Source: a virus | Reading direction: 5' to 3' (one strand) | Virus genome (UHGV): UHGV-1351772 | DNA length: 64,000 bases | In this document: piece by piece, positions 1 to 64,000 of the stretch | How the letters are laid out: each line of letters begins with the position of its first letter | Numbering within the stretch: the stretch's first letter is position 1 | Made by a program: the position numbers and the translations under genes | The notes under the pieces: generated by a model | What the model saw: only the letters and a program-made list of their open reading frames with translations | Databases searched by the model: none | What the model was told of the DNA's origin: nothing

Positions 1-1
1 C

Positions 2-568
2 TATTACCTGGACGACATGAAAACCGGTGGACGTCCAATACTTGATGTCCATATGGCCGTCACGCCTGTGGCAGGACAAGCCTATACCTTGCCGCCTGCC
101 GGGTCTTATTTAGATGGTGCAACGTCTGGTGTACTAGCCTCTACCCAATTTGTTGTGGATAGTCAATCTGCAATGCCACGCATTTCTTCACCTGAGGTGA
201 AAAAGCTTGGACCTAACACGATTAAAATCAAAGACCCTGGCATGTTCGTTTATGCGACCAAACTCCAGGTTAAATTCGAGATGTCTGAAGACTTGAACGA
301 AATCAAACCGGCCTTCTATCCGGTTGTTGCAGATATGGCACTCTACGCTACAAAACAATATATCTACAACAAAATGATTTTCGATATGGATTCTGGTCGT
401 CTCGAAAACGGTATGGAGTTCGGTGCGTTTAAAAACGTCATCGAGGGCTATTCCGATGCGGGTGAAATGTTCAACGACAATTTACCACGTCTACAACGCG
501 CAATGGTACACAACGACGACTCGGGCAACCGTTACAACTACATGTCAGGTGGTCGCTTCAAATCGTAA
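2..568 (+). CDS. hypothetical protein; the ORF is open to the window edge and the first ATG is at 17
   Basis: The frame is stop-free from nt 2. The ATG at 17 has no Shine-Dalgarno. TAA at 566-568 is followed by a strong hairpin. No motif recognised. Confidence 0.6.
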   Translation, partial: YYLDDMKTGGRPILDVHMAVTPVAGQAYTLPPAGSYLDGATSGVLASTQFVVDSQSAMPRISSPEVKKLGPNTIKIKDPGMFVYATKLQVKFEMSEDLNEIKPAFYPVVADMALYATKQYIYNKMIFDMDSGRLENGMEFGAFKNVIEGYSDAGEMFNDNLPRLQRAMVHNDDSGNRYNYMSGGRFKS

Positions 569-584
569 CAAAAAAAAGAAATTC

Positions 585-614
585 TACCCACTACTCGTTT
601 CGGAGTAGTGGGTA
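585..614. terminator. bidirectional rho-independent terminator between convergent genes
   Basis: 12-bp stem TACCCACTACTC/GAGTAGTGGGTA with loop GTTTCG. An A-run lies upstream and T-rich sequence downstream. Confidence 0.8.
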
Positions 615-622
615 CTATTCTT

Positions 623-1003
623 TCACTGCAACATATTCTTCAAATGACATGCCGTTCCTGTCGTCCACGCCACCCCATTACGGATGTTTTCAGGTTGTGC
701 ATTCACCAATCTGCGTAGGCTAATGATATTCTCCGCAGGTCCCGCAATCGGTAACGTGTAGGGTACCGTCATTTCAGCCATATACTGAACGACATCTTCA
801 AACCCTTCCGGTACAGACCAATCAATCACACTACCTTCTGGAATATCGTTGTATCGCGTGTTTTTATACTCGCCGGGGTGCATCACAAAACCCCATTCCA
901 GAGACGAAAGCAGCTTCTCGTCAAGCTGGCTCCGAATCTTAATTTTACTCAATGCGTCCGGATGCACCAAAATCACGTCCAGTGGACGCAGTGTAGTATT
1001 CAT
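623..1003 (-). CDS. hypothetical protein (126 aa)
   Basis: ATG is preceded by GGGAGAG. The gene is closely spaced in a co-directional block. No motif recognised. Confidence 0.65.
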   Translation of the reverse strand: MNTTLRPLDVILVHPDALSKIKIRSQLDEKLLSSLEWGFVMHPGEYKNTRYNDIPEGSVIDWSVPEGFEDVVQYMAEMTVPYTLPIAGPAENIISLRRLVNAQPENIRNGVAWTTGTACHLKNMLQ

Positions 1004-1022
1004 TTTTCTCTCCCACTATAAC

Positions 1023-1427
1023 TCAATGGATATTTGACAGCTTATTGGTTGCCTGGTACTGGAAACTGTATACCGCATCCAATAACACAGAGAAAGCTTC
1101 AACTAACGGTATCTGTTGACGTTTTACCCCGTTGGCTAATTCGCTCATAAACGAATTAACTAGTTTCGGAGTAATCGCATGGACTTCCGTTCGGGTAAGG
1201 TGGTAATTCGTACGTATTACCGGAACCTCATCGTTTAGTAGCAAAGCAGGTTCGTCAATGGATTTCATTTCAGTCAACCATGCTTTAAACTCGGGGTGAT
1301 TTGCCAGTATAGGTAAGAGCGTATACAGAATCAAATCGTCTAAACGACTGCGAACTAAAATCCGTTCTGGAAAGATGTTGTTCTCTAACAAACTATAAAA
1401 ATCGTAATGTGGTTCTTCGATGTTCAC
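1023..1427 (-). CDS. hypothetical protein (134 aa)
   Basis: GTG start is preceded by AGGAGG. No motif recognised. Confidence 0.65.
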   Translation of the reverse strand: MNIEEPHYDFYSLLENNIFPERILVRSRLDDLILYTLLPILANHPEFKAWLTEMKSIDEPALLLNDEVPVIRTNYHLTRTEVHAITPKLVNSFMSELANGVKRQQIPLVEAFSVLLDAVYSFQYQATNKLSNIH

Positions 1428-1477
1428 GGTACCACCTCCTATAAATACATACCAGTACCGTAAAAATCAAAAAAAAT

Positions 1478-1494
1478 GGGGACGTATAGTCCCC
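1478..1494 (-). terminator. rho-independent terminator after CDS 1522..1962
   Basis: GGGGAC/GTCCCC hairpin is followed on the minus strand by a T8 run. Confidence 0.7.
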
Positions 1495-1521
1495 TAATCA
1501 CCCTCTATAGCTGATTTATAG

Positions 1522-1962
1522 TTATAGTAGCTCTACGGCATGACGCTCGTGGTAAAGCTCCGCCAACTGTTTCGTTTTAATCCGTAATTCGCCTCGGTCG
1601 TAAACTAATACCCGACCTGCGCCGTTTGTTCCTAACTCTGTGTAAAGTGCTAACCCGTACCGTCTTACAAATTCAATAGCTGGAAACGTAAATTCTTCGT
1701 CATCACAACGAAACACCAACATACACCACGGGCTCGGGTTTAAGTGCTTACGTTCTTTCCCATCCGCCCACCGTAAACTAAATTCATTTCGATTACGATT
1801 CAGCACCCGCTCAACAAATCGTTCTACTAACTTACCAGTCGGTCCATCTTTGGGTAGTGCTTGCCACACCGAGAAACGGCGTGACAAAAACGGTCGAATC
1901 ACCGCTGCTTCATCAAACGAATACCCCAAACACATCAAACCCTCAATGGCATCTATTTTCAT
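1522..1962 (-). CDS. hypothetical protein (146 aa)
   Basis: ATG is preceded by TTAGGAGCAGG. No motif recognised. Confidence 0.65.
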   Translation of the reverse strand: MKIDAIEGLMCLGYSFDEAAVIRPFLSRRFSVWQALPKDGPTGKLVERFVERVLNRNRNEFSLRWADGKERKHLNPSPWCMLVFRCDDEEFTFPAIEFVRRYGLALYTELGTNGAGRVLVYDRGELRIKTKQLAELYHERHAVELL

Positions 1963-2007
1963 TTTACCTGCTCCTAAAAAGTCGAATTAAAACGCTTAGT
2001 ACCAACG

Positions 2008-2032
2008 TTCATACAGGTAACATCTATCTCTA
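2008..2032 (-). promoter_or_regulatory. degenerate copy of the recurring promoter-like motif (minus-strand reading GAGATAGATGTTACCTGTATGAA)
   Basis: It sits directly after terminator 2057..2082 and about 45 nt upstream of the ATG at 1962. It matches the GATAGATATTATC-N3-GTG family with 2-3 mismatches. Confidence 0.35.
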
Positions 2033-2056
2033 AAAATTTGCGATAAAAAAAGAATA

Positions 2057-2082
2057 TACCTACCCCCTTTCGGAGGTAGGTA
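2057..2082 (-). terminator. rho-independent terminator (TACCTACC..GGAGGTAGGTA family)
   Basis: The hairpin has one mismatch and is followed on the minus strand by TATTCTTTTTTT. Confidence 0.75.
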
Positions 2083-2187
2083 CGTTCCCTGTCATCGGCA
2101 ATGAAACTACAGGATTAAAACCCTTCAGGGCATGAGAATGGGCGTTCTCGAAGGGTGGGCTTTTAGCTTTCGGCGGAGCTAAACTGG

Positions 2188-2835
2188 TTATCGGAGAGTA
2201 TCAATGGTTTTACCTTCATTGTTCATGATGTAAACCACATCCCCTGGATAGAAAAATTCGTAAGCATCATCGACGTGTAAAACACCGATCGCCTCGTCAA
2301 CCGAATGCTTACCACTACGGAGCTGATTCTGATAGAAGGTATCGCCATCTTCGTTGATCAACTCACGGATTAATTGGATTTCTTGAGGTGGCATCACATA
2401 CGTCATTTCACGCTGTGTAAAGCCACAAAACCGGCAATAGAAATTATTGCCAGGAATATAAATTTCGTCGACTGGCGAATTCTTTTCTTCGACGGACGGC
2501 ATACGCGGGTTAACGATCACCACACGTGGCACATCCTCTGGAATAGGTCGACCACCGATGACAACGGTCCAATTTGACACATTGTGCAAAAACGGATGCA
2601 GGTTGGCTAAGGTGCTTTTCTGTTCCTCTACGGACATATCAGTTAAAGCTGTATAACCCACCGGTTTCGGTTTTCTCGGCAAATCAATCGCGTTATCAAA
2701 ACACAATTCATTATCTTCGCCATTGGCGACTTTAAGTGCTTCTTTGTAAACACGGGACATTTTGTCACCCAAACGTACACGTTCGTGAACAGTGATGACA
2801 CGGTCGCCGTTAATAACACGTTTTACTGTAAGCAT
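2188..2835 (-). CDS. hypothetical protein (215 aa)
   Basis: ATG is preceded by GAGGTAACAG. No motif recognised. Confidence 0.65.
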   Translation of the reverse strand: MLTVKRVINGDRVITVHERVRLGDKMSRVYKEALKVANGEDNELCFDNAIDLPRKPKPVGYTALTDMSVEEQKSTLANLHPFLHNVSNWTVVIGGRPIPEDVPRVVIVNPRMPSVEEKNSPVDEIYIPGNNFYCRFCGFTQREMTYVMPPQEIQLIRELINEDGDTFYQNQLRSGKHSVDEAIGVLHVDDAYEFFYPGDVVYIMNNEGKTIDTLR

Positions 2836-3379
2836 TTCTGTTACCTCGTACTGTTACTACTACTCGTTCTGTTGTACGTCGCTATACCCCGACGTGTGGG
2901 TTAATGGGACGCGTTGACGTCTGATGAGGCGCAGCAGGCAGTGGCAGCAATGACAGCAAGGGCAGCAATGGTACAAACGCCAACGCGAATAAAAAACGCT
3001 ACTGATCAAATAAAACGACAAGGAAAGTATGAGAAACAAAGACCAGTACCGTCGAGTTAACGCGTAACTCTCAATTCACATTACAGGGTATTCACGTTGC
3101 ACTTAGGGGAAATACCCAGTAATTAAATTCTTGGTGGGAGTAGGTGGGAGGATACCCTCCCACCGTACCACCGTTTCGGCAGTCGTGCTACCAGGACCCT
3201 ACGGCCCTAAACGTAAGTCCGAACTTAATCGGTAGGTGTTTACACGTTTTTAAGGAGCTTTCTACCCGTGAGCAAGAGCAGAAAATATCAGAGCAGGCGT
3301 AACTCAGTTGAAGGCTGACGGGAAAATCTACCCAACATACGTCTGTTCTAATTAGGTTAGTGGGCCGAAGCCCACTGTT

Positions 3380-3616
3380 TTAGCCGTATAGGTAATCAGT
3401 GTAAAGAACCTCCCCCTCAGGATAGTGCGTTGTACCGAGGAGTGTGGCTTCGAGGGTAACCTCTTCCACATCACCATCCGATAACAACTCGCCAGTCCAA
3501 CCTATTTCGGATGGAAGAATTGCACATGCAGCTTCTTCCGTAGGGGCTGCCACAATCATTGCGGAATATTCATCCCAACCAACGTGGTCGGTTCTTTCTA
3601 CTAGATACAAGTTCAT
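3380..3616 (-). CDS. hypothetical protein (78 aa; start moved to the internal ATG with an RBS)
   Basis: GGGAGAAAATT-ATG at 3616. The longer ORF start at 3640 has no RBS. Confidence 0.55.
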   Translation of the reverse strand: MNLYLVERTDHVGWDEYSAMIVAAPTEEAACAILPSEIGWTGELLSDGDVEEVTLEATLLGTTHYPEGEVLYTDYLYG

Positions 3617-3680
3617 AATTTTCTCCCACAGATAACACATCTCGTTTTCTGTGTTGAGAATGAACTTACTGGCTAAAATC

Positions 3681-3756
3681 TGGCGGGGGTGGGAAGTTTC
3701 GAACTCCCAACCTTCGGTTTTGGAGACCGCTGCACCACCAATTGTGCTACACCCCC
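3681..3756 (-). tRNA. tRNA-Trp (anticodon CCA), 76 nt with encoded CCA end
   Basis: Hand-folded cloverleaf. Acceptor stem is GGGGGTG/CACCCCC and D stem is GCAC/GTGC with a GG in the loop. The anticodon loop is CT-CCA-AA. T stem is GGGAG/CTTCC with loop TTCGAAA, and the discriminator is G. There is one G-A mismatch at positions 27-43. From memory, the anticodon and T arms look close to E. coli tRNA-Trp. Confidence 0.9.
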
Positions 3757-3763
3757 TAATACA

Positions 3764-4264
3764 TCAAAACAGCTTAAGTGTTTGCGTTTGACCACCGCTG
3801 TACAGGTCGTAACGTTTCGCCACTTCCACCGCAGTGGGGGCGTCAACGCCAGCACCTAATGCACCCAGGGCATAGTGAGCACCTGAGCCTATCGCATACG
3901 GCGGCTCTACAAACACGTAACTGGCGTATTTGTTGTCTTTGCACTTCGAGGCGTCGATAACGCGTCCGTCTGTCAAAACAGCAAGTACGATAAAATCAAT
4001 CTGCTCGGGATACGTCGTTTCGAATCTAACTCCACCCCGTTCGATACCGCCGAAACGTTCAAGCGTGAGTTCTTGGCGCACGGATTGCAATGCGGCGACA
4101 TCACCTGCCAAACCGATCGCTTTCACGTCTTCACCCAAAAGCTTCCACGACGTACCCTCAGGCGGCGTGTGAATCTTACGGTATTGCGTGGCAGCACTAC
4201 GTTCTTCCACGGTGACTTGACCGTCGCAAGCTAACGTCTTTCCGTCGAAAACAATCGTGGTCAT
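3764..4264 (-). CDS. HslV/proteasome beta-type N-terminal-nucleophile (Thr) peptidase homolog (166 aa)
   Basis: The N-terminus MTTIVFDGKTLACDGQVT parallels E. coli HslV MTTIV..AGDGQAT. Further matches are GLAGD (GFAGG) and AIGSGAHYALGALGAG (AIGSGGPYAQAAA). Confidence 0.65.
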   Translation of the reverse strand: MTTIVFDGKTLACDGQVTVEERSAATQYRKIHTPPEGTSWKLLGEDVKAIGLAGDVAALQSVRQELTLERFGGIERGGVRFETTYPEQIDFIVLAVLTDGRVIDASKCKDNKYASYVFVEPPYAIGSGAHYALGALGAGVDAPTAVEVAKRYDLYSGGQTQTLKLF

Positions 4265-4626
4265 GACAGATTTCCTAACTCATTGCCGACCTCCTGGTCA
4301 GCAGCTACCATCGAATTCGTGCAACGCGTAACATGTTCACGAATCGCTCGAGCCAAACCTTCACGAACGGCTACCAGGAGACACTCTCGATAGCTCGGAT
4401 AATGCGCAATAGGGCTAGGGATGTGTTCCACGCAATAACCATCGTGAACTTCCACCACTACCGTGATGTAAATCTCGACGGGTTGGTAAATCCGCACGCT
4501 CTTGATCAAATCAAGTAACGCTGGCTCCGTGCATCCCCAGTCCTCCGGGGCTTTTAACAGCACTGCCAACTCATCGAGCCTGTACTGAACATCCAATTCC
4601 ACGTTAGTGGTGTTTTTGGAATCCAT
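4261..4626 (-). CDS. hypothetical protein (121 aa; start moved to the ATG with a GGAG RBS)
   Basis: GGAGATTTTAAT-ATG at 4626. There is an ATGA overlap with the HslV-like gene. Confidence 0.6.
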   Translation of the reverse strand: MDSKNTTNVELDVQYRLDELAVLLKAPEDWGCTEPALLDLIKSVRIYQPVEIYITVVVEVHDGYCVEHIPSPIAHYPSYRECLLVAVREGLARAIREHVTRCTNSMVAADQEVGNELGNLS

Positions 4627-5486
4627 ATTAAAATCTCCTGTCGTGGTCTGTGTCACACCAACAGGAAATCCTGTAAAAAAATAATTCAGCTGCGTACCGG
4701 CGTTTCTCAACGGGAGTACGCACCCCTCTCGTCTTTGCGAGCCGTCAAGCTAGAGGACATCACACTGCCAGCGCTACCTGGAGCAGGGTCATTCGACGCA
4801 ACGTCGTAATTCGCATTTTGGCCGCACCTCTGGGAGCGTATCCCACCGTCGGCTGCCCGCAGGTAAGTTCTACGGACCTTTCGCCAACGTCGCTCCCAGA
4901 GGCTGCCACGGTTCACTCGGATTTTCTCATGTGGTCCACGCGTCACTGATAGCGCGGGTTCCCCAACACTCGTAAGTCGGGGAACGGTACCGAGCACCTG
5001 AACTCTGGGGATTCCAAAAATCCCTCGGGGTAAGTACGATTCGCAAATCGATTTTCAAACCCCATAGTAAAACAAACTCCAGTGTTAGGCTGAACGTTTT
5101 GTTTTTCCCAGTACACGGCGAAATAAATTCCATGCACTCGAAAAAACAACCCCCAAACCAACACCCGGTCAGGGGGCTTCGAGCTCTGCTGAATCTTCGC
5201 AGACAGAAATCGTGTTTGAGCTGTGAGCAGTAAACTCCTGAACTCCGAAAAATCTTCGTGGTTGGATTTGTAAATCATCCCACGCAAATCCTCCGAACAT
5301 ACCATAGGGTTTTAACGTTCGAAAAAGGGGAATGGGTTTTACCCCCCTCGGTCAGGTGTTCAGGGTAGACCCCCTACCCGATCCCCCAGGTGGGGATTTT
5401 ACCCTGGTGAATTACCCCGGGTTCGATTTTCGGATTTTCTGGAAAATACCGCTCACCGATCCCTACCCCCTCAGGGGGGTCAGACC

Positions 5487-5496
5487 GAGATCAGAT
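5487..5496 (+). repeat. left copy of the 10-bp direct repeat GAGATCAGAT
   Basis: Identical to 5718..5727. The two copies bracket the CG-block/A+T-core/CG-block unit. Confidence 0.9.
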
Positions 5497-5518
5497 CTCA
5501 TAATAAGGATCGCGCGCG

Positions 5519-5680
5519 TTTTATATATATTTATATATAATATATATTATATATAATAATTATTATATTAATAAATATATTAATATATTTATTTAAATAA
5601 ATAATTAAATAATACCTAAAGGTATTATTATTTTGATCCTAAAGGAATAATATATTTATAAATAAATATATTATACTATA
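5519..5680. repeat. A/T low-complexity core, about 93 percent A+T, with 5519-5614 being 96 nt of pure A/T
   Basis: Direct reading. It contains a perfect 24-nt palindrome at 5570-5593 (AATAAATATATTAATATATTTATT) and a hairpin AATACC-TAAA-GGTATT. It is bounded by CGCGCGCG (5511-5518) and by alternating Pu/Py sequence at 5676-5703 that includes an 18-bp perfect palindrome (5683-5700). Confidence 0.95.
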
Positions 5681-5717
5681 CGCGCGTGCGTACGCACGCG
5701 TATAAGGAAGAGATCTT

Positions 5718-5727
5718 GAGATCAGAT
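5718..5727 (+). repeat. right copy of the 10-bp direct repeat GAGATCAGAT
   Basis: Identical to 5487..5496. Confidence 0.9.
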
Positions 5728-6331
5728 TTTTGAGAGAGTTAAAAATTTAAGATCGATCCGAGAGACTTAGTGTCTCTCGAAGAGTATTAAAAAATTTAAA
5801 AGATCAAAAAACCAAAGCTAGAGAACTACTCAACCTGAATCTTCAGTGTGTGAAGATTCAGTAAGTTGATCAATCCAGCTGATCCGCTAGTACGCGAAGC
5901 GTGAATGTTTTTTTGATCGTCGCGGCGGCCGGTCCGCCGACCCGAGGGTGGGGTGGAACTGGTCGAGGGGAATGCCCCTCAGGCGCTCTCAATCGCGCTG
6001 TAACGAGTTAAACGGGGTTCTGGTACCCAAGTGTACCCCTTGAGGAGATTTTTGCGTCAAAATGCGTTCTAGAGCGTTTTACGATGGGGTGGGTTTTCGA
6101 CCCACTCAGGGATAGGGGTTGGCGTGACAGCTCGAACGACAAAATCGTGGTTTCATGGCGTTGAGTGAAAATAAATTCAAAACCCACAACCAAAAACACC
6201 CTCAAATTCTTCGTAGGAAGCTCTCTGACGAGATAAACGTGGGTAAGGGGTACGAACGTACCGCCTGGAAAGAAAAATGCGTTAGAATCGCTCTCAGCGC
6301 GTTTTTGATTTTTGGGCAAAAAAATAAAACG

Positions 6332-6351
6332 GGGGAGACTTCGGTCTCCCC
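6332..6351 (-). terminator. rho-independent terminator after CDS 6362..7486
   Basis: GGGGAGAC-TTCG-GTCTCCCC is followed on the minus strand by GTTTTATTTTTTT. Confidence 0.85.
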
Positions 6352-6361
6352 AGAATATTTT

Positions 6362-7486
6362 TTACAGAGTCGTCAGTTCTTTTGACGGATAGTACAGTTT
6401 CACATCGACCAAACTGTAACCGGTGGCGTAGAACACCTGATTTCCGACCGAAGCAATAAACCCTTCAGGGTCGATAACGTCAACCGAGAAATCGGAATCG
6501 AATAGCCAGGTTTCTTGTTCCCCTTCCCGTTCGAAAACGGCAGCGTAACGCCCGTATTCTGGGCCTCGGCGGAAACGAAACAGCGTTAATCCTGTCTCAC
6601 GTTCTAAGCCATAAATCACCCCATTTTCTTCGTAGATTTCAGCGCGATTACAGCGTGTAACCGTCAACAACGCAGGCCGTTGTGTCGGGATTGTTTTAAA
6701 CGGTGAAGGCCCATCGTATGTCGTTGAAACCCAATCACCGAGACTGTCTAACGCCAGTGCTCGATACGCGATAGGTGACTTGTAGTTACACAACCTGTTG
6801 CCCTCGGTGTACATCGTGTATTCGATGCGTAACGTAGTACCGATGATGTCGTTCAAACTCAGTTTGTAGTGCGCTAACTGGGCTTGTATACGACAGGACA
6901 GAATTGTACACAGGAAAGTGTGACCCTCTGTAGAACGGCACACAACTCCGTAATCGGTCACTGCCAGTAACGTGGCATCTGTTTTACGGACGGGTTCCAG
7001 GCGAAACACCTCATTTTCAGTTTCTACGAGGAACTGCGAAACCGCTTGGTTTCTGGATTTAGCTTTAATCGTATCGAACACATCACCCGCTTTTACGATT
7101 AACGGTTCTACCACGTTTACCTGAAACGGCAGCGGTTTAGTTGGGTATTGTCCCAACGTTGTAATCGTTACTGAGTTGAGTTCTGGGTCCGATGCGTCAG
7201 GATCACCAGACAACCAATACGTTAGCCATTTCGACAACGTCTGGGGAATGACGCGCGTGGTGTAAAACAGAATTTCGCCATGTAAACCTGCCTCTGCCAA
7301 TTCGCGTGCAAGAAACGAGTTGACCGCGTCGTAGGTACCGTTGCGCAAGATGTCCATACCCCCGACACGAACCAAATCACAAATTACGCCGTGTGGAAGA
7401 ACCCACATTTTGACGTTTTGATTTCGGTCGATGGTACCTTCGCGCAGCATTCTGTGCCAAACGGGTTTACGTAAGTAATTTCTCAT
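6362..7486 (-). CDS. hypothetical protein (374 aa)
   Basis: ATG is preceded by AAAGGAG. No motif recognised. Confidence 0.7.
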   Translation of the reverse strand: MRNYLRKPVWHRMLREGTIDRNQNVKMWVLPHGVICDLVRVGGMDILRNGTYDAVNSFLARELAEAGLHGEILFYTTRVIPQTLSKWLTYWLSGDPDASDPELNSVTITTLGQYPTKPLPFQVNVVEPLIVKAGDVFDTIKAKSRNQAVSQFLVETENEVFRLEPVRKTDATLLAVTDYGVVCRSTEGHTFLCTILSCRIQAQLAHYKLSLNDIIGTTLRIEYTMYTEGNRLCNYKSPIAYRALALDSLGDWVSTTYDGPSPFKTIPTQRPALLTVTRCNRAEIYEENGVIYGLERETGLTLFRFRRGPEYGRYAAVFEREGEQETWLFDSDFSVDVIDPEGFIASVGNQVFYATGYSLVDVKLYYPSKELTTL

Positions 7487-7513
7487 TTTAAAACTCCTTT
7501 AGGTAGAATAAGA

Positions 7514-7538
7514 CTCTCACTAGGATAATATCTATCCG
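7514..7538 (-). promoter_or_regulatory. recurring promoter-like motif (minus-strand reading CGGATAGATATTATCCTAGTGAGAG)
   Basis: The core GATAATATCT(A/G)TC preceded by CAC-N3 is shared exactly with 52611..52635 and 61728..61753. It lies about 27 nt upstream of the ATG at 7486 in a divergent intergenic region. Confidence 0.5.
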
Positions 7539-7559
7539 TAATTATTTCGAGGTTCACTA

Positions 7560-8936
7560 ATGGCTGAACTGGTTTATGATTTTACATCCGGCTGCTACCA
7601 GAAAGCTGGAACTCGCGTCGCTCAGGAATCGTTCGGCCGTGATCCGTTCTTCGATGACGCGGAAACCTCATCGGGTTTGTACTACGACTACGGTTTTGGT
7701 GGCTACGTACCGATGGGATTCTCTGTTGCACACGAAGCCCGTCGCGACGACCGTTTACGTAAAGCGTTTGACGGCGTGTTTAATAAACTCGTGATTGACC
7801 GCAAATTGGCGTCTAAGCTGCGTCACTACGTAAGCGGAATACTCTCTCGTGAAGGTAACGTGGAGTGGTTAGGGTCGAACCTCCTCGGTGTTCACAGCAT
7901 CCGTTTTTTCGATTCGGACCGTAATCGTCTGTTCGATGAAGTTATCAACGTTGACGAAGATTATCTGTCGGAACTGATTAAAGAGTCCCAGTCGATTAAT
8001 ACCGATTGGCAGGTCGCGGGTGATACGTATAACCTGACCATCGTGTATTTGTTGCACCTGATGATTCCAAAGTTTGGCGACAAAGAAATCCTCGCTGCAG
8101 CCATCGACCTGGTGACGATACTCCAGTTTAAATTCTACTCGAGTATTTACTATCACTTCTTTCCGAAACCGGTTGATCTCCCTGCAGCAGAAGCGGCGTA
8201 TTCGATGCTCTCAATGAAATTCGATATTCGACGTTTGGGTAACTGGGGGCTGCATATGGCAGAACGTGCAACGTATTTCTGTTCGCCCGAATACCCGAAC
8301 TACGACGCCGTAAAACGTTTCGATACCCCCGACTTGGTACTGCGTTATATCACCGATTTAAATACACGTACGAAACAAACCGTGAAAGACTACTACGCGG
8401 TGCTCGATCGTGTACGTCGTGAGAATACTCGCGTGGTTAGTCAATCCGCGCGTATCGAGTTAGATGGCCAGTCTGTAATCCGTGATAAAGTCGGTGCACT
8501 AGAGATTGCAAAACAGAATCTGTTTGATGCGTCTTACGACATTAACAATCTGTACAAGGAAGAGTTGGCTCGTGTGGTGCTAGAAATGGTGCCCAAAGCA
8601 TCTCCCGCCGCGCTGAAAACGCTGCTGACTTATATCGCCAGTTTGCCGATTGGTAAGAAGCGTGATGAAATCAATAGCATTATGGAGGATACACTCTCAC
8701 ATGCTTTTGATGAGATTGTTACCAACCGTATCAACTTCAATGATGCGGTAACGGTGTTGCAGCGTATGCGTGCGTTGTATCAAGCATCGAAATCACCGAA
8801 CCCGTATGTGTTATCCCTACGGTCGAGAATTGAGAAATTGGCGGCGAAGGAAACACACATCCGACACGAATCCGCGTTAGCAGCTTTGCGTAATGCGTTG
8901 TTGTTATATTTCTTAATCCGGTCGTTACAGAAATAA
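7560..8936 (+). CDS. hypothetical protein (458 aa)
   Basis: ATG is preceded by GAGGT. It ends at a shared bidirectional terminator. No motif recognised. Confidence 0.7.
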   Translation: MAELVYDFTSGCYQKAGTRVAQESFGRDPFFDDAETSSGLYYDYGFGGYVPMGFSVAHEARRDDRLRKAFDGVFNKLVIDRKLASKLRHYVSGILSREGNVEWLGSNLLGVHSIRFFDSDRNRLFDEVINVDEDYLSELIKESQSINTDWQVAGDTYNLTIVYLLHLMIPKFGDKEILAAAIDLVTILQFKFYSSIYYHFFPKPVDLPAAEAAYSMLSMKFDIRRLGNWGLHMAERATYFCSPEYPNYDAVKRFDTPDLVLRYITDLNTRTKQTVKDYYAVLDRVRRENTRVVSQSARIELDGQSVIRDKVGALEIAKQNLFDASYDINNLYKEELARVVLEMVPKASPAALKTLLTYIASLPIGKKRDEINSIMEDTLSHAFDEIVTNRINFNDAVTVLQRMRALYQASKSPNPYVLSLRSRIEKLAAKETHIRHESALAALRNALLLYFLIRSLQK

Positions 8937-8945
8937 AAAAAGAGT

Positions 8946-8975
8946 TAGCCAGTAACCCTAACGGGTTACTGGCTA
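8946..8975. terminator. bidirectional terminator between convergent genes
   Basis: 13-14-bp stem TAGCCAGTAACCC/GGGTTACTGGCTA with loop TAAC. It is flanked by an A-run and a T-run. Confidence 0.85.
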
Positions 8976-8992
8976 GTTTATTTTAGCTGGGT

Positions 8993-9232
8993 TCAATGGG
9001 GCCCTGACATTACCACGAGGTGTATAGAGTAGACCATATTTAGCGCATAGGTAGCTGACGAACCTGCTACCATCAGACCAAATACTGCAAATGCCTGTAC
9101 ATACCGTGTTTTTCGTAGTGGGAAACCTTGCGAACGTCCGTATTGTTTTATCGCTTGGTAACTCTCGCGGATCATTTTATACGTCGCTATCCACGAAAAG
9201 AACACAAGTAAATAGTAAATTGGAGCCATCAC
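8993..9232 (-). CDS. small membrane protein (79 aa, two hydrophobic segments)
   Basis: There is a 4-nt overlap with the terminase stop, which suggests translational coupling. Hydrophobic stretches are APIYYLLVFFSWIA and AFAVFGLMVAGSSATYAL. Confidence 0.55.
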   Translation of the reverse strand: MMAPIYYLLVFFSWIATYKMIRESYQAIKQYGRSQGFPLRKTRYVQAFAVFGLMVAGSSATYALNMVYSIHLVVMSGPH

Positions 9233-11337
9233 TTCATCCTCTGGCGTTGGATAAGCTCTCTTAAGCTTTCCATTGACGCCACGTTTTGTGTATCAGTGTT
9301 AAGTTGAGCAATGAGGGACTGGAGACGGTTACGAGCAGCCATTGCTTGAACCGGGTCTAATAACCCGTTTGTGGTTCGCACAAGACGCTCAATTTCCCCC
9401 ATCAGTTCCTGCTGTCGCGCCTCCTCCTCGAGTTGTAATTCCTCATCCACCCCTTCACGATTTTCGACTAAATTACGATTGCGCATCATCAATCGACTGT
9501 TGTTGATTTCATAATGCCCCAGGTTATTCCCAAGCAGCAATAACCACATCGCAAGTAACCAAGAAATCACGAGGTCGTCATGACCTGAAGCTTTGTGGTC
9601 AATACGACCATTTTTCTCCACGAGGTTAAGTATCTGGTCGATGAGTTCTCCGCAACGGAGTTTATCCGCGGATAAGCGCAACGCTGTGGTGAATACCTCA
9701 CCGTACAGTTTACGACGTTTTTCCTGGTCGGTTGAGAAACCGATATATTTACGGAATTTATTCCAGAACTTCTCAGCGTTACCAATAGGTCCACGGTGAT
9801 ACTCTTTGTAGAGATCGTCCGTACGTGAGTAGTCCTGAGTGATTCTCACAAATAAACGGCGATGTAAGTCCGTGACGCGAGACTGTAACTGCAGGATAAT
9901 TGCATCAGCCACAGACGAGCCAGTAGACCGTCGTTCCAGGATTAGTACCGTGTTAGGATATCGCACCATAAAATCCGCTAAATGAATCGCGAAAGAGATA
10001 ACGTTAGATTCGTTAACGGTTAATTTACCTGCATACTCTGCGGTCACAGAGTTAACAATAGACATGGCGATCGCGTCTCGACCCACCGCCTCAGAGGTAT
10101 CCAACCCGATGACGTGTCGGTCTTTGAGCTTCGTCATCATCTCCTCTTCGGTGTAGTACCAGTCGGTAACGTAGTTTTGTGGTGAAATATCTTTAAACAC
10201 AGCACGCATACGGGAAGCATTCATACGATCTGCATCTTCCGCTGAGAACGGCTTGTTCAGACCACCGGTAGTCCATTCACCCCCGAAGTCACGACGGATC
10301 TGGTCAGGGGTACCTTTGGCGTTCGCAATCATTGCCGCTAACTGCTCATCGCTGGTACCGAGCTGACGGTGGTTGTACTTCACGTAGAACATGATACGTG
10401 GGACTTCTGCCGTGGAGTTAGAACGGATGATATCAATGAGCTGTTTACGGGTTGGAATGTCGATATAGCGCTCATCCCACATAATCCCCGACGTCATCAG
10501 CTCGTACATGTACTTGCCTTCTTCCGTCGCTAAGTCACCAGGGGTTGTTGCGAATACGTTACCGTAAGGAACACCTTCCGCTTCGTTAATACGGCGAGCC
10601 GCTGTACCGGATGCCAGGGCTGCCGGTAGAATGTGGTGTACGTTTTTGGTAAAGGGGCCTTCGTCCGAGAACAGACGACCAGCGGTGAGTCCACGACCGA
10701 TACCGTTAGCAGATTCTGGGTCGTTTTGGCCGATACCCGTAATCAGTTTGTTACCCTGGGCTAAACACGCAAAAGTTTCGCGGTTATCTGGATCATCTGG
10801 ATGTGCTGGCCACAAGTAAGACGGTAGACCGTTACGTAGTTGCTTAAGTTTGTTAATGGTTTCTTCACGCAGTGCCGGTCCTTTTGTGATAAGAATCGTA
10901 CGAGAGTTTTCCAGAAACCGAATTAACCACAATAGTAATCCGCTCATCCCGACGGTTTTACCATGCTGACGGAGGAACTCGACGGCGGCGTCGATGTTGT
11001 TGAAGAAAATCCAATACATCGAAAAGTTACCACGGTCGATACGGAACGGCGACCCGTATTTCATACCGTCCGCAGGTACCCTGACGCACTCTCGAAACCA
11101 GTACCAAGGGTTTTCAGCACACTCGATGGCGATATACGCTTTCTGCTCGTCCGTTAGGTTTTCGTCAAAAGGATCGACCCCTTGCAGTAAAGGGTTATGT
11201 AAGGCGAGATGAATATAGTAGTGCTTTACACCCAGCTTTTTTAGGATATTTGCAAACTTGATAAACGATTTGTTTGTGGTTTTATCGTCAACAATAGCGC
11301 CTGGATAATAACGCCAGTCCGATTCACGTAGTATCAT
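9229..11337 (-). CDS. terminase large subunit (702 aa)
   Basis: Walker A-like LRQHGKT (compare T4 gp17 SRQLGKT) and Walker B-like RLFSDE. The size and a GAGGAG RBS fit. Confidence 0.8.
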   Translation of the reverse strand: MILRESDWRYYPGAIVDDKTTNKSFIKFANILKKLGVKHYYIHLALHNPLLQGVDPFDENLTDEQKAYIAIECAENPWYWFRECVRVPADGMKYGSPFRIDRGNFSMYWIFFNNIDAAVEFLRQHGKTVGMSGLLLWLIRFLENSRTILITKGPALREETINKLKQLRNGLPSYLWPAHPDDPDNRETFACLAQGNKLITGIGQNDPESANGIGRGLTAGRLFSDEGPFTKNVHHILPAALASGTAARRINEAEGVPYGNVFATTPGDLATEEGKYMYELMTSGIMWDERYIDIPTRKQLIDIIRSNSTAEVPRIMFYVKYNHRQLGTSDEQLAAMIANAKGTPDQIRRDFGGEWTTGGLNKPFSAEDADRMNASRMRAVFKDISPQNYVTDWYYTEEEMMTKLKDRHVIGLDTSEAVGRDAIAMSIVNSVTAEYAGKLTVNESNVISFAIHLADFMVRYPNTVLILERRSTGSSVADAIILQLQSRVTDLHRRLFVRITQDYSRTDDLYKEYHRGPIGNAEKFWNKFRKYIGFSTDQEKRRKLYGEVFTTALRLSADKLRCGELIDQILNLVEKNGRIDHKASGHDDLVISWLLAMWLLLLGNNLGHYEINNSRLMMRNRNLVENREGVDEELQLEEEARQQELMGEIERLVRTTNGLLDPVQAMAARNRLQSLIAQLNTDTQNVASMESLRELIQRQRMK

Positions 11338-11383
11338 ACAGACTCCTCACCTCCTACCCTTTCGGGTAGGAGGCTTGTTATAT

Positions 11384-13024
11384 TTATTCGATGTGGTGCG
11401 CCAACATTGGCGACGCGGCTAAGTTTAACGTATCTGTTGGTGTGCGACGTATCCAACGAATCACTAGCGGAGCGTCCAGTGGTACGCGGTAGTCGATAAC
11501 CTTTTTATCCAACCACTCATCTACGCTATAGGTGTAAACTTTACCCCCGACGTGGATTTCGAAGTGTGTTGGTTCAGGTGGCTCTGATTCATTACGGCGG
11601 TCGTACAACGGATAAATCGGCTCGTACAACAGCTTCAACCATTCCGCCTTAGAGGCCACTTTGTTACTGACGTCGATTTCAGAATAATTGACGTTGGAGT
11701 ATTTAAATTCCGCCCATACGTTTTCCCCATACTTCATACCGTCTGGGAGGTATTCCAGAATGAAGTTCGAGTTCAGTTCGTTACCCGGATTTACAAGCGT
11801 AATAGCGAATGACTGAGACTGAATAAACGCACGGAATTTACTGTCTACTTTACTGATATCGACCTGAACGTTAAGGCGTTGTTTAACACCCATCAGTAAC
11901 GGATCGAAGGTCGTGCCCGTGGTGTAGTTAACGTGTGCTGTTGCATCGTAGACTTTACCGCGTGTCAGGTTATACAGCAAGAAGTCCAGACGATAACCGC
12001 GTGTGGCATCCAACCATCTCGGTACAACGAAAAGTTTCATGCTGTAGGCACCGTCGACCTGCTCTGTTACCGCCGTATAGTTTTTCACAATGGTGTCACC
12101 TACGACATCGGTACCCCCGTAAGTTTCACCTCTGGATAACTTATAGCTTAGTACGCATGGTAGCGTGTTGCCTGAGTTAGAAGCGATGTAGAACGTGTCG
12201 TGTGAACCTGCGTTACGTAGGCCGTTGAATTTCACACGAGCCTGGTCGATAGGTAGACGTTTTGTGCCATCGCTGTAAACAACATCACACCAAAGCGGTA
12301 TAGACTCGATTGGCATGTTGATCGGCAGCGTCAGTGTGGTGCCGTCGTTGTCTACCAAGAACGGTGACACTAACTTAATACCTAACACCGTGCGCGCTGG
12401 CGTTTCTTGCGGCATTACCAGGTTCGTTTTGATAATGTGTGCGTGACCGATTTGCACCACGTTACCGACGTCGGAGTAAACAGCGAACATACATTCTTCG
12501 CCGTTCTCGACCTCAGCTAAGCAAGCACCAGGTAACGTTTGTTTAACGACACGCTCTGCACCTTCGACAGAAATCGTCTGGACCGGTAAGTAAGTGTATT
12601 TCAATTTACCGTCTTTGTAGTAGCCGGAGAGTATTTCCGCACTGTCGTCAACTTTACTGCCTCGGAAAATGCGCACCCCGTCCACATCCGGTCCTTCAAA
12701 GGTGAGTGCGTTATCTAACACCATTGTTGCCGGGAGCTTCGTAGAATCCACGTAGACGCGATATTTATCGCTACGCAGTGGGTAGTGTCCGTTCAGACGA
12801 CCGTCTTGATTAGCCACCCCTACACCGCCCCACGGTTCTGTTTCCCACGACGGTTTGGCGTAGTTAACGCTTATGACGATATCGAAACCGGAGGTGATAT
12901 CGTTAACGATCAGATCTTTCGGGTTCGGTACGTATCCGGTTGGGCGTTCCGGCGCATAGAGTTCTTCAGGACGCCATACACGGAACCCGCGATCCTTATT
13001 AATAATGTCGGTTGTTAAGGCCAT
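11384..13024 (-). CDS. hypothetical virion-module protein (546 aa)
   Basis: Long ORF lying between the terminase and the sheath block. No motif recognised. Confidence 0.65.
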   Translation of the reverse strand: MALTTDIINKDRGFRVWRPEELYAPERPTGYVPNPKDLIVNDITSGFDIVISVNYAKPSWETEPWGGVGVANQDGRLNGHYPLRSDKYRVYVDSTKLPATMVLDNALTFEGPDVDGVRIFRGSKVDDSAEILSGYYKDGKLKYTYLPVQTISVEGAERVVKQTLPGACLAEVENGEECMFAVYSDVGNVVQIGHAHIIKTNLVMPQETPARTVLGIKLVSPFLVDNDGTTLTLPINMPIESIPLWCDVVYSDGTKRLPIDQARVKFNGLRNAGSHDTFYIASNSGNTLPCVLSYKLSRGETYGGTDVVGDTIVKNYTAVTEQVDGAYSMKLFVVPRWLDATRGYRLDFLLYNLTRGKVYDATAHVNYTTGTTFDPLLMGVKQRLNVQVDISKVDSKFRAFIQSQSFAITLVNPGNELNSNFILEYLPDGMKYGENVWAEFKYSNVNYSEIDVSNKVASKAEWLKLLYEPIYPLYDRRNESEPPEPTHFEIHVGGKVYTYSVDEWLDKKVIDYRVPLDAPLVIRWIRRTPTDTLNLAASPMLAHHIE

Positions 13025-13026
13025 GA

Positions 13027-15543
13027 TTAACCCTTGATTTTCAGATACTGGTTCAGCTGAACTTCACCATTCAGATACCGCTCGTTAACGCGATCCAAAA
13101 ACGCGAACCCGAGTTCGTTAACTTCTACGGTTTGGTATTTCACATGCGGATGGAGCTTGACAAACGCTTTATCGTAACCGATGTACGCGGGGTCGAACGG
13201 AAGCAGGTCTTTATACCGCTCCATAATCTCATCCAACTGTGTTGTTGAAATACGATAATCTGGATCGTCTTCCACGAGGGTGAGAACACCCTGTAAGTAG
13301 TCCCACAGGATTTTATTCAACGTAGGTGAATATAGGTGATACAGGTGCGGTAAAGGCACCGGGTTCTGTGGAGGCGGTGTCGGGAACCAGTTAGTCATGT
13401 AATTTTCTACTCGACTATCCAGATCACGCGCTACGTCTCTGAGCGCATACGTGTTCCCCGTTACCAGTGTACGCAACGGTATTGTAGGGTCGTCGACAGA
13501 GTAGGGATAACCATCATCAACAATTTTGACGCCTACCGTGTTGTCCTCGCGGAACACTACCTCGTCGCGTAATAGCAAGGAACCGCCAGCAACGACACGA
13601 ATAACTTTGTCGTCACGACAATCGAATTGGTTGTTATTTGATAACAGCCCGCTTGAGACGAAACCGTGTTTCGGAATACGAAGTTCACCGGTGACACCAC
13701 GACAACGCACCGCGATGTGGTTTTCATCAGTATCGCTCATCCAAGCTTTACAGACTACAACGATTTCTGGCCAAATGACGTGATAATCGATACCGTGTAC
13801 CAGAGGGTGTCCGTTTAACCACACTTCAACAGTTTCCATCGGAATCCACAGAGTGCGTTGTTTACCTTCTTGGTTTCGGGCCAGAATAGGAATACGAATC
13901 TCCCCTTCCCTGACCGCCACATCGATTTCGAAATACAGATGACGATCGTCGTAAATCACCGTAGGATGACGACGAGTACGGTCCACAGTCCAGGTAATGC
14001 TATTACCTTCACGGGTGTAATCCGTCCCTTCCACTGCCTTCAGATATTCGTCTCGTGGAATGTCATCGATAACCTTACGTAACCACAAGTTAACGTTTTG
14101 GCCTTCCTGAATCTCGAAATCGGCGGCGTTATCAACGATAGTTACTGTCTCGGCTTTATCGCCTTCAATCGCCTCGATAATTCTGGTGTTGGGGTTGCGT
14201 GCTTGGTATACGTCGTAACCACGGTTTTGATGTGCCTCTAACAGCAAACCATCGCCATCATACTCGTACACAGTCGAGTTGGTTGCCAATAACGCAGGTA
14301 AGGTAGCGCGGTACCCTCCTTCCGTTAACGTAAGACGCTGAGGGGTATCGGCGGCATAACGGCTTACGGCGTTGTAACCGTAGGCATCAGTACACAAATC
14401 GCGCGTAATATTCTCAAGCTTAGCTGCTGCCAATCGGTTAAAAGCAGCTTGTTCCAGATTAGCAGCCTGCCACTCTGTTACGTTCGCATTCGCACCGATC
14501 ATCGCGTCGATAATCAGGTCATCTGATAATCGGTATAAATCGTGTATGTGCGATGAGTTAAACAACGGCGTAATATCCAGATAGTCATCGCGGATAATCA
14601 GCCTGATGATCAGATCGTCCAGGTCGGTGATTGAGCCACTAAAAACGTTGCGATATTTTGCAATGCGTTCAGTCGGGATTGATAAATCGTTCCATGTTAG
14701 CTGACGTAGCGCCTGGTGGCGGTGACGATGGTAATAACGCCCCCGGCCTTTCCAATAAAGCTGGATCTCCGCATCGTTGTTAAAAATCCAGATGCCATCT
14801 TTTTTCGGAATATGGAGCAAGTATTTTCGTTTGCTATCCAGTTTGGACATAAACGTTTGTAAGTCGCCGCAGCGAAACTCTACAACACGACGAACGCGAC
14901 CATCGACGCGGATGTCGATATCGTCCCACGTTTTAATATCCGCAGGCTTTGGAGAATCAACCAGTTCTCCGTTTAACCAGAACTCAACGTACCCTTTGTT
15001 TTGTTGTTTCAGGTAATTAAACCGATCGATGACCTTTTGGACCTGTTCACGATTCGGCGGTGAATAAAACTCGACGGTCGTCGGGTTGATGTACGGTGCG
15101 TTTTCACCCCCGTTGTAACCAGGATAAATTCGCAGGTAACAAGGGTCGTTGTCCAACCAGGCATACCGATCGGATTGCGGAATAGCCATGTAAACCATTC
15201 CCGCACTGTTACGGTAGAAATAAACGTATTCGGAAGGAATTGTCGTTCCGTTTTCGTTATAGACCTGAATCCAGGTGCTAAAACCGTTTACGCAAGTGGA
15301 CAGTTTCTTCCAACGGTTTAGGGGGATAGCAAGATTCCCCCAGTTTACGTGAAGTTTATCCACCGCATAGGCGTGCCACCACGAATTCTCTTTCGGTAAA
15401 GCGACCGGAATCCGACCGTGTTTGAAAAAGCCGATCGCCCCGGTCTTGGGTGAAAGACGGAAGGGTGCGATGTTGAGCACCCCGTCAAGATATGGACGCT
15501 GCCACGCTTTTTGGATGGCGTGGGCGACCAGCCAGTTCTCCAT
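13027..15543 (-). CDS. hypothetical large virion-module protein (838 aa)
   Basis: Long ORF with an AAGAGG RBS. Its function cannot be assigned from the sequence (see the rejected portal call). Confidence 0.7.
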   Translation of the reverse strand: MENWLVAHAIQKAWQRPYLDGVLNIAPFRLSPKTGAIGFFKHGRIPVALPKENSWWHAYAVDKLHVNWGNLAIPLNRWKKLSTCVNGFSTWIQVYNENGTTIPSEYVYFYRNSAGMVYMAIPQSDRYAWLDNDPCYLRIYPGYNGGENAPYINPTTVEFYSPPNREQVQKVIDRFNYLKQQNKGYVEFWLNGELVDSPKPADIKTWDDIDIRVDGRVRRVVEFRCGDLQTFMSKLDSKRKYLLHIPKKDGIWIFNNDAEIQLYWKGRGRYYHRHRHQALRQLTWNDLSIPTERIAKYRNVFSGSITDLDDLIIRLIIRDDYLDITPLFNSSHIHDLYRLSDDLIIDAMIGANANVTEWQAANLEQAAFNRLAAAKLENITRDLCTDAYGYNAVSRYAADTPQRLTLTEGGYRATLPALLATNSTVYEYDGDGLLLEAHQNRGYDVYQARNPNTRIIEAIEGDKAETVTIVDNAADFEIQEGQNVNLWLRKVIDDIPRDEYLKAVEGTDYTREGNSITWTVDRTRRHPTVIYDDRHLYFEIDVAVREGEIRIPILARNQEGKQRTLWIPMETVEVWLNGHPLVHGIDYHVIWPEIVVVCKAWMSDTDENHIAVRCRGVTGELRIPKHGFVSSGLLSNNNQFDCRDDKVIRVVAGGSLLLRDEVVFREDNTVGVKIVDDGYPYSVDDPTIPLRTLVTGNTYALRDVARDLDSRVENYMTNWFPTPPPQNPVPLPHLYHLYSPTLNKILWDYLQGVLTLVEDDPDYRISTTQLDEIMERYKDLLPFDPAYIGYDKAFVKLHPHVKYQTVEVNELGFAFLDRVNERYLNGEVQLNQYLKIKG

Positions 15544-15553
15544 AGTGGACCTC

Positions 15554-16462
15554 TTACTGGTTGTTTATCGGTTTGGTGTTTTGGTTAAGTAATGTGTCGT
15601 ATGCCATGATAAAAGCGTCTTTACGTTTTGCCACGTCACATTTCTTAATTAGCCCACCTAAACGGGAGCGGTTAAATATCACGTTCTCTAAGCATGTGCG
15701 GGTAATAACAAAGAGAGACGGTGGATATTCGATGGCGCTGGTAACAAGTTGACGATCGTAGCTAATAAAGCTACCCAGGCTCGTTGCCAGCATACCTTGC
15801 AAACTTACTACGCTGAGATCTTTTAAGCGTGCGGTAATGTCTGCAGCTTTTACCATCTCGACAAATTCACCGATATTGCGTGGGAACAGGAACTCTGTGT
15901 TTCCGGTAACAGTTTCAAAAATCTGTGGTCCGAGGCGAAGTTCACGTTCTAACTGTTGCTGCATTCTTAACATTTTAACTTCATCTTCGAAGTTGTTGTA
16001 GAACTGCCCTACGGAGAACAGGGCAGCGAGTGCCTTGACTTGACCACTTTGATATGGAGCAAGTGCGTAGGTGTGTTCAATTGCATCGCTAATCCACCTG
16101 CTGAAGATCTCATGGTGATAAGACATACGTGACATTAATGCACCGAGCTTATCATTGTTCCGTTTCCACACTAATTCCCAACGTGCTTCGTCGAGACGTA
16201 ATTGGTGCTCAATGGGGTTACGGATTTTCAGTACGCCGTTTTTATCGAGCGTAGTGAAAGTTCGTGCGTCAACGTACACGTCATCACCGATGACGATCGG
16301 TAACGGGAACGGTTTTACATCGGCGGTTTCGATAACGTAATGTACTTCGTCAGACTGTGCAACGGTCTGATTGACTTTACGCGCCAGTTCCAAATCCGCG
16401 TGTAAGCGGGTAAGGTCTATGGTATTAAACGGAGTACCGTTGTAAGCGTTTTTGAGTGCCAT
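15554..16462 (-). CDS. hypothetical protein (302 aa)
   Basis: First gene of the minus-strand block, divergent from the sheath gene. Confidence 0.65.
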   Translation of the reverse strand: MALKNAYNGTPFNTIDLTRLHADLELARKVNQTVAQSDEVHYVIETADVKPFPLPIVIGDDVYVDARTFTTLDKNGVLKIRNPIEHQLRLDEARWELVWKRNNDKLGALMSRMSYHHEIFSRWISDAIEHTYALAPYQSGQVKALAALFSVGQFYNNFEDEVKMLRMQQQLERELRLGPQIFETVTGNTEFLFPRNIGEFVEMVKAADITARLKDLSVVSLQGMLATSLGSFISYDRQLVTSAIEYPPSLFVITRTCLENVIFNRSRLGGLIKKCDVAKRKDAFIMAYDTLLNQNTKPINNQ

Positions 16463-16524
16463 GAGTATGATACCTTAGTATGACCCTTTTTCAAGGTCTT
16501 AAAGACTGAATATGGAGACGTTCC

Positions 16525-18582
16525 ATGAGTTTTATTCCACGAAACGGCGCGCCATTGAATAACAAGCAAGGGTGGCAGGATAACTCTGTCCCTGAGCTTG
16601 TCCGGACCCCCACGGGTGATCCGATTCATAAGCCGCTGATCTTCACCTTTGCATCACGCGGGGTAGACGACGAGGCGTTCCCGTTATCCGGGGATAATGC
16701 ATTGTCTCTGCTTGGTCGTGATTTGTTCGACCTGCGTGGCGATTACGCGACGTTCAACACACCCTTCCAGGCGATGTTTAATGCCAATGGTAACGAGTGT
16801 ATGTATCAGCGTCTGGTACCGGAAGATGCGAAAGTCGCAGCTGTCCGTCTGGTGGCTGACGTCCTCGAAACCAAAGTTCCTTCATACGAGCGTGTGAACG
16901 GCATTATCCAGTATGAAACTAACGGTAAGCCGAAGAAGAAAGCGGACGTTGATGGCTTGAAAGTGGTTTTCCGTCTGCAAGTTGTCGAAGATGTAAGCAC
17001 CCTGAAAAAAGGTGTGGTTACTGAAGGGACAATGACCGACGAAACTACCCAGGCGAAATCAAAGCTCTATCCGATCTTCGACATTAAAGGCCCGTACGCG
17101 GGTGCTGATGTCAACGGTTTCGGTTTTAAACTGGTTCCGCTGAACGAAAAATCCAGCCCATCTATCGCGTCTGCTTATCAGACCAACGTAGGTGGACGTA
17201 TGTACGCACTGCAATGGTTTGAAACCTTAGCAGGGGTTACATCGCCGGTAATTTGGAAGACCCTTAAAGGTCTTAGCAGCATCAATGTTAGCTTCAAGCC
17301 CGATGCATACTATCAGCCGATGGCTACTCAACTGGACTTCGAAGTCGTTGTTCCAGATGCCTATCGTCAGACGATGCCAGACATCGGTGGTCTGCCGGAC
17401 TACGGTCCTTTCGAAGAGTTCTACATTTACCGTGAAAACCTGGAAACTGTTCTGAAACTGGCACAGTCTAAAATTCAGAATGCGAAACCAGCGATCACCG
17501 ATCCGTATATGGTCGATATCTTCGGCGGCCTGGATTTAACCGGTCAAATGTACGATGGTCTGCAAGTTAGCCCATCTGATGAAGTGGGTAAAGTTGTCTT
17601 TTCTGCTTCTAACATTCACTATCTGCAGGGCGGTAGTGACGGGACGATGGGTAATGATGCTTACGACAAACTCGTGCGTCGTGAGATGAGTCAGTTCCCG
17701 GACGGCGGTAAAGTCCGTTACGATAACGAACTGAAATATTCGTTAGGCTGCTTCTGGGACTCCGGTTTTAGCATGGATACCAAGAAAGTGCTGACCAATT
17801 TCATTGGTCGTTCTCGTAACACGTTCTTGACACTCTGTACTCACGTTTATAACGAAGGTCGTAATGACTTACAAACCGAAGAGAACGTGAAGACAGCGCT
17901 GATCGAAATGATTACGTCCGTGCCTGAGTCGTCCTATTACGGTACCCCGGCGTGCCGTGGGATGATTACTGGCCAGTCTGCTTTCATCCGTAACTCGAGC
18001 TACAAGAAACCGGTTCCGATGTGTTATAGCATTGCGAACTTCTTCTCGAAGTATCTCGGTTCCGGTGAAGGACGTGCAAAACCGGCGTATCGTTTCAGCC
18101 GTGGTGAAGAGACGATCATCGAAGATCTGTACGATTTGAGTATGCCGTGGAAAGGTAACGAGATTTACGCGTCCGACTGGGATGTGTCCCTGGTTACCGC
18201 ACGTTCCCGCGACTACTATCGTTTGTTCATCCCAGCTATCCAGTCCATCTATAGCGAAGAACGTTCAGTGCTGAACAATGCACTGTTTAACTTTATCCTG
18301 ACTTACGTTTATCGTGTCAGCGATCAGGTTTGGGCAGATATGTCCGGTGAAAGCCGTATGACGGACGACGAACGCGCGAAAATGATTGAAAACAAAATCA
18401 CCGAGCGTTTGGAAGGTCGCCTGGATAATATTGCCGACATTACCCCGAGTGCGTATATGACAGCGGACGATAAAGCCAATGGCTACTCTATCACGCTGGA
18501 CATTAAAGCTGAAGGCGGTGTACTGTTGTCGCAGTTCAACACGACGATCAAAGTTTATCGTCGCAACAGTACGGAGGTCTAA
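16525..18582 (+). CDS. probable contractile tail sheath protein (685 aa)
   Basis: Sheath-like pattern seen by eye. The N-terminal part reads KPLIFTFASRGV..FPLSGDNALSLLG..FNANGNECMYQRL. A mid segment reads YLQGGSDGTMGNDAYDKL. It is followed immediately by a roughly 290-aa gene (tube position). GGAG RBS. Confidence 0.55.
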   Translation: MSFIPRNGAPLNNKQGWQDNSVPELVRTPTGDPIHKPLIFTFASRGVDDEAFPLSGDNALSLLGRDLFDLRGDYATFNTPFQAMFNANGNECMYQRLVPEDAKVAAVRLVADVLETKVPSYERVNGIIQYETNGKPKKKADVDGLKVVFRLQVVEDVSTLKKGVVTEGTMTDETTQAKSKLYPIFDIKGPYAGADVNGFGFKLVPLNEKSSPSIASAYQTNVGGRMYALQWFETLAGVTSPVIWKTLKGLSSINVSFKPDAYYQPMATQLDFEVVVPDAYRQTMPDIGGLPDYGPFEEFYIYRENLETVLKLAQSKIQNAKPAITDPYMVDIFGGLDLTGQMYDGLQVSPSDEVGKVVFSASNIHYLQGGSDGTMGNDAYDKLVRREMSQFPDGGKVRYDNELKYSLGCFWDSGFSMDTKKVLTNFIGRSRNTFLTLCTHVYNEGRNDLQTEENVKTALIEMITSVPESSYYGTPACRGMITGQSAFIRNSSYKKPVPMCYSIANFFSKYLGSGEGRAKPAYRFSRGEETIIEDLYDLSMPWKGNEIYASDWDVSLVTARSRDYYRLFIPAIQSIYSEERSVLNNALFNFILTYVYRVSDQVWADMSGESRMTDDERAKMIENKITERLEGRLDNIADITPSAYMTADDKANGYSITLDIKAEGGVLLSQFNTTIKVYRRNSTEV

Positions 18583-18585
18583 TAG

Positions 18586-19461
18586 ATGTCTATCAAAGAA
18601 CGCATGATTTTACCTGACCAGGGCCTCCACGTCGATGGCGGCCAGTACGATATGGTTAACCCCTTTTCGTCTGGTCAAAACGGTCCGGTCGGCCAGGTTG
18701 GTAAGTTCGTTACCAACGCCCACCGTCTGCGTCGTAACGTAATCGCACGTGTGATGGAATTCCCTCGTTGGGTTGATTACATGCCGAACCCACAACTGTG
18801 GCGTCAGGCAATCAAATCGTTCATCGAGGTTCACACCACGATTACCGGTCTGGACAAATCCCTGAGTGCTGAGTACGTACAGACCCAGCAGGGACGTAAC
18901 AACCGCGTTCAGTATGAAGCTGGTCTGGTAACGGAAGCACTGTCTTCGGTTACGCACACGACCCCGGATAAACTGGGTAAAGTGTATCAGAACATGCTCT
19001 GGGCGTGGTTGGTTTACGGTGTTTGTGATCCGCACACAGGCCACCCTGGTCTGGCGGCAATCAACCCGAACGTGCCAGATCACTTGCCGGATATGTACAG
19101 CATGACAGTGCTGTATTTCGAACCGGATGCGTATCAGCGTAAACCGCAGAACGCTTGGTGGCTGACGAACATGGCTCCTGAGTCTAACGGTCAGGATATC
19201 GGTGAACGTGACCCGAACACCGGACCTCAGACCAACGAACTGTCTATCACCTTCACCTCCCAGCAATGGACAGGTTGGGGTCCGATGCAGGCAGCTCAGA
19301 AAGAACTGGAGCGCATGAAGCTTTACGGTCTGCGTCCTTACGAACGCAAACTGTGGCTTACTCCGTCTCAACAGACCAACGGTATCAACCCAGACGTCGA
19401 TGCTACGGCTGGCGGTTATCGTTCTGTGTCCGACGAGCAGATGGCAAATCAGCTTCGTTAA
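18586..19461 (+). CDS. probable tail tube protein (291 aa)
   Basis: It starts 3 nt after the sheath stop with a GGAGG RBS. A 253-aa stop-free antisense frame is consistent with strongly biased codon usage. The call rests on position only. Confidence 0.4.
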   Translation: MSIKERMILPDQGLHVDGGQYDMVNPFSSGQNGPVGQVGKFVTNAHRLRRNVIARVMEFPRWVDYMPNPQLWRQAIKSFIEVHTTITGLDKSLSAEYVQTQQGRNNRVQYEAGLVTEALSSVTHTTPDKLGKVYQNMLWAWLVYGVCDPHTGHPGLAAINPNVPDHLPDMYSMTVLYFEPDAYQRKPQNAWWLTNMAPESNGQDIGERDPNTGPQTNELSITFTSQQWTGWGPMQAAQKELERMKLYGLRPYERKLWLTPSQQTNGINPDVDATAGGYRSVSDEQMANQLR

Positions 19462-19477
19462 GCAAAAAAAATAAGTT

Positions 19478-19504
19478 TACCTACCTCCGTCAAGGAGGTA
19501 GGTA
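19478..19504. terminator. bidirectional terminator (TACCTACCTCC..GGAGGTAGGTA family)
   Basis: 11-bp perfect stem with loop GTCAA. A8 lies upstream and a T-run downstream. Confidence 0.9.
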
Positions 19505-19508
19505 GCTT

Positions 19509-20066
19509 TTATTTTTCTTCTTGCGCCAGTTGTTTACGGGCAGAAGAACGAATAATTAAGTTTTTCATCTGCATTAACAGCAGGAACGTAGAGAGTAGAT
19601 CGAACGTGGTGGGTGGTGTGTTGGTGGTGTCGCTGGGATAAGCAACACGCCACAGTGTTAGTTCTGTGTCACCGTTTCCTTTTTCGTTACGTATAATTTC
19701 GTTGTTGTGCAAGCTAACCAATTCAGATTCCAACGCTTCTAATACATCTTCACCGAACTCAATCCGTAAGAGCTGTTTGAAACGGATAACGTAACCGGCG
19801 ACGACATTACCGACTGAACTGCTACGTATTTCGGTTAAGAAACGCTGGTAGCCGTTGATAGTGTGTGGGATCGTTTCAGCAGGCCATCCCGCGATGTGTG
19901 GAAACGCATCACCTAAAGTGGCTTGCATAGACAACGTAAAGATTTCACCGATCTGGTTAAGATGGCTAATGACTTCTGTACGGTTCATGACGTTAGGAAG
20001 CGCGACGGCCCGTTCTGTATTCGGCTTTTCTTGAGCCACGGGATAACCATCGAATAAGTTTTGCAT
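19509..20066 (-). CDS. hypothetical protein (185 aa; start moved to the ATG with an AGGAG RBS)
   Basis: CAGGAGATAAAACA-ATG at 20066. Confidence 0.6.
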   Translation of the reverse strand: MQNLFDGYPVAQEKPNTERAVALPNVMNRTEVISHLNQIGEIFTLSMQATLGDAFPHIAGWPAETIPHTINGYQRFLTEIRSSSVGNVVAGYVIRFKQLLRIEFGEDVLEALESELVSLHNNEIIRNEKGNGDTELTLWRVAYPSDTTNTPPTTFDLLSTFLLLMQMKNLIIRSSARKQLAQEEK

Positions 20067-20095
20067 TGTTTTATCTCCTGAAATCAAAAAAATAA

Positions 20096-20113
20096 GGCGG
20101 TCATAAGACCGCC
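20096..20113 (-). terminator. hairpin terminator or attenuator immediately upstream of the RBS of CDS 19509..20066
   Basis: GGCGGTC-ATAA-GACCGCC is followed on the minus strand by TTATTTTTTT. Confidence 0.6.
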
Positions 20114-20237
20114 CTAGATTTTATTTTCTCCGTCGATGGCTCAGGTAAACCAGACCATCAATCGGTCTAGGTGGCCCTGGCTTCCGAGAAAGAGGTTGTT
20201 GCCATTTCGTAGGATTGATTTTCTCTTCAGGAACAAA

Positions 20238-20256
20238 AGCCCGATATAGTCGGGCT
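20238..20256 (-). terminator. terminator after CDS 20275..20757
   Basis: AGCCCGA..TCGGGCT hairpin is followed on the minus strand by TTTTGTTCC. Confidence 0.65.
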
Positions 20257-20274
20257 CCTGAAATAATGCCGATC

Positions 20275-20757
20275 TTATTCGTCGTCTTCGTCATCGCCCG
20301 CCATCATCGCGTCGGCAAACACTTTGCGCATTTTCCCTTCCAGCTCTTTTGACTTAGGTACACCGTAACCAAAGCCGATAGAAGCTGCCCATTCAGACGC
20401 CCCTACTGTTTCCCCAGTCGGACGTGAGAACACCGTAGAGAACGACGCGTTACCAATATTCGTGGTAAGGTCCAGTGCGACCAGTTCGTCGTCTGCTTTC
20501 GCTTTCTCAACGATAAGTTCTGACGCAACCTTACCGTAGACTTCCAGGAAGTTCGCATCGTGTTGGCGAACCGCATCCGCATCCTGTAGCGTCAGACGAT
20601 AATCGGTGTCGTTCACTTTGATGACCGGAAGTGATTCTTCGTAGATTTTGATTAACGGGTCTGCGTTAAGTACCGCGCTTTCGTCCAGAGTCATTGCCGG
20701 AGTTTCCAGCGCATCGATCATTGCAGCCAGTTCTTTAGTAGACATTACTTGTGCCAT
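20275..20757 (-). CDS. hypothetical acidic protein (160 aa, C-terminus AGDDEDDE)
   Basis: AAGGAA RBS. No motif recognised. Confidence 0.65.
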   Translation of the reverse strand: MAQVMSTKELAAMIDALETPAMTLDESAVLNADPLIKIYEESLPVIKVNDTDYRLTLQDADAVRQHDANFLEVYGKVASELIVEKAKADDELVALDLTTNIGNASFSTVFSRPTGETVGASEWAASIGFGYGVPKSKELEGKMRKVFADAMMAGDDEDDE

Positions 20758-20776
20758 TTGATTTATTCCTTAAGGT

Positions 20777-21448
20777 TTACTGTTGTTGAAGACGGCTTTC
20801 TAAGCCAGTGATGATTTCGTCGGTGAAATACGCTAAGTCGAGCATTTCAACGTACTCTTGGCGTTCCAAGATTTCTTTCGCAAACAATGCGTTATACCAA
20901 TCAGGAACACGAGATTTACCATTACGACCGAACTTATTTTGTACGTGACTGATTGCATGGAATTTTGAATCGGTAACGGATTTTCCATGGTCACGTGCGT
21001 ATAAGTAAGAGCGGTGCATGTAATTTTTAACTTCTTCGACGGTAGGGATACCGCGATCGGCGGCAGCGACAATTTCAGAAACAATGGAATTATAACCACC
21101 TTTGTGGGAACTCCGATGTTCTAATACTGCATACGCTACCTCGGTTACATCGTCGGAACTAAGTTTAAAACGACGTCTGAGAATAGGCGCAGAATCAAGC
21201 ACGTAATTGAATGCTTTGATGTGGTGGGAGGCACGGTCGGCAGGTGTGGAGAAAATATCGTGCGCTGCTACAGCAACCAGAACATTCTTTAAGTGTTGAG
21301 TTTCGTTCAACAGGTAAGCGATACGGACAGCGTTCGACTTCACAGAAAGAATGTGGTCTAGTCGATGTGCGCTATCGGTATAGCGATAGAAATCGCGGAA
21401 GTGGCTAAGTACACGTTCCCAGAATTTATTAATTTCGGTAGCTTCCAT
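20777..21448 (-). CDS. HD-domain phosphohydrolase (223 aa)
   Basis: H..H then HD signature: HRLDH ... VAVAAHDIF ... LEHRSSH. Confidence 0.6.
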   Translation of the reverse strand: MEATEINKFWERVLSHFRDFYRYTDSAHRLDHILSVKSNAVRIAYLLNETQHLKNVLVAVAAHDIFSTPADRASHHIKAFNYVLDSAPILRRRFKLSSDDVTEVAYAVLEHRSSHKGGYNSIVSEIVAAADRGIPTVEEVKNYMHRSYLYARDHGKSVTDSKFHAISHVQNKFGRNGKSRVPDWYNALFAKEILERQEYVEMLDLAYFTDEIITGLESRLQQQ

Positions 21449-21469
21449 TGATAATACCTTACAAGTCGA

Positions 21470-21859
21470 TTAAGAGAATGTGAACTGACAGCGTGCCAAC
21501 AGAATACGATGGTTTTTCCAATCGTCAGGTTCTTGGATAATGTTTCGATAAAGGATATGGTCGGTGCTTACTACCCTTGCAAGCTCTTGCACCATATCCG
21601 GGAGCGTAGATGCTTTTAGCCGATGCGCTTCACGCCACTTAGGAGACGCCATACGGCACAGAAACGCATCTTTAGGTACGATGGTATTGCTTTCCTCTTT
21701 TAACGTCTCTAAATGCGCCTCAACGCGTTTTACGTGGAGCTCAAGTGCTTGTGGGTCTGTTACGAAAGTATAGAATCTGTCATCGCGACGTAAGCTACAC
21801 AGAATCCATAAGGTAAAGGGGTCACGACAAATATCAATGAATTGTTCTGACCAGACCAT
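21470..21859 (-). CDS. hypothetical protein, paralog of 21834..22259 (start moved to the ATG after GGGAG)
   Basis: Shares DPF and KWR(K/E)AH(P/R)L segments with the upstream gene. Confidence 0.55.
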   Translation of the reverse strand: MVWSEQFIDICRDPFTLWILCSLRRDDRFYTFVTDPQALELHVKRVEAHLETLKEESNTIVPKDAFLCRMASPKWREAHRLKASTLPDMVQELARVVSTDHILYRNIIQEPDDWKNHRILLARCQFTFS

Positions 21860-22259
21860 GAGCTGCATCTCCCTGAGTGTTACCTGCGAGTTCAATTGTT
21901 ACTATATCGATATTCGTCATGGCCGCACGCAAGACAATTGCTAAGACCTCATGGTCAGATTCATCCAGTTTGGTCCAAAGCTTTTTATCCGCTTTCACTT
22001 CTGGAAGTAGTTTTTCAATTGATAAATTAATGTATTCGGATAACGGATGTGCTTTTCTCCATTTTTCGTCTTTAAGTGTCTCAACCAACACTTTCATGTT
22101 GCCCGGGAATTCCAGGATTTCTTTTTCTAAATACGCAGAGCTTTGTTCGCGCAGGTATGCTTCATCGGAGAGGAGACGGTTTAAATCTTCAGCAACACCT
22201 GCTGCTCTGACAGCGACCATCATTACAACAAACGGGTCTTTAAATAATTCGTTTTTCAT
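21834..22259 (-). CDS. hypothetical protein (141 aa), paralog of 21470..21859
   Basis: AAAGGAG RBS. Shared motifs are listed for the paralog. Confidence 0.6.
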   Translation of the reverse strand: MKNELFKDPFVVMMVAVRAAGVAEDLNRLLSDEAYLREQSSAYLEKEILEFPGNMKVLVETLKDEKWRKAHPLSEYINLSIEKLLPEVKADKKLWTKLDESDHEVLAIVLRAAMTNIDIVTIELAGNTQGDAAHGLVRTIH

Positions 22260-22308
22260 CTTTAATACTCCTTTAGGTTAAACAGTCGAATAGCGTGTAA
22301 TTCTACAA

Positions 22309-22335
22309 CGCTCACCTAAGTAAAATATATCTAAG
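22309..22335 (-). promoter_or_regulatory. variant of the recurring promoter-like motif (minus-strand reading CTTAGATATATTTTACTTAGGTGAGCG)
   Basis: It lies between terminator 22365..22393 and the ATG at 22259. Confidence 0.4.
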
Positions 22336-22364
22336 ATAATTTTCAATAGGGTTAAAATAAAGGT

Positions 22365-22393
22365 GGGCTAGTCTATTCGATGAATAGACTAGC
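22365..22393 (-). terminator. rho-independent terminator after CDS 22403..22954
   Basis: 13-bp stem GGCTAGTCTATTC/GAATAGACTAGCC, followed on the minus strand by CACCTTTATTTT. Confidence 0.8.
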
Positions 22394-22402
22394 CGAATGG
22401 TT

Positions 22403-22954
22403 TTACTGCACGCACAAAATCTGACCTGAGTATTCGAAGGGATTTTCTGCGAATGTTCTGAGTTGTCGACAAATGGCGTCAACGTCAGGCTCATCCGTCC
22501 GCGTATAGATCGCGGTCCCGTTCTTTAACACCCACTCACGGCAATTCCGGCCATAGTCATCCACTAACAATCTCCCCTTATCAGCGTAAGTCGCTTTTTC
22601 TGCAGAGTTTGTGGTTACGATAACTTTGTGACCAGGCACACCAAAGTGTTTCTCGAAGAATAATTTTTTACACTCAACAACACGGTCGTGATCGAAATGG
22701 TCTTCCGAACCCGACGTTAATATCGCCCAGCATTCCCCCAGACTTTCTACCGTTTCGAGGATTTTTGCGGCCTCGGGTATAGGGTCTAGTTTATAGAAAA
22801 GATCCGGGTCCTTTAAATACATTTCCCGGACCAGTGCACGGCGGTGCAATTCCGGCATTCCATGAAATTCTTGTATGGACATTCCTTGAAAGTGGTGGGT
22901 CAGCACGTATTTGCGCCAACTTGCGAATACGCCGTCACTATCTAAATTGAACAT
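22403..22954 (-). CDS. HAD-superfamily 5'(3')-deoxyribonucleotidase-like protein (183 aa)
   Basis: N-terminal motif I FNLDSDGVFA (DxDG). The size and layout fit NT5C-type nucleotidases. Confidence 0.5.
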   Translation of the reverse strand: MFNLDSDGVFASWRKYVLTHHFQGMSIQEFHGMPELHRRALVREMYLKDPDLFYKLDPIPEAAKILETVESLGECWAILTSGSEDHFDHDRVVECKKLFFEKHFGVPGHKVIVTTNSAEKATYADKGRLLVDDYGRNCREWVLKNGTAIYTRTDEPDVDAICRQLRTFAENPFEYSGQILCVQ

Positions 22955-23020
22955 TTTTGATTATCCTTTTTGTAGAAGTTCCTCCGACACAATAACGGTA
23001 GAAATCGTAAAATAAAAAAA

Positions 23021-23320
23021 TTAAGACTGCTTAATCGAAAGAATGAACCGAAACGGTTCAGTTAACAAGAGGTAAGTACGTGTAAAGTCGATTTCGGTAC
23101 CGGCTTGACGCACATCGCAATAAAATTTCGCGATATCTTGTTGTGAAATACCTGCGACAATGTTGTTGACTTTACGTTTGGTGTCAAAACGTTCAGCGAG
23201 TATCGAAGAAAGCACTTCCTTTCCAGCACGCTCTTGAACGGCATAGATTGTTAGTGCTTTCAATTCCTCAGGCGTTAAAGTTTGCAAAGTCGGAGGTATG
23301 GCAATGTTAACCACTTTCAT
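23021..23320 (-). CDS. hypothetical protein (99 aa)
   Basis: GAGGGAAGC-ATG. Confidence 0.55.
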   Translation of the reverse strand: MKVVNIAIPPTLQTLTPEELKALTIYAVQERAGKEVLSSILAERFDTKRKVNNIVAGISQQDIAKFYCDVRQAGTEIDFTRTYLLLTEPFRFILSIKQS

Positions 23321-23369
23321 GCTTCCCTCACAATCGACAAATTCGGGTTGCAGACCATGAACTGGGCGA

Positions 23370-24008
23370 TTATGGAGTTACAGTGTATTCGTTTAACGCA
23401 GCGTCAAAAATACCCCGAGAGATTTCCTTTGCATCAGAAATCGTAATCTGAGGTTCCCGTTCACTACACGCTACAGTAAGCTCGTAGAATGAACCACCCT
23501 TTAATAGCTGGTTAGCATTCAAACGAACGTCTTGGTTAAGCGCTACTGCTAACGTGTGAGTGTATCCGTTGTTTGCCAGTCGAACTAAACGCAGTTCACC
23601 GACCATACTGGGTTTAATTTCCCAGTTTGATAAGCGGTGAGGAACAATCCACACTTCATTAGCGCGGTAAGGCTCAGCCGACAGCTCTATCGAGGGCTGG
23701 ACAACATCACGTTCGTCGAACCCATACAGATAAAAACGTGGCACAGCGGTTGTGGTTTCCGCAGGTGTAAAGTAGCGACGGACACCACGCAGGCAGCGTT
23801 CTAAATCGACAGAGCAGCAAATACGGGGTACCGTTTTGTCTTCGTCTCTGTAAACGCTATAAGGAATCCGAGGTGTGAAAACCGAAATCTTTCGATCGCT
23901 GATATGCAACGGGGCGCTATCTAACTTTTTCAAAGAAACTTTCTTTGCGGTGCGCGGCAGTTGTTGCTCTAACCACTTCACCAACGAAGGTTCAATAGTA
24001 TCAGCCAT
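23370..24008 (-). CDS. hypothetical protein (212 aa)
   Basis: It abuts the protease gene with no gap. Confidence 0.65.
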   Translation of the reverse strand: MADTIEPSLVKWLEQQLPRTAKKVSLKKLDSAPLHISDRKISVFTPRIPYSVYRDEDKTVPRICCSVDLERCLRGVRRYFTPAETTTAVPRFYLYGFDERDVVQPSIELSAEPYRANEVWIVPHRLSNWEIKPSMVGELRLVRLANNGYTHTLAVALNQDVRLNANQLLKGGSFYELTVACSEREPQITISDAKEISRGIFDAALNEYTVTP

Positions 24009-24812
24009 TTACCACTTCCCGTTACCTAAACCCATAACACGCAGGTTAGTTTTCTTATTAGCGATGGCCAGGTACTCCTGCGCTAACGCACGAACTTCAC
24101 CACGACGAGATTCTGTCGCGATAGTAGACGTAGTGTTAGGATTTCGCAGAATGTCCTCCAGCGCCTGGAGGGAGACGCGACGGTCCAGCAGAACGCGTGT
24201 GGATTCTTGAGCCACTTTACTACCGCGTTGAATCGCAGAGTATTTGTTACAAATCTGCAACCCGTCCTCGATAACCCAGTCAAACGTTACCAGGCGATCC
24301 AGGCGACGCGTTTTCACACCACCTACATAACCTTCACGCACGATTGCACGCAGAGAGAAACACACATTCTGGTGTGGGTTTTCGAGCGCTTCTGCTAAGT
24401 ACGGACCACGTTCACGGTTCGGCTTAATCCAGCCCCAGATTTCCATAACCGGCAACCCGTTACAGGTTTGGTCGGTTGGAATCACTTCAACTTCACGAAT
24501 GTGCATACAGACGTTTTTCGTCTCAATCCATTCGTTGCGATCAATCCATTGCGCTTCGGTCATACCAGGTTCTGGTGCTGGGTGATCTTCTTCCCCGAAC
24601 AGATTCCCTGCCTTCACTTTACGCATAAAGATATTCGAGCGTTCGAATACGTGCTTAGACTCGTTATAGGCGTAAAAAATCCCTTCCGAGTTAAAGATAT
24701 TCAAAGCACCCAATAGTACGCGGTAATAACCATCCGCGTCTTTCTCCAGTGTGGCTGGAGCGTTAACACCGGCTAACGCTACGCAGTTGTAACGCAGTGT
24801 TAAATTGTCCAT
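24009..24812 (-). CDS. probable prohead protease, T4 gp21-like (267 aa)
   Basis: LFGEEDHPAPE parallels T4 gp21 ALGELNHPP (catalytic His region). A downstream segment CFSLRAIV lies at the position of the gp21 Ser motif. This is a by-eye match only. Confidence 0.5.
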   Translation of the reverse strand: MDNLTLRYNCVALAGVNAPATLEKDADGYYRVLLGALNIFNSEGIFYAYNESKHVFERSNIFMRKVKAGNLFGEEDHPAPEPGMTEAQWIDRNEWIETKNVCMHIREVEVIPTDQTCNGLPVMEIWGWIKPNRERGPYLAEALENPHQNVCFSLRAIVREGYVGGVKTRRLDRLVTFDWVIEDGLQICNKYSAIQRGSKVAQESTRVLLDRRVSLQALEDILRNPNTTSTIATESRRGEVRALAQEYLAIANKKTNLRVMGLGNGKW

Positions 24813-24843
24813 TGTTTTCCCCGAGTAAAAGTAAAAGGTAAGA

Positions 24844-25578
24844 TTACCTCATAAACAAATCTTCGAGCGGTTCGGCACGCACCGGGTCAACCTGTAGCGC
24901 AGAACGAATACCACGTTTAAGTTCTACGTCTGCAAGTTTCGCCAGTCTCGACGTTTTGTTAAGTGAACCACTGCGCAACGGAATAAACTGCACAGGGTTG
25001 TTAAGATCGCTATCTTTCTTCAGCGTGTAACGGAAGAACGTTCTCGGATCACCTACTTTACGCTGCGTGTGTGCTGCGTAAACGTCAGCGGTAATCTGAT
25101 CGGCAAATACAGTAAAACCGTTCCATTTCTTGACTTTATCAGGTGCCAAGAGTTCAGCATCATCCGCTGCAGTAAACCAGAAAGGACGATTACCAAAGTC
25201 GTAAATATACGACGCAATGTTGTAAATAGGGTGAGACAACACCTGTAAATTGCGGTTGGGGAAAACCACTGTACCGGGATCAAAACGAAATTCGTAATAA
25301 GGAACGCCAAAGACGTCGATCTCTTCAAACGCCGTTGGGGTAATTTCCATAAGCGTTGTCACGCTGGACACCCCATATGTTTTACGGTCGGTAGAAATCG
25401 CAAAGATCCCTACAATTGTTACCGTAGAAGAAATAACCGCCAACTCCTTCGCCACAAACCCAACGGGGATGTAAATGTAACACCCCCCTTTGGTAGTGGT
25501 GACCGTGCCGTTATTTACCAAGTCCGCATGAACCTTAGTAGGGTCACGACGGGCTGTTTCAATCGCACTCACGATCAC
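24844..25578 (-). CDS. hypothetical protein (244 aa)
   Basis: Long ORF in the block between the RNAP genes and the protease. Confidence 0.65.
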   Translation of the reverse strand: MIVSAIETARRDPTKVHADLVNNGTVTTTKGGCYIYIPVGFVAKELAVISSTVTIVGIFAISTDRKTYGVSSVTTLMEITPTAFEEIDVFGVPYYEFRFDPGTVVFPNRNLQVLSHPIYNIASYIYDFGNRPFWFTAADDAELLAPDKVKKWNGFTVFADQITADVYAAHTQRKVGDPRTFFRYTLKKDSDLNNPVQFIPLRSGSLNKTSRLAKLADVELKRGIRSALQVDPVRAEPLEDLFMR

Positions 25579-25590
25579 CTCCTAAGCGCG

Positions 25591-27051
25591 TTAAAGTTTA
25601 TCGACAAATACTGAGCCTGCGATCCAGTTCAGTACATAGTCAATCATCCAACTGGTTGCGGCTTCTGCCGGGTCGGTGTTCTCAATCATCGCGGTATGAA
25701 TCGTACGCATCAGCGGATCAATTTCGTAGGCGCAGAATACGGAGTTACATGCAGTCCGGATGATAAACAACGTAATGTCTTCGTCTGCGTTGACAAAGAA
25801 ATCATCACAAATACCCATAACAACCTGCTTGACTTCTTCGCGAGTACGCGTCAGTTCGCCAACAGTCAGGTAGCCCTGGTCGAGTTGGTCGATTGCAATC
25901 GAGAACGCTGTTTTCAGCGCCTGACGGTTACGACTTACCCAGTCGAGTTCATTTCGTTTCTGAACGATAATCGCACGACGATTGTAAGCTTCAACGTAGG
26001 CTTTCTGGTTTTCCAGCAGAGATGCGACACGTGCGGAAACGTTATAGTCACCTTCGTCCATCAGGTAAATGGCACCCAACAGGGCTTCAACGATGCCGCC
26101 TTTTTCCAGGTAGTCGTCCATCGTTTCCTGACAGATATAGACGTTTTTCTCGTTGGTATCGTAAGAGTAAACGATGTTACCTGTGGCGACACGGTTAGCC
26201 ACCGCTTTTTCGAAACCGTATACCCAACCGATAGATGTGTAATACGCACGACCCATTTCCGCTTTCCATTTCAGGGCGTCAACACCTGAGTCAGGCCATG
26301 GACGTTCAATGAAGAACGAAGACAACAGCAGTACCAGAACACGTTCTTTTACCATCTCCGGCGCTTTATCTGCAACAGGTACGGTGTAGTTACCTGCCAG
26401 CAGCAGTTTTGCTGCATCGTACATGCTGAGGTTCAGGTCGTTCAGTAATTTACGTACCAGTTCATCGTACGCTTTTACACCTGTTTCCGGAATCTCGATG
26501 TCGGTCGGTACATCGAACTTGATTGGGTCGTAAGTTGTGCCATTACCCATCGGGTTGGCGATTTCTTGAATCAGCGCCTGGACAACCGGGGAATCTACAC
26601 ACGGATCGATACCTACCGGAATCAGGTTCCAGTCTTCGACCAACGGTTTGACATCTTCAATCGTGTTATTCTGGATAACCAGCTGCACAAACGGTTGAAC
26701 AACGTTACGGGCAAAGTCCAGCATCCCGTTGCAACGCTGAATGGCCATGTTTTTCAGTTCGAATAGCGTGGTTTCATGATCGTCAACACGCAGCGCTTCA
26801 ACTTCAACAGCACCGTCACGAATAATCGAAGCTTCCGCTGTACCGTCTACTGGACGTTTAAGCTGCGTAATCGCGGGCAGTTCCTGGAAGAACTGTTCGT
26901 CGGTGATTGTGGTATCGAAAACGCGGGTAGGGTCGACCGCACGGTTGAGCAAATCAACCGGAGAGTCAACGTCTGTGCCAAGCTGAACATTATGCTGTTT
27001 GCACAGTTTCATGGCGTTAGTAACCGCATTCAGCGAGTATAAACTGATCAT
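25591..27051 (-). CDS. hypothetical protein, possibly highly expressed (486 aa)
   Basis: A 197-aa stop-free antisense frame suggests strong codon bias. No motif recognised. Confidence 0.7.
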   Translation of the reverse strand: MISLYSLNAVTNAMKLCKQHNVQLGTDVDSPVDLLNRAVDPTRVFDTTITDEQFFQELPAITQLKRPVDGTAEASIIRDGAVEVEALRVDDHETTLFELKNMAIQRCNGMLDFARNVVQPFVQLVIQNNTIEDVKPLVEDWNLIPVGIDPCVDSPVVQALIQEIANPMGNGTTYDPIKFDVPTDIEIPETGVKAYDELVRKLLNDLNLSMYDAAKLLLAGNYTVPVADKAPEMVKERVLVLLLSSFFIERPWPDSGVDALKWKAEMGRAYYTSIGWVYGFEKAVANRVATGNIVYSYDTNEKNVYICQETMDDYLEKGGIVEALLGAIYLMDEGDYNVSARVASLLENQKAYVEAYNRRAIIVQKRNELDWVSRNRQALKTAFSIAIDQLDQGYLTVGELTRTREEVKQVVMGICDDFFVNADEDITLFIIRTACNSVFCAYEIDPLMRTIHTAMIENTDPAEAATSWMIDYVLNWIAGSVFVDKL

Positions 27052-27341
27052 TGTTTAACCTCTTTATTCGTGCTGATGTTCGCCTGAAGCATCGCGTACA
27101 AACGCGCGCCCACCAGATCTGCGATATCACGTTTCAGCAGTTTCTGATCACCGATACGGTCAGACATTCCTGAGTTACCGCGAATCAGACCATGCACAAT
27201 CTCCGTTGCTAATTCGACAGTATTACCTAAAGACACGTAGTTGGTACGTTGAATGGGACTGTATCCCTCCACGTTTTGCTGGGTAATATTTTTCCCAGTC
27301 GGAATACCGTGTCGCTGTTTGATTTTATCTAGAATAGACAT
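27048..27341 (-). CDS. hypothetical protein (97 aa)
   Basis: 4-nt overlap with the downstream gene. Confidence 0.55.
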   Translation of the reverse strand: MSILDKIKQRHGIPTGKNITQQNVEGYSPIQRTNYVSLGNTVELATEIVHGLIRGNSGMSDRIGDQKLLKRDIADLVGARLYAMLQANISTNKEVKQ

Positions 27342-27388
27342 TCTCTTCTCCGGAGTTTACAAGGGTGGGAGCGACCCACCCCTCGAGA

Positions 27389-30300
27389 TTATTTAAGTGT
27401 CGCGGGTAAATCAGGCACAGCCTCCCCATCGAGTATACGCCCGATGAGAATCCCGGCTTGTTCACCTACAGCATTCGCGGTACCGATACGTTGGATTGAA
27501 CCTACGATACGCGCATCGACGGAATCACGACCGAACAACACGTCCAGGTCATCACCATCCTCTGTTTTGTTGTCGCCGTACATGACTTCTTGTACGGTGG
27601 TTTTTAGCTGGTTAGCAATAACCATCTTATCCGCAGCGGCCATCTCAACGTCGTGTGTAATAAAGAATCGAACACAAAGTGAGTTAAAGGCCAAGGGTAC
27701 ACCTTCAACACGGTAGTCGCCGTTTACACTGCCTGAAACCGGATCACCGCGTCCGACTGCCAGTGCGGCCTTACGACGAATTCTGTCGTATTTACGCACC
27801 AGTTCAGCAAGACTTGGTGTCATGTCTTCGGTTTCACCGTGATACACCACTTCGATTTTATCCACGATACCACGTACCCCTGCACGAGGTGCGTACGAAC
27901 TTAAACTTTGCAACGTTGCGGCTGCTTCCTGACTAAAGGCACTCATATCGCCTGTCAAGTCGTCAGTAAACGTGCATAGGATTGTGTCGACGTCTACGTG
28001 GTCGCCCTCATTCACGATTTCCAAAAGCATTTGGTTGCTGTTAATCGTTACTTCTTTCAGCTTTGTTACCTGCCCCACCATTTTCTTCGCGAACCGTTCA
28101 GAAATTGCGTTGGAGTCTTCGATAACTTCTTCAGCTTCTAATAAAGCAACGGTAGCCAGCACCCCGTTTTTCCAGGAAACCTGAGTAGGATCGTAAATAT
28201 CAGGTTCAAAGTGTTGCTCGTTATACGTAATCACTGCTCCGGCCGGGAGCTTGTCACCGGCTTTCCAGCGTGTTACCAAGGTGTGCGGATAGAAGGTACC
28301 TTCGTGGGGGCCGAACCAGCGCCCTAGAGGAAAGGCTTCTTTACTTCCATCTTCGTACGTAATTTCAATGTGGTCTTTCGACAGACCAGTAATCTTACCT
28401 GCTTTATCAATAACGCGTGCATGTTTCACCGACGTACGGTGTGCGACGAATTTCTCCTGTTCAGTACGGTACGGGGTTGTGGTTGCCCCATTACAACTGG
28501 TGGCAGAACCTAACTGAATCCCAACGAAGTTTTGACGCTTTGCGTCGTCCATTAACGTATCGGGTACTAACCCGTCAATAAACGAAAGGGTATCGCTTGG
28601 TTTCGGGGTTTTCTCTTCACGTTTAAACGTAGTACCGTCAACGGTGTCAAAACGTGGGTTATTGGTGACGAAAGCAGTAATACCTACGTCGCCGTTATCT
28701 ACGGTGTTACCCGAGACTATCCCGATATCGCTGGGTTGGAACTCACGTGTGTGGTAGACCATCGTTTTACGATTACGACCACCTGTACCCCCCATCGTAA
28801 TAACGTCTTTTTCTTTAATTGACTGGATAGGGTTAGCACCTGGTGCCAAAAGTACCGACGGGTCGGAGTTAATTGCACCCCAAACCATGTCTTGCGTCAG
28901 TTCGAACTTACGGTTACTGCCCGGTGCGTTATTGTAGTTACGCATCGCTCTGACCATCGCGGTATAGATGTGGTAGGCAATCCTCTGATTTCCTAAGAAC
29001 ATCATTTCATCGCCGTTAATCTCTGGTAAAGAGTGGTCAGTTTGTAACAGTTCGTTAGAACGTTCCAGCAAGCCAATAAAGGTTTCCGGCTCACCCATTT
29101 TCCTGAGGATACGTGCGTGCATGTCGTCAACAAACGCGGACCGCATCTGTTTCAGCTCGTTGATGTACCGTGGTGTTAGGCCATCTGCATCACGTAATAA
29201 GTTCAGGTAAATGTCTTCACGGTCTGCTTCTGATTCGGTATAAGCAACCAGGTGTTTGAGATAACGATCCAAACCATGCAGAATCATCTTCTGTTGATCG
29301 TTATCGCAAGTAACTAAAAGTTTACAGTCTTGTAGTCGAATAATGCTGTCGTAGGCATTCTTATCAACACGTTGCCCTGCGGGAACCAACTCGTATTGGA
29401 TACCGAAATGTTTCAACATTCCCTGGAGTCCAAGATAGAACGAGAAGATAAAACCAAGCGACAAAGATTTACCCATCAAAGACAGCTCGGTCATTTCGCG
29501 AGGCACTTTCTGGTTATTAAAGCCCAGTACCTCTGCGATAGTTCCCACCGGTTCAACTTTGTTTCCGTTCACACCGTAAAGCATGGATTTGTCATCCATT
29601 GCCAGGATTGTTTCACTACGCGGACGTTTCGCCACCGGCAAAAGTTTGGCAGCATCGGCGTCTCTGAGTTGCTCGTCGTTAAAGAAGTTAACGGCTTCTT
29701 TGTAGTCGAAGTTCCACATATAGCCGTTCGCATTAAAGCTGGCAATACGACGCGCAATCTCCGTATACTGACGCGGCAGATGTTGCGTAGGATCGAACAC
29801 ATTTGCTAAACGTGCGTCGGTGACTTCGGTGTTTGTCGGGTCAACGGCGCGTGTGATGATCGCATTGGTTAACCAACGACCGTAGTCGTTTGCGACCTTA
29901 TCACTACGACGGACAAAGTTTTTACCGTAAGCGGTAGTCAGTGCGACAGTATCCGGTGCAACCTTACGGATCGGTAAGTCCACACGTTGCCGACGCATGG
30001 TGTATTCGACACCATTAGCGACCCAGGTACCGTCTTCGGTCAAGCCTGGGATGGAGAAGCGAACGGTTGTTGGTTCACCACCGACTGGCTGAACACGTAA
30101 AGTGTGGTGCTCGATAGTCCCTGTAACAGAAACCTCTTTTTCCACCGTGTGGTTGTGAACTGCCAGACCCAAACGTTGTGAGCTGGCGACCGCCGCCAGT
30201 ACGTCCTTCGTCATCATGGTCTGGTTGTACTGTTTCACCATCTGGTCGGTGACGTTCTCTGCCCACCCTTCATCAGTAACAAGTCGCTGAACTTTTTTCG

Positions 30301-31555
30301 GTTCGGCTTTAACGACAATATCTTTCTCGTGAACAGTCAGTGCTTCCCCGTAGGTTTCTTTCGGGTTATACGGGTTAGGTAACTGAACGAAACGTTTAGA
30401 CGATTCTGACAGGAACTGATATGCTTTAGAACTTAAGCGGCCCGCTTCAGCTAAGCGTTGTGCTTCCTGTTTAATAATCTCGTCATGCGGAATGACTTTC
30501 TCGACGACGATAGTCGTCGGTTTGACGTCTTCCTTCGGTTCTTCAATAACAACGTCTTCTTTTTCATCGAAGGTGTTATCGGATTCGACCACAGCGTCAT
30601 TAACAACGTCGTCATCATCGACAACATCAACGGTTTCTTCTTCGACGTCTTTAAGGAAAACACGCTCGTCGCCTTCAGGCGTTAGGAATTCCGCTTCGTA
30701 CGCGTTAGACGGTGCTTGTGTCATTACACGCACCAGCGTACGGTAGAACATCCTGGCCATTTGGTCGTCACTTAAACGACCGCCGGATGACTTACGCATT
30801 TTCTCTACAACACCCATGTTCATGGACGTAAAGCCCGTGTTGTGGGTGAAGATAAAGTTCATTCGTGACAGCTGAGTTAAATCCATTCCCGCGAATAAGG
30901 AATCGGATTGTTTTCCATAAGCCCAAGCAAACAACTCCAATAACCACAGCAAGTTGAAGTCCTGGAACTTCTCAATCTTACTCTTAACGCGATCGTTATA
31001 GGTTGTTTGAAACTTCTGGAACGAAGGTAGAGTCGAACCTAGTTCAATAACGAAATAGTTCTGACGCATGTATTCTTGCGTGTCGTATTTGAACTGGTTA
31101 ATCATCAACAGTTGGATGTTACGCAGTCTATCGTACCAGGCTAACTGGGTATCAGGATAGTAATAGTGCGATAGCATCGGTGTGTAGTTCTCGACCAGGA
31201 GAACTTTTAAGTCTTTGCGAACCAGATCGTCTGAGGTAAGACGACGCATCGGTCGGTTTGCACGGTGGTAAGCAAAGATAGCACGTTCTTGCCCCTGAAC
31301 AGGTTTGTTGCGCGGATGACCGCTAATACCGTCTTCCGGTAATTTAAAGTGGTGACGAACCTGTGCAGGTTTTTCTAACGGTTGAATAATCTCGAGTGTT
31401 GCAGGTGGCGCTAACACCACCTGGTCGAGATCAATGACATGGAGTACAGAACCACGTGGTATCTGTAGCTTCTCGAGCGGGATAATCCTCGGATTACCAA
31501 ACTCGTCAGTTTTACGCACCGAGAAGCGTTGGTTAAACTGTTTAATGAGCAGCAT
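27389..31555 (-). CDS. multisubunit RNA polymerase beta-like subunit (1388 aa), lacking the extreme beta C-terminus
   Basis: MGGTGGRNRKTMVYHTREFQPSDIGIVSGNTVDNGDVGI aligns with bacterial beta GPGGL..EVRDVH.SHYGR.CP.ETPEG.NIGL. EDSNAISERF aligns with FEDAILISER. AADKMVIANQLKT sits at the GDKMAGRHGNKG position. An acidic low-complexity insert lies at about aa 300-370. Confidence 0.7.
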   Translation of the reverse strand: MLLIKQFNQRFSVRKTDEFGNPRIIPLEKLQIPRGSVLHVIDLDQVVLAPPATLEIIQPLEKPAQVRHHFKLPEDGISGHPRNKPVQGQERAIFAYHRANRPMRRLTSDDLVRKDLKVLLVENYTPMLSHYYYPDTQLAWYDRLRNIQLLMINQFKYDTQEYMRQNYFVIELGSTLPSFQKFQTTYNDRVKSKIEKFQDFNLLWLLELFAWAYGKQSDSLFAGMDLTQLSRMNFIFTHNTGFTSMNMGVVEKMRKSSGGRLSDDQMARMFYRTLVRVMTQAPSNAYEAEFLTPEGDERVFLKDVEEETVDVVDDDDVVNDAVVESDNTFDEKEDVVIEEPKEDVKPTTIVVEKVIPHDEIIKQEAQRLAEAGRLSSKAYQFLSESSKRFVQLPNPYNPKETYGEALTVHEKDIVVKAEPKKVQRLVTDEGWAENVTDQMVKQYNQTMMTKDVLAAVASSQRLGLAVHNHTVEKEVSVTGTIEHHTLRVQPVGGEPTTVRFSIPGLTEDGTWVANGVEYTMRRQRVDLPIRKVAPDTVALTTAYGKNFVRRSDKVANDYGRWLTNAIITRAVDPTNTEVTDARLANVFDPTQHLPRQYTEIARRIASFNANGYMWNFDYKEAVNFFNDEQLRDADAAKLLPVAKRPRSETILAMDDKSMLYGVNGNKVEPVGTIAEVLGFNNQKVPREMTELSLMGKSLSLGFIFSFYLGLQGMLKHFGIQYELVPAGQRVDKNAYDSIIRLQDCKLLVTCDNDQQKMILHGLDRYLKHLVAYTESEADREDIYLNLLRDADGLTPRYINELKQMRSAFVDDMHARILRKMGEPETFIGLLERSNELLQTDHSLPEINGDEMMFLGNQRIAYHIYTAMVRAMRNYNNAPGSNRKFELTQDMVWGAINSDPSVLLAPGANPIQSIKEKDVITMGGTGGRNRKTMVYHTREFQPSDIGIVSGNTVDNGDVGITAFVTNNPRFDTVDGTTFKREEKTPKPSDTLSFIDGLVPDTLMDDAKRQNFVGIQLGSATSCNGATTTPYRTEQEKFVAHRTSVKHARVIDKAGKITGLSKDHIEITYEDGSKEAFPLGRWFGPHEGTFYPHTLVTRWKAGDKLPAGAVITYNEQHFEPDIYDPTQVSWKNGVLATVALLEAEEVIEDSNAISERFAKKMVGQVTKLKEVTINSNQMLLEIVNEGDHVDVDTILCTFTDDLTGDMSAFSQEAAATLQSLSSYAPRAGVRGIVDKIEVVYHGETEDMTPSLAELVRKYDRIRRKAALAVGRGDPVSGSVNGDYRVEGVPLAFNSLCVRFFITHDVEMAAADKMVIANQLKTTVQEVMYGDNKTEDGDDLDVLFGRDSVDARIVGSIQRIGTANAVGEQAGILIGRILDGEAVPDLPATLK

Positions 31556-31564
31556 TGCTTAGCC

Positions 31565-33184
31565 TTATGGGTTCTTTAATAACGCTTGCGTTGCACGTTT
31601 AATCACGTTGTTGATAGGATTGATTTTAAAGTTCCCATCAGAATCGAACCAGTAGTTTTTCGAGTGTATCCAGTTCCGGTTTTCCTCGAGCGCTTCCTGG
31701 GACATAGGCGCGTTAAACGACCCGGTATCGCCATCGTAGTCACCCCCTAAGCCACCTAGACGTGAAGGGTGTGGTGCCATCGACTCAACGAAGGTAGGAA
31801 CCGACCGGTCAGGGTAGCTGATAGCCCCTCGGGGTTTTTCAGTTTCCCAGTCATCTTCCAGTTCTTTTAAATATAAAGATGACGTGGTGGTCTCCAATCT
31901 TATGGTCGATGAATACGTCGAGCCTCGGCCTGTAACGGGATAACGTGTAACGAAACCGAAATAATCGTTCCAAAGTTCGTAGCCCGACAAATAAAGCAAT
32001 TCGACGAGTGTCATACCGTGGACGAATTTTCGGTCAAACGTTTTAGGAAGTTCTTCAATATCGTAGAACACCTTAAAATGTTTGGTGTCTTGGTAAACCA
32101 ACGCAACGTAGTGGGTGTCGTCCAACATAATCGGCTGATGGCGAAGCCCGCGAGCTTCCATTCGGTTGATTAAGGATTCAATCCCATCGTCGGTGGTGAA
32201 GGTGTCGTATACACGACCACCTACTTCCAAGAATTCACGTTTAAGGGTTTTGGTGTTTACGCCGTAAAGGTTGCCATCACCGGCACGGATGTTACCGAGG
32301 TAACGTTCACGTATCTGGTATTGGGCGACAGGGAGTAATGCTTTTAAACCCTGGTATAAACCAATTTTGGTGTCGGTAGGACGAATAGCGTCTTCACGAC
32401 CCATGCACTTAGACCCCGTCGAGAACGAGGACAGTACGTTACGTGTCCCGTTCATTAATTTACGAGACGTCACTTTACGACGTTGGAAACCCCCTTTACC
32501 GTCTTGGATGTTAAAGAAATACATCCAGATATCGTTGAAGGTTTGTTGCAGCTTCCAGCGTACGGGGTTAGTTAATTCAACACGGGTTGCCCGGTCAGGG
32601 ATCGCCCTGGCGAGAGATACCAACCGACGATACATCCCGCCGATTTCTTCTTCCTGTTCTCTACCATCTTGTCGAATTACTAAATCGCGTAAACCCGCGG
32701 GTAACACGAGAACGTATCGACTAAGACTAACGGGACGGAATTTCAAAAAGAAATCCACGGTTTCGTCACGTTGTAGGGACTCGTTACGCTTAGGTTTTAA
32801 ATCGTTATAGTGATTGAGGAAGAAGTTAAAACCGGTATCTGCGCCTGGGTCTCCCGGCAAGGCCGGTTCGAAATCTTTTTCTTTTTCGCTCCACGTTGCG
32901 TAGCGTTTTCCAGAACAAATTTCTTCGTAGAGTTGTTTGAGTTGGAATAACGCCAAACACACTGTCGGCGAAATGATATCGAGTTTAATATCGATATAAG
33001 AGAAAGTAGAGTCTCGCGCTTCACTCCCCGTGAGTCCAAATATCTCTGTAGAGTAAAGACCTTCGGGGTGAAAGTTTTTTGTTAACCCCTGGAAAGTATC
33101 CGTGGTCGTGACGGGTCGTAATCGCGACACAAGAGACTTGTTTACATTGAGCAGATAAAAGTCAACCCAATTAAGTTTATTCAC
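31565..33184 (-). CDS. multisubunit RNA polymerase beta-prime-like N-terminal fragment (539 aa)
   Basis: GGDYDGDTGSFNAPMSQEALEE (nt 31727-31741 encode DYDGD) aligns with beta-prime [23 protein letters not shown]. GTG start follows AGGAG. The ORF ends about 45 aa after the metal-binding motif. Confidence 0.75.
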   Translation of the reverse strand: MNKLNWVDFYLLNVNKSLVSRLRPVTTTDTFQGLTKNFHPEGLYSTEIFGLTGSEARDSTFSYIDIKLDIISPTVCLALFQLKQLYEEICSGKRYATWSEKEKDFEPALPGDPGADTGFNFFLNHYNDLKPKRNESLQRDETVDFFLKFRPVSLSRYVLVLPAGLRDLVIRQDGREQEEEIGGMYRRLVSLARAIPDRATRVELTNPVRWKLQQTFNDIWMYFFNIQDGKGGFQRRKVTSRKLMNGTRNVLSSFSTGSKCMGREDAIRPTDTKIGLYQGLKALLPVAQYQIRERYLGNIRAGDGNLYGVNTKTLKREFLEVGGRVYDTFTTDDGIESLINRMEARGLRHQPIMLDDTHYVALVYQDTKHFKVFYDIEELPKTFDRKFVHGMTLVELLYLSGYELWNDYFGFVTRYPVTGRGSTYSSTIRLETTTSSLYLKELEDDWETEKPRGAISYPDRSVPTFVESMAPHPSRLGGLGGDYDGDTGSFNAPMSQEALEENRNWIHSKNYWFDSDGNFKINPINNVIKRATQALLKNP

Positions 33185-33260
33185 GCTAAATCTCCTGATA
33201 CGGATTAAACGTTATGGCTAAAAAGGTAAAGATGATTTCGATGAAATCGATCTTGATAAC

Positions 33261-36200
33261 ATGGACGACTGGGACGATTTTGATGAGCCCCCTCGTCAAC
33301 AAGACCAATCGCGTAACCCGGTCATGGACACATTTCGTGCTGCCCGTAAGTCGGCGTTGTCGACTATCTGGCCCGAAAACAAACGTGATCAGGTTATTTT
33401 AAAAGGGATGCCTAAACCTGCGGCAGAAGCCTACGAAGGCTATCAAAACGTTAAAGCTGCAGGTCAAGACATTCTGGCCCATACGAAAGACGAGATTGAA
33501 AAGACGTCTCGCGTCGTCAAGATGCAAGCGAGACAGTTAGGTCCAACACTGAAACGGTATTTACCGGAATCCGTAACACGGAAAATCGACAAGTGGGCAC
33601 GTAACGATCAAATCGACTATGGGAATTACGATCCTAAACAAGCGATGATGGATCGTGAGCTGGACAGCGTGTTCTCAGGCGCACCGCAAACAGCGGACCA
33701 GCAACGTGAGGCGCAAGAGGGGATGGTTGAAGACCGCTTGCGCGACACGATTAAGGACATGAAGTCCGACGCACTGTTCCAGACCGTAATCGGTATTGCA
33801 AAAGACGTCAACTTAACGACTAGCCTAAGTCGTGGCGTGTTGTTGAATGTTCAGCGTAAGCAGTTAGAGCTGCAATATCGGACGCTGTTTGCTTTGCAGG
33901 ATATTGCGAAACTCAAACAAGACGAGTTTGCACGCAACACCCCGGCATTAGAAGCCATCGTTAAGAACACGGCACTACCCGACTACGCGAAGGAAGAGTT
34001 TTCTGAAATTCGTTGGGCTAATGTAAAACGTAAAGCTGCGGAGTGGATGAACCCCTTACACTACGCAGATAATTTCATTGGCCAGATTCGCGAAAACGCG
34101 AAGAAGAAAATCTCGAACATCTTTAGTGATGGTCGTGGGATTCTAGAACAAGTTCTAGGGATGGCTCAGGAAGATGACTTTGACATGTCGGACAGCTCAT
34201 CGTTGTCTCCTGACCGTCGTAACACAAACTCGCGTAATAAAGCGGCAGGTTTTGCAGGTGGTTGGTTAGCAAAACGTCTCTTACAACCCCAGATCGAACG
34301 ACTTCAGAACTGGACGCGTGGCGAGCTAGAGAAAAACCCAGAAGTCATGAAACGCCTACAGTTGGCGAAGTATGGCTTTGGAAATTTGTCGTCTATTTCT
34401 AACTCGGCAATAGCGGGAGAAACAAGCGGTCCGTTAGCTGATCTGTTTCGACTAATGCACGATTTGGGACTAGTTAACCCGCTACGTCGCGAAACCTTAG
34501 CATTAGACGATCGTTCTGCGGAATCTCTTTCTGCGGCGGCGAAGTTCGATCGTAAAGCTTACCTTAGTATCACAGAAGTTATTCCGACGTTACTGTCCGA
34601 GATTAACAAATCTATTCGTCGTGGGTATGGCGAACACCACGATCAGGTTTATGACCTGACCACGCGCGGTATGGTGGATCGCAAAGTTATTGGTAATCGT
34701 GTACGTAAGGCCGTTGCTAATGACGATCAGCGCAAACGTTTACAGACGTACATCAACGACACTGTCGACTTTATCGATAAAGATAAAACGCTCGATAGGA
34801 AAACACGTCAAGCGTTAGCGGACTACATCGAGTCTCGTGCCTCGGAAGGGAAAGCGTTCGATGTAGGGTCTTTATTGAAAGACCCGATGCACATGTATCG
34901 ATACATGAACGCAAACGCTGTGGAAGCGATTCAGGGTGTTTTAGAAGCCCGTTCTGCGGAACTGGTTGGCGGACACCATGAACTGAGTAATGCGATTTCA
35001 AACAAAATCGCCGCTATCCAGTCAACGATTCGTGCACGTCAAGACACGGTTGATGCTGCGTCTGTGATTTACGGCGAGAACGCACTTCGTGATTCCGGTA
35101 TTTTTAAATACGATGCGAAGAAAGACATTTTCGAGGTCGATAAGGACATTAACGATCCCTATACGTTATTTAATGACCTGTCGATGGGTAAGACCCGCTC
35201 TGGACGTTCGTTAACCCGTGAGCAAGAGATTCAGCGTAAATTGCAAAACGGTTCTGCGCTGGGTGATTACTTGCGACGGATGGGTGCAGGCGCAGAGCCG
35301 AGCTTTGAAGACAAAGAACTGTCCAATGTACGTGGCGGTGGAAAAGGAGGTCGTGGTCGCGGTTTAAGCGCACGCCAACTCGCTGCGGTACTTTATGGAG
35401 AGAAATCCACTAACTTTGTTGAACTGTTAAGCAGTCGTCCAGACACGAACGCCGGGTTGGAACAGCAATTCGACCGTTTGATTGATGCTGTACGTAAACA
35501 GCCCGAATCTAGCACAGTGCAAGATATCCTCAAACACGTTAAGAACATGGATGAGGAAGGTATTCTCCTAGCCAGTTTAGGCGGTAGTCGTGATGACGGT
35601 GACGAATCTGAAAGTTCGAGTGACTCGGGTCGTAAACGTCGTCGTAAACGCAAACGTATTGTGCTAGGCGAGACAGGCTTGTTACGCCGTTGGGCTGGGG
35701 TGCTTTGGGATACCGGTTCAGGTGTAGGGCGGTTTGGTAAGAATCTGTTCCTACGTGGGAAAGATCGTCTGCAGGCTTTAGGTGGTTTTATCCGTGGGAA
35801 ATTCTCAGGCGGCTCCTCCGAAGGACCCGGTGTATTTAGCCGACTGAAAGGGTTAGTAACAGGTACTCTATCGACAGGTTGGAATTCTGCTGTAGCTTTC
35901 GGTAAAGGCGTTTTAGGTGTTCGTGATATTTACGATGAACGTGGCAACGTCGTATTACAAGGAAGTCGTTTAGAAGCTGGGGAATATTACCAGGCTGACC
36001 CGAAAACTGAGAAGCTGATTCAACTTAAAACCCTCGACGATATTAAACTGGGACGTGATATTGTCGATGAAGCGGGTAATTTAATCTTAGCTGCTGCTGA
36101 TTTGGCTGCCGCAGGTAAACTGCGTTTCTACAAAGGTGGTAAAGTTCAAGCGCTTTTCCAGTACATTTCTGGGAAAGCAGGAACGGCGGTAAACAAAGCT

Positions 36201-39200
36201 GTGACTTTACCGAAGAAACTTTTAGGCTTCATTTCACCTAAAGCGGCTTCGTTGTTCGAGAAAGCACGTGAGTGGCTAAATGAGGTTCCAGAGGGCGCAG
36301 AGAAAACCCGTTTACAAAGCATGATTTCCCGTGTAACGGGAATGCCAGCGCGTTTGTGGAACAATGCAAAACGCGGGTTTGAGAAGCTCAAAGAGTTGGC
36401 TTCTGATAACCCTCTGACACGTTGGTGGCAGAACCGTAAGGAAGGGGGTTCTGGTGGTGGGTTTAGTGTGTTCTCATGGTCGAACGGCCGTAAAACTAAC
36501 CACATCTTAATCCGTATCTACAAACTCCTTAACCGGAGATTGCCAGGTGAACCAGAAGATGATACCTGGACAGAACAGATGGAGCGGAATACGGGAGCCA
36601 GTTCAGTTAAAGGATTATTCCAACGTGCTAAAGACATACGCGATGGGTTCCGTGAACATTTTCAGGGGTTCCGGGATTGGCGCGGTCGGATGCGTGACAG
36701 AATGTCCCGTTATCGCGGTGCGGTAGGCGATCGTCTTTCTCGTTGGGGCGGTACCGCACGTGGTTGGTTTGATCGTTTCCGTGGCCGTGCAAGCGATATG
36801 GTCGATACTTTCCGCGATCCGCGTTACGATATCGGCACACGTTATCGAATGGAGAGTCGTTTAGCAGGACGCGATGACGATGTTGCTGAGTTTTATCGTC
36901 AACACATCTACGCAAGAGGTAAGGTGTCTAAAACACGTATCATCGATGCGGCAAAAGAAGACTTAGACACCGTAACGGATAGCGCTGGACGTGTGATTAA
37001 TAAAGGGAAACAGAAAGCCCGTAGCGTTGGGTCAGCTTTACTGGAACGCCTGAACCGAATGGTTAATCTTCAGGAAATGTCATGGTTTAACACCATGCGT
37101 GATTCTGCGGAAAAAGCAGGTGCTTCGGATGGTTTGTTAAGAACTATGTTCAGTAAGTTCGGCCAACGCAATAAACCGCCTGCCAGTGATGAAAAACGTG
37201 ATTACTTCCAGTTCTTCCGACGCCGTCGTCGTTCTAAGGAAGAGGAAAAGGCTAAGAAAGAAGCCGAGAAGAAAGGTGGTAAGCGCGGGGTGATGGATTT
37301 CCTTAAAGGACTGCCGTTGGTAGGACCGATTGTGAGTATTTTAGGCACAGTAGGTTCAATCTTAGGTAAAGTCGCGAAATGGGGAATCTTTAAGCCGGTT
37401 GGGTTTGCAGGCAAAGCGTTGTGGAACGTTGGTAAGTTTGCTGTGACTCGTTTGGCTGTCCCTGCGGTGAGTGCTGTCGCGACGGCAGCATCTGCAGTGG
37501 TAACTGCGGTTGGCTGGCCGATTATCGGTTTGGTCGCTGCAGGCGCTGCGCTATCTTGGTTTGCATATAAAACTGCAACCCGTGTGAATGCTCAGTATTT
37601 GGATAACATGCGATTGGCACAGTACGGATTTAGAGATCACGATGAGTGGTCTTCCGACGATGGCGCAAAAGCACGTTATTTAGAAGACAACTTGAAACCG
37701 TACATCTCTTATACAGAGAATGGCCAAGCACAGTTGCGTGGTTTGTCCGGTGACGACGTGAAGAAACTGGCCGAAGGGTTTGGTACTAACGTAGAAGACA
37801 AAGGCGAAATGCTGGCGTTTAGTGCGTTTATGCTACAACGTTTTGTGCCGATCTATTTACGTTGGATTACGGCACTGAAATCCATGGATAATGATATCGC
37901 GTTAGCAGATGTCGGTAATCCTGCGAAAGTGTCGAAGGCAGACATGTTGAATATCTTCAACAAAATGAAGATGTCGAAAGATGCGCCTGCATTCCGTGCA
38001 TTAGAAGATCCCCGCAAGGTTAACCAAGGTTGGTTCTCTAAAGCGTGGGATTTCGTAACGTTTACCCCGGCCGAGTTTTTGTCAGGCGAAGAAGTCGTTG
38101 AAGCGCAAGAACGCGTGCTTCGTTCGATTAACATGCGTCGTGATGAAAAACGTAAGGATGTAAATGCTACAGGCGGTGTGGCCGAAGGACACAAAGTTGC
38201 TTCTGTGGCAGAATCGACCCAAGCGTTGGCTCAAGCGGATGCGGAACGCAACAAAGAAGTTGCGAAAGTCGAAGGTTGGGAAGACGGCACCGAACAAGTT
38301 CAGGTTCAAGTCGACTGGAGAAGCTTACCTAAAGAAACCGATCTCCGTGATTTGGAGTCCGTAAGGTTGAAAGCTTATGGTGCGGTGAGTATTACTCAAA
38401 CAACCCGTAACCTCTATACGCTCTTGGAACGTCAAGTGTTGCAAGACACCGATGTGAAAAGCTGTACGTATAAAGGCGACTGGAAACGTGCGATTGCGGT
38501 GATTGCGCCTGACGCCATTGGTGGGCCAAAAGAAGATCGGTACAAGAACTGGTTCTATAACCGCTTCTTACCTGTCTTCATGACGTACGTGGTTGGGGTG
38601 AAACGTTATGTCCCTGCTGCCGATCCGATGGACCTACGCGTTACGGGTGGGTTCTTGTATGAAATCGCACTGATGATGCGTGGTGCATACAACCTGAAAG
38701 GGGGTATTCGTCAGTCAGTGTGGGAGGTACCGTTTAACCCGTTAGGGGGAGACGCTAACACCGACGCCGGTTCAGTTGCAACGGAGTTAGAGAACCTGAA
38801 AGAACTGTCTAAGGAAGCTGATTTGGCAGTACGTAAAACGCTGCGTGCTACGCCTTCTGCGGGTTTCCGTGTGAACTGGCAGCGAAAAGATCGCGCGACT
38901 CAGATGTTCTTGACCGACGATGAGAAGGAGCAACCGTCTCGACCACAGATGAACACCTCCTCCTCTTATCGTGACCTATTGCAACCAGCGGCAAACGACG
39001 GTGGGAATTACGGCACACCAAACGATTTGGCCGGTGCTTACGGTCAGATGGGAGCTAAGAATTACGCTGCATTTACTACCGGTAACTTCGGCGTGAAACT
39101 TGGCGATATGCAAGACGGTGACTATAAAACGTTAGCGGCTAAGTATCCAATTTCAACGTTGGGTGACGGATTGAAGCCTAACTTGAATGCGGTTGCAGCA

Positions 39201-40337
39201 CTGATTACAGACGTAGCGAAGATGATGGGTGTTCCTCCAGCGTTAGCACTGGGAATGGCACAAGCAGAATCTGGGCTTAGATACGGTATCAAAGCTAAAG
39301 GAAGTTCTGCGGCTGGCTTGTTCCAGTTCATCAACGATACCTGGGGTGCGCAGATGAAAGCTTATGCGAGACGTTATGGTATCCCGCAAACCAACCAGTA
39401 TGACCCGTGGGCGAATGCTCTGCTTGGCGTCCGTCATATTCGTGATAATATCGAGAAAGCCAGAAAGGATTTAGGTGGTATCGATCCTCCAGGTGCAGCT
39501 GTTTACCTCTACCACTTCTTAGGACAAGGTGGCGGTAAGAAATTCCTGCAAGAATGGAAGCGTGATCCGAACGGGCCATCGTCGCGTGGTGCGTCGGCCG
39601 ATCAAATCGCGGCAAACAGCACAATTTTCTACAAGAATGGAAAATTGCGTAGTTTGGATGAAGTGCTCAACATCATGGGTGGTAAGATTGGTGCTGTAGG
39701 AACAAACGCGATCGCGGCTAACCAGGCATCGCTGAAAGACTTGACGACAGGCGTAACACCAATGCCGTCTTCCCCGGCTATCGCTGCAGGCGCTGCTAAC
39801 GATCCGTCTATCACAGGCCCGGCAGATAACCTGCCAGCCGCGAACGAGGCGAATCGCGACTCCGCTTTAGCAGACAAAGGCGCGATGGGTGCTGAAGATA
39901 TTAAAGCTGCAACTGGTGGTGGTCCGGCTGTGCCGAGTCCTGGCGGCGATGTCACGCCGAGCGATGCGTCAGTTGTTGTAGAGACGGTGGGTCAAAATGC
40001 ACGTGCTGATGGCCTGGCCGAAGAAGAGGTTGCTAAAGTAAAAGAAGGTGCTAGACAGCAGATGGAGAAATCGGCCCGTCCTGCACCAACGGTAACTTCC
40101 GATGCTCAGAGCGGTTCTACAGTGAACAGTGGTGATCCGATCAGTGTACAACAGCTGGCGGTTGCAAAAGAGTCTGCAGGCTATCTGAAAGAGATTGTAA
40201 CAATTCTTCGCCAGCGGCCACAGGCTATGCAAAACGGTCCGGCTAACCCGGCGTCAACCGCTCCGGGTTCGGCGTCACGTAACGTGTCAATAACTCAACC
40301 CGCGCCGCAACTCGACGTTAGTCGTAAATCAGCGTAA
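33261..40337 (+). CDS. giant virion-associated protein (2358 aa) with a hydrophobic cluster and a C-terminal-region lytic transglycosylase (SLT) domain
   Basis: SLT signature AQAESGLRYGIKAKGSSAAGLFQFINDTW (Glu codon at 39267-39269) followed by VYLYHFLGQGG. Several predicted TM helices lie at about nt 37290-37575. Basic KRRRKRKR tracts are present. From memory the architecture resembles phiKZ gp181. The start codon is uncertain. Confidence 0.75.
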   Translation: MDDWDDFDEPPRQQDQSRNPVMDTFRAARKSALSTIWPENKRDQVILKGMPKPAAEAYEGYQNVKAAGQDILAHTKDEIEKTSRVVKMQARQLGPTLKRYLPESVTRKIDKWARNDQIDYGNYDPKQAMMDRELDSVFSGAPQTADQQREAQEGMVEDRLRDTIKDMKSDALFQTVIGIAKDVNLTTSLSRGVLLNVQRKQLELQYRTLFALQDIAKLKQDEFARNTPALEAIVKNTALPDYAKEEFSEIRWANVKRKAAEWMNPLHYADNFIGQIRENAKKKISNIFSDGRGILEQVLGMAQEDDFDMSDSSSLSPDRRNTNSRNKAAGFAGGWLAKRLLQPQIERLQNWTRGELEKNPEVMKRLQLAKYGFGNLSSISNSAIAGETSGPLADLFRLMHDLGLVNPLRRETLALDDRSAESLSAAAKFDRKAYLSITEVIPTLLSEINKSIRRGYGEHHDQVYDLTTRGMVDRKVIGNRVRKAVANDDQRKRLQTYINDTVDFIDKDKTLDRKTRQALADYIESRASEGKAFDVGSLLKDPMHMYRYMNANAVEAIQGVLEARSAELVGGHHELSNAISNKIAAIQSTIRARQDTVDAASVIYGENALRDSGIFKYDAKKDIFEVDKDINDPYTLFNDLSMGKTRSGRSLTREQEIQRKLQNGSALGDYLRRMGAGAEPSFEDKELSNVRGGGKGGRGRGLSARQLAAVLYGEKSTNFVELLSSRPDTNAGLEQQFDRLIDAVRKQPESSTVQDILKHVKNMDEEGILLASLGGSRDDGDESESSSDSGRKRRRKRKRIVLGETGLLRRWAGVLWDTGSGVGRFGKNLFLRGKDRLQALGGFIRGKFSGGSSEGPGVFSRLKGLVTGTLSTGWNSAVAFGKGVLGVRDIYDERGNVVLQGSRLEAGEYYQADPKTEKLIQLKTLDDIKLGRDIVDEAGNLILAAADLAAAGKLRFYKGGKVQALFQYISGKAGTAVNKAVTLPKKLLGFISPKAASLFEKAREWLNEVPEGAEKTRLQSMISRVTGMPARLWNNAKRGFEKLKELASDNPLTRWWQNRKEGGSGGGFSVFSWSNGRKTNHILIRIYKLLNRRLPGEPEDDTWTEQMERNTGASSVKGLFQRAKDIRDGFREHFQGFRDWRGRMRDRMSRYRGAVGDRLSRWGGTARGWFDRFRGRASDMVDTFRDPRYDIGTRYRMESRLAGRDDDVAEFYRQHIYARGKVSKTRIIDAAKEDLDTVTDSAGRVINKGKQKARSVGSALLERLNRMVNLQEMSWFNTMRDSAEKAGASDGLLRTMFSKFGQRNKPPASDEKRDYFQFFRRRRRSKEEEKAKKEAEKKGGKRGVMDFLKGLPLVGPIVSILGTVGSILGKVAKWGIFKPVGFAGKALWNVGKFAVTRLAVPAVSAVATAASAVVTAVGWPIIGLVAAGAALSWFAYKTATRVNAQYLDNMRLAQYGFRDHDEWSSDDGAKARYLEDNLKPYISYTENGQAQLRGLSGDDVKKLAEGFGTNVEDKGEMLAFSAFMLQRFVPIYLRWITALKSMDNDIALADVGNPAKVSKADMLNIFNKMKMSKDAPAFRALEDPRKVNQGWFSKAWDFVTFTPAEFLSGEEVVEAQERVLRSINMRRDEKRKDVNATGGVAEGHKVASVAESTQALAQADAERNKEVAKVEGWEDGTEQVQVQVDWRSLPKETDLRDLESVRLKAYGAVSITQTTRNLYTLLERQVLQDTDVKSCTYKGDWKRAIAVIAPDAIGGPKEDRYKNWFYNRFLPVFMTYVVGVKRYVPAADPMDLRVTGGFLYEIALMMRGAYNLKGGIRQSVWEVPFNPLGGDANTDAGSVATELENLKELSKEADLAVRKTLRATPSAGFRVNWQRKDRATQMFLTDDEKEQPSRPQMNTSSSYRDLLQPAANDGGNYGTPNDLAGAYGQMGAKNYAAFTTGNFGVKLGDMQDGDYKTLAAKYPISTLGDGLKPNLNAVAALITDVAKMMGVPPALALGMAQAESGLRYGIKAKGSSAAGLFQFINDTWGAQMKAYARRYGIPQTNQYDPWANALLGVRHIRDNIEKARKDLGGIDPPGAAVYLYHFLGQGGGKKFLQEWKRDPNGPSSRGASADQIAANSTIFYKNGKLRSLDEVLNIMGGKIGAVGTNAIAANQASLKDLTTGVTPMPSSPAIAAGAANDPSITGPADNLPAANEANRDSALADKGAMGAEDIKAATGGGPAVPSPGGDVTPSDASVVVETVGQNARADGLAEEEVAKVKEGARQQMEKSARPAPTVTSDAQSGSTVNSGDPISVQQLAVAKESAGYLKEIVTILRQRPQAMQNGPANPASTAPGSASRNVSITQPAPQLDVSRKSA

Positions 40338-40346
40338 TAACAACAG

Positions 40347-40373
40347 GGGGGTAGGAAACTACCCCCGTTTTTT
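40347..40373 (+). terminator. rho-independent terminator after the giant gene
   Basis: GGGGGTAG-GAAA-CTACCCCC followed by GTTTTTT. Confidence 0.85.
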
Positions 40374-40384
40374 AGAGGTATAAC

Positions 40385-42556
40385 GTGGACGCTAGATCAG
40401 CTAACGACTCAAGCTGGGTCAGAAATCTATTTAAGGGAGAGTTGGAAGGCCGAGATGAACGTTTTCTGGCCTTGCGACGCTACTCTAACGGTATGATGTC
40501 TTTTGAAGATACGACCATGGGCGGTAGCAAAGCGATTAATAGCCCTCCACAGTTTACGTGGTTTGCAGACCCCCCATCAACAGGGGCATTTGCACGACCC
40601 GGTAATCGTGAAGCGGAGAAAAAGGCGTTGGCTAACGGTATGCCAACCTCTTCTTATCGCTTAGGGACGTATTATTACGAAAGCATTAACCAAAATTCGT
40701 TTTACGTACATTGTCGCTTCGGCAAGCCGAAATATCTGGGAATGGCCGCATTCTTTGCGAATATGTACGATTCCAACTTAGCGTATTTAGCGCGTACGGG
40801 CGATTATCCGGGAATGATCCGCACGATAGCAAGTTATATCGGTGCGGCAGCGATATGGGCCACTGTAGGCACTGTCGCTTTTGCGGTAATTTTAATTACT
40901 CCTCGCATTCTCGCAGCAGCGTTGAATAAACAAACGTCGCGTTACTATTACGTTAAACCGACGATGCATCTGTATTTGCGTGCTGTACAGAACATCTTGA
41001 ATACGCAGCTTGTTTATCGTCGTTTGGTTCCCACGGGTATCTTAGGTACCTTCCAGGTTAGTCAAGACGGCGATGGAAAAGGGAACAAAAAAGCACGTGA
41101 TGATGCTTTTGAAGCGTTGCCGGAGGTTTGGAAAAAAGACGGTGAATTCGATGTCTTTAAGATGATCAACCGTTATCAAACCCTGGCGAACTATCAGAAT
41201 CAACGTTTAAAAGAACTTCGTAAGCAGTCCTCAAGTGACGATGATTTCGCCGAGCGGATACGAAATTTCTATTTGGACAGCACATATGGTGCGGCTTCGT
41301 ATTCTGACGATGTGAGAAATTACGAAGTTTCTTTGCAAGACATGGAGCGGTTAGCTGCATCCGAGCGCGGTGGCTATGCGGCGAAAGACGCGTCGGGCAA
41401 AGATATTAATAGTGTTGATGAACTGGAAAAAGGGGTTCTCGATGCGTTTAGTTCCGGGCTACAAACTGGGGGAACGGCAAGCGACCTAGAGGCGCAGGCG
41501 GCAGAAATCCAAAACAAAATGAACGAGGATTTGGAAAATGCCGATGCGAGTAACCTCACCGAGGGACAACAGATTACGATACAGTCCTGGGCGGATAAAG
41601 GTAAAGAATCGACTATGGAGACGTTCTTCGGCGACTTTGTTAAAGTGGTTGGCGAACAGATTGAAGGGATTAAAGCACAGGCGCTGTCCGAAATCTACAA
41701 CGGTTCTCAGTGGGTAACCTGGAGAATCGATGGGAAGGACACCGTCTCTCGTTCGTTCTCTAACTCTACAAAAGAGCCGGAGATCTCTAGCACAGTTAAC
41801 TCAATGACAGCGAAAGCTCGTCAACTTGAAGTAAACTTGTCCGGCGGGCAAACCGGCTTCAACGCGGTCGATTCATTAATTACGGGCTTTAAGTCCGTAA
41901 TGCGTGGGTTAGCAGATACGTTGCATCTAACGGGGATTATGTCGTTATATAATTCATCCGTCATTGACTTCCCAGAGGTGTGGGACAGTTCAGATGCCTC
42001 GGGCGATGATATTAACTTGACAATACCTTTACGTGCATGGTCTGGAAGTGACCTGGATATCTTCCAGGAAATTCTAGTGCCACTATCCTTTTGGATCGCC
42101 GCAGTATGTCCAATTGCGACAGGTAAACAATCGTTCACTCATCCGTTTTATCTGGAGTGTTACTCGCAAGGTCGATTCTCGTTCCGTAATGCTATCGTAA
42201 CATCTTTGTCTTTACAATTCGGTGTGGGTGGTTTAGGTTGGCGACCAGGTGATTCTGTTCCACTGTCTTGTGATATCAATGTTACCATCCGTGATTTGTC
42301 GCGTGTGATGTATATGCCCATCGTTACAGACACAGGTGTTTGGGACGACGATAATAAATTCAGTGAGTTTATGGCGTGTTTGGGTGCAGCGACGTTGTAC
42401 GAACGTACGAACGGTATAGAGCGTGCCAAGATCCAAGGAAGCATTTGGGCGCAGAACTGGGCATCTGCGTGGTCACAGGGCAGTTTTATTAACTCTGCGT
42501 TTGATGTGCTTCCAGCACGCCAGATCGCGAACATCTTCTTGCCGCAAGCACGTTAA
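40385..42556 (+). CDS. hypothetical protein (723 aa) with one hydrophobic segment
   Basis: GTG start after AGAGGT. Hydrophobic segment is IGAAAIWATVGTVAFAVILITP. No motif recognised. Confidence 0.7.
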   Translation: MDARSANDSSWVRNLFKGELEGRDERFLALRRYSNGMMSFEDTTMGGSKAINSPPQFTWFADPPSTGAFARPGNREAEKKALANGMPTSSYRLGTYYYESINQNSFYVHCRFGKPKYLGMAAFFANMYDSNLAYLARTGDYPGMIRTIASYIGAAAIWATVGTVAFAVILITPRILAAALNKQTSRYYYVKPTMHLYLRAVQNILNTQLVYRRLVPTGILGTFQVSQDGDGKGNKKARDDAFEALPEVWKKDGEFDVFKMINRYQTLANYQNQRLKELRKQSSSDDDFAERIRNFYLDSTYGAASYSDDVRNYEVSLQDMERLAASERGGYAAKDASGKDINSVDELEKGVLDAFSSGLQTGGTASDLEAQAAEIQNKMNEDLENADASNLTEGQQITIQSWADKGKESTMETFFGDFVKVVGEQIEGIKAQALSEIYNGSQWVTWRIDGKDTVSRSFSNSTKEPEISSTVNSMTAKARQLEVNLSGGQTGFNAVDSLITGFKSVMRGLADTLHLTGIMSLYNSSVIDFPEVWDSSDASGDDINLTIPLRAWSGSDLDIFQEILVPLSFWIAAVCPIATGKQSFTHPFYLECYSQGRFSFRNAIVTSLSLQFGVGGLGWRPGDSVPLSCDINVTIRDLSRVMYMPIVTDTGVWDDDNKFSEFMACLGAATLYERTNGIERAKIQGSIWAQNWASAWSQGSFINSAFDVLPARQIANIFLPQAR

Positions 42557-42572
42557 TGTTTGAGAGGAAATA

Positions 42573-43136
42573 ATGGCTAATACGCTATTAGGTAAATCAG
42601 GAAAACAACTGGTTTATGAGTTATTAGTAAAAAAGAATCCTGGTTTGGTAGAGAAAGGTATTACAATCGATAAGTTGAATTTTGGTACACCGTCACATAT
42701 TCCTGCGGTAGAAACACCAGAAACCCAATTTACACGATTAAATACCCAACTTAGCGTCCAGGGAATTATTGAACAGAAAACGTTTGGTAAAATCGACGTT
42801 ATTTATCGTCGATTGGATTTAGAGCACCTCTTAGGTGACTTTGTAGTTTCTGTTGCGGGTGTTAATGCGGCTACGGTATCTGAGGTACTACAGCTTTTCC
42901 GCAATAAGTACAATTTACAGATTACCGACGATGAAGTTGAGAACCCAACAGCTGCACCAGACAGCAAAGATAAAACCATCATTATCATGAATGGGACATC
43001 TTTGGCATGGACAGGGCGGCTGGAAGTGTACTTAACAGAGCTGCCGTCCGACGGTAAGGATATTTCGAAGTTGATTAAAGTCACTGAACTTGACGGTTTG
43101 ACGTATATCTCTTCTGGGATTGTTCCAGGCGCTTAA
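42573..43136 (+). CDS. hypothetical protein (187 aa)
   Basis: GAGAGGAAATA-ATG. Confidence 0.65.
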   Translation: MANTLLGKSGKQLVYELLVKKNPGLVEKGITIDKLNFGTPSHIPAVETPETQFTRLNTQLSVQGIIEQKTFGKIDVIYRRLDLEHLLGDFVVSVAGVNAATVSEVLQLFRNKYNLQITDDEVENPTAAPDSKDKTIIIMNGTSLAWTGRLEVYLTELPSDGKDISKLIKVTELDGLTYISSGIVPGA

Positions 43137-43159
43137 AAAAGAAAAAAAATAAGAAAGTC

Positions 43160-43185
43160 TACCTACCTCCGAAAGGAGGTAGGTA
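43160..43185. terminator. bidirectional terminator (TACCTACCTCC..GGAGGTAGGTA family)
   Basis: 11-bp perfect stem with loop GAAA, flanked by an A-run and a T-run. Confidence 0.9.
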
Positions 43186-43192
43186 CTTTTAT

Positions 43193-44023
43193 TTATTTCG
43201 CCAGATCTGCTTCTTTTACAAAGATACCGTCGGCGTTCAGATAACCTTTACGGTCTTTGATTTCGTGCCAGGCCAAAGAGAAACAATGGCGAATGTTAAG
43301 ACGATAATAGAGAGCGAGTCGCGCAAGACGATGTAAAGCCCAACCTAACGTAACAGTACCCAGTTCAGTACGTAAGAACGCAGTAGCGAAGATTTCGGTA
43401 GCCTCTAAATACAACTGGTGTGGATATTTGGTATCGTTTAAACGTTCTTCAACGTCAGCGACATCATCTACCTGCAATTGTAAACCGCGTTCGATGACTT
43501 CAGCGGTTGTCATTCCGCCAGTCACTCTGTCCTTATCCAGTTCCAGGATGTTTACCAGAACCACCAACGCATCGCCGATGCCGTCCATGATCAGTTCAGG
43601 TTTGTTTTTGCTGATACCTGTTGCAATCTCACCAAATTCTTCATAGAACTTTGTGATTTGAGTTTCCAGTTTACCGTTGTCGAGAATACCACGTTCTTTA
43701 GACCAACCTTTAACACGTTCTACACAGTTTTCAATAGAGTAGACCGGAACAGATTCTGTATGCATTACCGTGCCGTTGTAAACAGCATCGGTAAGCTTAA
43801 TAGGCGCTACAATTGTTTCGATGTCCAGTTCTTGATTACCGGTGTGACGTTTACCTTCTACACGAATACGGTTGGTACCAGGGTTTACACCAATTGTGTA
43901 AATAGCATCGAACTGTACTGCATTCTCATTCAGAGCGCGCAGTTGTGCGTTAACTTCTTCCAGGTGCTGACCAGGATTAACCACGATGTTGTAAATAGTG
44001 TTGATGTCAAAACGTTCGCCCAT
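43193..44023 (-). CDS. MazG-like all-alpha NTP pyrophosphohydrolase with an N-terminal extension (276 aa)
   Basis: KFYEEFGEIATG (EExxE) and MDGIGDALVVLVNI (DxxD) motifs lie in the C-terminal half. Confidence 0.6.
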   Translation of the reverse strand: MGERFDINTIYNIVVNPGQHLEEVNAQLRALNENAVQFDAIYTIGVNPGTNRIRVEGKRHTGNQELDIETIVAPIKLTDAVYNGTVMHTESVPVYSIENCVERVKGWSKERGILDNGKLETQITKFYEEFGEIATGISKNKPELIMDGIGDALVVLVNILELDKDRVTGGMTTAEVIERGLQLQVDDVADVEERLNDTKYPHQLYLEATEIFATAFLRTELGTVTLGWALHRLARLALYYRLNIRHCFSLAWHEIKDRKGYLNADGIFVKEADLAK

Positions 44024-44063
44024 CTTAAAACTCCATTAGTTTAAACAAAAAGAATAAGGATTA

Positions 44064-44084
44064 GGGGTGCTACATAAGCACCCC
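44064..44084 (-). terminator. terminator after CDS 44093..44455
   Basis: GGGGTGCT..AGCACCCC hairpin followed on the minus strand by T-rich sequence. Confidence 0.65.
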
Positions 44085-44092
44085 ATGAACTG

Positions 44093-44455
44093 TTAAATTT
44101 TGCAAGCCCCGCCTGAGCAGTTATCGTCTTCCGTGGTTGGATCAGCACCCTTCTCTACGGTAGCTTCCGGGTCTAACCCAGGGATTGCAAATTCGTCAGT
44201 TTCTTTAACGTTTTCTACTTTAACTTCTTCAGACATTTTAGTTCCCAAATTTCTTACAAAGGGGTTAACAGTTTTGATTTTAAGATTGGCAAATGGTGAT
44301 AGTAGCATTGCCAACCGTGGTAGACTTGGCGGTGCCTCTTTATATTGTACAACGCGCACCTTCGACCTACCAGGACCCTTACGTACACGGTTGTAGCCAA
44401 TAAAATATACAGTACCTGTAAAGTATCTAAGGCTGTGAAAGCGTGGTTTCTTCAT
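44093..44455 (-). CDS. hypothetical protein (120 aa); alternatively only the acidic 47-aa C-terminal part from the internal ATG at 44235
   Basis: AAGGAAGTGCG-ATG at 44455. The N-terminal half is oddly basic and the C-terminal half is acidic, ending DDNCSGGACKI. Confidence 0.4.
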   Translation of the reverse strand: MKKPRFHSLRYFTGTVYFIGYNRVRKGPGRSKVRVVQYKEAPPSLPRLAMLLSPFANLKIKTVNPFVRNLGTKMSEEVKVENVKETDEFAIPGLDPEATVEKGADPTTEDDNCSGGACKI

Positions 44456-44575
44456 CGCACTTCCTTTTCGACAACTAACCCATTAAATGTATTACGACGT
44501 CTTTAGTTACTGAGTTTGCCAGTAAGCGGAAGAACTTCATGTAACGGAAAATGCTAAAGAAAACCCCAGCGTTAT

Positions 44576-44920
44576 CTACAATAACAAGACTGTATTTTTC
44601 TTTTCTGTACCCATTTGGTAACCGATGATTTGAGTGATACTCTTCGGTAAGTCTTCGAGACCCAAACGGAATAGCACATCGTCCTCTAAGAACCCTTTTG
44701 GATTAACGAACAATACTTTCCCTTTATGGTTCTTAGCTAACTCGACAGCAAAGTCTGTAAGTCCTGTCTGTCTACCTGTACCGTAGCGGATAGTACGGAA
44801 CTCAGATAAAGCTTTGGCTCCATAACGATCGGTAAACGGATTATCTTTAGAATCCAGATCAGTTAAACCTTTTGATAATTCTTCTACTACGATGTTATAG
44901 TTAACATGAGTTTTAGACAT
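44576..44920 (-). CDS. hypothetical protein (114 aa)
   Basis: AAGGAA RBS. Confidence 0.6.
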   Translation of the reverse strand: MSKTHVNYNIVVEELSKGLTDLDSKDNPFTDRYGAKALSEFRTIRYGTGRQTGLTDFAVELAKNHKGKVLFVNPKGFLEDDVLFRLGLEDLPKSITQIIGYQMGTEKKNTVLLL

Positions 44921-44954
44921 TTCATTGTTCCTTTTAATTACAAGCGAAATAACT

Positions 44955-45251
44955 TTATTGAAAATCTCGTTTGGCCTTGCTGATGATTTGAGATATTCGG
45001 CTTGGCGTCACTCCGTGTATTTCGGCCAATTTCTTGTTACTTAGGCCACCCAATTTACCAACAAGAATATTCAATACACGTAAGTCTTTTAACGTTGCCG
45101 AAATCTTTTCTAAGATTTCGATATCAGCTTGATCAAACTTACCTTTGGTCTGCAATGCTATCCCAGCACGCTCGGTAATAGTTTTTAGCTCAGCTAATCG
45201 ACTAATGCCGAAAGAAGTTAACTCCGCGTACGATTTCTCATTAATCATCAT
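44955..45251 (-). CDS. small helix-turn-helix DNA-binding protein (98 aa)
   Basis: C-terminal LSNKKLAEIHGVTPSRISQIISKAK resembles sigma-70 region 4 / LuxR-type HTH. Confidence 0.5.
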   Translation of the reverse strand: MMINEKSYAELTSFGISRLAELKTITERAGIALQTKGKFDQADIEILEKISATLKDLRVLNILVGKLGGLSNKKLAEIHGVTPSRISQIISKAKRDFQ

Positions 45252-45258
45252 GTACCCC

Positions 45259-46293
45259 TTAGACAGCTATGGGAGCTTTAATTGTGTCGTGCGATTGATA
45301 TCCAACCAATTCGAAGTCTTCGAATTTGTAATCGAAGATGGAATCAGGTTTACGTTTGATAACCAGTTTAGGTAGCGGGTAAGGTTCGCGAGTAAGTTGA
45401 AGTTTTGCCTGCTCCAGATGGTTAGAGTAAAGATGAACATCTACGCCACTATAAACCAACTCGTCTGGAACCATATTGAGTTGTTGAGCAATCATGTGAG
45501 TTAACAACGCGTAAGAAGCGACGTTAAACGGTGCGCCAAGTAGGTAATCGTTGCTCCGCATCATGTAAAAACACGAAAGTTTACGACGAGGGATACCTTC
45601 ACGATCTAAGGTTTCATGAAGTCGTTCTTCGTTATCGATATCTTCGTGGTTAATAAGCGGTGCGTTCGCAAACTTTTCCGGTTCGTTTACTTCGTACCAA
45701 TCCAGTCGTTCAAGCAACGTCATTTCTGTTGTGTAAAATTGGAAATAGTTGTGACATGGATTGAGTGCCATATCGTCCAGGTCACCTACATTCCAGGCAC
45801 TAACGATAATACGGCGGGAGTCAGGGTCTTCACGAAGTTGTTGGATAACTTTACTGATCTGGTCATGTGCTTTTTCATAAACCAAATACGTCGTACTATC
45901 TTCCTTCATATTCCCGATATACTTGTAACCCCGCTGCATTAGTTGTTGTGTACGTCTTACGTCATGACACTCCACAACTTTACAGTCGCGCCATTCCCGC
46001 CACTGGTGTCCGTAGACAGGACCTAAATTCCCTTCTTCATTCGCCCAAGCATCCCAGATTTTTACCCCGTTCTCTTGCAGGTACTTCACGTTAGTGTCAC
46101 CGTTTAAGAACCACAATAGTTCATGAATGATACTTTTCAGGTGAACCTTTTTCGTAGTAACTAATGGGAAACCTTCTTTCAGGTCAAAACGTAGTTGACG
46201 ACCAAATACAGAAAGTGTCCCTACACCTGTGCGGTCTTTCTTGACAACACCGTTATCCAGAATGTCTTGCATTAACGCTAAATACTGTTTCAT
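45259..46293 (-). CDS. thyA: thymidylate synthase ThyA with two insertions (344 aa)
   Basis: Collinear with my recollection of E. coli ThyA: MKQYL..DRTG(V/T)[64 protein letters not shown], and C-terminus IKAPIAV. Confidence 0.9.
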
Positions 46294-46610
46294 TTGTTAT
46301 TATTCCCCATTCGTTTCGTTAAAATGTCTAAATTACGTTGCGCTTGCTCAGGACTAAAAATAATGTTTTCCTGGCTATACGTTACATGGAAATGTTTTTT
46401 GTTAACAATCTCAACCTTAAGGCCACGAACTTCGAATTGCCGTTTAGCCTCTTCAACCTTTTTTGGTGAGATTCTAAGAAGACCCGGAAATAGTTCGTCT
46501 GCAGGAACGTAGTATTTGATTTCCTTAGTTTCGGGAATTAATTCGATTCTATCTAAACTGACGCTTATAATCTCGTCAATCTTTTTCTTTATATTGTCGT
46601 TCACAGTCAT
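46290..46610 (-). CDS. hypothetical protein (106 aa)
   Basis: ATGA overlap with thyA. Confidence 0.6.
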
Positions 46611-46918
46611 TAGATTTTGTCCTTTTCGAGTTCAGTTAAAATTTCAAATAGGTCTGCGTTGGACTGCAGTACGATTTCACTGCCTTCTGCTACAACGGTA
46701 ATTGAAGGCTTCTTACCACGTAGCAAGAACTCCCAACGCATTGTTCTTACGTGGCTGTCGAGTAACTGCTTTAATTTGTGGTTAACTTCGACTTCCAATT
46801 TGCCCAGTAACTGAGGTGTAATAGCTTCGCCTGAGTTTTTGTTATAAAGTGTACGCACTAAAGAACGTAAAGAATAACCAATGCACTGCGAAATTGCCCA
46901 ACCCGAATAGTTTTCCAT
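46610..46918 (-). CDS. hypothetical protein (102 aa)
   Basis: AAGGA RBS and a 1-nt overlap with the next gene. Confidence 0.6.
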   Translation of the reverse strand: MENYSGWAISQCIGYSLRSLVRTLYNKNSGEAITPQLLGKLEVEVNHKLKQLLDSHVRTMRWEFLLRGKKPSITVVAEGSEIVLQSNADLFEILTELEKDKI

Positions 46919-46919
46919 G

Positions 46920-47465
46920 TTAATCCTTCAAAATGTCTTTAAGCTTTAGTTTTGTATAGAACGGAGAACTGCTTAGTTCTTCTGTCCAACTTATACGTCC
47001 GTTCTGTAGAACCCGGTCGAAGATTAGGCCGTTCATCTTTACAATTCTAGCCAACTGATAAAAGAGCGTCGTGAGGTGTAGTCGACGCTCCATTTGTGCG
47101 CGTGCGGTACAACTACGTACCGCTTTGATAGCAAGTACCGCTTCCGGCATCAACGTCACCGCGATTGTCTCAGGATGTTCGTTTTTCCATTTCTTAATGG
47201 CTAGTAGTCTGTGTAACGATTTTTCAAGGGGACGTAAATCCCCGTTATTCATCACGTAAACCAAAGCAGCAAGATCCCACAAGGCAATACCTACTGCTTT
47301 AGCAACAAACAGCCCGTCGTGTGTTGTCGTGGATTCACAGACTTTGCCAATACTTCCGTAAACACGTGCAGTCCATGCGTCTGTCTGTTCGCCAGGTTTT
47401 ATACCCGCGTTATCCAGAAAGTGTTTAAACGCATTAACGTGTTCAGTTAACTGTATTTGTTTCAT
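46920..47465 (-). CDS. MazG-like fold protein with degenerate catalytic motifs (181 aa)
   Basis: Aligns by eye with the MazG at 43193..44023. VNAFKHF..AGI matches VERVKGW..RGI. However EEFGE is replaced by GSIGK and DGIGDA by KAVGIA. Confidence 0.4.
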   Translation of the reverse strand: MKQIQLTEHVNAFKHFLDNAGIKPGEQTDAWTARVYGSIGKVCESTTTHDGLFVAKAVGIALWDLAALVYVMNNGDLRPLEKSLHRLLAIKKWKNEHPETIAVTLMPEAVLAIKAVRSCTARAQMERRLHLTTLFYQLARIVKMNGLIFDRVLQNGRISWTEELSSSPFYTKLKLKDILKD

Positions 47466-47479
47466 TTCCGATACCCGAT

Positions 47480-47944
47480 TTAGTCACGAGACTTTATTTT
47501 AAGGTACGCAACCGCAGCTCCCATGATTGCAATACCGGCACCCCAACCTATCTTTTCTATTACACTCATATCGTCCCATCTTTTCTCTACGTTACGTCGT
47601 TTGGCCTCTTCTGCCCGTTCTCTCCACATCGCTTCGCGTTCCAGACAGCTGGGATTTATTTCCTCTTCACAACGACGTTTCCGTTCTTCTTCCCCAATCA
47701 GTTCTTCTAAATAGAGTCTCGTTTCTTCCACAGCTTGTTCATAGACGTCTATGTGATCAGGAAGAACTCTCCTGTGAGCGGCTTTGTTGCGAACGGAAGC
47801 AATCATGTGGAGTTTCCGTTCGTATTTTGGTTCGAGAAGATGAGCTATGCTTTTGGTCTTCCCATGAAGCCCATGACCGGTACCGCCGAGTTTTTCCACA
47901 AGTTCTTCTACAGAAATTGCAAGATCGAGAATATATCCACGCAT
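47480..47944 (-). CDS. HEPN/DUF4145-like protein with a C-terminal membrane anchor (154 aa; start moved to the ATG with a GGAG RBS)
   Basis: The Rx4H motif SVRNKAAHR is encoded at 47774-47791. A charged coiled segment follows. The C-terminal hydrophobic helix is IGWGAGIAIMGAAVAYL. Confidence 0.45.
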   Translation of the reverse strand: MRGYILDLAISVEELVEKLGGTGHGLHGKTKSIAHLLEPKYERKLHMIASVRNKAAHRRVLPDHIDVYEQAVEETRLYLEELIGEEERKRRCEEEINPSCLEREAMWRERAEEAKRRNVEKRWDDMSVIEKIGWGAGIAIMGAAVAYLKIKSRD

Positions 47945-48004
47945 AATTGTTTCTCCGCTTAAACGTAGTCTTGGGAGACATAAGTTTGTTCCCAACTGTA
48001 AAAA

Positions 48005-48373
48005 TCATTTCAACAAAACAAGATGAATTTGGTATTCGTCATCCGCAGGAGAAGAATAATCGCCAGTTACAGGTAACGTTATATCTTCCAGTAGAGCGTG
48101 GAAGGGTAATCCACGAGCAGCCTCAACAATTCGTACAAGCGGAAAACCCGTTCTTTTAATCCAATTGTAATCGACAAACATAACACCGCCAGGATTTTCC
48201 GAACCTTCCCACACACGAATTTCCACAGTCTTTCCCGAAAAGTTGGCCAGAACGGTGCGCAGTCCTAATTGCACATAACGGGGGAAGGGTACTTCAATAA
48301 CTTGTTTTGGTAAAACAAATTCAGGGAATTTAAAACCGAAACCTTTGGGTGTACTAAAAAACTGAGCTTGCAT
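48005..48373 (-). CDS. hypothetical protein (122 aa), possible ASCH/PUA-like fold
   Basis: FSGKTVEIRVW resembles the ASCH GxKxxExR motif. This is a weak call. AAAGGAG RBS. Confidence 0.3.
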   Translation of the reverse strand: MQAQFFSTPKGFGFKFPEFVLPKQVIEVPFPRYVQLGLRTVLANFSGKTVEIRVWEGSENPGGVMFVDYNWIKRTGFPLVRIVEAARGLPFHALLEDITLPVTGDYSSPADDEYQIHLVLLK

Positions 48374-48404
48374 GATAATTCTCCTTTAGGGTAAAAAATG
48401 AAAA

Positions 48405-48432
48405 TACCCTACTCCTAGTCAGGAGTAGGGTA
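48405..48432 (-). terminator. rho-independent terminator after the CYTH gene
   Basis: 12-bp stem TACCCTACTCCT/AGGAGTAGGGTA with loop AGTC, followed on the minus strand by TTTTCATTTTTT. Confidence 0.85.
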
Positions 48433-48436
48433 GATG

Positions 48437-49096
48437 TTACATACGGGTAACTGAATCCCAGTAATCACGAAGATATTCTTGGTCTTCTGGGTCTTTCGGT
48501 GTAGCAGGGATATGACCGTCAAACTCAAACGGAATCACAGACAGAACATCGGCAATCTCGTAACGTTCGACTTCCAGTTCAACTTTCACCCAGTCACCGA
48601 CGCTGGTACTGCTACGCATTTCGGTGAGGAGATCGTTAAAGTCACCCGAAACCTCAATTGCTGGGTGTCCGGTGGTGACAGTGAAAATATCAATATCCCA
48701 ATGCTTAGCACCCTTATCGGCTAATTCACCCGGTTCTAAGTGAATACGTTTCACCAGGTGCGCCAAATAACCGTCCTTGTAAAAAGAGAGTGCAGAACTA
48801 ATCCCGATATCCGAATTCTCTTCAACCTTTCCGTCCAGGAATTTACGCTTAAGCGTTAGCTGTGCTGTACCGTCTTCTTTAATACGGATACGGCGACGCC
48901 CACCTTCTATCGGCATGAGAATGTCCATGAACATCTTAGTGGACTGTGCGTGTAGCCAATCCCATCCCGCTTGCGTAGGTTTAACCCAGACGCAATATTC
49001 CTTTTCCACTTCGCGTTTAATGGATTCGCCCGCAACGCGAATAACCTCTTCTTCCTGCGCTTTTTCCAATTGCGCAAGGGTATCGAATAATCCCAT
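48437..49096 (-). CDS. CYTH (triphosphate tunnel metalloenzyme) domain protein (219 aa)
   Basis: ExExK motif REVEKEY (nt 49001-49012). Further matches are RRRIRIKEDGTAQLTLKRK, VKRIHL..WDIDIF and VKVELEVE, in canonical CYTH order. Confidence 0.6.
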   Translation of the reverse strand: MGLFDTLAQLEKAQEEEVIRVAGESIKREVEKEYCVWVKPTQAGWDWLHAQSTKMFMDILMPIEGGRRRIRIKEDGTAQLTLKRKFLDGKVEENSDIGISSALSFYKDGYLAHLVKRIHLEPGELADKGAKHWDIDIFTVTTGHPAIEVSGDFNDLLTEMRSSTSVGDWVKVELEVERYEIADVLSVIPFEFDGHIPATPKDPEDQEYLRDYWDSVTRM

Positions 49097-49917
49097 TAGA
49101 TTAATCCCATACTTTCACTGACGCTCGTAATGTCGAACGTTGTGTCGTTAAAGTCGATGTTTTCTACAATAGAAACCACCAGATTAGGAAGCCATTCCGA
49201 ATGGGGTGGTGTAATAACCCGGCCGTTCATAACGTAGTAATGCAAGAACGGTAATCCCATCGAATGGCAGTACGATAACACATTACCTAAGCAGCTTCCG
49301 TCAAACTTCAAGAGTCGGAGCTTACGCAATAATGCGTTTTGAAATGCACCGTTCGCGTAATCGCTAAACTCGCCAGGCCGATAATCCGTGCCCCCGTAGA
49401 TACTCGCCTTTAATCGTCGTCCGTGTTGTATACATTCAGCCCCAGTCAGGGTGCGTAATAAACGGATGTCAGGATATTCAGTTTCCAAACGACCCAAAGC
49501 GTTTATTCCGTAGCCTTTGTAGAACAGATAGTCTACGATCCTTAAATAATGATAGTAGCCTTCTAACGTTAAAAACTGACCGTGAATTGTGTCGAATTTC
49601 GCACCGTTAGGTTGCGCGTAGAAGTTACTGATCATTTTCCCTACGGTAGTACGACCGTTAGAGTAAAGGTTAAGATGGTTGATACCATCGGTAAAAGGGA
49701 GTTTTTCGGGTAACGCACAAACGTAGCCTAAACGACGAAGGTATAGGACATAAACAAAGCGCTCATCAGGAGTAAGCACGATGTTTGACGCGTTAACGTA
49801 TCCATTAGGATTATTTCGCCCAGGTTGATAACCCAGCGTTAATGCCAAAGCTTGATTGTCTTCGCCCTGGCTTTTGATCTTCTTTAATACGGAACGCAGT
49901 AATTGTGGTTCGGACAT
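49096..49917 (-). CDS. hypothetical protein (273 aa), possible NADAR (YbiA-like) domain
   Basis: LYSNGRTTVGKMISNFY ... LTLEGYYHYLR parallels YbiA FYSTSDDYGDFSNFA ... PTSEHYFQAQK. GAGG RBS at ATG 49917. There is a 1-nt overlap with the CYTH gene. Confidence 0.3.
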   Translation of the reverse strand: MSEPQLLRSVLKKIKSQGEDNQALALTLGYQPGRNNPNGYVNASNIVLTPDERFVYVLYLRRLGYVCALPEKLPFTDGINHLNLYSNGRTTVGKMISNFYAQPNGAKFDTIHGQFLTLEGYYHYLRIVDYLFYKGYGINALGRLETEYPDIRLLRTLTGAECIQHGRRLKASIYGGTDYRPGEFSDYANGAFQNALLRKLRLLKFDGSCLGNVLSYCHSMGLPFLHYYVMNGRVITPPHSEWLPNLVVSIVENIDFNDTTFDITSVSESMGLI

Positions 49918-49927
49918 AACCGGCCTC

Positions 49928-51202
49928 TTAAATTGCAAAATAGTCTTCCACGATTTTATCGGTAGACTGGTAACTTACACTGCCTGCAGCAATCACGTAA
50001 TTACGTTTCTCGGTGGTTAGTAGCGCCTGAATCGCATTTACGCCCGCATAGGTGTAAAGTTTAAGTTCAGTCATTTCTGGCGTGATGTTTTTCGCTTTGT
50101 CCCATTTTGCATCTAATCCTTTAAATAGCGTTAATAGACGAGTGCCATACGTTTTGAAACTGACACCGGGTTCAACCCGAAGGTTAGCCATAAGGTTCTG
50201 GATAACGGTGGTTGCGATCTGAGTCCCTTGCCCCGGTTGGAGTTTATCCAGATAGTATTCCGTTGAATCCAGATTACCTGTCGCTGCTGCCTGAATCATC
50301 AGCTCGCCGTACAGTACCTCTTTCGCTTGTGCATCAGTAATCGCTTGAAGCATCGGTTCGATTTTAGCCGGTAAACCATAACTGTTCAGTTTAGTAGACA
50401 GGCCATAAATCAGCGCTGAAGAGGTATTAATGTCTAACGTGGAGAAACTGTTGCTGCCTTTAAAGCTGTTAATCAGGTTATCGATGGCTAGGAAGTCGTC
50501 TAAGTCTTTGTAGCTGTCGAAAGTATGCTGTACGTCATCAACGATCGAGGTGATTTGATAACGCATACTGTTGACTTCGGACATAAAGCCGTTGACTTCT
50601 TGACTAACTTCCGAGGGGAGTTTAGCCAGTTGCCCAGCAATGTTCATCGTCCCTTCGAGACGTTTTTTCACTGAGTTAAAGTCGGTGCCGATACCTGATA
50701 AAACAGAGTCGGTTAAGCTGCCGATGCTGTCCCACCCTTTATTTAACAGTTTCCCCATCCCACCCGGACTTAGGTAGTCTAGCGCTTTTAGACCATCTTC
50801 ATCCTTTTTCTTAAAAGGTTCAGAAACGTCACGCTTTTGTGGATCGAGGACAGGAAGTGTTTCTTTGGTATTAGATGCAAACCCGGGAACTTTTTGTCCC
50901 GGAGATACACCGGAAGCCGAACTCCCAGCAGTCTTACTTCCGCCAACACTGGCGGTATCACTACCGCCAAAAAGGTTACCAATTTTGCTGGTCAGTTCGT
51001 TACCACCGCCAATCAGTTTGTTGAATGTTTCACCCGCACGTTCTGACAATCGGTTGACGCTATCGACCGTGCTTTTAATACCACGCTCCGCATTCTCCAC
51101 CGTCGATTGTACGCGGTTTGCGGCGTTCTTTGCCGTATTAACGGAATTATCGATTGCTGACTGACCTTTATTTATCTGACTGGTTATTTGGTCGATTTTC
51201 AT
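49928..51202 (-). CDS. hypothetical protein (424 aa; start moved to the ATG after GGAGACCAGA)
   Basis: The N-terminal part is coiled and Gly/Ser-rich. No motif recognised. Confidence 0.65.
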   Translation of the reverse strand: MKIDQITSQINKGQSAIDNSVNTAKNAANRVQSTVENAERGIKSTVDSVNRLSERAGETFNKLIGGGNELTSKIGNLFGGSDTASVGGSKTAGSSASGVSPGQKVPGFASNTKETLPVLDPQKRDVSEPFKKKDEDGLKALDYLSPGGMGKLLNKGWDSIGSLTDSVLSGIGTDFNSVKKRLEGTMNIAGQLAKLPSEVSQEVNGFMSEVNSMRYQITSIVDDVQHTFDSYKDLDDFLAIDNLINSFKGSNSFSTLDINTSSALIYGLSTKLNSYGLPAKIEPMLQAITDAQAKEVLYGELMIQAAATGNLDSTEYYLDKLQPGQGTQIATTVIQNLMANLRVEPGVSFKTYGTRLLTLFKGLDAKWDKAKNITPEMTELKLYTYAGVNAIQALLTTEKRNYVIAAGSVSYQSTDKIVEDYFAI

Positions 51203-52010
51203 TCTGGTCTCCAATTTGGTATTCGTCAAGGTTTACCGTGACCTGAACTTCGTAGATTTTATTGTCTTTCTGACGCCTTAAGGTCAGAAGGATTTCGAAA
51301 CTACGAACATCAATTGCCTTGAGTACCCTCATAAACCATTTCCAGGAAAACTTCTTTTTTAACCTTAGATTGTGCTGCATGTTGTGCCGCAAATCATTTC
51401 GTTTCGACGGTGTCTGCTCACAGTTAGCAGGATCGTTAACGAAGTTTGTGGAAAGACGGTACCACCAATCCGCATTCATTTTCATGTTTGCGAAGATAGT
51501 CCAAGTTAGCCGAGATAACGGATGCACCATCATCTTTGCGGTCTCACCACAGTTCTGGAAATAACGGTTCAATTGCGCAGTTGCAGACTCTTTAGGTCGT
51601 TCGTCGTTATCTTCGAACAAATCCCGAGCGAGATCTTCACGCACGCGTGTGGTAATTTCAGATACGGTTTTTGTTTTGAAGTGTCCTCGGTAAGTGGTTA
51701 CACAAATCCGCAGTGTCTCCACTCCGGTAATCACCAACCCTTCTGTAAAACCTCGCCAGGTAAGATCGACAGGTAGTGCAGGAATGTTACCTGAACTCAG
51801 CTTCGTGGAGATACGTTGTATTCGATCGTCCATCGTTGCTTTTGAACGTGTTTTAAATTCCGGAGACAGAATATGTTTGGCGACGGCGAGTTTATAATCC
51901 GAAGGCTTCCATCCGATCAATTCTTTATAATTCCAATATAGTGTTTGAAGTGGTCCGCCTGCACGTTCGTCTTCAGCGTCCACGACCACACTTACTTTTT
52001 TGCTATCCAT
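51168..52010 (-). CDS. hypothetical protein (280 aa)
   Basis: AAGGTG RBS. The 3' end overlaps the next gene by 35 nt. Confidence 0.6.
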   Translation of the reverse strand: MDSKKVSVVVDAEDERAGGPLQTLYWNYKELIGWKPSDYKLAVAKHILSPEFKTRSKATMDDRIQRISTKLSSGNIPALPVDLTWRGFTEGLVITGVETLRICVTTYRGHFKTKTVSEITTRVREDLARDLFEDNDERPKESATAQLNRYFQNCGETAKMMVHPLSRLTWTIFANMKMNADWWYRLSTNFVNDPANCEQTPSKRNDLRHNMQHNLRLKKKFSWKWFMRVLKAIDVRSFEILLTLRRQKDNKIYEVQVTVNLDEYQIGDQNENRPNNQSDK

Positions 52011-52043
52011 CACATCACCTTGTTACAAGGGGTTACTGGTTTA

Positions 52044-52592
52044 TTAAATAGGACGTTCTAAAAGGTAGTGTTCAATCAACGTTTCCAACTCCCGGAATAA
52101 ATGCGCAGTTTGATTTACCAGCGCTTTGTCTTCGTCGGACTCCGGTTTAAGGAACGCCGATTCATAGGGTTGAATTAGCGCGAGTAATTTACCCAGCTTA
52201 TAAGCGGCAACCTCAGGACTGGACGTCCCAAAATAAGTGTCTAGCCATCGGTATTCCGCCAAGTCGTTTCGTTTATTTAAAGCGTCAGGTAATGGCAGCC
52301 ATTCGATTGAACTCCTGTTAATTGCTCGTTGGTATTCATTAATGAGAAATGCCAAACGTTGATAAACGAGGTCAATGTTATTGATACGCAATTCGAGGAA
52401 ACCGCGAAGGCTGGGACGAAAGGGTTCTTCATTTATGTTTAAAGGCAACGTAAGCAATTGTAAGCCGGTAAAGACTCTGACATAGGGGTTGTGGGTGTTC
52501 TTATGGAACTCCTGCTTCAGAGACTCTCTGAGGGCTTTTAAACGATTATTCTCTAACCGTTGTTTAAAACGAGTTATTATTCCTGTTAACAT
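52044..52592 (-). CDS. hypothetical protein (182 aa)
   Basis: TTAGGAGTG RBS. The promoter-like motif lies 19 nt upstream. Confidence 0.65.
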   Translation of the reverse strand: MLTGIITRFKQRLENNRLKALRESLKQEFHKNTHNPYVRVFTGLQLLTLPLNINEEPFRPSLRGFLELRINNIDLVYQRLAFLINEYQRAINRSSIEWLPLPDALNKRNDLAEYRWLDTYFGTSSPEVAAYKLGKLLALIQPYESAFLKPESDEDKALVNQTAHLFRELETLIEHYLLERPI

Positions 52593-52610
52593 AATTCACT
52601 CCTAAAGAAT

Positions 52611-52635
52611 GTCTCACGTAGATAATATCTGTCTG
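52611..52635 (-). promoter_or_regulatory. recurring promoter-like motif (minus-strand reading CAGACAGATATTATCTACGTGAGAC)
   Basis: Exact GATAATATCT core with CAC-N3, in a divergent intergenic region. Confidence 0.5.
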
Positions 52636-52663
52636 ACTTCTTTTTGAAATTGAGGTAGTAAGA

Positions 52664-53128
52664 ATGGCTGACGAAGAAGTGAAATATCAGGCGTTTGATG
52701 GAGATGTGGACGACGAAGAATCGCTTCTCCGCCAAACGCAACAAGCCCGTGTACGGATTGTGAATCTCATCTTAGACGATCCACAAGCACACAAAGACTT
52801 GAAAACGGTAGACCGATTAGGGTCTTTGCTTAACGACGTTGACAAACAAATCATTTCCAAACGTCGCGTCGCTGCTGCACAGAAAAACAGCGAAGCTAAC
52901 CAAGATTTGGCGAATGCACTTAATAGCATCCTCATGCAACGTGGTAATATCAAAATACGTCGTCACGATGAGGAAGTCGAAGAAACCCAGGGCTACCAGC
53001 CCCCCGTTCCTGTTATTCCGGATGTTGAAGTAACAGAAGGGGAGCTGGCACCAGTAGGCGAACAAATCGATGTTAGGTCCATTATGACGGCGGCGTTTGC
53101 ACGTCCTGAGCAGGGCGAGCAAGACTAA
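52664..53128 (+). CDS. hypothetical acidic protein (154 aa)
   Basis: GAGGTAG RBS. It is a lone plus-strand gene in a minus-strand block. Its 3' end overlaps the convergent gene by 47 nt. Confidence 0.55.
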   Translation: MADEEVKYQAFDGDVDDEESLLRQTQQARVRIVNLILDDPQAHKDLKTVDRLGSLLNDVDKQIISKRRVAAAQKNSEANQDLANALNSILMQRGNIKIRRHDEEVEETQGYQPPVPVIPDVEVTEGELAPVGEQIDVRSIMTAAFARPEQGEQD

Positions 53129-53804
53129 ATAAAGCGGCATCTCGTGGGTCGACACCGACCCACTCTGCCATAAACCGGATATGTTCCTTAAACGGGTTAA
53201 CCCCGTCTTGTTTGATTTGTTCAACCAATTCCCCGGTCAGTTCTGGTGTGAGCATGGCAGGGTGTGTGATGGTAAAGCTCGGAATCGGTTTTTTCAAGTG
53301 CGTAGCATTAAGCTTAATCCACTCGAACCAATCGTACATTATCCAGCAATCCCACGCCAACGACAATCTCCCCGGTGTGAGATCTTCTAACGACCAAGAC
53401 ACTAATTCAACTTGTACGTTATTGTAGTACATCCGAAACAGATTCAAAAAGGCTTGAAGTTCTTCGCCCGTTAAATCCGTATAAGGCCACGTATTGATGG
53501 TCAGAGTGGGTTTTTCAATTGGCGAATGCATTTCGATTTCAAGCAACATACACTCGAATTCGTTTTTCATTGTTGCCAATAATTCAGTAGGCTGCGCATT
53601 AATCAACGCGCGCTTATCCCGCTTCCGCCACACTTCATCCCATTTTTCAAATCCAAGTACGCCAGCCCAAGCTTCTGTATAGCGACGACGATAAACGTCG
53701 TAGTCTAGCAATGTTAAGCTTTCAGGCTTAACGGCTTTTACCCAACCTAAACGCGTATCAAATAACGTATCAATATCGATTAAGAAACGCCGAGATAATC
53801 TCAT
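53082..53804 (-). CDS. hypothetical protein (240 aa) with an N-terminal HAD-like DxDxT motif
   Basis: FLIDIDTLFDTRLG is the only support and it is weak. Confidence 0.55.
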   Translation of the reverse strand: MRLSRRFLIDIDTLFDTRLGWVKAVKPESLTLLDYDVYRRRYTEAWAGVLGFEKWDEVWRKRDKRALINAQPTELLATMKNEFECMLLEIEMHSPIEKPTLTINTWPYTDLTGEELQAFLNLFRMYYNNVQVELVSWSLEDLTPGRLSLAWDCWIMYDWFEWIKLNATHLKKPIPSFTITHPAMLTPELTGELVEQIKQDGVNPFKEHIRFMAEWVGVDPRDAALFSLARPAQDVQTPPS

Positions 53805-54469
53805 GACGGATGGCCTATGTTGTTACCGATATGCATCGCTTTTAGGTACGCCGACCACGTACGCGTTGCTTTAGAACTCGTTCGCTCCGCCCCAGGCAAA
53901 TCAATACGCCCTTTACCGGTTTGGCGTAGCGACTGATAGAAAGCACGTTGTAATGCGTCGTTACCACCACGCGCCCACAAGAACTCTTTCAGCGTCCAGT
54001 CGTGACCATCGGAATACATGATGTATGCTTCTGGGAAGGACACCCCAGATGCTTTGGAAGGACCAACGACTTGACCGGAGAGCTTATCGCGGACTTTGTC
54101 GTTTTTCGCAACCGCCATTTTCTTTTCTTGCATCTGTGTCTGACGACGGACAGGCAAGCGTAAGACTAAGTGAGGGTAACGAGTACGGTGATAGACACCC
54201 GTTTTTGGTTCTGTTAACCAGAGTCGTTGCTCCAGGTTTACCCCGAGAATTTTGCACACCTCGATATTGCGCAGGTGGTCAATTTCGACTTTACTTCCCA
54301 CCGGGTTGTAAATAGGTAAACCGTTACGAAGTCGATTAAACTGTTCGTCGGTCATTCGTGCGAAGGCTTTCTTCGCGGCTTCAGCATTAATGCCAGAAGG
54401 GTCTACCAACTTTAAGATTTGTAAGGCGTAGGCTTCCGCCTTTTTACGCCGTGCTGGTTCGAGTTTCAT
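53801..54469 (-). CDS. possible RNA polymerase beta-like C-terminal fragment (222 aa)
   Basis: LTEPKTGVYHRTRYPHLVLRLP..KNDKVRDKLSGQVVGPSKASGVSFPEAYIMYSDGHDWTLKEFL aligns by eye with beta L.[44 protein letters not shown]. Confidence 0.4.
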   Translation of the reverse strand: MKLEPARRKKAEAYALQILKLVDPSGINAEAAKKAFARMTDEQFNRLRNGLPIYNPVGSKVEIDHLRNIEVCKILGVNLEQRLWLTEPKTGVYHRTRYPHLVLRLPVRRQTQMQEKKMAVAKNDKVRDKLSGQVVGPSKASGVSFPEAYIMYSDGHDWTLKEFLWARGGNDALQRAFYQSLRQTGKGRIDLPGAERTSSKATRTWSAYLKAMHIGNNIGHPS

Positions 54470-54743
54470 TGTCTACCGCCTTACGTAAATTGGATAACGT
54501 TTCTGCTTCAAGCAGGTCAATCCAGTAGCTGATAGCTTCCGTGTTTTCAGGAAGTTCGGAACGTACTGGCGCATACCCGTAACGTACTAATAGATTCGAG
54601 TAATACTCAGCGACCTTTAAACAAAAAGATTCCAGATCGGGAAACGGAAGAGTGAAGGCTTCACGAAATTCGGCCGCTGTTTCTAAATTAACACTTGCCA
54701 ATCCTTCACTTAAGCGTTCCACAATCTCCGTTTGATAACGCAT
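54444..54743 (-). CDS. hypothetical protein (99 aa)
   Basis: TAAGGAGTC RBS. Confidence 0.6.
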   Translation of the reverse strand: MRYQTEIVERLSEGLASVNLETAAEFREAFTLPFPDLESFCLKVAEYYSNLLVRYGYAPVRSELPENTEAISYWIDLLEAETLSNLRKAVDNETRTSTA

Positions 54744-54787
54744 GATGACTCCTTAGGTCGGGTAGGGTTTACCCTACCCGAGCCTAT

Positions 54788-56284
54788 TTATTTCTTTTTC
54801 GTCAGGAACTTCGGTTCTAGTCCATCGACAGCCATACCCAGAATGGTACGTGCAGTCAGTGTACGTTTACCACCTTTGGTTTCCTGGTCTTTAAACATCC
54901 AGTATTCTACCGTGTTGTCCAGAATTTCATTCCAGTCCCACTTCTCGTCAATCATTTTGTAAATCTCACCCATGCTGAGATGATACTTCATTTCAAGACG
55001 ATGGTAGTTGTTTTGCATATAAGCAATTGCCGCCGTGATCTCTAAAGCGCGACGTAAGCGTGCGTTATCAGAAATCATATCACGGATTGTCGTGCGTTGG
55101 AATTTCACACCAGGTAGAATGTCCAGTTCTTTGATGGAGCCGCCACTACCGCTTGACGTAAAACCAAAGTCTGACTTCTTCAGCGTGTCACTTAAATAGT
55201 GCCACAGGCTCAGGTGATATAACAGACCCATTTCCTGAGAGAAGATCATCTGGAATTTCACACCAGTGTGACCACCCTTCGCACGATACTGAGTAAAGGT
55301 GATAATCTTCAAGTCGTTTACCGAAGCATTCATCGCTTTAGAACGTGACGTCGGATAAAGTTCTTCGTTAACACCGGTCTGCGCGTTATAGCTCTGGTCT
55401 TTTTTCAGCTCCCCTGATTTCGTCGCGACGATAAAAGAGTTTGTTAAAAAGCTAAGCTGACGGCGAGGAATACCTGCGAATTTTAAATCGTCGTTGGCAT
55501 CGTCAAGAATTTTCGCATTTGCTTTTTGTGCCTGACGGCCACCTGCCATCGCTTTCCCAGAGTCATCGGCCATCTGTGCCACGAAGCCCATGTAAAAACC
55601 ACCACGTGCAAACGCAGACGGCCAGCGGCTCATCATATTCGATTTTTGCAGCGCATCGTGGGCGTTCAGGATGTTCTGATCAGAATCCCCAATATCCGTT
55701 TTTGCGTGCTTGTCTTCCAGCGAACTGGAATGCCACTCTGACAGGGAGTCGATAGAATAAAGCCAGGGGTCCAGGATTTCTTTTAACTTACGACGAACCG
55801 GATCGGGGAACGGTGTTACGCGGGTTTTACCAGACATATACTGTTTGAAGCGTTTTTCAACTTCATCACGAATATAATCACTGTAATACTGTTCCCCAGG
55901 CATTACGTCAGAACCGACCAGGTTATAACGACCTTCGTGGATAAGTTCCAGTACGGATGTTCCGTCGTCGATACCGTTGGCGTTCATGGCAGAGATGTAC
56001 CCAGTTTCTAAACGATCGAGGGCAGCTGACACTTCTGTATCGTACTTAGAACCCCACTCTGCTTTATAACGTTGCAGGATTTGGAAAATACAGAAATCTA
56101 ACAAGGTGGATTTAAAAGTGTTACCGCGCCCTGCGAAACCCATGATGTGGGCAAAACCACCGTTAAGGTAGTACAAACCATCTTCACCTTTTTCGTAGTT
56201 ACCTAAGGCATGATCCATGATGGTGTAAACGTTAAAACGTGGACGAATTACTTCACCGATAACTTGCTTAGTTGGGCCTGCCAT
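54788..56284 (-). CDS. UvsX/RecA-like recombinase (498 aa)
   Basis: GFAHIMGFAGRGNTFKSTLL..YDTE parallels T4 UvsX GLLILAGPSKSFKSNFG..YDSE. A later segment LYSIDSLSEW parallels VFIDSLGNL. Confidence 0.55.
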   Translation of the reverse strand: MAGPTKQVIGEVIRPRFNVYTIMDHALGNYEKGEDGLYYLNGGFAHIMGFAGRGNTFKSTLLDFCIFQILQRYKAEWGSKYDTEVSAALDRLETGYISAMNANGIDDGTSVLELIHEGRYNLVGSDVMPGEQYYSDYIRDEVEKRFKQYMSGKTRVTPFPDPVRRKLKEILDPWLYSIDSLSEWHSSSLEDKHAKTDIGDSDQNILNAHDALQKSNMMSRWPSAFARGGFYMGFVAQMADDSGKAMAGGRQAQKANAKILDDANDDLKFAGIPRRQLSFLTNSFIVATKSGELKKDQSYNAQTGVNEELYPTSRSKAMNASVNDLKIITFTQYRAKGGHTGVKFQMIFSQEMGLLYHLSLWHYLSDTLKKSDFGFTSSGSGGSIKELDILPGVKFQRTTIRDMISDNARLRRALEITAAIAYMQNNYHRLEMKYHLSMGEIYKMIDEKWDWNEILDNTVEYWMFKDQETKGGKRTLTARTILGMAVDGLEPKFLTKKK

Positions 56285-56299
56285 TTAGCGCTCCGATAA

Positions 56300-56599
56300 T
56301 TAACGATTCTTGGTCGGAAGAAGAAGACGGCGGTTGTGCCAGAATTCAAAGTAGGTCTCTACCCACTCAGTAACTTCTTCCGCATTTTCAGGATAAGGGT
56401 TTTCAATAGACTCGAAACGGCGTTTATTACGCTCGTCAATTTCCAGTTCCATAACACGTTTACCGCTCGGGCACGACGTTACGCTCAAGACTTTTCCAAC
56501 TTGAATAGGTTTACCGTTCTGACCTTTTTTAACAGGGGTCAGATAAATTTCCGGTTCTAAACGCGGTGTGGTGTTTCGAGTCAGTAATTTGATTTTCAT
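56300..56599 (-). CDS. hypothetical protein (99 aa)
   Basis: AAGGTAAAG RBS. Confidence 0.6.
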   Translation of the reverse strand: MKIKLLTRNTTPRLEPEIYLTPVKKGQNGKPIQVGKVLSVTSCPSGKRVMELEIDERNKRRFESIENPYPENAEEVTEWVETYFEFWHNRRLLLPTKNR

Positions 56600-56655
56600 C
56601 GAGCTTTACCTTTATGGAAGAGTCTCGGTCATAAGGTTTGGGTGAACTGTAAAAA

Positions 56656-56684
56656 GACTTTACTATGTAACCCTGACTTATAAT
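56656..56684 (+). promoter_or_regulatory. possible sigma70-type promoter for CDS 56698..57486
   Basis: A perfect TATAAT lies at 56679-56684, 14 nt before the ATG region. The -35 is poor (GACTTT at 17-nt spacing). Confidence 0.3.
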
Positions 56685-56697
56685 CCGAGGTTTTAGA

Positions 56698-57486
56698 ATG
56701 AATGTAAATCCACTTGCAGCGTTATCTAGCTTCGCCGCTAAAGCGTCTGCAATCTTACCGAAAGGGTTTAGTGGCCCTCAACAAGAGATTGCATTAACCA
56801 CTTATGACGAGATGTCGGACGTTTCCAAGTGGATGCAACAAGAAAAATTCCTACACTTTGCGGGAATGTTGGTTATCGTTCCACCTGGGTTTAATACCTA
56901 CGTGATGGATCACTTGAACCGCTTAGAATCTGTATGGAGTTCACTACAAAACATCTATACGGGTATTCTGCTACCGGTCGATAAACAACTTTCGGCCCTT
57001 ACACATGATGTGGGGGTACTGTCATTACCGATTGGTTTCCGTTACAAAAACGTTAATTTACCGTTACGTAATGTTAACCCGAAAGACCTGGTTAACTTAT
57101 TAGCGAAATCGTACACTAATAACGTTATTGACCAGCGACCAATTGAGAAGACGTACCACAGCGCGTCTGAGATTGACGTTGCGTTCAATCGTGCTAAAGC
57201 CCTGAACGTTGAAATTACGAAACGTTTACGGACGAATATCGACAAGTCAATCGAGTCCATTCGCACTACGTCAGAAATCTTGTCCGAACAAAACATTCAT
57301 CCGAATGTAGCAAAAGAACTGACGATGATGTTAGATTTTGCATCCGATTGGGTGGAGCTGTTTGGTCTGTTCATGAAACAGGTTAACGAGTTAATCGAAT
57401 GCCTGAACGTTACTGCCGAACGCTTAAAAGCGCTTAAGGCAAACAAAAATAAAAAAGTAAAGTTACCCCTAGACCGTGTGGTCTAG
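56698..57486 (+). CDS. hypothetical protein (262 aa)
   Basis: GAGG RBS. The stop codon is embedded in a terminator hairpin. Confidence 0.65.
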   Translation: MNVNPLAALSSFAAKASAILPKGFSGPQQEIALTTYDEMSDVSKWMQQEKFLHFAGMLVIVPPGFNTYVMDHLNRLESVWSSLQNIYTGILLPVDKQLSALTHDVGVLSLPIGFRYKNVNLPLRNVNPKDLVNLLAKSYTNNVIDQRPIEKTYHSASEIDVAFNRAKALNVEITKRLRTNIDKSIESIRTTSEILSEQNIHPNVAKELTMMLDFASDWVELFGLFMKQVNELIECLNVTAERLKALKANKNKKVKLPLDRVV

Positions 57487-57492
57487 GGGTAA
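57463..57492. terminator. bidirectional terminator between convergent genes
   Basis: 13-bp stem TTACCCCTAGACC/GGTCTAGGGGTAA. Confidence 0.8.
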
Positions 57493-57497
57493 ACTAT

Positions 57498-58397
57498 TTA
57501 TTTCCCACGATAAAATCCAGAAATGTAACTCGGCGCTATCCATCGCCATTCGCGCCAGCGCATTTCTGACATCTTACCACACCATACACGCTTCCAATGC
57601 GCACGACGGATATGTGCGGCGCAATAAATCGCCAAACAAACCTCGTGTCCTTCCTTGCGTTGCTGTTCTATATCTTCCCATTGTACCGGACTTACATCTA
57701 AAACGACTGCTTCACTACGTGGGCGAATCTCTGTATCGGGAACATAACGAATGGTCCTTCCGCGAAATTCTTTCTTCTCACGTTCAGTACGTTTAATTCG
57801 TGACGAAAGGTATAGTCCGATATAGACAGCGTCGAGTAGTCGTTGATTCTCCTTAACCGAAATAAGGAGCGGCTTTAGCTCGACGAAATCATCTTTACTT
57901 TTATCGATTTTGTAAATCTCAAACTCCATGTATACCGATTCTTCACGTTCTTCGCATGACATCACAAAGAGAACTTCTTCGCCTTCGTAAAGACGTCTTC
58001 CGATAAATAACGTGATTGGACTTTCGTCGAGATTTACAGTAACCGAGAAAGTAAATGAAGGGATGGTTTCTATCCAGAAGTACGGGATGTTTTTTAGTCT
58101 CTCAGTTTTTGCTAAGAGTGCCATCAGTTCTTCATCCGAGATGATTTCAACAGCAGCGTATTGCCATCCTAGTCCCAGGGACTGCTTAATCAGTCTGGGA
58201 ATCTGTTCGGTAACGCCATACTCTCGATAGGTCGGATCTTTAACTGGCATAAACGTTACGGGTATTTGACGTTTATGCTCGTTAATGAACCGAATAAAGC
58301 GGCACTGATCTAATCCGTGAATTGTTTGGTGTGCCTTTTCTATTTGTTCGCTCATGCGTCTTAGCGCTTTCCCGTAAAGTCTATTATTCGTTGTCAT
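57498..58397 (-). CDS. hypothetical protein (299 aa; start moved to the ATG after AGGAG), member of a tandem paralog pair
   Basis: C-terminus CAAHIRRAHWKRVWCG...WIAPSYISGF. The longer ORF-track start would overlap the upstream gene by 130 nt. Confidence 0.6.
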   Translation of the reverse strand: MTTNNRLYGKALRRMSEQIEKAHQTIHGLDQCRFIRFINEHKRQIPVTFMPVKDPTYREYGVTEQIPRLIKQSLGLGWQYAAVEIISDEELMALLAKTERLKNIPYFWIETIPSFTFSVTVNLDESPITLFIGRRLYEGEEVLFVMSCEEREESVYMEFEIYKIDKSKDDFVELKPLLISVKENQRLLDAVYIGLYLSSRIKRTEREKKEFRGRTIRYVPDTEIRPRSEAVVLDVSPVQWEDIEQQRKEGHEVCLAIYCAAHIRRAHWKRVWCGKMSEMRWREWRWIAPSYISGFYRGK

Positions 58398-58422
58398 TTT
58401 AATACTCCTAAACACTTTTAGC

Positions 58423-59349
58423 TTAATTGTGGGGTACGTAGCCACGGACAAATGTAGGTGGAATCCAACAAAGTTTTCTCTTTCTTTCACCATTTCTAGG
58501 GCCGACCCAATATCTGCGCCAGTGAGCGCGACGGATGTGGGCAGCCTTAGCATGTTTGATACCCTGCATGGTTTTCAAGTCAGTGTTAAACCCTTTTAGA
58601 TAATTCACTTGTCCTGGCGTGATATCTATCTTAACATCGCGTTCACGAGGTTTAACGTCGTAGCTAATACTACCGTTCTTTTTGATTTCTTTGAACTTAA
58701 TATCATTAAAAGACTCCCTGTAATTGGGCGGGATTAGCGTACACAGAAATATCATCGAAGTAGCGGCTTTGGCCAGAGATAACCATAGCATCTTTTCTTG
58801 TTCGTTCTCCACACCGTCGGCATAGTCGATTTCCACAAGCCCGTTTCCTGCGCTACGAAGCTCTAACGAACAAGTGGCAATTGTGGTAACGCCTTCTGTT
58901 AACCCGTAATCAGTATTTGTAGCAATTATAATAAACCTTCTCTTCCCGTTTTTTCGATAGCCGAGAAAGAAAGTCTCATCCTCTTTACCTACGTCGATTG
59001 CTACAGTCCAAGTAGGTATAAAGTCCAACCATTCTTCAGGGAATTTACTGGGCATCTCAGTCTCGAAAACAAGTTCTCTAAGTGCTTGGTTGGATATTAA
59101 GGAAGCACCACCGTATAGCCATCCAATTGCCAATGTTTGAGCGTGAAGGGAACGGGGATCTTTGAGACCTAACTCAGCGTCGTAAGGTATAAAGGCATTG
59201 GTTAAATGGTTACGATTCTTTTTTATCCATTTCGAGACAGGATTTTCCTTTATTCGGTTTTCTTCCATGACATTTTCAAGATGCTGAGACCCCATTTGTC
59301 TAAGGCAGTCTTTAATACCTTTTACTTTTTTACTTTTGTACAAATACAT
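58423..59349 (-). CDS. hypothetical protein (308 aa), member of a tandem paralog pair
   Basis: C-terminus KAAHIRRAHWRRYWVG...WIPPTFVRGY. AGGAGAATAAACC-ATG. Confidence 0.65.
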   Translation of the reverse strand: MYLYKSKKVKGIKDCLRQMGSQHLENVMEENRIKENPVSKWIKKNRNHLTNAFIPYDAELGLKDPRSLHAQTLAIGWLYGGASLISNQALRELVFETEMPSKFPEEWLDFIPTWTVAIDVGKEDETFFLGYRKNGKRRFIIIATNTDYGLTEGVTTIATCSLELRSAGNGLVEIDYADGVENEQEKMLWLSLAKAATSMIFLCTLIPPNYRESFNDIKFKEIKKNGSISYDVKPRERDVKIDITPGQVNYLKGFNTDLKTMQGIKHAKAAHIRRAHWRRYWVGPRNGERKRKLCWIPPTFVRGYVPHN

Positions 59350-59384
59350 GGTTTATTCTCCTAAAATGGTTAAAAATAAAGTAA

Positions 59385-59402
59385 CCCTAGCCGAAGCTAG
59401 GG
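59385..59402 (-). terminator. rho-independent terminator after CDS 59409..59894
   Basis: CCCTAGC-CGAA-GCTAGGG followed on the minus strand by TTACTTTATTTTT. Confidence 0.8.
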
Positions 59403-59408
59403 TGTCTA

Positions 59409-59894
59409 TTAATCGATTTGGACGTAGTTCGGATAATTGGCTTTTAACCACTCCCACAACTGATATGCAAGTTGACTTTGATCGGCACTGATAAGAGCTA
59501 CTATTTCAAGATAAACGCTTTCATTACTCCAAATCTGGCTATAAAAGCGTCGCCATTCAGGAGCAGTGTAGGGTACTATTACGTCAGGCATGTACCCGTT
59601 GTGCCAGCCATTAACTATCGAACGTAGGGTTTCGATACGGATGTCGTAAAACCGACGTCTGATAGAAGTCCATGTAATAGGCCCTGGCTGATCGAAGAAA
59701 TTGTCCAGATTCATTAGTAATGTCGCACGATATCTCGCAACGATAACGCCAGCTGCCTGTGAAGCTATCCAAACAGCGTCCACTGTTTTTGGAGCTAACA
59801 AGTTACGTATCGACTGTTCCATGCGATCGCAGTGGTTCAGAAACTCATGGACAATGTCGCTATTAGAGAGATTGATAATTGCATTTACGTTCAT
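59409..59894 (-). CDS. hypothetical protein (161 aa)
   Basis: Part of a tightly packed run of five small ORFs. Confidence 0.6.
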   Translation of the reverse strand: MNVNAIINLSNSDIVHEFLNHCDRMEQSIRNLLAPKTVDAVWIASQAAGVIVARYRATLLMNLDNFFDQPGPITWTSIRRRFYDIRIETLRSIVNGWHNGYMPDVIVPYTAPEWRRFYSQIWSNESVYLEIVALISADQSQLAYQLWEWLKANYPNYVQID

Positions 59895-59895
59895 T

Positions 59896-60420
59896 TTATT
59901 GTCCTAAAATTGGGGAGAGTTTGTCTGCGGTGTTTAACAACGCTTTTGTAATTTCGTGGTTGGTCTCTTTTAGGATGGCGCAACAGAGAGTGGTATAAAC
60001 CTCGATTGCTAACGCGATTTCTTGTTCAGTCAGGCACGGTTCGGTACCGTCAATCCCGTAACGTTGCGCCGCATATTCAATTTCAAGTTTCAAACGTTTT
60101 CGTAGTGCCTCATCGTTAGTTAAACGCGTACACGCCCGATCGAAACGTCTATTGTAAGCCTCGATCTTGTGGACAATTTCGCGTCGCAGTTGGTCGACAT
60201 TTACGTTATCATCAAGAGTGATGGTGACGTTGTCAACTAAACAGTAATGTACTGTGTGTCGTAAGTTGTGTAATGTGGCGACAGTAACGACCCGCTCCTG
60301 ATGGTCGCTAAAGCCATGAGCACCACAGAGCTTGCGTGCAACCGCGCCAGAGATTTTCTCCTCTAACGCTATCGGCGTGGCAATGGTTGTTTTCTTACGA
60401 AGCTGAATTAAAATATCCAC
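59896..60420 (-). CDS. hypothetical protein (174 aa)
   Basis: GTG start after CCTAAAGGAGTATAATC. Confidence 0.6.
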   Translation of the reverse strand: MDILIQLRKKTTIATPIALEEKISGAVARKLCGAHGFSDHQERVVTVATLHNLRHTVHYCLVDNVTITLDDNVNVDQLRREIVHKIEAYNRRFDRACTRLTNDEALRKRLKLEIEYAAQRYGIDGTEPCLTEQEIALAIEVYTTLCCAILKETNHEITKALLNTADKLSPILGQ

Positions 60421-60422
60421 GA

Positions 60423-60965
60423 TTATACTCCTTTAGGTTGACCGTATTTTGATGACAGGTAGATGAGCTCGGCATGGCAGATTTTCTCAACTAACCCGAG
60501 TGTTTCAAGGAAAATATCCCGGATACGGGACATTGTTTCGTTGGTAAGAATATCGCTCCAACACGTTGTGTCTATTATATCCGTCGTTGAAGATTGCCGC
60601 TGCAATATGGCGACATACACTTCGTCGAGGGTATCTGGAGCATTATTCTGTAAGTAATGCGCGGCATGTAGAAAGGCTTTCTCAAGAATCAGGTGAATAT
60701 CCGTATCGGGATCAGTTACCCGCACCAAATGTGGGTATGTCATGGCCGAATGGATTTTTCGCTCTAACTGTTCAATGAGATTATTCACCATCGCTTCTGA
60801 ATCCAGGATAGTAATTTCGACCCCACTGTGTTCTTCAGAAATCTTGTTCTCATGTACTGCTATCGCGTCGTGCAGTTCAAACGCAACGCGGCTACGCATC
60901 CCACTTAACAGTTTGTTTAATTTACCCCGTGACTCGCTGAGTGAGAAATCGATAAGTATTTTCAT
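60423..60965 (-). CDS. hypothetical protein (180 aa)
   Basis: 1-nt overlap with the upstream gene. Confidence 0.6.
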   Translation of the reverse strand: MKILIDFSLSESRGKLNKLLSGMRSRVAFELHDAIAVHENKISEEHSGVEITILDSEAMVNNLIEQLERKIHSAMTYPHLVRVTDPDTDIHLILEKAFLHAAHYLQNNAPDTLDEVYVAILQRQSSTTDIIDTTCWSDILTNETMSRIRDIFLETLGLVEKICHAELIYLSSKYGQPKGV

Positions 60966-61708
60966 TATGCATATTCCTGATAAATTGCCCGACCCCGATC
61001 TTCTCGAATCTGGCAGTAAGTTACAACAGCACCATTAGGGATTTGTGCTCCGCTGTCTTCAAGGTAAATAACGCCCGTAGCTTCACAGAGATAAAACGAC
61101 CACAATCGTGAGATACCAAGCCGTGCGTTCTCGTAGTCACTGAATGGCCAGAAACCACAGTGAAGCTCAACATAGTCTCCACGTTCTATCCCGTAAGCAA
61201 TCAATTCTTTTTCCCACAACGTACATTCGGCGTCGTAAATCGAAAACCAGAAACCAACGAGGTTCTTTGTTTGTTTAACGTTGAGCAAGTCGTTATAAAT
61301 GGGGAAGAGTGCTTTATTGAAACTTTCTAACATCTCTGGAGAGAATAGAAAATTCATGTAGTATTCTAGCCATTGATAAACGGCCTCCCAGACATCTTCA
61401 GAAGAGAAATGTTCGAATACAGCGTCATCGCAATCGTAGTTATCGAAGATCCCTGAGAGATCTATTTCGACTACGCCGCGAAGGTCAAAGTTTCGGTTGG
61501 TATTGACAGCCTCGATAACTTCGGAGATGAGACGAGTAAAGACGATTGTGCAAGCCGTCTGTGCGGTATAAAAGAATTCTCCTTGTACGGTTGACCACTT
61601 CGGGTCCTTCAAGTGTTCATTGAAGTATTGTGGCCAAATTTTATAAAAGATTCCCTCGAACAACGAGGGATTGATACGTTGTAATTGAGGGACATAAACT
61701 TTTAGCAT
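60965..61708 (-). CDS. hypothetical protein (247 aa)
   Basis: TGGAG RBS. The promoter-like motif lies 19 nt upstream. Confidence 0.6.
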   Translation of the reverse strand: MLKVYVPQLQRINPSLFEGIFYKIWPQYFNEHLKDPKWSTVQGEFFYTAQTACTIVFTRLISEVIEAVNTNRNFDLRGVVEIDLSGIFDNYDCDDAVFEHFSSEDVWEAVYQWLEYYMNFLFSPEMLESFNKALFPIYNDLLNVKQTKNLVGFWFSIYDAECTLWEKELIAYGIERGDYVELHCGFWPFSDYENARLGISRLWSFYLCEATGVIYLEDSGAQIPNGAVVTYCQIREDRGRAIYQEYA

Positions 61709-61727
61709 TTTAATAACTCCAATGGTG

Positions 61728-61753
61728 TTACACCTGGATAATATCTATCTAAG
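61728..61753 (-). promoter_or_regulatory. recurring promoter-like motif (minus-strand reading CTTAGATAGATATTATCCAGGTGTAA)
   Basis: Exact GATAATATCTATC core. It overlaps the stop codon of the upstream gene. Confidence 0.5.
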
Positions 61754-62413
61754 AATATTTTTAGCGAAAAAAGGATCGACTGTAAACTCCCTCACCTGTG
61801 AGTCATAACCCGAATGTATCTGATCGCTACTGAGCAAATACCCGTCTAAATCGTGTGGAAGAATCCAAGAATCGCCTTGTTTAAAAATACCATAATCTGT
61901 TGTTCCAGAGGAAAAAACGATTTCCTCTGGAGACGAATAGATGTGGCGTAAGGCAAGATCTGACGGCTTTAACACGATTAATCGAACGGGATGTTGACTG
62001 ACTGCCTCTTTAATAAACTGTTCACGATTAAACCAAATTATTTTTTCGGGGTAAGTTTCGAATTCAGCCCATGTCCGCGTGATAACTAATTTGGAAATCT
62101 TTCTCAATTCTTCAGAATGCTCTGCGTAGCCGATACACTCCTTGCGCACTTCATGATTTTCTACCGATGCTGTGAATTTTTGGAATAGGTGTTGTTGGAA
62201 AAAGCCGTTCTCCGGGATATCACAACCCGCGTTGTATAGTGCAATGATCTCCCACAACAACGAAAGAGAAAACACAAATGCTAACTTTTCCACAACTTCC
62301 CAATCTTCGGAGTAAGGGGCTTTAAAGCCCCAATACTGCCGTGCGTTATACATAAAGTGAGTTTGTAAAAACCGAGGGGCTTTTGACAAGACCTCACTAT
62401 AAACGATCAGCAT
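61745..62413 (-). CDS. hypothetical protein (222 aa)
   Basis: 7-nt overlap with the RNase H fusion gene. Confidence 0.6.
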   Translation of the reverse strand: MLIVYSEVLSKAPRFLQTHFMYNARQYWGFKAPYSEDWEVVEKLAFVFSLSLLWEIIALYNAGCDIPENGFFQQHLFQKFTASVENHEVRKECIGYAEHSEELRKISKLVITRTWAEFETYPEKIIWFNREQFIKEAVSQHPVRLIVLKPSDLALRHIYSSPEEIVFSSGTTDYGIFKQGDSWILPHDLDGYLLSSDQIHSGYDSQVREFTVDPFFAKNILR

Positions 62414-63927
62414 TCAAGCTCCTTATCCGTCAATATTCGTTTGTTTGAATAATAGCCGCACCACAACCCATGATATTTTTCCCCAATATAAACCAACGCG
62501 TACTCGATATACTGCCGTTCTGGACGCCGTACCGCCACGTAGAATCGTCCTTCTGGTTCTTTCATACGGTTGATTTCCGTACGCGTCGGTATGTCGATAC
62601 CACGAGTAAGGATAGTTTTAACCTTGTTTTTACTACCAGGGATATGGATGGTTACGTCAAAACCTTTATCTACGTTACGATAAAAATCTTTCTTCGGCTT
62701 ACCTTTCTCATCGTAAAGCAGGTCAGTAATGTCGTTCATCACGACTGAGTTTTTCCCTTCCATGGCATCGCGTAACCAACCTGCAAGCTCATCACGAATC
62801 GTAATGCAGCGATAAGACAATAACGCGGGACGAAGAATTCGTGTAATCGAAAGATCTTCAAACATCCATAGGTTTTTGTCTTCGCTAAAATGCATCCGAT
62901 CGACAGGAATACCGTTACCTGCGGCTTCTGCGAACTTCTTACGTTTTACGAATAAGTTAAAAACAACGGCGATGGGATCAAACTGACGTAAACGGGGCAC
63001 CCCTTCCCACGCTTTCGCAGAGTGGGTATTTACCAACTCGTATACGTTGTTCCATGGTTCTTTGGTAAACATTACGCAGAATTGCGCGTCTGGAATGTAC
63101 TTACCAACGAAGACGATATCGTCCTTCTGTTTTGCATGGTTCCCACCGAACATGTAATAAAGTTTATTACCGTTAACTGTAACAGTGGGATGCGGTTCGT
63201 TCACCATCGGGTAACAGAACTTCGTAACACAGATATCGGGAAAAGCAGACAAATTGACGCCTTCACCAACAACTTCTGGTTGCTGATCTTCCTCAGGCAT
63301 CTCGTCTTTTGACCAATACGGTGTATAGTCTAGCCCATCGCCTCGTGCCGAGATACTTGAACCCTTCCGTGCTAACTCGTCGGCACGCTCGTTTCCATAA
63401 CGTCCTGAATGCCCTTTAATTTTAAGGACACGAACACCTTTCCCTTCTTTCTTTAACCGCTGTTTAACCTCCCACATCCGTTGGATTAATTCCAAGTTCG
63501 CAATGGGCGTACCGTCTGCGCGACGCCAACCGCGTGCAGCCCAACCATCAATCCAATCGTTATACGTGTTGACAACGTAAGATGCGTCGATATAGATAAC
63601 ATAGTTTTTAGCAACGAAAGGTGCATGTTCGAAAACGGTCAGGAAAGCCACGAGTTCTGCAACGTCGGAGTGTGACATTTTTGGTACAGGCACAACACCG
63701 TCAATAAACTCCACAGCTTCTGGTAAAGATGGAAGTTTTTCATCCTTGTTTATCTGGCGGTATCCTGACGTCGTAATCCCCTCGGGAATAGAGGGATGGC
63801 GGTAAACCCGACCATCCTCAATCGTTTCACGATTAAATAAGTATCCATGAATCCCCGCTCCTGTACCGAGCGGGGAGGTCAAATGGCTACCATCCGTGTA
63901 AATTACTGCAACATCAACGTTCTTCAT
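62407..63927 (-). CDS. RNase HI domain (about aa 1-195, with an internal insert) fused to a roughly 310-aa C-terminal region of unknown function (506 aa)
   Basis: IYTDGS (D10), SDVAELVAF (E48), YIDASYV (D70), WRRADGTPIAN, IKGHSGRYGNERADELARKG (H124, D134), collinear with E. coli RnhA. Confidence 0.75.
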   Translation of the reverse strand: MKNVDVAVIYTDGSHLTSPLGTGAGIHGYLFNRETIEDGRVYRHPSIPEGITTSGYRQINKDEKLPSLPEAVEFIDGVVPVPKMSHSDVAELVAFLTVFEHAPFVAKNYVIYIDASYVVNTYNDWIDGWAARGWRRADGTPIANLELIQRMWEVKQRLKKEGKGVRVLKIKGHSGRYGNERADELARKGSSISARGDGLDYTPYWSKDEMPEEDQQPEVVGEGVNLSAFPDICVTKFCYPMVNEPHPTVTVNGNKLYYMFGGNHAKQKDDIVFVGKYIPDAQFCVMFTKEPWNNVYELVNTHSAKAWEGVPRLRQFDPIAVVFNLFVKRKKFAEAAGNGIPVDRMHFSEDKNLWMFEDLSITRILRPALLSYRCITIRDELAGWLRDAMEGKNSVVMNDITDLLYDEKGKPKKDFYRNVDKGFDVTIHIPGSKNKVKTILTRGIDIPTRTEINRMKEPEGRFYVAVRRPERQYIEYALVYIGEKYHGLWCGYYSNKRILTDKELEC

Positions 63928-63929
63928 TC

Positions 63930-64000
63930 TTAATCCCTGGTTAATTGATCACGAATCTGCGGCGCAACATACTCGCCCGTTTTCAGTTCTTCGTGACAGG
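63930..64000 (-). CDS. 3' end of an upstream gene truncated by the window edge
   Basis: The frame reading ..CHEELKTGEYVAPQIRDQLTRD* stops 3 nt before the RNase H ATG. A second frame is also open, so the call is tentative. Confidence 0.3.
   Translation of the reverse strand, partial: CHEELKTGEYVAPQIRDQLTRD

What the first reader, a model, noticed from the sequence alone, without database searches (positions are those of the whole stretch)
7514..7538. Recurring oriented motif GA(T/C)AGATATTATC-N3-GTG upstream of minus-strand genes; candidate phage-specific promoter class
Three near-identical copies lie at 7514-7538, 52611-52635 and 61728-61753. Two degenerate copies lie at 22309-22335 and 2008-2032. 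All five are in the same orientation, 18-50 nt upstream of minus-strand start codons. The two degenerate copies sit immediately after a terminator, as expected for a promoter that restarts transcription. The core contains a -10-like TATTAT but there is no evident -35. That fits a phage RNAP or modified-host-RNAP promoter rather than a standard sigma70 promoter.
Basis: seen in the sequence. Interest (0 to 1): 0.5.

Follow-up and report, generated by a model that had tools for sequence, protein, structure and literature searches.

The report
Early promoters of a jumbo phage
The repeated motif marks five start signals for the phage's own virion-carried RNA polymerase in an SPN3US-like giant phage; this promoter type is already known from phiKZ-like phages, so the finding is real but ordinary.

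Summary
All five sites exist at the stated coordinates, on the minus strand, 18-49 nt upstream of minus-strand start codons. Sites D and E follow strong terminators.

The window is part of an uncultivated 225-kb jumbo phage related to Salmonella phage SPN3US. It encodes four of the five virion RNA polymerase (vRNAP) subunits.

- A weight matrix built only from 23 SPN3US sites recovers exactly these five window sites (30-39 bits). The next best hit scores 8.6 bits, and the simulated maximum is 18.
- All five sites have positional orthologues in SPN3US. Sites A, D and E also have them in the Erwinia phages.
- The architecture matches the published phiKZ early-promoter consensus and the AR9 early consensus in register: A-tract, AGAT, ATATTAY, then N6-G(+1).
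- In SPN3US, none of the 21 first downstream genes encodes a virion protein, and two sites head the non-virion RNAP (nvRNAP) operons.

Best reading: early promoters read by the injected vRNAP. Predicted transcription starts are 7518, 52615, 61731, 22313 and 2010.

The two "degenerate" copies are a conserved sub-variant, TATWTTACY-TAGGT-G. Its transcripts begin with a covarying 5'-terminal hairpin (40 of 43 unique leaders across IMG/VR).

Novelty is low: new members of a known kind. No transcription start has been mapped experimentally.

The parts
7516..7550 (-). Promoter A (-32 to +3), core AGATATTATC at 7533-7524, predicted +1 = G at 7518. It lies in the 73-nt divergent gap between a 374-aa gene (minus strand) and a 458-aa gene (plus strand) that is the homologue of SPN3US head protein gp262.
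   Evidence: 37.1 bits with the SPN3US-only matrix. Orthologous sites occur in SPN3US, Asesino, phiEaH2 and an 89%-identical IMG/VR relative.
52613..52647 (-). Promoter B, core at 52630-52621, predicted +1 = 52615, in a 71-nt divergent gap. It heads the run of genes 52592 down to 48437, which ends at the terminator at 48432-48405.
   Evidence: 38.9 bits. The SPN3US orthologue is at 191606. Terminator.
61729..61763 (-). Promoter C, core at 61746-61737, predicted +1 = 61731. It is an internal promoter in a co-directional gene array, and its upstream half overlaps the end of ORF 61745-62413 (TAG stop at 61747-61745).
   Evidence: (29.8 bits). The SPN3US orthologue is at 184048.
22311..22345 (-). 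Promoter D, sub-variant ATATTTTACT-TAGGT-G, predicted +1 = 22313.
   Evidence: 37.0 bits with the SPN3US-only matrix; top window hit of the phiKZ-derived matrix at 18.0 bits. A 22-nt block is invariant across four phages.
2008..2042 (-). Promoter E, core AGATGTTACC, predicted +1 = 2010.
   Evidence: 31.4 bits. Orthologues are at SPN3US 4431 and phiEaH2 L133:6783.
22366..22394 (-). Intrinsic-terminator-like hairpin (13 pairs plus a T-run) that ends the upstream operon just before promoter D.
   Evidence: The hairpin is conserved with different stem sequences in SPN3US, Asesino and phiEaH2.
2056..2083 (-). Intrinsic-terminator-like hairpin (12 pairs plus TTCTTTTTT) just before promoter E.
22282..22312 (-). 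Leader of transcript D: 5'-terminal hairpin at +2 to +22 (AGCGT...ACGCT, 22312-22292), followed by the box ATTCGACTGT (22291-22282). 5'UTR 54 nt.
   Evidence: Stems differ in the orthologues (AGCGTT/AACGCT in SPN3US, AGATTA/TAATCT in the Erwinia phages).
1978..2010 (-). Leader of transcript E: 5'-terminal hairpin at +1 to +21 (GAACGTT...AGCGTTT, 2010-1990), followed by the box ATTCGACTTT (1987-1978). 5'UTR 48 nt.
27389..33184 (-). Two adjacent genes for virion RNAP subunits: 27389-31555 (1388 aa, 77% identical to SPN3US gp241) and 31565-33184 (539 aa, 86% identical to gp240). This is the enzyme proposed to read the motif. Neither gene is preceded by the motif.
   Evidence: blastp. SPN3US virion proteome and vRNAP subunit assignments from PMC5694885. 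Pfam detects no RNAP domain in these divergent proteins.
24844..25572 (-). Homologue of SPN3US gp244, the vRNAP beta' C-terminal subunit (87% identity).
53801..54469 (-). Homologue of SPN3US gp218, the vRNAP beta C-terminal subunit (83% identity).

Best explanation
The five sites are early promoters of an SPN3US-like, phiKZ-related jumbo phage (Chimalliviridae-type).

**Proposed mechanism (inferred, not shown)**
1. The multisubunit virion RNA polymerase (vRNAP) is injected with the DNA.
2. It recognises a roughly 35-bp asymmetric element. This comprises T-32, A-29 with an A-tract to -24, T-23, AGAT at -19 to -16, and an AT-rich -10-centred core A(G/T)AT(A/G)TTA(T/C)(C/T) at -15 to -6.
3. It initiates at an invariant G six nucleotides after the TATTAT/TATTAC hexamer.
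4. The predicted starts are 7518, 52615, 61731, 22313 and 2010 on the minus strand.
5. Each site starts a run of non-structural genes, either in a divergent gap opposite a late virion gene (A, B), inside a co-directional array (C), or directly after a terminator (D, E).

**Shown here**
- Motif specificity, strand bias and intergenic location.
- Positional conservation across three phage lineages.
- Register-exact similarity to experimentally defined early promoters.
- Non-virion identity of the downstream genes in SPN3US.

**Inferred**
- Which enzyme reads the motif.
- The exact start nucleotide.
- Early timing.
For: **1. Identity of the phage**
- The window is about 75% identical in DNA to SPN3US, phiEaH2 and Asesino, and collinear with them.
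- It is 99-100% identical to the IMG/VR contig 3300029126_000001, 225 kb.
- It encodes homologues of vRNAP subunits gp240, gp241, gp244 and gp218.

**2. Discreteness of the class**
- The SPN3US-only matrix finds only these five sites, at 30-39 bits. The next hit is 8.6 bits, and the simulated maximum is 18.1.

**3. Strand bias**
- Window: 5 of 5 on the minus strand.
- SPN3US: 23 of 23 on the plus strand. The only opposite-strand hits are mirror images of the palindromic core.

**4. Positional conservation**
- Every window site has an SPN3US orthologue: A-238185, B-191606, C-184048, D-223281, E-4431. The syntenic part of SPN3US has no unmatched site.
- A, D and E are also kept in Asesino and/or phiEaH2.
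- In the alignments the motif is an invariant block while flanks vary.

**5. Match to known early promoters**
- The published phiKZ consensus early promoter is tatattaaaaaaaatttaagatgtatattacaaatgtg (PMC12676376, Table S1).
- The AR9 early consensus is AAATATATATTAT-(6N)-G(+1) (PMC5312081).
- Both have the same layout and spacing as the window sites.
- A matrix from seven phiKZ TATATTAC sites picks D as the top window hit. Nine of its top ten SPN3US hits are class members.
- The review PMC7598289 states that every RNAP-encoding jumbo phage has such a roughly 10-nt AT-rich motif centred near -10 upstream of early operons.

**6. Downstream genes**
- In SPN3US, 0 of 21 first downstream genes are among the 86 virion proteins. 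My arithmetic puts the chance of this at about 2.5e-4.
- Sites 15711 and 28973 head the operons holding the non-virion RNAP genes, as in phiKZ (PMC13282480).
- The divergent partners gp262, gp8 and gp21 are head proteins.

**7. Sigma-70 signals**
- Sigma-70-type consensus matches are depleted in the window relative to shuffles: 15 against 26.0, 8 against 23.3, and 21 against 32.8.

**8. Predicted start site**
- G+1 is invariant in 32 of 32 sites.
- In the sub-variant, a conserved hairpin begins exactly at the predicted +1 to +3.
Against: - No transcription start, time course or in-vitro transcription data exist for this phage. None was found for SPN3US in the searchable literature.
- Early timing and vRNAP specificity therefore rest on analogy with phiKZ and AR9.
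- The core TATTAT resembles a sigma-70 -10 hexamer, so some recognition by host RNAP cannot be excluded from sequence alone.
- Some operons headed by the motif contain virion-protein genes further downstream. For example, the homologue of SPN3US gp223 (window 49928-51202) is the third gene after B.
- One SPN3US site (25230) lies inside a gene.
- The paper that first predicted such motifs across jumbo phages (Lavysh et al. 2016) could not be read. Whether this exact logo is already published is therefore unverified.
Confidence: 0.8

Rival explanations
1. The sites are promoters of the phage's non-virion RNAP (nvRNAP), that is, middle-class promoters, or are used by both phage polymerases, rather than early vRNAP promoters.
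For: No timing data exist for this phage. In phiKZ and AR9 some genes carry promoters of two classes or are expressed continuously. Virion-protein genes occur further down at least one motif-headed operon.
Against: - phiKZ middle and late promoters have only weak motifs: an AT-rich or TACT element near -22 to -24, or TATG at the start site. Per the review, they cannot be found bioinformatically.
- The window motif is strong and centred near -10. It matches the phiKZ and AR9 early consensus in register.
- The nvRNAP genes themselves lie downstream of motif sites in SPN3US, so something present before the nvRNAP exists must read them.
Confidence: 0.1
2. The sites are host sigma-70 promoters of the extended -10 or UP-element type, used by the bacterial RNA polymerase.
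For: The core contains TATTAT (5 of 6 matches to TATAAT), with an A/T-rich tract upstream.
Against: - None of the sites passes the sigma-70 scan, and there is no -35.
- Sigma-70-like matches are depleted in the window.
- The most conserved positions include AGAT at -19 to -16 and an invariant G+1, which sigma-70 does not specify.
- The sub-variant TATWTTAC ends in C where sigma-70 needs T-7, if TWTTAC is read as the hexamer.
- The 21-nt sub-variant pattern occurs in IMG/VR only on jumbo-phage contigs.
- phiKZ-type infections are independent of host RNAP.
Confidence: 0.05
3. The motif is an operator for a dimeric phage DNA-binding regulator and not itself a promoter.
For: The core of sites B and several SPN3US sites is a perfect palindrome, AGATA-T-TATCT. 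This produces weak mirror-image hits on the other strand.
Against: - The palindrome is broken in the sub-variant (ATATATTAC) and in site E.
- The conserved flanks are asymmetric: an A-tract and AGAT upstream, GTGAG downstream.
- Orientation is always co-directional with the downstream gene, in 28 of 28 sites.
- The distance to the start codon fits a 23-54-nt 5'UTR.
Confidence: 0.04
4. The recurrence is chance, arising from AT-rich low-complexity sequence.
For: The short core with 1-2 mismatches is not significantly enriched over shuffles.
Against: The extended matrix separates the five sites from everything else by more than 20 bits. The sites are positionally conserved in three other phage lineages.
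Confidence: 0.01

Closest known systems
phiKZ early promoters (read by vRNAP; 28-32 per genome; consensus tatattaaaaaaaatttaagatgtatattacaaatgtg)
   Same: - Same layout and spacing: A-rich tract, (A)AGAT, one base, TATATTAC or GATATTAT, five bases, then TG with G as the likely +1.
- Strictly co-directional with genes.
- Similar density: 23 in 240 kb in SPN3US and 5 in this 64-kb window.
- Precede non-structural genes and nvRNAP genes.
- The phiKZ-derived matrix finds window site D and the SPN3US sub-variant sites.
   Different: - In three of the five window sites the core is GATAGATATTATC rather than TATATTAC.
- The downstream GTGAG is more conserved here.
- By eye, the seven phiKZ leaders I printed show no obvious 5'-terminal hairpin of the kind found in the sub-variant here. 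I did not fold them.
- Nothing has been mapped experimentally in this lineage.
Bacillus phage AR9 early promoters (AAATATATATTAT-(6N)-G+1; 41 mapped by dRNA-seq)
   Same: The ATATTAT-(6N)-G(+1) spacing is identical to sites A-C (TATTAT-CCTAGT-G). AR9 also has the arrangement of early promoters facing late virion genes in divergent gaps. [quoted passage not shown]
   Different: AR9 is a distant phage with a uracil-containing genome and no phage nucleus. Its upstream element is a plain AT-run without the AGAT block.
T4-type PeSL cassettes (early promoter plus stem-loop modules between genes; recalled from memory, Arbiol et al. 2010, not checked here)
   Same: The sub-variant forms a repeated cassette of terminator hairpin, near-identical promoter of about 30 nt, and stem-loop. 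It is scattered between gene blocks. Such repeats could support recombinational shuffling.
   Different: PeSLs are sigma-70 early promoters. No evidence for recombination at these sites was sought here.
Coliphage N4 virion RNAP promoters
   Same: Both are promoters read by a polymerase carried in the virion and injected with the DNA.
   Different: The N4 vRNAP is a single-subunit enzyme that recognises a DNA hairpin upstream of the start site (my recollection). Here the enzyme is multisubunit, the motif is an AT-rich duplex-type element, and the hairpin lies downstream of +1, in the transcript.

Membership tests
Early (vRNAP-dependent) promoters of phiKZ-related jumbo phages | The phage encodes a multisubunit virion RNAP. 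| tested here: met
   The window encodes homologues (77-87% aa identity) of SPN3US vRNAP subunits gp241, gp240, gp244 and gp218. SPN3US subunit assignments come from virion mass spectrometry and amber mutants (PMC5694885).
Early (vRNAP-dependent) promoters of phiKZ-related jumbo phages | A highly conserved AT-rich element of about 10 nt centred near -10, over-represented and found upstream of operons. | tested here: met
   Core at -15 to -6 with invariant A-13, T-12, T-10 and A-8 over 32 sites. The five window sites score 30-39 bits against a background maximum of 18. The definition is taken from PMC7598289.
Early (vRNAP-dependent) promoters of phiKZ-related jumbo phages | Sequence similarity, in register, to the experimentally defined phiKZ and AR9 early consensus. 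| tested here: met
   The phiKZ consensus string, the AR9 consensus, and the phiKZ-derived matrix, which hits window D and nine SPN3US class members among its top ten.
Early (vRNAP-dependent) promoters of phiKZ-related jumbo phages | Co-directional with, and upstream of, non-virion (early-type) genes, including nvRNAP genes. | tested here: met
   All 28 sites are co-directional. In SPN3US, 0 of 21 first downstream genes are virion proteins, and the nvRNAP genes lie in motif-headed operons. The window genes downstream are PHROG families of unknown function.
Early (vRNAP-dependent) promoters of phiKZ-related jumbo phages | Primary 5' ends map a fixed distance downstream of the motif, appear within minutes, and are independent of new protein synthesis and of host RNAP. 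| not testable with these tools
   No transcriptome or primer-extension data are available for this phage, and none was found for SPN3US.
Sigma-70 promoters | A -35 hexamer (TTGACA-like) 16-18 nt upstream of a TATAAT-like -10 hexamer. | tested here: not met
   None of the five sites appears in the consensus scans. The conserved upstream bases are an A-tract and AGAT.
Palindromic operator of a dimeric regulator | Two-fold symmetry conserved across sites, and orientation-independent placement. | tested here: not met
   Symmetry is lost in sites D and E and in the SPN3US sub-variant. The flanks are asymmetric, and all sites have one orientation relative to genes.

The most novel reading that the evidence does not exclude
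The TATWTTACY-TAGGT-G sub-variant (window sites D and E) may be more than a promoter. It may be a distinct expression cassette found only in SPN3US/Erskinevirus-like jumbo phages. In that cassette the early transcript always begins with a covarying 5'-terminal hairpin and has a fixed leader of about 44-57 nt, often with a GACYAT-type box before a strong ribosome-binding site.

This would mark a post-transcriptionally distinct subset of early mRNAs. Possible roles are protection from 5'-end-dependent decay, recognition by a phage RNA-binding factor, or handling of RNA leaving the early infection vesicle.
Probability: 0.35. Interest if true: 0.45.

Novelty: new member of a known kind. Interest (0 to 1): 0.27.

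Why it matters
The result gives a precise transcription-unit map for this part of an uncultivated jumbo phage: five predicted early starts and their terminators. It also shows that the vRNAP promoter architecture is conserved from phiKZ to the SPN3US and Erskinevirus lineages, down to spacing and the start nucleotide. That makes a simple weight matrix usable for annotating early regulons in metagenomic chimalliviruses and for designing early-expression cassettes.

The only element that goes beyond textbook expectation is the hairpin-leader sub-class. It could be tested as an mRNA-stability or recognition element.

Tried and rejected
- **IMG/VR scan with AGATAGATATTATC.** The 14-mer is too short for that collection.
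- **Literature string searches for the core.** These gave only irrelevant papers.
- **Primary papers.** Lavysh et al. 2016 and Ceyssens et al. 2014 are not held. The supplements of the two phiKZ start-site papers are not held either. I therefore could not check the phiKZ +1 position directly. I relied on the consensus string in PMC12676376 and on the AR9 paper.
- **Function of downstream genes.** Pfam and PHROGs gave no function for the genes downstream of the five sites. Pfam does not recognise the divergent vRNAP subunits.
- **Leader alignment.** MAFFT could not align the variable hairpins, so covariation was assessed per sequence against shuffles.
- **The ATYCGACYRT box alone.** It is not significantly enriched in the window: 41 matches against 29 expected. 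It occurs in only 16 of 43 unique leaders, so it is not a defining feature.
- **Rfam.** It finds nothing in the window except one tRNA.

Full report
**Observation.** Reading the minus strand at the five stated places shows the following sites.

| Site | Sequence |
|---|---|
| A | GGATAGATATTATCCTAGTGAGAG |
| B | AGACAGATATTATCTACGTGAGAC |
| C | AGATAGATATTATCCAGGTGTAAC |
| D | TTAGATATATTTTACTTAGGTGAGCG |
| E | GAGATAGATGTTACCTGTATGAAC |

- The exact 10-mer AGATATTATC occurs three times, always on the minus strand.
- The short core with mismatches is not significant on its own, so significance has to come from the extended motif and from comparison with other phages.

**What the window is.** The DNA is about 75% identical to, and collinear with, Salmonella phage SPN3US and Erwinia phages phiEaH2 and Asesino.
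- It is 99-100% identical to a 225-kb IMG/VR contig, 3300029126_000001.
- These are phiKZ-related jumbo phages with two multisubunit RNA polymerases.
- The window encodes homologues of four of the five SPN3US virion RNAP subunits: 27389-31555, 31565-33184, 24844-25572 and 53801-54469. The SPN3US assignments come from PMC5694885.

**Specificity.**
It finds 23 sites in SPN3US, all on the plus strand.
- Rebuilt from SPN3US sites only, and so independent of the window, the matrix scores the five sites at 29.8-38.9 bits.
- The next hit (8.6 bits) is the mirror image of B's palindromic core. The best score in 200 simulations was 18.1.
- The window is 94% coding. Four sites are entirely non-coding, and C overlaps the last 18 nt and the stop codon of the upstream ORF.

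**Conservation.** Each window site has a positional orthologue in SPN3US: A-238185, B-191606, C-184048, D-223281, E-4431. SPN3US has no extra site in the syntenic region.
- A, D and E are also present at the orthologous places in Asesino and/or phiEaH2.
- In alignments the motif is an invariant block. Around D, 22 consecutive positions are identical in four phages.
- The terminator hairpin upstream of D keeps its structure with different stem sequences, and the leader downstream diverges.
- The consensus over 32 sites is T-32 c n A-29 A a a a a T-23 t t c A-19 G A T A g A T a T T A t c T a n g t G+1 A g a.
- A-29, A-13, T-12, T-10, A-8 and G+1 are invariant.

**Comparison with known promoters.**
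- The review PMC7598289 states that every RNAP-encoding jumbo phage has a roughly 10-nt AT-rich motif centred near -10 upstream of early operons. It adds that wherever tested this motif is the vRNAP early promoter, whereas middle and late promoters cannot be predicted from sequence.
- The AR9 early consensus is AAATATATATTAT-(6N)-G(+1).
- The phiKZ consensus early promoter used as a genetic part is tatattaaaaaaaatttaagatgtatattacaaatgtg.
- Written in register:
  - phiKZ: AAAAAAATTTAAGAT-G-TATATTAC-AAATG-TG
  - window D: GAAAATTATCTTAGAT-A-TATTTTAC-TTAGG-TG
  - window A: GAAATAATTACGGAT-A-GATATTAT-CCTAG-TG
- In the first 50 kb of phiKZ, TATATTAC occurs seven times on the coding strand and never on the other, upstream of genes including the nuclear-shell gene.
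- A matrix from those seven sites picks D as the best hit in the window. Nine of its top ten hits in SPN3US are class members.
This gives 5'UTRs of 32, 23, 23, 54 and 48 nt.

**Downstream genes.** The RefSeq locus-tag number equals 266 minus the original gp number; this was checked on the sheath, capsid and vRNAP genes.
- With that conversion, none of the 21 first genes downstream of SPN3US sites is among the 86 virion proteins.
- Sites 15711 and 28973 head the operons with the non-virion RNAP genes.
- Several divergent partners (gp262, gp8, gp21) are head proteins. This is the same early-facing-late arrangement described for AR9.
- In the window, the genes after the sites are conserved phage proteins of unknown function.
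- The B operon runs on towards thymidylate synthase and a MazG-like gene.
- Sigma-70-type consensus matches are depleted two- to three-fold relative to shuffles, and none of the five sites passes that scan.

**Verdict on mechanism.** The best-supported reading is that these are early promoters read by the injected vRNAP (confidence about 0.8).
- The rivals are nvRNAP/middle promoters, host sigma-70 promoters, a palindromic operator, and chance.
- They are disfavoured by the strength and position of the motif, its asymmetry and orientation, the lack of a -35, and the cross-phage conservation.
- Enzyme, timing and the exact +1 remain inferred, because no 5'-end data exist for this lineage.

**Extension: the 'degenerate' copies are a sub-class.** D and E belong to a variant with the core ATAT(A/T)TTAC(C/T)-TAGGT-G.
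- Their transcripts begin with a hairpin at +1 to +3 whose stem differs from site to site and between orthologues. Examples are AGCGTT/AACGCT, AGATGAG/CTCATCT, GATAGA/TCTATC and AGATTA/TAATCT.
- The leader that follows is about 50 nt and often contains an ATCGACTAT-type box ahead of a strong ribosome-binding site.
- The class-1 sites A-C have short, unstructured leaders.
- The 21-nt pattern GATATATWTTACYTAGGTGAG occurs 47 times in IMG/VR. All matches are on about 13 jumbo-phage contigs of 107-246 kb plus one 7-kb fragment. Wherever a contig has several listed matches they share one strand, and five matches are in the window's own contig.
- Of 43 unique leaders, 40 have the 5'-terminal hairpin. 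Median folding energy of +1 to +28 is -6.8 kcal/mol, against -1.4 for shuffles.
- 5'UTRs are 44-57 nt where a ribosome-binding site was detected. 28 of the 43 are preceded by a terminator-like hairpin. Only 16 have the CGAC box.
- The hairpin starting at the predicted +1 indirectly supports the start-site assignment.
- Its function is unknown. A 5'-terminal stem-loop is a classic mRNA stabiliser in enterobacteria (my own knowledge). AR9 early 5'UTRs also carry an unexplained motif.

**Novelty and score.** The motif class is known for phiKZ-related phages, and these are new members in an uncultivated relative. Interest is low to moderate (0.27). The hairpin-leader cassette is the only part that may be new.

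Noticed in passing
window 22282-22312 and 1978-2010 (minus strand); SPN3US L001-L005 sites 4431, 56298, 65417, 94243, 113990, 165691, 223281; loci L135-L179: Transcripts from the TATWTTACY-TAGGT-G promoter variant begin with a covarying 5'-terminal hairpin (40 of 43 unique leaders in IMG/VR). Their 5'UTRs are 44-57 nt, and some carry a CGAC-type box before the ribosome-binding site. Many are preceded by a terminator, so together these form a repeated terminator-promoter-hairpin cassette.
   Followed up: partly
window, whole: Sigma-70-type promoter consensus matches are two- to three-fold rarer than in dinucleotide shuffles (15 against 26.0, 8 against 23.3, 21 against 32.8). This is consistent with a genome that avoids host-RNAP promoters.
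   Followed up: no
window 16463-16524 (divergent gap between the tail-sheath gene 16525-18582 on the plus strand and 15554-16462 on the minus strand): This 62-nt gap is 89% conserved across the four phages. It contains GAGTATGATACCTTAGTATGACC, with two TATG motifs, which resembles the phiKZ late-promoter element T-3 A T G+1. It is a candidate late promoter for the sheath gene.
   Followed up: partly
window 1451-1461 and 3042-3052 (minus strand): The exact 11-mer ACGGTACTGGT occurs twice, each time about 10-25 nt upstream of a minus-strand ORF start (1023-1427 and 2860-3039). Three one-mismatch copies lie at 1653, 4454 and 44774, all on the minus strand: 5 matches against 1.1 expected. Its meaning is unknown.
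   Followed up: partly
window 3681-3756 (minus strand): A tRNA-Trp (CCA) gene lies in a poorly coding stretch (about 2850-6300) that corresponds to the tRNA region at the left end of the SPN3US record.
   Followed up: partly
window 48405-48432, 59384-59403, 20093-20116, 1478-1494 (minus strand): Strong terminator-like hairpins sit inside co-directional gene runs, only 26-34 nt before the next start codon in three cases and 50 nt in the fourth (1478-1494). No vRNAP-type motif follows any of them, and the three short gaps are too short for the roughly 35-bp element. They probably act as partial (read-through) terminators or RNA-stability elements within the early operons.
   Followed up: no
window 585-614, 6332-6351, 8942-8979, 19477-19505, 57463-57492: Perfectly symmetric hairpins with T-runs on both sides, that is, bidirectional terminators. 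Four lie where gene orientation changes and one (6332-6351) lies at the end of the gene downstream of promoter A.
   Followed up: no
SPN3US L001: 25230 (inside CDS 23886-25493): One full-strength motif copy (45 bits) lies inside a coding region, 276 nt upstream of the next gene. It may be an internal promoter.
   Followed up: no

Follow-up and report, generated by a model that had tools for sequence, protein, structure and literature searches.

HEPN domains are defined by an Rx4-6H motif that either closes helix 3 or opens the loop between helices 3 and 4; the arginine is usually followed by a polar residue (PMC3710099). They cut RNA through a composite site to which two Rx4-6H motifs contribute (PMC3710099; PMC13017515). 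RAZR, a DUF4145-type protein, is an abortive-infection RNase that requires its R and H residues (PMC13017515), and BxaP is, with RAZR, a DUF4145-type abortive-infection effector. HEPN defences carried by prophages include Tha and HepS (PMC11087260; PDB 9oik). [quoted passage not shown] A HEPN-TM antiphage system of a Staphylococcus satellite (Fillol-Salom et al. 2022) is described in PMC11087260 and PMC12724294, which cite it.

We analyzed a gene in a 64,000-nucleotide stretch of the virus genome UHGV-1351772, called the window below. A preliminary description, made from the DNA letters, had proposed that the gene product consists of a HEPN-like Rx4H domain joined through a charged linker to a hydrophobic anchor at the C terminus, and every test we ran supports this architecture. 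Of the Pfam families, DUF4145 (PF13643) matches the protein and its homologues best and shares an RNxxxH-type motif with it. RAZR (PD-T7-4) has a zinc-finger domain, whereas the window protein has a C-terminal anchor and a GxGxGLH-E-K loop. As in the membrane HEPN groups of Anantharaman et al., its HEPN domain is predicted to lie in the cytoplasm, tethered by an anchor in the inner membrane, and a HEPN-TM-SH3_3 protein (P0198) and proteins with a double zinc ribbon fall in its profile family. Compared with those groups it is minimal: it ends in a single marginal helix with a tail of 6 residues, lacks an extracytoplasmic sensor, and is borne by a jumbo phage. The closest functional analogy is the HEPN-TM system of Fillol-Salom et al., which also places HEPN and TM modules on a mobile element and has antiphage activity. 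That system consists of two genes, one for a HEPN protein and one for a separate TM protein (WP_129531117.1 and WP_129531118.1), whereas the window protein is one polypeptide.

Two proteins of E. coli/Salmonella plasmids, WP_096194944.1 (P0234, 293 aa) and the single-domain P0236 (197 aa), are homologous to the window protein from end to end and share its W-S juxtamembrane motif and GIAIG anchor. The plasmid form of the WP_096194944.1 type differs in that it often has tandem HEPN domains, carries R at position 27 where the window protein has H, and precedes a Gly/Ala-rich protein of 143 aa; it is annotated as hypothetical. The best Foldseek matches are HepT/MntA type VII toxins (PDB 5yep, 6m6u, and 7ae8), in which the Rx4H motif is placed equally, but HepT toxins are soluble and only 12 to 19% identical to the window protein.

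Csx28, an accessory membrane protein of Cas13b in type VI-B CRISPR systems, is pore-forming and has an N-terminal TM segment followed by a divergent HEPN-like domain. The window protein has neither this association with type VI-B CRISPR nor this domain order. HEPN is not mentioned in the jumbo-phage comparative survey that we searched. Membrane-associated HEPN proteins, including DUF4145 with a TM segment, were described by computation in 2013; the window protein is a new, phage-borne member with a family-specific second motif.

Results

A real gene under purifying selection

The open reading frame (ORF) at positions 47480 to 47944 (minus strand) is complete, with 154 codons and a stop; its product, which has 57 homologues, comprises a HEPN domain, an ER/K-rich helical linker, and a C-terminal anchor. 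Reading the upstream sequence directly, we found a Shine-Dalgarno sequence, GGAG (47953 to 47956, minus strand), with an 8-nt spacer to the ATG at 47944. We take this ATG as the start; a longer, TTG-initiated reading is possible, and the methionine at 47944 is the start of all homologues aligned (23 close ones). In comparison with five relatives, the N-terminal domain has a dN/dS of about 0.15 to 0.35, and lengths in the phage clade, 136 to 191 aa, differ solely through in-frame indels confined to the charged linker. The ORF is a real gene under purifying selection. Tandem repeats were tested as a source of the linker length variation and rejected. A 139-aa ORF on the plus strand (47527 to 47946) lies antisense over nearly all of the HEPN gene; it probably arises only because the sense strand is so rich in Glu and Arg codons.

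A divergent HEPN domain with a second family motif

AlphaFold2 modeled residues 1 to 94 (47663 to 47944, minus strand) as an up-and-down bundle of four helices (2-18, 25-32, 39-57, and 65-94), the HEPN-like arrangement, with a pLDDT of about 83 to 95. This bears out the all-helical context proposed initially. The catalytic-type Rx4H motif, R52-N53-K-A-A-H57 (47774 to 47791, minus strand), closes helix 3 on its C-terminal side, the place in which HEPN proteins carry theirs. The longer string SVRNKAAHR had been assigned to these coordinates; the motif is there, but the 18 nt encode RNKAAH only. In Foldseek, the first 13 PDB matches were all HEPN toxins, with weak E-values, and four-helix bundles match promiscuously. 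Two independent fold searches were concordant on HEPN. A search of the BFVD viral structures gave nothing significant for the window protein (best E = 0.067).

The sequence profiles recognize this domain poorly. In Pfam, residues 12 to 60 matched DUF4145 with E = 0.086 and 13.4 bits, below the gathering threshold of 23.1 bits; this was the best score of the window protein, which falls under every curated profile threshold. PHROGs, PADLOC, and NCBIfam produced no useful match, PADLOC v2 being without a HEPN-domain match, and a profile search against PDB sequences returned a single spurious one (E = 0.35). Among the 23 close homologues, DUF4145 was matched by 13 and Abi_2 by 7, all below threshold, with a best DUF4145 E-value of 0.013; both are families of the HEPN clan. 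We then built a profile from the 85-residue domain; run against 1.84 billion cluster representatives, it retrieved 337 proteins at E ≤ 1e-3. Family statistics given below are for the best 147 of these 337 (150 domains for counts at single positions).

Several relatives do reach curated thresholds. P0060 scored 30.0 bits on DUF4145, above the 23.1-bit cut-off, and P0059 lies exactly at that cut-off. The closest nonphage relative, P0234 from an E. coli plasmid, scored 38.6 bits on HEPN_RiboL-PSP (cut-off, 28.4), with secondary matches to HEPN_Swt1, DUF4145, Las1, and Ymh. Both P0060 and P0234 were retrieved at E ≤ 1e-13 by the query profile or BLAST. Weaker matches of relatives were to HEPN_Apea, HEPN_RiboL-PSP, HEPN_Swt1, and DUF3644, and DUF4145 was found at E ≤ 1e-3 in only 10 of 146 family representatives. 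The Vibrio orthologues, which align pairwise to the window protein with E = 4e-5, are publicly named "DUF4145 domain-containing protein." The preliminary description had named the lack of any HEPN or DUF4145 profile hit as evidence that would count against it; what we found is a sub-threshold DUF4145 match in the protein itself and relatives above curated thresholds. Given the homologues' sub-threshold matches, the threshold-passing relatives, the conservation of the motif, and the naming of the Vibrio proteins, we conclude that this is a divergent domain of the HEPN superfamily, in the DUF4145-like branch, and it belongs to an unnamed subfamily mostly missed by current models.

The motif by itself is weak evidence, since translating the window in six frames yields 17 RNxxxH matches. 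We take RNKAAH as real because it is conserved across relatives: R52, N53, and H57 are invariant in the 23 close and in 31 distant homologues, and RNxxxH is present in 144 of the 147 family representatives. A second motif, GxGxGLH-E-K, lies 32 residues upstream of RN. In the window protein it forms a family-specific Gly-rich loop between helices 1 and 2, G20-G-T-G23-x-G25-L-H27 (47864 to 47887, minus strand), which is invariant or nearly so in homologues. GxxGxG[LIVM] was found in 130 of the best 147 of the 337 proteins, always 32 residues before RN, and position 27 is His in 127 of the 150 domains. The invariant or near-invariant positions of the whole family are E13, G23, G25, H27, A49, R52, N53, and H57.

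The window copy departs from the family at two positions. It has Gly28 (GLHGK) and Arg58, where the consensus is Glu at both (111 of 150 domains each). An acidic residue in helix 2, an optional feature of HEPN domains, is thought to assist catalysis (PMC3710099); most close homologues carry E there, and the window copy, with G28, does not. With G28 in place of this residue, any RNase activity of the window copy may be lower or changed.

A charged linker and a predicted membrane anchor

The HEPN domain runs into a predicted helical linker rich in Glu, Arg, and Lys (residues ~86 to 122; 47579 to 47689, minus strand), the length of which differs between relatives. Residues 80 to 127 include 16 D/E and 12 K/R, in agreement with the Glu/Arg-rich linker proposed earlier. 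A juxtamembrane motif follows, W123-D-D-M-S-V-I-E-K131 (47552 to 47578, minus strand), in which the W is invariant; W/F-S-D/E is common to the nearest subfamily.

The predicted C-terminal membrane anchor, I132 to L148 (47501 to 47551, minus strand), has the Gly/Ala-rich sequence IGWGAGIAIMGAAVAYL and was called from homologues, AlphaFold2, hydropathy, and TM statistics of the family. It is Gly-zipper-like, with G133xGxG137xxxxG142, and G137-I-A-I is invariant in close homologues. A hydrophobic C-terminal helix had been proposed, and the segment is where it was said to be, but it is only marginally hydrophobic: the Kyte-Doolittle maximum is 1.54 (19-residue) or 1.68 (17-residue), a crude Hessa sum comes to +3.8 kcal/mol, and AlphaFold2 modeled the segment with low confidence. 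With its own segment so marginal, the anchor call rests mainly on the family. At least one TM segment is predicted in 107 of the best 147 of the 337 relatives (~73%), many of them strongly hydrophobic; 78 of the 147 have a single TM segment, usually C-terminal, and 16 of the 147 have two tandem HEPN units. Membrane insertion of the window protein is predicted on these grounds.

The C-terminal tail consists of six residues, KIKSRD (47483 to 47500, minus strand), read from the sequence, and its predicted location is periplasmic. The HEPN domain would face the cytoplasm, in an N-in/C-out topology, since P0198 has the architecture HEPN-TM-SH3_3, with the cell-wall-binding SH3_3 domain after the TM segment, and since "TM and SH3" was among the DUF4145 architectures of 2013.

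A variable slot in a persistent jumbo phage

The window comes from a Seoul-like (SPN3US-type) jumbo phage, and its collinearity with Salmonella phage SPN3US spans gp041 to gp025. Its RNA polymerase beta subunit is 82 to 87% identical to those of the Erwinia phages phiEaH2, Stratton, and Asesino and of SPN3US-type phages. The closest DNA relatives are deposited as circular, non-mobilizable "plasmids" of about 222 kb from E. coli and Enterobacter (for example, L001, NZ_CP173450.1), and further close relatives are contigs of 221 to 228 kb in many isolate assemblies of Salmonella, Shigella, and E. coli. A megablast search of a phage collection (50,697 records) found no close DNA relatives, and neither megablast nor tblastn found a HEPN homologue in these records; the gene is absent from all isolated Seoul-like phages and other chimalliviruses searched. 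"Persistent virulent" Seoul-like phages have been described (bioRxiv 10.1101/2024.12.31.630880), and the lineage of the window phage matches them. The phage had initially been called lytic; a phage it is, but "lytic" is too simple for a lineage found as persistent ~222-kb "plasmids" in isolates. We dropped an attempt to locate chimallin through an accession quoted in a preprint, which turned out to be that of a 240-aa virion protein. The window contains one tRNA-Trp (CCA) gene (3681 to 3756, minus strand).

The HEPN gene shares a two-gene slot with a 122-aa gene upstream of it (48005 to 48373, minus strand), which is restricted to the phage clade. The slot has conserved flanks, orthologues of gp041 (58% identity) and gp038 (E = 1e-7). 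In SPN3US, the gp041-gp038 interval holds two small genes unrelated to either the 122-aa gene or the HEPN gene; gp039, from the same slot, was tested as a diverged HEPN homologue and rejected as unrelated. With unrelated genes filling this slot in SPN3US, the HEPN gene lies in a variable accessory slot. Within its own clade it is fixed, being found in every member examined at the same position. A strong, terminator-like 12-bp hairpin with a T-run, picked up by a consensus scan (48405 to 48432, minus strand), lies just upstream of the slot, between the gp041 orthologue and the 122-aa gene, and may mark a transcription-unit boundary. The HEPN gene is part of a co-directional block with nucleotide-metabolism genes such as thyA.

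No MNT nucleotidyltransferase antitoxin was found beside the HEPN gene. The 48005-48373 product has no Pfam and no PHROG match; the 46920-47465 product has no Pfam match and matches PHROG phrog_10269, to which no function is assigned. This last protein is one half of a split gene: ORFs of 181 aa (46920 to 47465) and 102 aa (46610 to 46918), both on the minus strand, correspond to the N- and C-terminal parts of phrog_10269, which in SPN3US is a single 289-aa ORF, gp038. The fission is not a sequencing error, since every related jumbo-phage locus examined shows the split. Between the split gene and thyA, near the HEPN slot, there is a 106-aa ORF (46290 to 46610, minus strand) without a family match, present in the window and in loci L007 and L009 and absent from L010 and L095. 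The thymidylate synthase (45259 to 46293, minus strand) is unusually long, at 344 aa (338 aa for gp037 of SPN3US); typical ThyA proteins are presumably shorter, which would imply an insertion.

Relatives on plasmids, in prophages, and in Vibrionaceae

The nearest relatives outside the phage clade are encoded on E. coli and Salmonella plasmids, and their HEPN domains are 56 to 63% identical to that of the window protein. On a 3.6-kb Rop/ColE1-type plasmid, the main cargo is a tandem HEPN-HEPN-linker-TM protein together with the 143-aa Gly/Ala-rich hydrophobic protein. An IncF plasmid has the same cassette; there, about 5 kb and an IS1 element separate it from ppl, an anti-phage gene. The two cassette loci are L098, 683 to 2066 (NZ_CP148488.1), and L099, 5998 to 7355 (NZ_CP109877.1), and both genes are unannotated. 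Among 5,426 complete E. coli genomes, five have the cassette, every time on a plasmid. It may be an uncharacterized toxin, defence, or bacteriocin-like module. Its Gly/Ala-rich partner occurs neither in the window nor at any other locus.

A Pseudomonas prophage carries a further relative, flanked by tail and terminase genes, and cousins are found in other viral contigs. In Vibrionaceae, the family is represented by a core gene in at least 35 species, in a constant neighborhood near rsmD and ftsY. This HEPN-TM orthologue is 121 aa long in locus L078 (5962 to 6327), and about 35 other Vibrionaceae loci (within L054 to L094) carry it, in Vibrio, Photobacterium, Grimontia, and Enterovibrio. Its status as a core gene suggests a housekeeping role in membrane-associated RNA processing and means that the HEPN-TM family is not intrinsically a defence module. 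When we clustered 1,180 neighboring ORFs from 92 loci, no partner, antitoxin, or sensor gene was conserved beyond lineage-specific synteny.

Discussion

We propose that the protein is a membrane-tethered, dimer-dependent RNase for conflicts between mobile elements. According to this model, it would be a tail-anchored protein of the inner membrane whose N-terminal HEPN domain, with an intact R-N-x3-H motif, lies in the cytoplasm. Two copies would pair, as HEPN active sites are composite, and the Gly-zipper anchor and helical ER/K linker probably help. The pair would act as a metal-independent endoribonuclease that reaches only RNA close to the membrane on its cytoplasmic side, with the variable linker setting the reach of the nuclease. 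As an accessory gene of a persistent jumbo phage, it could exclude or abort competing phages or plasmids or enforce growth arrest of the carrier cell.

Dimerization, RNase activity, targets, and biological role we infer: the dimer-dependent RNase from the invariance of R, N, and H and from natural relatives with two tandem domains ahead of one anchor (16 of the 147, and also the E. coli plasmid proteins), and the role in mobile-element conflict from the occurrence of the enterobacterial subfamily on mobile elements, from the variable slot, and from the precedents. Several observations weigh against this chain. An RNase without specificity would cut the mRNAs of the phage itself in the cytoplasm as well, and the profile scores are sub-threshold, G28 and R58 are atypical, the anchor is marginal, Vibrio members are core genes, no partner is conserved, and PADLOC gave no match. 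Taken as a whole, we consider the chain about evenly poised between right and wrong.

The alternative that survives best keeps the nuclease and changes its purpose. A tethered HEPN protein could cleave a specific class of host or phage RNA at the membrane, for example, tRNAs or mRNAs being translated into the membrane, and thereby reprogram the cell or slow it into a persistent state. It would serve host takeover or self-regulation, as part of the phage's own program and not as a weapon against competitors. The fold and motif evidence is the same for both explanations. The presence of the gene at a constant position in every clade member examined, its co-directional block with genes such as thyA, and the core, nonmobile Vibrionaceae members, which suggest a physiological membrane-RNA function, all speak for a program of the phage. 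Its absence from the isolated Seoul-like phages and other chimalliviruses searched does not, nor does its place in a variable slot; and domains 56 to 63% identical are carried by small plasmids, which have no infection program. We regard a takeover or self-regulatory RNase as rather unlikely.

The protein might instead act on the membrane, with no nuclease activity. The HEPN-like domain would then be a module for oligomerization or sensing, and the Gly-zipper helix would form a pore or perturb the membrane, leading to Csx28-like depolarization or to holin/antiholin-type control of lysis timing. Consistent with such an effector are the Gly-zipper-like anchor with its invariant G137-I-A-I, the pairing of the plasmid relatives with a Gly/Ala-rich hydrophobic protein, and the lack of the commonly acidic residues at positions 28 and 58 of the window copy. 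We think this improbable.

A HEPN mimic could also serve as an anti-defence decoy, in which catalysis is irrelevant and dead heterodimers form with host HEPN defences such as Cas13, Csm6, or HEPN toxins. RNA-targeting systems are reported to be the defences effective against nucleus-forming phages (10.1101/2022.06.20.496707), HEPN domains act as dimers, and positions 28 and 58 are atypical in the window copy. But the R52/N53/H57 triad is intact, the tether would keep the protein from cytosolic targets, similarity to any specific defence HEPN is undetectable beyond the superfamily level, and a family found also on plasmids, in prophages, and in core bacterial genomes fits a dedicated anti-defence role poorly. 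The context favors conflict or exclusion over a decoy, which we hold to be very improbable. Finally, a chance resemblance, in which a generic helical membrane protein happens to contain RNxxxH, could draw on the 17 chance occurrences in the window and the protein's own Pfam match of only E = 0.086, but it is effectively refuted by the profile, motif, and fold results, with the motif and its 32-residue spacing from the Gly loop kept in divergent relatives (144 of the best 147 for the motif), relatives above curated HEPN thresholds, and two concordant fold searches.

A further reading is spatially gated superinfection immunity. The first genes of incoming phages are transcribed from early-infection vesicles that derive from the membrane (10.1101/2023.09.20.558163). 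A tethered RNase could police this entry zone and cut the earliest transcripts of incoming phages where they emerge. Rival chimalliviruses may be among the targets, the resident's mRNAs, which leave a central nucleus, may be spared, and the ER/K linker may be the ruler. This reading is a long shot; if true, it would help explain stable carrier states.

RNA-targeting nucleases are the host weapons that are still effective against nucleus-forming jumbo phages, and this is why it is notable that such a phage itself carries a predicted RNase, one that would be confined to the membrane and is common to small plasmids and prophages. The analysis defines a large unnamed HEPN subfamily, marked by the GxGxGLH-E-K loop, RNxxxH, and a C-terminal anchor, that Pfam, NCBIfam, PHROG, and PADLOC mostly miss. 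Since this subfamily is a conserved core gene in Vibrionaceae, a single biochemical study could annotate hundreds of protein clusters. The window protein is a concrete candidate for a means by which persistent "virulent" phages could hold their own against other mobile elements or adjust the cells that carry them.

What the first reader, a model, noticed from the sequence alone, without database searches (positions are those of the whole stretch)
53801..54469. Probable detached C-terminal piece of the RNAP beta subunit, 20 kb from the main beta-like gene
The 1388-aa beta-like protein ends just after the GDK..NKG-equivalent region. The 222-aa ORF contains, in the right order, segments that resemble the remaining beta C-terminus. 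These are L.E.KTG..(hydrophobic)LRL, then NDKVRDKLSG..GP, then GVSFPEAYIMYSDGHDWTLKEFL (compare [26 protein letters not shown]). If correct, the catalytic subunit is assembled from genes in different transcription blocks. The fragment could also belong to a second polymerase set.
Basis: inference. Interest (0 to 1): 0.5.

Follow-up and report, generated by a model that had tools for sequence, protein, structure and literature searches.

The report
Detached tail of phage RNA polymerase beta
This 222-residue gene really does encode the separated C-terminal piece of the beta subunit of a giant phage's virion-packaged RNA polymerase, but the same subunit is already described and experimentally supported in the related phages SPN3US (gp218) and phiKZ (gp149), so the finding is correct but ordinary.

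Summary
The ORF at 53801..54469 (minus strand, 222 aa) is real. [quoted passage not shown]

- **Family:** PHROG 3233, E 6e-93; about 83-85% identical to Asesino and SPFM phages; 36% identical to phiKZ gp149, with the same gene neighbourhood.
- **Homology to bacterial beta:** a profile-profile alignment places residues 8-190 on E. coli beta 1134-1316 (P 1.5e-7; reversed and shuffled controls P >= 0.03).
- **Junction:** the 1388-aa beta-N protein aligns to E. coli 1050-1136, so the two pieces abut without gap or overlap.
- **Unsplit relatives:** natural homologs exist with both pieces in one ORF (P0115, P0156).
- **Structure:** an AlphaFold model of the joined pieces hits only RNAP beta chains in the PDB (best E 2.5e-9).

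Published work shows SPN3US gp218 is in the virion and is lost when beta-N is absent. phiKZ orf149 appears essential by transposon sequencing. Its alternative, a second polymerase set, is not.

Novelty: already known.

Side observation: in metagenomic relatives the beta-C module is fused behind an SNF2 helicase like phiKZ virion helicase gp203, behind HD-type domains, or both.

The parts
53801..54469 (-). Beta-C subunit of the virion RNA polymerase (222 aa). Ortholog of SPN3US gp218 and phiKZ gp149. Equivalent to E. coli beta about 1134-1342 (conserved region I plus the C-terminal clamp segment).
   Evidence: ORF. PHROG 3233, E 6e-93. 36% identity to phiKZ gp149. hhalign to RpoB C-terminus, P 1.5e-7, with controls. 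Foldseek top hits are all RNAP beta chains.
27389..31555 (-). Beta-N subunit of the vRNAP (1388 aa). Ortholog of phiKZ gp178 and SPN3US gp241. Its C-terminus ends where beta-C begins (E. coli beta about 1136).
   Evidence: PHROG 3148, score 1909 bits. 30% identity over the full length to phiKZ gp178. hhalign of the family C-terminus to E. coli beta 1050-1136, P 1.2e-4. Contiguous with beta-C in the unsplit homolog P0115.
31565..33184 (-). Beta'-N subunit of the vRNAP (539 aa). Ortholog of phiKZ gp180 and SPN3US gp240.
   Evidence: PHROG 2986, E 6e-233. tblastn with phiKZ gp180, E 3e-66. Subunit role taken from PMC5105663.
24844..25578 (-). Candidate beta'-C subunit of the vRNAP (244 aa). Ortholog of phiKZ gp176 and SPN3US gp244.
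   Evidence: PHROG 2926, E 5e-91. tblastn with phiKZ gp176, E 5e-29. The role was proposed in PMC5105663 and PMC7598289. Its homology to beta' was not tested here.
20777..21448 (-). Free-standing HD-domain protein (223 aa). A possible accessory partner of beta-C, because the homologous domain is fused in front of beta-C in other lineages. This is an inference only.
   Evidence: Relatives are annotated as HD domain protein or metal-dependent phosphohydrolase. The domain is found N-terminal to beta-C in P0141, P0146, P0171, P0177 and others.

Best explanation
The window comes from an SPN3US-like, phiKZ-related jumbo phage. The 222-aa ORF encodes beta-C, one of five polypeptides that together replace the bacterial beta and beta' subunits in the phage's virion-packaged multisubunit RNA polymerase.

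The beta chain is cut at a position equivalent to E. coli beta residue about 1135. Everything up to and including the second double-psi beta-barrel and the GDK...NKG lysines lies in the 1388-aa beta-N protein.

Beta-C supplies the rest:
- Conserved region I. This includes the segment equivalent to E. coli 1233-1243, which lines the active centre. The family-invariant RRQTQ...KKM motif sits opposite LKLNH...DKM.
- The GGQRFGEME...TLQEML-like helices.
- The C-terminal segment, which in cellular enzymes packs against the N-terminal part of beta' to form the clamp.

Beta-C is translated from its own operon, 22 kb from beta-N. It is inferred to dock onto beta-N and beta'-N to complete the catalytic cleft. 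The complex is then packaged into the capsid and injected with the DNA to transcribe early genes.

Shown here: orthology, the homology map, the seamless junction and the existence of unsplit relatives. Shown in the literature for orthologs: virion location, dependence on beta-N for packaging, and apparent essentiality by transposon sequencing. Inferred: the physical contacts and the catalytic contribution in this phage.
For: - **Family membership:** PHROG 3233 'RNA polymerase beta subunit', E 6e-93. tblastn finds 297 phage records, 291 of them near full length (at least 80% of the query). Identity is 83-85% to Asesino gp240 and SPFM phages and 36% to phiKZ-like phages, where the gene is annotated as RNA polymerase beta subunit.
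- **Direct comparison:** BLASTP to phiKZ gp149 gives 36% identity, E 1e-43.
- **Synteny with phiKZ:** gp152(UvsX-like)-...-gp149-...-gp147, and gp175-gp176-gp177-gp178-gp180-gp181-gp182.
- **Homology to bacterial beta:** hhalign of the beta-C family against 81 RpoB C-termini gives probability 94%, P 1.5e-7, mapping residues 8-190 to E. coli 1134-1316. Controls gave P >= 0.03.
- **Junction:** beta-N residues 1295-1379 map to E. coli 1050-1136.
- **Unsplit homologs:** P0115 (1685 aa) aligns in one HSP across the beta-N plus beta-C concatenate, E 2e-145, and is a verified ORF on a contig. P0156 sits at the beta-N locus with the same downstream genes.
- **Structure:** the AF2 model of beta-N(1020-1388) plus beta-C has pLDDT 84-95 over most of the beta-C half. 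Foldseek against the PDB gives 151 hits at E <= 1e-3. The top 50 are all RNAP beta chains, best E 2.5e-9, and include the AR9 nvRNAP chain 7s01_C.
- **Literature:** SPN3US gp218 = beta-C, found in virions and absent in the gp241 amber mutant (PMC5105663). The vRNAP core has five polypeptides (PMC7598289). phiKZ orf149 appears essential by TnSeq (PMC12676376).
Against: No Pfam model matches the protein or any of 24 family members. HMMER searches of PDB sequences find nothing, even with a family profile.

Against E. coli RpoB alone, the family HMM gives only a weak co-linear match (3.2 bits). The link to cellular beta therefore rests on profile-profile and fold comparison.

Many canonical region I residues are replaced. 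For example, E. coli H1237 is Gln, and the GGQRFGEME motif is SKASGVSFPE.

No solved vRNAP structure exists among PDB sequences within reach. Contacts and catalytic role are inferred, and nothing was measured on this particular phage.
Confidence: 0.93

Rival explanations
1. The fragment belongs to the second (non-virion) RNA polymerase set rather than to the enzyme containing the 1388-aa protein.
For: phiKZ-like phages do encode two multisubunit polymerases (PMC8287921; PMC7598289).
Against: The RpoB C-terminal profile aligns to phiKZ nvRNAP gp71-73 across region H and into region I (template 386-585, P 4e-5). The nvRNAP beta therefore already carries this segment.

Reviews state that the extra split is specific to the vRNAP. 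The orthologs gp149 and gp218 are virion proteins, and gp218 co-depends on beta-N. Beta-N ends exactly where beta-C starts. No nvRNAP subunit homolog lies in the window.
Confidence: 0.02
2. It is a generic virion or internal head structural protein, as many GenBank records annotate it ('putative virion structural protein 17'). On this view the resemblance to RpoB is coincidental.
For: Annotations in SPFM, CR5, Asesino and other phages read 'virion structural protein'. There are no Pfam or PDB sequence hits.
Against: The profile-profile match is far above the reversed and shuffled controls. It is co-linear over 175 columns and lies exactly at the end of RpoB.

Structure searches return only RNAP beta chains. 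Natural proteins carry beta-N and beta-C as one chain. The 'structural' label only reflects detection in virions, which is expected for a packaged polymerase.
Confidence: 0.02
3. Beta-C is mainly an adaptor that tethers accessory enzymes (virion SNF2 helicase, HD phosphohydrolase) to the polymerase, rather than a catalytic-cleft element.
For: 33 of the 147 best family representatives carry extra N-terminal domains in front of beta-C: SNF2 helicase, DUF5662 or an HD-like domain. HD-beta-C fusions are reported in Bacillus phages.
Against: The fusions show that accessory domains use beta-C as an anchor, not that this is its main role. Family-invariant residues sit opposite active-centre-proximal residues of region I. 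phiKZ orf149 appears essential by TnSeq, whereas helicase gp203 is dispensable. In this phage beta-C carries no extra domain.
Confidence: 0.03

Closest known systems
Salmonella phage SPN3US gp218 (vRNAP beta-C)
   Same: Same length (222 aa). About 83% identity to the SPN3US-like SPFM phages. Same neighbours: a UvsX-like gene upstream and a gp219/gp147-like gene downstream. Same separation from the beta-N/beta'-N block. gp218 is in the virion and needs gp241 for packaging.
   Different: A different phage species. The nearest GenBank phage protein is 85.5% identical. The exact protein is labelled only 'hypothetical protein' in public records. No experiments exist for this phage.
Pseudomonas phage phiKZ gp149 (vRNAP subunit, head protein)
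   Same: 36% identity over the full length. Conserved synteny. Annotated as RNA polymerase beta subunit and structural head protein. Appears essential by TnSeq.
   Different: More divergent. phiKZ has an extra 7-8 residues in the loop after the third helix. The gap to gp178 is about 27 kb rather than 22 kb.
Bacterial RpoB C-terminal region (E. coli beta about 1134-1342, conserved region I and the clamp segment)
   Same: Co-linear profile homology and fold-level matches. K117-M118, Q133, E147, the TL.E.L helix and the C-terminal amphipathic segment are retained.
   Different: It is a separate polypeptide. It falls below the Pfam thresholds. Only 17% identity, and several canonical residues are replaced, for example H1237 to Q and GGQRFGEME to SKASGVSFPE.
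Bacillus phage AR9-type vRNAP beta-C with an N-terminal HD domain
   Same: The same beta-C module at the C-terminus. The literature describes the HD fusion. Similar metagenomic architectures were seen here.
   Different: Here beta-C is bare. An HD-domain protein is encoded separately at 20777..21448.
phiKZ/AR9 non-virion RNAP beta (gp123 plus gp71-73; PDB 7OGP and 7S01 families)
   Same: Also a split beta-like subunit of a jumbo-phage two-barrel RNAP. 7s01_C appears among the fold hits.
   Different: It is split at a different site, N-terminal to the barrel. Its C-terminal subunit keeps region I. It is not packaged.

Membership tests
Jumbo-phage vRNAP beta-C subunit (phiKZ gp149 / SPN3US gp218; PHROG 3233) | Significant full-length sequence match to the family | tested here: met
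   PHROG 3233, E 6e-93, residues 5-220 on profile 2-224 of 225. 36% identity, E 1e-43 to phiKZ gp149. 291 of 297 phage records match over at least 80% of the query.
Jumbo-phage vRNAP beta-C subunit (phiKZ gp149 / SPN3US gp218; PHROG 3233) | Stand-alone ORF of about 220 aa in the conserved neighbourhood (UvsX-like gene upstream, gp147/gp219-like gene downstream), apart from the beta-N/beta'-N block | tested here: met
   ORF map. phiKZ gene table. tblastn of phiKZ gp147, gp152, gp175, gp176, gp180, gp181 and gp182 onto the window. Asesino table.
Jumbo-phage vRNAP beta-C subunit (phiKZ gp149 / SPN3US gp218; PHROG 3233) | Homologous to the C-terminal region of cellular beta and complementary to beta-N, with no gap or overlap | tested here: met
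   Beta-C residues 8-190 map to E. coli 1134-1316. Beta-N residues 1295-1379 map to E. coli 1050-1136. Controls. Unsplit homologs. Fold hits.
Jumbo-phage vRNAP beta-C subunit (phiKZ gp149 / SPN3US gp218; PHROG 3233) | Packaged in the virion and dependent on beta-N for incorporation | not testable with these tools
   Shown for SPN3US gp218 by mass spectrometry of amber mutants (PMC5105663). phiKZ gp149 is annotated as a head protein. Nothing was measured for this phage.
Jumbo-phage vRNAP beta-C subunit (phiKZ gp149 / SPN3US gp218; PHROG 3233) | Physical subunit of an active RNA polymerase complex | not testable with these tools
   No vRNAP chain is detectable among PDB sequences. No multimer prediction tool was available.
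Cellular RNA polymerase beta subunit (Pfam RNA_pol_Rpb2_6/7 models) | Score above the Pfam gathering threshold | tested here: not met
   No Pfam family at E <= 10 for the protein. None of the Rpb2 models matched among 24 family members. The 1388-aa and 539-aa proteins also have no Pfam hit. It is a remote homolog, not a Pfam-recognised member.
Non-virion RNAP beta subunits (phiKZ gp123 / gp71-73) | C-terminal beta subunit that contains both the barrel and region I in one chain | tested here: not met
   The ORF contains only the region I segment. The beta-C family profile does not align significantly to gp71-73 (P 0.21), whereas the RpoB profile does (P 4e-5).

The most novel reading that the evidence does not exclude
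Beta-C may be the docking point on the virion polymerase for accessory enzymes.

In many uncultured relatives the same about 220-aa module is the C-terminal end of large proteins. These carry an SNF2 helicase (30% identical, E 4.5e-96, to the phiKZ head-packaged helicase gp203), HD-type or DUF5662 domains, or both.

By Rosetta-stone logic, the separately encoded virion SNF2 helicase and the HD protein at 20777..21448 would bind the vRNAP at the beta C-terminus in SPN3US-like and phiKZ-like phages. They would act on the early transcription complex, perhaps in a RapA-like recycling role.

I found no statement of the SNF2-beta-C fusion in the papers read. A functional helicase-RNAP link was predicted from gene neighbourhoods in PMC7824862.
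Probability: 0.3. Interest if true: 0.45.

Novelty: already known. Interest (0 to 1): 0.15.

Why it matters
The case shows that a catalytic subunit conserved throughout cellular life can be cut into separately encoded pieces, scattered over a genome and still assembled, packaged and injected. That point is already established for SPN3US and phiKZ. This window adds another member plus a clean residue-level map of the split, at E. coli beta about 1135.

A practical point is that the exact protein is labelled 'hypothetical protein' or 'virion structural protein' in many public records. A correct label would help annotation.

The fusion architectures seen in passing give a testable lead on what the packaged SNF2 helicase and HD protein do.

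Tried and rejected
- **Pfam:** scans of the ORF, of 24 family members and of the 1388-aa and 539-aa proteins gave no RNAP family.
- **PDB sequence searches:** phmmer and a family-profile hmmsearch gave no RNAP hit. With all filters off, the profile gives only a 3.2-bit co-linear match to E. coli RpoB 1160-1309.
- **First AF2 model:** beta-C alone with a 24-row MSA gave pLDDT 66 with a poor C-terminal half. Foldseek E-values were only 2e-3 or worse, although all top hits were RpoB.
- **Single-sequence hhalign tests:**
  - The beta-N tail against the RpoB profile gave nothing. A 42-sequence family alignment was needed.
  - The beta-C family against single-sequence phiKZ gp71-73 was not significant.
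- **Paired AF2 alignment:** It was replaced by a mixed alignment, which left the beta-N half poorly modelled.
- **Promoter and terminator scan of 52000-57600:** counts did not exceed the shuffles. Transcription units are therefore argued from gene orientation only.
- **Long family members:** I first expected them all to be unsplit beta. Most are not. Only P0115 and P0156 are.

Full report
**Observation.** The ORF listing shows an ATG-started 222-aa ORF at 53801..54469 on the minus strand. It lies in a run of co-oriented genes:
- 56300..56599
- 54788..56284, UvsX-like (PHROG 97)
- 54444..54743
- the ORF itself
- 53082..53804

Its stop overlaps the next start (ATGA). A Shine-Dalgarno-like AAGGCGG precedes its ATG. 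A block of plus-strand genes (33261..43136) lies between the two loci. The two loci therefore cannot share a transcript, which follows directly from the ORF map.

**What family it is.** The protein matches PHROG 3233 'RNA polymerase beta subunit' at E 6e-93 over its whole length. tblastn against GenBank phages finds 297 records, 291 of them covering at least 80% of the query. Identity is 85.5% to Erwinia phage Asesino gp240, about 83% to the SPN3US-like Salmonella SPFM phages, and 36% to phiKZ-like phages. Annotation varies between 'RNA polymerase beta subunit', 'virion structural protein' and 'hypothetical'.

In phiKZ the hit is gp149 (224 aa, annotated 'RNA polymerase beta subunit; structural head protein'), at 36% identity and E 1e-43. 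Synteny is conserved on both sides:
- phiKZ gp152, gp149 and gp147 correspond to window 54788..56284, 53801..54469 and 53082..53804.
- phiKZ gp175, gp176, gp178, gp180, gp181 and gp182 correspond to window 24009..24812 (Peptidase S80 prohead protease), 24844..25578, 27389..31555, 31565..33184, 33261..40337 and 40385..42556.

The window is thus an SPN3US-like member of the phiKZ-related jumbo phages. IMG/VR holds contigs of 221-225 kb that match the tested beta-N and beta-C segments at 100% identity.

**Is it really the end of beta?** Standard tools say nothing. There was no Pfam hit for the ORF or for 24 family members. There was no PDB sequence hit with phmmer or with a family profile.

I therefore built a 183-sequence alignment of the family. 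I also built an 81-sequence alignment of proteobacterial RpoB C-termini: E. coli residues 1050-1342 plus 80 genomes. hhalign gives probability 94%, P 1.5e-7 and 175 aligned columns. Beta-C residues 8-190 fall on E. coli beta 1134-1316. The reversed template gives P 0.03, and 20 column-shuffled templates give P >= 0.06.

It also shows that the family-invariant R108-R-Q-T-Q112 and K117-M118 lie opposite E. coli L1233-K-L-N-H1237 and K1242-M1243. From my own recall, not tested here, H1237 is one of the residues cross-linked to the initiating nucleotide, so this segment lines the active centre.

The last 30 residues (TRTWSAYLKAMHIGNNI) resemble the E. coli C-terminal ESFNVLLKEIRSLGINI by eye. hhalign did not extend that far.

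**Complementarity with beta-N.** A 42-sequence alignment of the beta-N C-terminus (window plus IMG/VR relatives) aligns residues 1295-1379 to E. coli beta 1050-1136. This includes AADKM..NQLKT opposite PGDKM..HGNKG (P 1.2e-4). Beta-N therefore stops, and beta-C starts, at E. coli position about 1135 with neither gap nor overlap.

**Natural unsplit forms.** A profile search of 1.84 billion representatives found 923 family members. Among the 147 new representatives in the best-150 list, 33 are long proteins with the module at the very C-terminus.
- P0115 (1685 aa) aligns as a single BLASTP HSP to the artificial beta-N plus beta-C concatenate (positions 426-1606 of 1610, E 2e-145). Its sequence is continuous across the junction. 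It is a verified ORF on a 7-kb contig.
- P0156 (582 aa) joins the last about 370 residues of beta-N to beta-C. It sits at the beta-N locus, followed by gp177-like, gp176-like and protease genes. The 223 nt upstream are closed in all frames, so it may be the 3' exon of an interrupted gene.

These proteins are direct evidence that the 222-aa ORF is the continuation of the beta-N chain.

**Structure.** Beta-C alone with a 24-row MSA gave a mediocre model (pLDDT 66). Even so, the 50 best Foldseek hits in the PDB were all bacterial beta chains, best E 2.3e-3.

A model of beta-N(1020-1388) joined to beta-C, with a 76-row MSA, gave pLDDT 84-95 over most of the beta-C half. The beta-N half had only three rows and stayed poor. 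Foldseek then returned 151 PDB hits at E <= 1e-3. The top 50 were all RNAP beta subunits (best E 2.5e-9, probability 1.00) and included the phage AR9 non-virion RNAP chain 7s01_C. Global TM-scores are low (about 0.2), so the relative domain placement in the model should not be trusted.

**Which polymerase?** The RpoB C-terminal profile aligns to phiKZ nvRNAP gp71-73 from the GDK region well into region I (P 4e-5). The non-virion enzyme therefore has its own copy of this segment. Reviews state that this extra split is specific to the vRNAP. No homolog of gp71, gp73, gp74 (nvRNAP) or gp80 (vRNAP beta'-M) lies in the window. The window does contain four of the five vRNAP subunits.

**What is already published.** Thomas et al. 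2016 (PMC5105663) list SPN3US gp218 (222 aa) as vRNAP beta-C. They detect it in virions and tailless heads. They show that it vanishes together with gp42, gp240 and gp244 when gp241 (beta-N) carries an amber mutation. [quoted passage not shown]

The review PMC7598289 describes the five-polypeptide vRNAP core. Iyer et al. (PMC7824862) describe the separate C-terminal extension protein and its HD fusion in Bacillus phages. A 2025 preprint finds that phiKZ orf149 appears essential by transposon sequencing. No vRNAP structure seems to be available.

**Mechanism (inferred).** Beta-C completes the beta side of the cleft by supplying region I and the clamp-forming C-terminus. It probably assembles with beta-N and beta'-N before packaging, is injected with the DNA, and takes part in early transcription. 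Why the chain is cut here is unknown. Unsplit relatives exist, and other lineages attach accessory domains to the N-terminus of the module. Both facts suggest the cut created a free N-terminus that evolution has used as an attachment point.

**Verdict.** The alternative, a second polymerase set, is rejected. The feature is already known, so interest is low.

Noticed in passing
Proteins P0094, P0108, P0112, P0116, P0130, P0131, P0146, P0148, P0171; locus L175:778-4335: In uncultured relatives the beta-C module is the C-terminal end of an SNF2-family helicase (Pfam SNF2-rel_dom plus Helicase_C). The helicase part is 30% identical (E 4.5e-96) to phiKZ gp203, the head-packaged, non-essential helicase. 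P0116 also carries an intein (Hint plus LAGLIDADG). The fusion links the virion helicase physically to the vRNAP. I did not find it stated in the papers read.
   Followed up: partly
window 20777..21448 (-): A 223-aa protein (PHROG 3921, no Pfam hit) is annotated in relatives as an HD-domain or metal-dependent phosphohydrolase protein. A homologous domain lies N-terminal to beta-C in P0112, P0130, P0141, P0146, P0159 (twice), P0171 and P0177. A further 13 long members carry DUF5662 instead. This may be the free-standing counterpart of the HD domain fused to beta-C in Bacillus phage AR9.
   Followed up: partly
L133:354-5411 (P0115); L174:224-1972 (P0156): These are natural unsplit beta-like proteins. 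P0156 sits at the beta-N locus and is preceded by 223 nt closed in all frames, which may be the 3' end of an intron. The direction of evolution, split versus fusion, is unresolved.
   Followed up: partly
window 53801..54469 (-), exact protein: The identical 222-aa sequence is on record from 258 contigs, the longest 228.6 kb. These include NCBI isolate assemblies labelled Shigella flexneri. Close variants occur in Salmonella enterica assemblies. All are named 'hypothetical protein'. This jumbo phage therefore turns up often in enterobacterial isolate sequencing and is under-annotated.
   Followed up: no
window 24844..25578 (-) and 24009..24812 (-): The 244-aa ORF is the ortholog of phiKZ gp176 and SPN3US gp244, the proposed beta'-C subunit of the vRNAP. 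Next to it is the Peptidase S80 prohead protease. Four of the five vRNAP subunits are thus in the window. The gp80/gp42-like beta'-M is not.
   Followed up: partly
window 54758..54781: A perfect 10-bp GC-rich hairpin (TCGGGTAGGG-TTTA-CCCTACCCGA) sits in the 44-nt spacer between the UvsX-like gene and the 99-aa ORF. On the coding (minus) strand it is followed by AAGGAG and the next start codon, not by a T-run. It may be an RNA processing or stability element rather than a terminator.
   Followed up: no
window 53082..53804 (-): A 240-aa gene is translationally coupled to beta-C through an ATGA overlap. It is the ortholog of phiKZ gp147 and, by the table in PMC5105663, of the essential SPN3US gp219. 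Its function is unknown (PHROG 3328, no Pfam hit). Its 3' end overlaps a convergent plus-strand ORF (52664..53128) by 47 nt.
   Followed up: no

What the first reader, a model, noticed from the sequence alone, without database searches (positions are those of the whole stretch)
57498..59349. Tandem paralogs with a conserved basic C-terminal motif AAHIRRAHW(K/R)R.W.G ... W(I)(A/P)P.(Y/F).(S/R)G(F/Y)
Two adjacent roughly 300-aa genes share the overall layout. A central region resembles (F/I)PxxW..(I/T)P(T/S)(W/F)T(V/F).(I/V).V.. followed by F(F/I)(L/G). The C-terminal 40 aa are almost identical in pattern and are rich in His, Arg and Trp. I cannot assign the motif to a known family. Its composition suggests nucleic-acid binding or a nuclease-type active site. 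Duplication of an unknown family next to a run of five small early-type ORFs and an RNase H fusion makes this a candidate for a new host-takeover or DNA-processing function.
Basis: seen in the sequence. Interest (0 to 1): 0.5.

Follow-up and report, generated by a model that had tools for sequence, protein, structure and literature searches.

The report
Tandem AcrVA2-like genes in jumbo phage
The two adjacent genes are real, diverged copies of the already-described AcrVA2/FinQ protein family, whose founding member silences a bacterial defence gene by destroying its mRNA. They sit in a giant phage of enteric bacteria, where their targets are unknown and are probably not the CRISPR enzyme Cas12a.

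Summary
Two minus-strand genes, A (58423-59349, 308 aa) and B (57498-58397, 299 aa), are paralogs: BLASTP gives 26% identity and E=9e-21. Both carry the C-terminal HIRRAHW...W.G...W.xP motif.

The family is not unknown. It is Pfam PF26125 "AcrVA2-like".
- A hits the AcrVA2 crystal chain 7CI1 directly (E=5.6e-5).
- A 148-member family profile hits 7CI1 over its full length (E=3.6e-46).
- H, R and H of the motif align with AcrVA2 H286/R288/H291, which are needed for Cas12a mRNA downregulation. They are invariant in all 148 sequences.

The window is an SPN3US-like jumbo phage. Named relatives carry one copy in the same slot. A subclade carries the A+B pair, including ~222-kb "plasmids" of E. coli and Enterobacter.

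Best reading: two AcrVA2-type effectors that each recognise a protein and cause loss of its mRNA, with different non-Cas12a targets. The targets and the RNA-decay step are inferred, not shown.

This is a new member of a known kind, of moderate interest.

The parts
58423..59349 (-). Gene A, 308 aa, an AcrVA2-like protein and the probable positional ortholog of the single-copy gene of SPN3US-like phages
57498..58397 (-). Gene B, 299 aa, the second and more diverged AcrVA2-like paralog
   Evidence: ORF and ribosome-binding site. BLASTP to A, E=9e-21. PHROG 6160, E=7.3e-18. Distant-member HMM, E=3.9e-15. Relatives at 63-99% identity carry the precomputed PF26125 AcrVA2-like label.
58441..58539 (-). 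C-terminal motif of A (residues 271-303): HIRRAHW..YW.G...W.PP..V.G. H271, R273 and H276 align with AcrVA2 H286, R288 and H291.
   Evidence: Translation. H271, R273 and H276 are invariant in 148 family sequences. Aligned to AcrVA2 HIRRGHW. Mutagenesis of the AcrVA2 residues is reported in bioRxiv 10.1101/2022.11.29.518452.
57516..57614 (-). C-terminal motif of B (residues 262-294), with H262, R264 and H267
59005..59043 (-). Central motif of A, FPEEWLDFIPTWT (residues 103-115). P104 and P112 are invariant in the family.
   Evidence: It aligns with AcrVA2 TPTSIFLNLPDWCVYVD.
58050..58088 (-). Central motif of B, IPYFWIETIPSFT (residues 104-116)
59384..59403 (-). Terminator-like hairpin (ACCCTAGC-TTCG-GCTAGGGT plus a T-run) between the upstream gene and gene A
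   Evidence: Conserved at the same place in relatives L006, L007, L008, L009, L010 and L011.
57463..57492 (.). Bidirectional terminator-like hairpin with a 13-bp stem between the stop codon of B and the convergent 262-aa gene
   Evidence: Conserved in relatives L006, L007, L009, L010 and L011.

Best explanation
A and B are two diverged members of the AcrVA2-like (AcrVA2/FinQ) family. They form a two-gene unit bracketed by terminator-like hairpins in an SPN3US-like jumbo phage of Enterobacteriaceae. By analogy with AcrVA2, each protein would use its variable helical N-terminal domain and variable middle beta-sheet domain to bind a specific target protein, probably as it emerges from the ribosome. 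Each would use the invariant C-terminal four-strand domain (H-x-R-x-x-H, W, G, W, P) to bring about loss of that target's mRNA. Two long-maintained paralogs with different variable parts imply two different targets. These are most likely host defence or competitor-element proteins and not Cas12a. What is shown: paralogy, family membership, fold, conservation of the residues essential in AcrVA2, purifying selection, and conservation of the pair across relatives. What is inferred: the activity itself, its dependence on translation, the identity of the targets, and how the mRNA is destroyed. That last step is unknown even for AcrVA2.
Against: No activity was measured. Identity to AcrVA2 is only about 11% over the structural alignment. 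B alone gives no direct PDB hit, and no model of B was made. Foldseek against the PDB did not recover 7CI1 with the same good model. A has Asn87 where AcrVA2 has D89; that column is D in 102 of 148 members, and D89A was a moderate loss-of-function mutation. The translation-dependent mechanism rests on one preprint about one protein. Its RNA-decay step is unknown, so extending it to 20%-identical relatives is an extrapolation.
Confidence: 0.55

Rival explanations
1. They are true anti-CRISPRs against Cas12a, like AcrVA2 itself.
For: They share the family, the fold and the essential C-terminal residues with AcrVA2.
Against: The target-binding parts are not conserved: about 11% identity overall, and the N-terminal ~80 aa lie outside the family core. 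The gene is conserved in phages of Erwinia, Salmonella, Escherichia and Dickeya, and in elements from Enterobacter and Shigella. To my knowledge these genera carry type I CRISPR systems rather than type V-A; this was not tested here. Marino et al. report that most homologs occur without Cas12a.
Confidence: 0.05
2. FinQ-like competition between mobile elements. The proteins silence genes of rival plasmids or phages (for example conjugation or superinfecting-phage genes) rather than host defences, which helps the element hold its host.
For: A family member retrieved with the window profile matches annotated finQ genes at E=2e-15. Of 754 plasmid records carrying the family, 615 are conjugative. 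Relatives of this phage are deposited as ~222-kb circular extrachromosomal records and occur in many isolate assemblies. That suggests long-term residence, where such competition would matter. FinQ lowers the mRNA of F transfer genes.
Against: A itself finds no finQ in plasmids at E<=0.01. A and B cluster with jumbo-phage genes and not with plasmid genes (95% bootstrap). No target is known. This is a variant of the best explanation with a different class of target, not a different mechanism.
Confidence: 0.2
3. One reading: a stand-alone nucleic-acid-binding protein or nuclease whose His/Arg/Trp-rich C-terminus is the active site, acting generally in host takeover or DNA processing.
For: The C-terminus is basic and aromatic. 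The invariant H, R and H could be catalytic. In AcrVA2 these residues are needed for mRNA loss but not for target binding. The neighbours include RNase H and a UvsX-like recombinase.
Confidence: 0.15
4. The two proteins work as one unit, a heterodimer, or one copy is a regulatory or degenerate partner, rather than as two independent effectors.
For: The adjacent arrangement (10-25 nt apart) inside one terminator-bracketed unit is conserved in all relatives that have B.
Against: Both copies keep every invariant family residue and both evolve under constraint. A and B alleles are shuffled independently among relatives: A is 94% or 70% identical with the same B allele. That argues against tight co-adaptation. 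Most related phages manage with a single copy.
Confidence: 0.05

Closest known systems
AcrVA2 (Moraxella bovoculi prophage anti-CRISPR; PDB 7CI1/7CI2; Pfam PF26125 AcrVA2-like)
   Same: Same family and same three-part fold, and a similar length (308 and 299 aa; the 7CI1 chain is 323). The central P...P.W motif is shared. The C-terminal H-I-R-R-x-H-W...W.G...W.P motif is shared, including the three residues essential for mRNA downregulation. Both are encoded on a mobile element.
   Different: Only about 11% identical over the structural alignment. The N-terminal and middle target-binding parts are unrelated in sequence. The host range (Enterobacteriaceae) makes Cas12a an unlikely target. The genes lie in a jumbo lytic-type phage genome and not in a small prophage next to acrVA1. 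They are present as a tandem pair. A has N where AcrVA2 has D89.
FinQ (fertility inhibition protein of IncI-type and F-like plasmids)
   Same: Same superfamily: a member retrieved by the window profile hits annotated finQ at E=2e-15. FinQ is reported to lower mRNA of another element's genes. It shows that the family has non-CRISPR targets.
   Different: There is no direct detectable similarity of A to finQ at E<=0.01. FinQ is plasmid-borne and not phage-borne. The window genes belong to a separate jumbo-phage clade.
Single-copy homologs in named jumbo phages: Asesino gp235, Seoulvirus EC001 MGA_211, ChrisDB gp236, Alexandravirus AD1_242; PHROG 6160
   Same: In the first three phages the gene sits in the same genomic slot: RNase H, a run of small ORFs, this gene, a convergent ~250-aa gene, a 99-aa gene, then a UvsX-like gene. 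Those three form one clade with A and B (95% bootstrap). The genes in the first three phages are flanked by terminator hairpins.
   Different: These phages have one copy where the window has two. Identity to A is 25-30% and to B 20-24%. All are annotated only as hypothetical proteins. The Alexandravirus genes fall outside the A/B clade and have different neighbours.

Membership tests
AcrVA2-like family (Pfam PF26125; AcrVA2/FinQ) | Significant sequence match to the family or to AcrVA2 itself | tested here: met
   A hits 7CI1 at E=5.6e-5. Family profiles hit 7CI1 at E=1.2e-6 and E=3.6e-46. An independent distant-member HMM finds A at 1.4e-26 and B at 3.9e-15. PF26125 is precomputed on relatives that are 63-99% identical. 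The local Pfam copy reported nothing, probably because it lacks this model. B alone gives no direct PDB hit.
AcrVA2-like family (Pfam PF26125; AcrVA2/FinQ) | Three-domain fold of 7CI1: helical N-terminal domain, mixed beta/alpha middle domain, and a small four-strand C-terminal domain | tested here: met
   [not shown]
AcrVA2-like family (Pfam PF26125; AcrVA2/FinQ) | Conserved C-terminal H-x-R-x-x-H, equivalent to AcrVA2 H286, R288 and H291 | tested here: met
   A has H271/R273/H276 and B has H262/R264/H267. These are invariant in 148 of 148 sequences.
AcrVA2-like family (Pfam PF26125; AcrVA2/FinQ) | Conserved W79 and D89 equivalents in the N-terminal/middle junction | tested here: inconclusive
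   The Trp is present in both (W77 and W78). The Asp is present in B (D88) but is Asn in A (N87). That column is D in 102, E in 18 and N in 9 of 148 sequences.
AcrVA2-like family (Pfam PF26125; AcrVA2/FinQ) | Causes translation-dependent loss of a specific target mRNA | not testable with these tools
   This needs expression, RNA-seq and recoding experiments. It has been shown only for AcrVA2.
Type V-A anti-CRISPR (functional class: inhibits Cas12a) | Conservation of the Cas12a-binding parts, with Cas12a present in the host | tested here: not met
   Sequence conservation is limited to the family core. The N-terminal ~80 aa are lineage-specific, and overall identity is about 11%. Host Cas12a was not searched for. 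Marino et al. state that homologs are typically found without Cas12a.
Type V-A anti-CRISPR (functional class: inhibits Cas12a) | Inhibits Cas12a interference in vivo | not testable with these tools
   This needs a plaque or plasmid-targeting assay.
FinQ (plasmid fertility inhibitor) | Close sequence similarity to finQ, and location on a conjugative plasmid | tested here: not met
   tblastn of A against 72,556 plasmids found only a jumbo-phage-like 222-kb record and no finQ at E<=0.01. finQ is reached only through intermediate family members.
Known nuclease or nucleic-acid-binding families (for example HNH, HEPN, RelE-type) | A match to a nuclease profile or fold | tested here: not met
   [not shown]

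The most novel reading that the evidence does not exclude
SPN3US-like jumbo phages of enteric bacteria keep AcrVA2-type effectors as a conserved gene: one copy in most, and two long-diverged copies in this clade. These effectors would silence specific non-Cas12a host or rival-element genes by recognising the nascent protein and destroying its mRNA. The two paralogs would then be natural examples of the same silencing machinery re-targeted to two different proteins, in a genetically tractable host-phage system where the unknown RNA-decay step could be worked out.
Probability: 0.4. Interest if true: 0.6.

Novelty: new member of a known kind. Interest (0 to 1): 0.35.

Why it matters
AcrVA2 is so far the only bacterial example of a protein that removes a specific mRNA after recognising the protein being translated from it. 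How the RNA is destroyed is unknown. So is what the thousands of homologs outside Cas12a-bearing bacteria target.

This locus places two diverged copies, with all essential residues intact, in a jumbo phage group that infects Salmonella and E. coli. Amber-mutant genetics already exist for SPN3US, a member of that group. Databases currently label these genes only as hypothetical.

That makes two questions directly testable: what non-CRISPR targets the family has, and how target specificity is encoded. The gain is an annotation and a good experimental handle, not a new kind of system.

Tried and rejected
1. Local Pfam, NCBIfam and PADLOC scans of A and B gave nothing significant. The Pfam miss is probably a library-version gap, since PF26125 is listed for near-identical proteins.
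2. The first AlphaFold run, with only 13 sequences, gave pLDDT 51. Its Foldseek search was meaningless.
4. phmmer of B alone against the PDB gave no hit.
5. The word-indexed homolog search found only 3, 2 and 9 proteins. The exhaustive representative search was needed to see the family.
6. The two hairpins flanking the pair share a CCCTAG...CTAGGG stem that occurs only twice in the window. I considered that this marks a mobile cassette. I set the idea aside because TACC...GGTA-type terminator hairpins recur throughout the window, and single-copy relatives also have ordinary terminators at both sides.
7. Paralogy among the five upstream small ORFs and other neighbours: none found.
8. A literature search for SPN3US expression or essentiality data on the homolog gave nothing specific. 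The FinQ text search added nothing beyond Marino et al..

Full report
**Observation**

The region 57498-59349 holds two minus-strand genes.
- Gene A is 58423-59349 (308 aa). It starts at an ATG preceded by AGGAG.
- Gene B is best read as 57498-58397 (299 aa), from an ATG with AGGAG 8 nt upstream. The longer 351-aa ORF only runs back into the end of A.

BLASTP of A against B gives 26% identity over 286 residues, E=9e-21. They are true paralogs.
- Central motif: FPEEWLDFIPTWT in A and IPYFWIETIPSFT in B.
- C-terminal motif: HIRRAHWRRYWVGPRNGERKRKLCWIPPTFVRG in A and HIRRAHWKRVWCGKMSEMRWREWRWIAPSYISG in B.

An HMM scan of all six-frame ORFs finds no third copy in the window.

**What the window is**

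The window encodes several proteins that match phage "RNA polymerase beta subunit" families. It also encodes a tail sheath, a large terminase, a 2358-aa tail fibre-like protein, an RNase H fusion and a UvsX-like protein. At the DNA level it matches Erwinia jumbo phages phiEaH2, Stratton and Asesino at about 74% identity. It is an SPN3US-like jumbo myophage.

**Family assignment**

- PHROGs places both proteins in phrog_6160, of unknown function. The local Pfam, NCBIfam and PADLOC libraries gave nothing significant.
- A phmmer search of PDB sequences with A hit one protein, the anti-CRISPR AcrVA2 (7CI1). The E-value was 5.6e-5, through the C-terminal motif plus a weak central stretch.
- Close metagenomic relatives (63-99% identical) carry a precomputed Pfam label, PF26125. 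The contig look-up names it AcrVA2-like.
- A profile of A, B and eleven relatives was scored against 1.84 billion representative proteins. It found 2934 clusters at E<=1e-3 and 1018 at E<=1e-10. Most align from about profile position 85 to the C-terminus.
- A 148-sequence alignment of these hits AcrVA2 at E=3.6e-46 over essentially its full length.
- To avoid circularity I rebuilt the HMM from the 119 most distant members only. It still finds A at 1.4e-26 and B at 3.9e-15, and nothing else in the window.
- One family member (P0058) matches annotated finQ genes on enterobacterial plasmids at E=2e-15. In total, 754 plasmid records carry the family.

**Structure**

With 13 sequences AlphaFold gave a useless model, pLDDT 51. 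With the 148-sequence alignment it gave pLDDT 85 and pTM 0.80. The model has a helical N-terminal part, a mixed sheet/helix middle part and four short C-terminal strands. This is the layout described for AcrVA2 (PMC10846135).

**Functional residues**

Marino et al. (bioRxiv 10.1101/2022.11.29.518452) report the following.
- AcrVA2 lowers Cas12a mRNA and protein by recognising the Cas12a N-terminal polypeptide. The effect does not depend on the promoter or the codon sequence.
- H286A, R288A and H291A abolish the effect while keeping binding.
- W79A and D89A weaken the effect.
- About 1,800 homologs, including FinQ and megaphage genes, mostly occur without Cas12a.
- The N-terminal parts diverge between homologs.

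In the alignments, H286/R288/H291 correspond to H271/R273/H276 in A and H262/R264/H267 in B. These positions are invariant in 148 of 148 sequences, as are P104 and P112. W79 corresponds to W77/W78. D89 corresponds to D88 in B but to N87 in A.

**Evolution and context**

- Named relatives carry one copy in the same slot: RNase H, small ORFs, this gene, a convergent ~250-aa gene, a 99-aa gene, then a UvsX-like gene. These are Asesino gp235, Seoulvirus EC001 MGA_211 and ChrisDB gp236.
- Alexandraviruses (AD1_242, pEa_SNUABM_35 00242) also carry one copy, but with different neighbours.
- The A+B pair occurs in metagenomic contigs L006, L007, L009 and L010. It also occurs in two complete circular ~222-kb records deposited as plasmids of Enterobacter ludwigii and E. 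coli.
- In a neighbour-joining tree, A, B and the single-copy genes of Asesino, EC001 and ChrisDB form one clade (95% bootstrap). A groups weakly (56%) with the single-copy genes. This points to an old duplication within the lineage and not to import from plasmids.
- Alleles are shuffled. Window A is 94% identical to the L009 and L010 copies but 70% to the L006 copy. Window B is 63% identical to all three. Flanking UvsX-like and RNA polymerase genes are 94-96% identical.
- Both genes are constrained: dN/dS for A is 0.07-0.18, and for B pN is 0.25 against pS 0.83. Residues 136-205 are the most variable (41-46% identity). The motif region of A is 98% identical between alleles.
- The variable segment overlaps the stretch that aligns with the acidic loop holding AcrVA2 D195, a residue in the crystallographic peptide-binding site. 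This mapping is my reading of the alignment, and its relevance is an inference.
- Terminator-like hairpins lie just upstream of A (59384-59403) and just downstream of B (57463-57492). The pair therefore looks like a discrete two-gene unit.

**Interpretation**

The best-supported reading is that A and B are AcrVA2-type effectors. A variable recognition part binds a particular protein, probably co-translationally. The invariant C-terminal domain triggers loss of the corresponding mRNA. Two maintained, diverged copies suggest two targets.

Cas12a is an unlikely target. The recognition parts are unrelated to those of AcrVA2, and the phages infect enteric genera that, to my knowledge, lack type V-A systems (not tested here). 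Whether the targets are host defences or genes of rival elements, as for FinQ, cannot be decided from sequence.

It is not excluded for RNA, because the decay step of AcrVA2 is unsolved.

**Verdict**

The genes are new, previously unlabelled members of a known and Pfam-curated family. The tandem arrangement and the conserved jumbo-phage slot are modest new details. Interest is moderate, mainly as an experimental handle on an unusual and unresolved mechanism.

Noticed in passing
whole window; L011 (NZ_CP134650.1), L012 (NZ_CP173450.1): Close relatives of this jumbo phage are deposited as complete circular ~222-kb 'plasmids' of Enterobacter ludwigii 51A:C and E. coli 98232. The exact A and B proteins occur on 222-228-kb contigs in many Salmonella, E. 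coli and Shigella isolate assemblies, in clusters of 405 and 179 members. This suggests the phage often persists in cultured isolates, as a carrier state or an episome. That would be unusual for an SPN3US-like phage.
   Followed up: partly
window 59384-59403 and 57463-57492; L006, L007, L009, L010 and L011 at the same relative positions; L008 has only the upstream copy: The two hairpins that bracket the gene pair share a CCCTAG...CTAGGG stem. It occurs only twice in 64 kb (0.01 expected) and is conserved in relatives that carry the pair. In Asesino and ChrisDB the two flanking hairpins also resemble each other. Similar TACC...GGTA-type terminators recur across the window, so this may simply be the phage's terminator style.
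   Followed up: partly
window 59409-62413 (five ORFs between the RNase H gene and gene A): This block is much more variable between related phages than the flanking core. Identity for the 222-aa protein is 56%, for the 180-aa protein 59-61%, and for the 161-aa protein 58-86%. The 174-aa gene is absent from L009. The UvsX-like and RNA polymerase genes are 94-96% identical. The five proteins are not paralogs of each other and have no assigned function. The block behaves like an accessory hot spot.
   Followed up: partly
window 62407-63927 (-): This 506-aa protein has an RNase H domain only at about residues 81-190 (PF00075). The remaining ~300 C-terminal residues match only a phage-specific PHROG labelled ribonuclease. 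In relatives a 244-aa gene sits just upstream of it. That gene carries a precomputed PF16473 (Rv2179c-like) hit in L006, L009 and L010, and is annotated as a 3'-5' exoribonuclease in L011.
   Followed up: no
[not shown]
   Followed up: yes
plasmid collection: Several Acinetobacter plasmids and one Nocardia plasmid carry two places matching the AcrVA2-like family in one record. Multiple copies per element may therefore be common in this family, beyond the jumbo-phage pair.
   Followed up: no
window 54788-56284 (-): The 498-aa protein annotated as putative UvsX in related phages matches PHROG 97 (UvsX-like recombinase) at E=1.5e-55, but gets no Pfam hit at E<=0.01. It is a rather divergent RecA-family member.
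   Followed up: no
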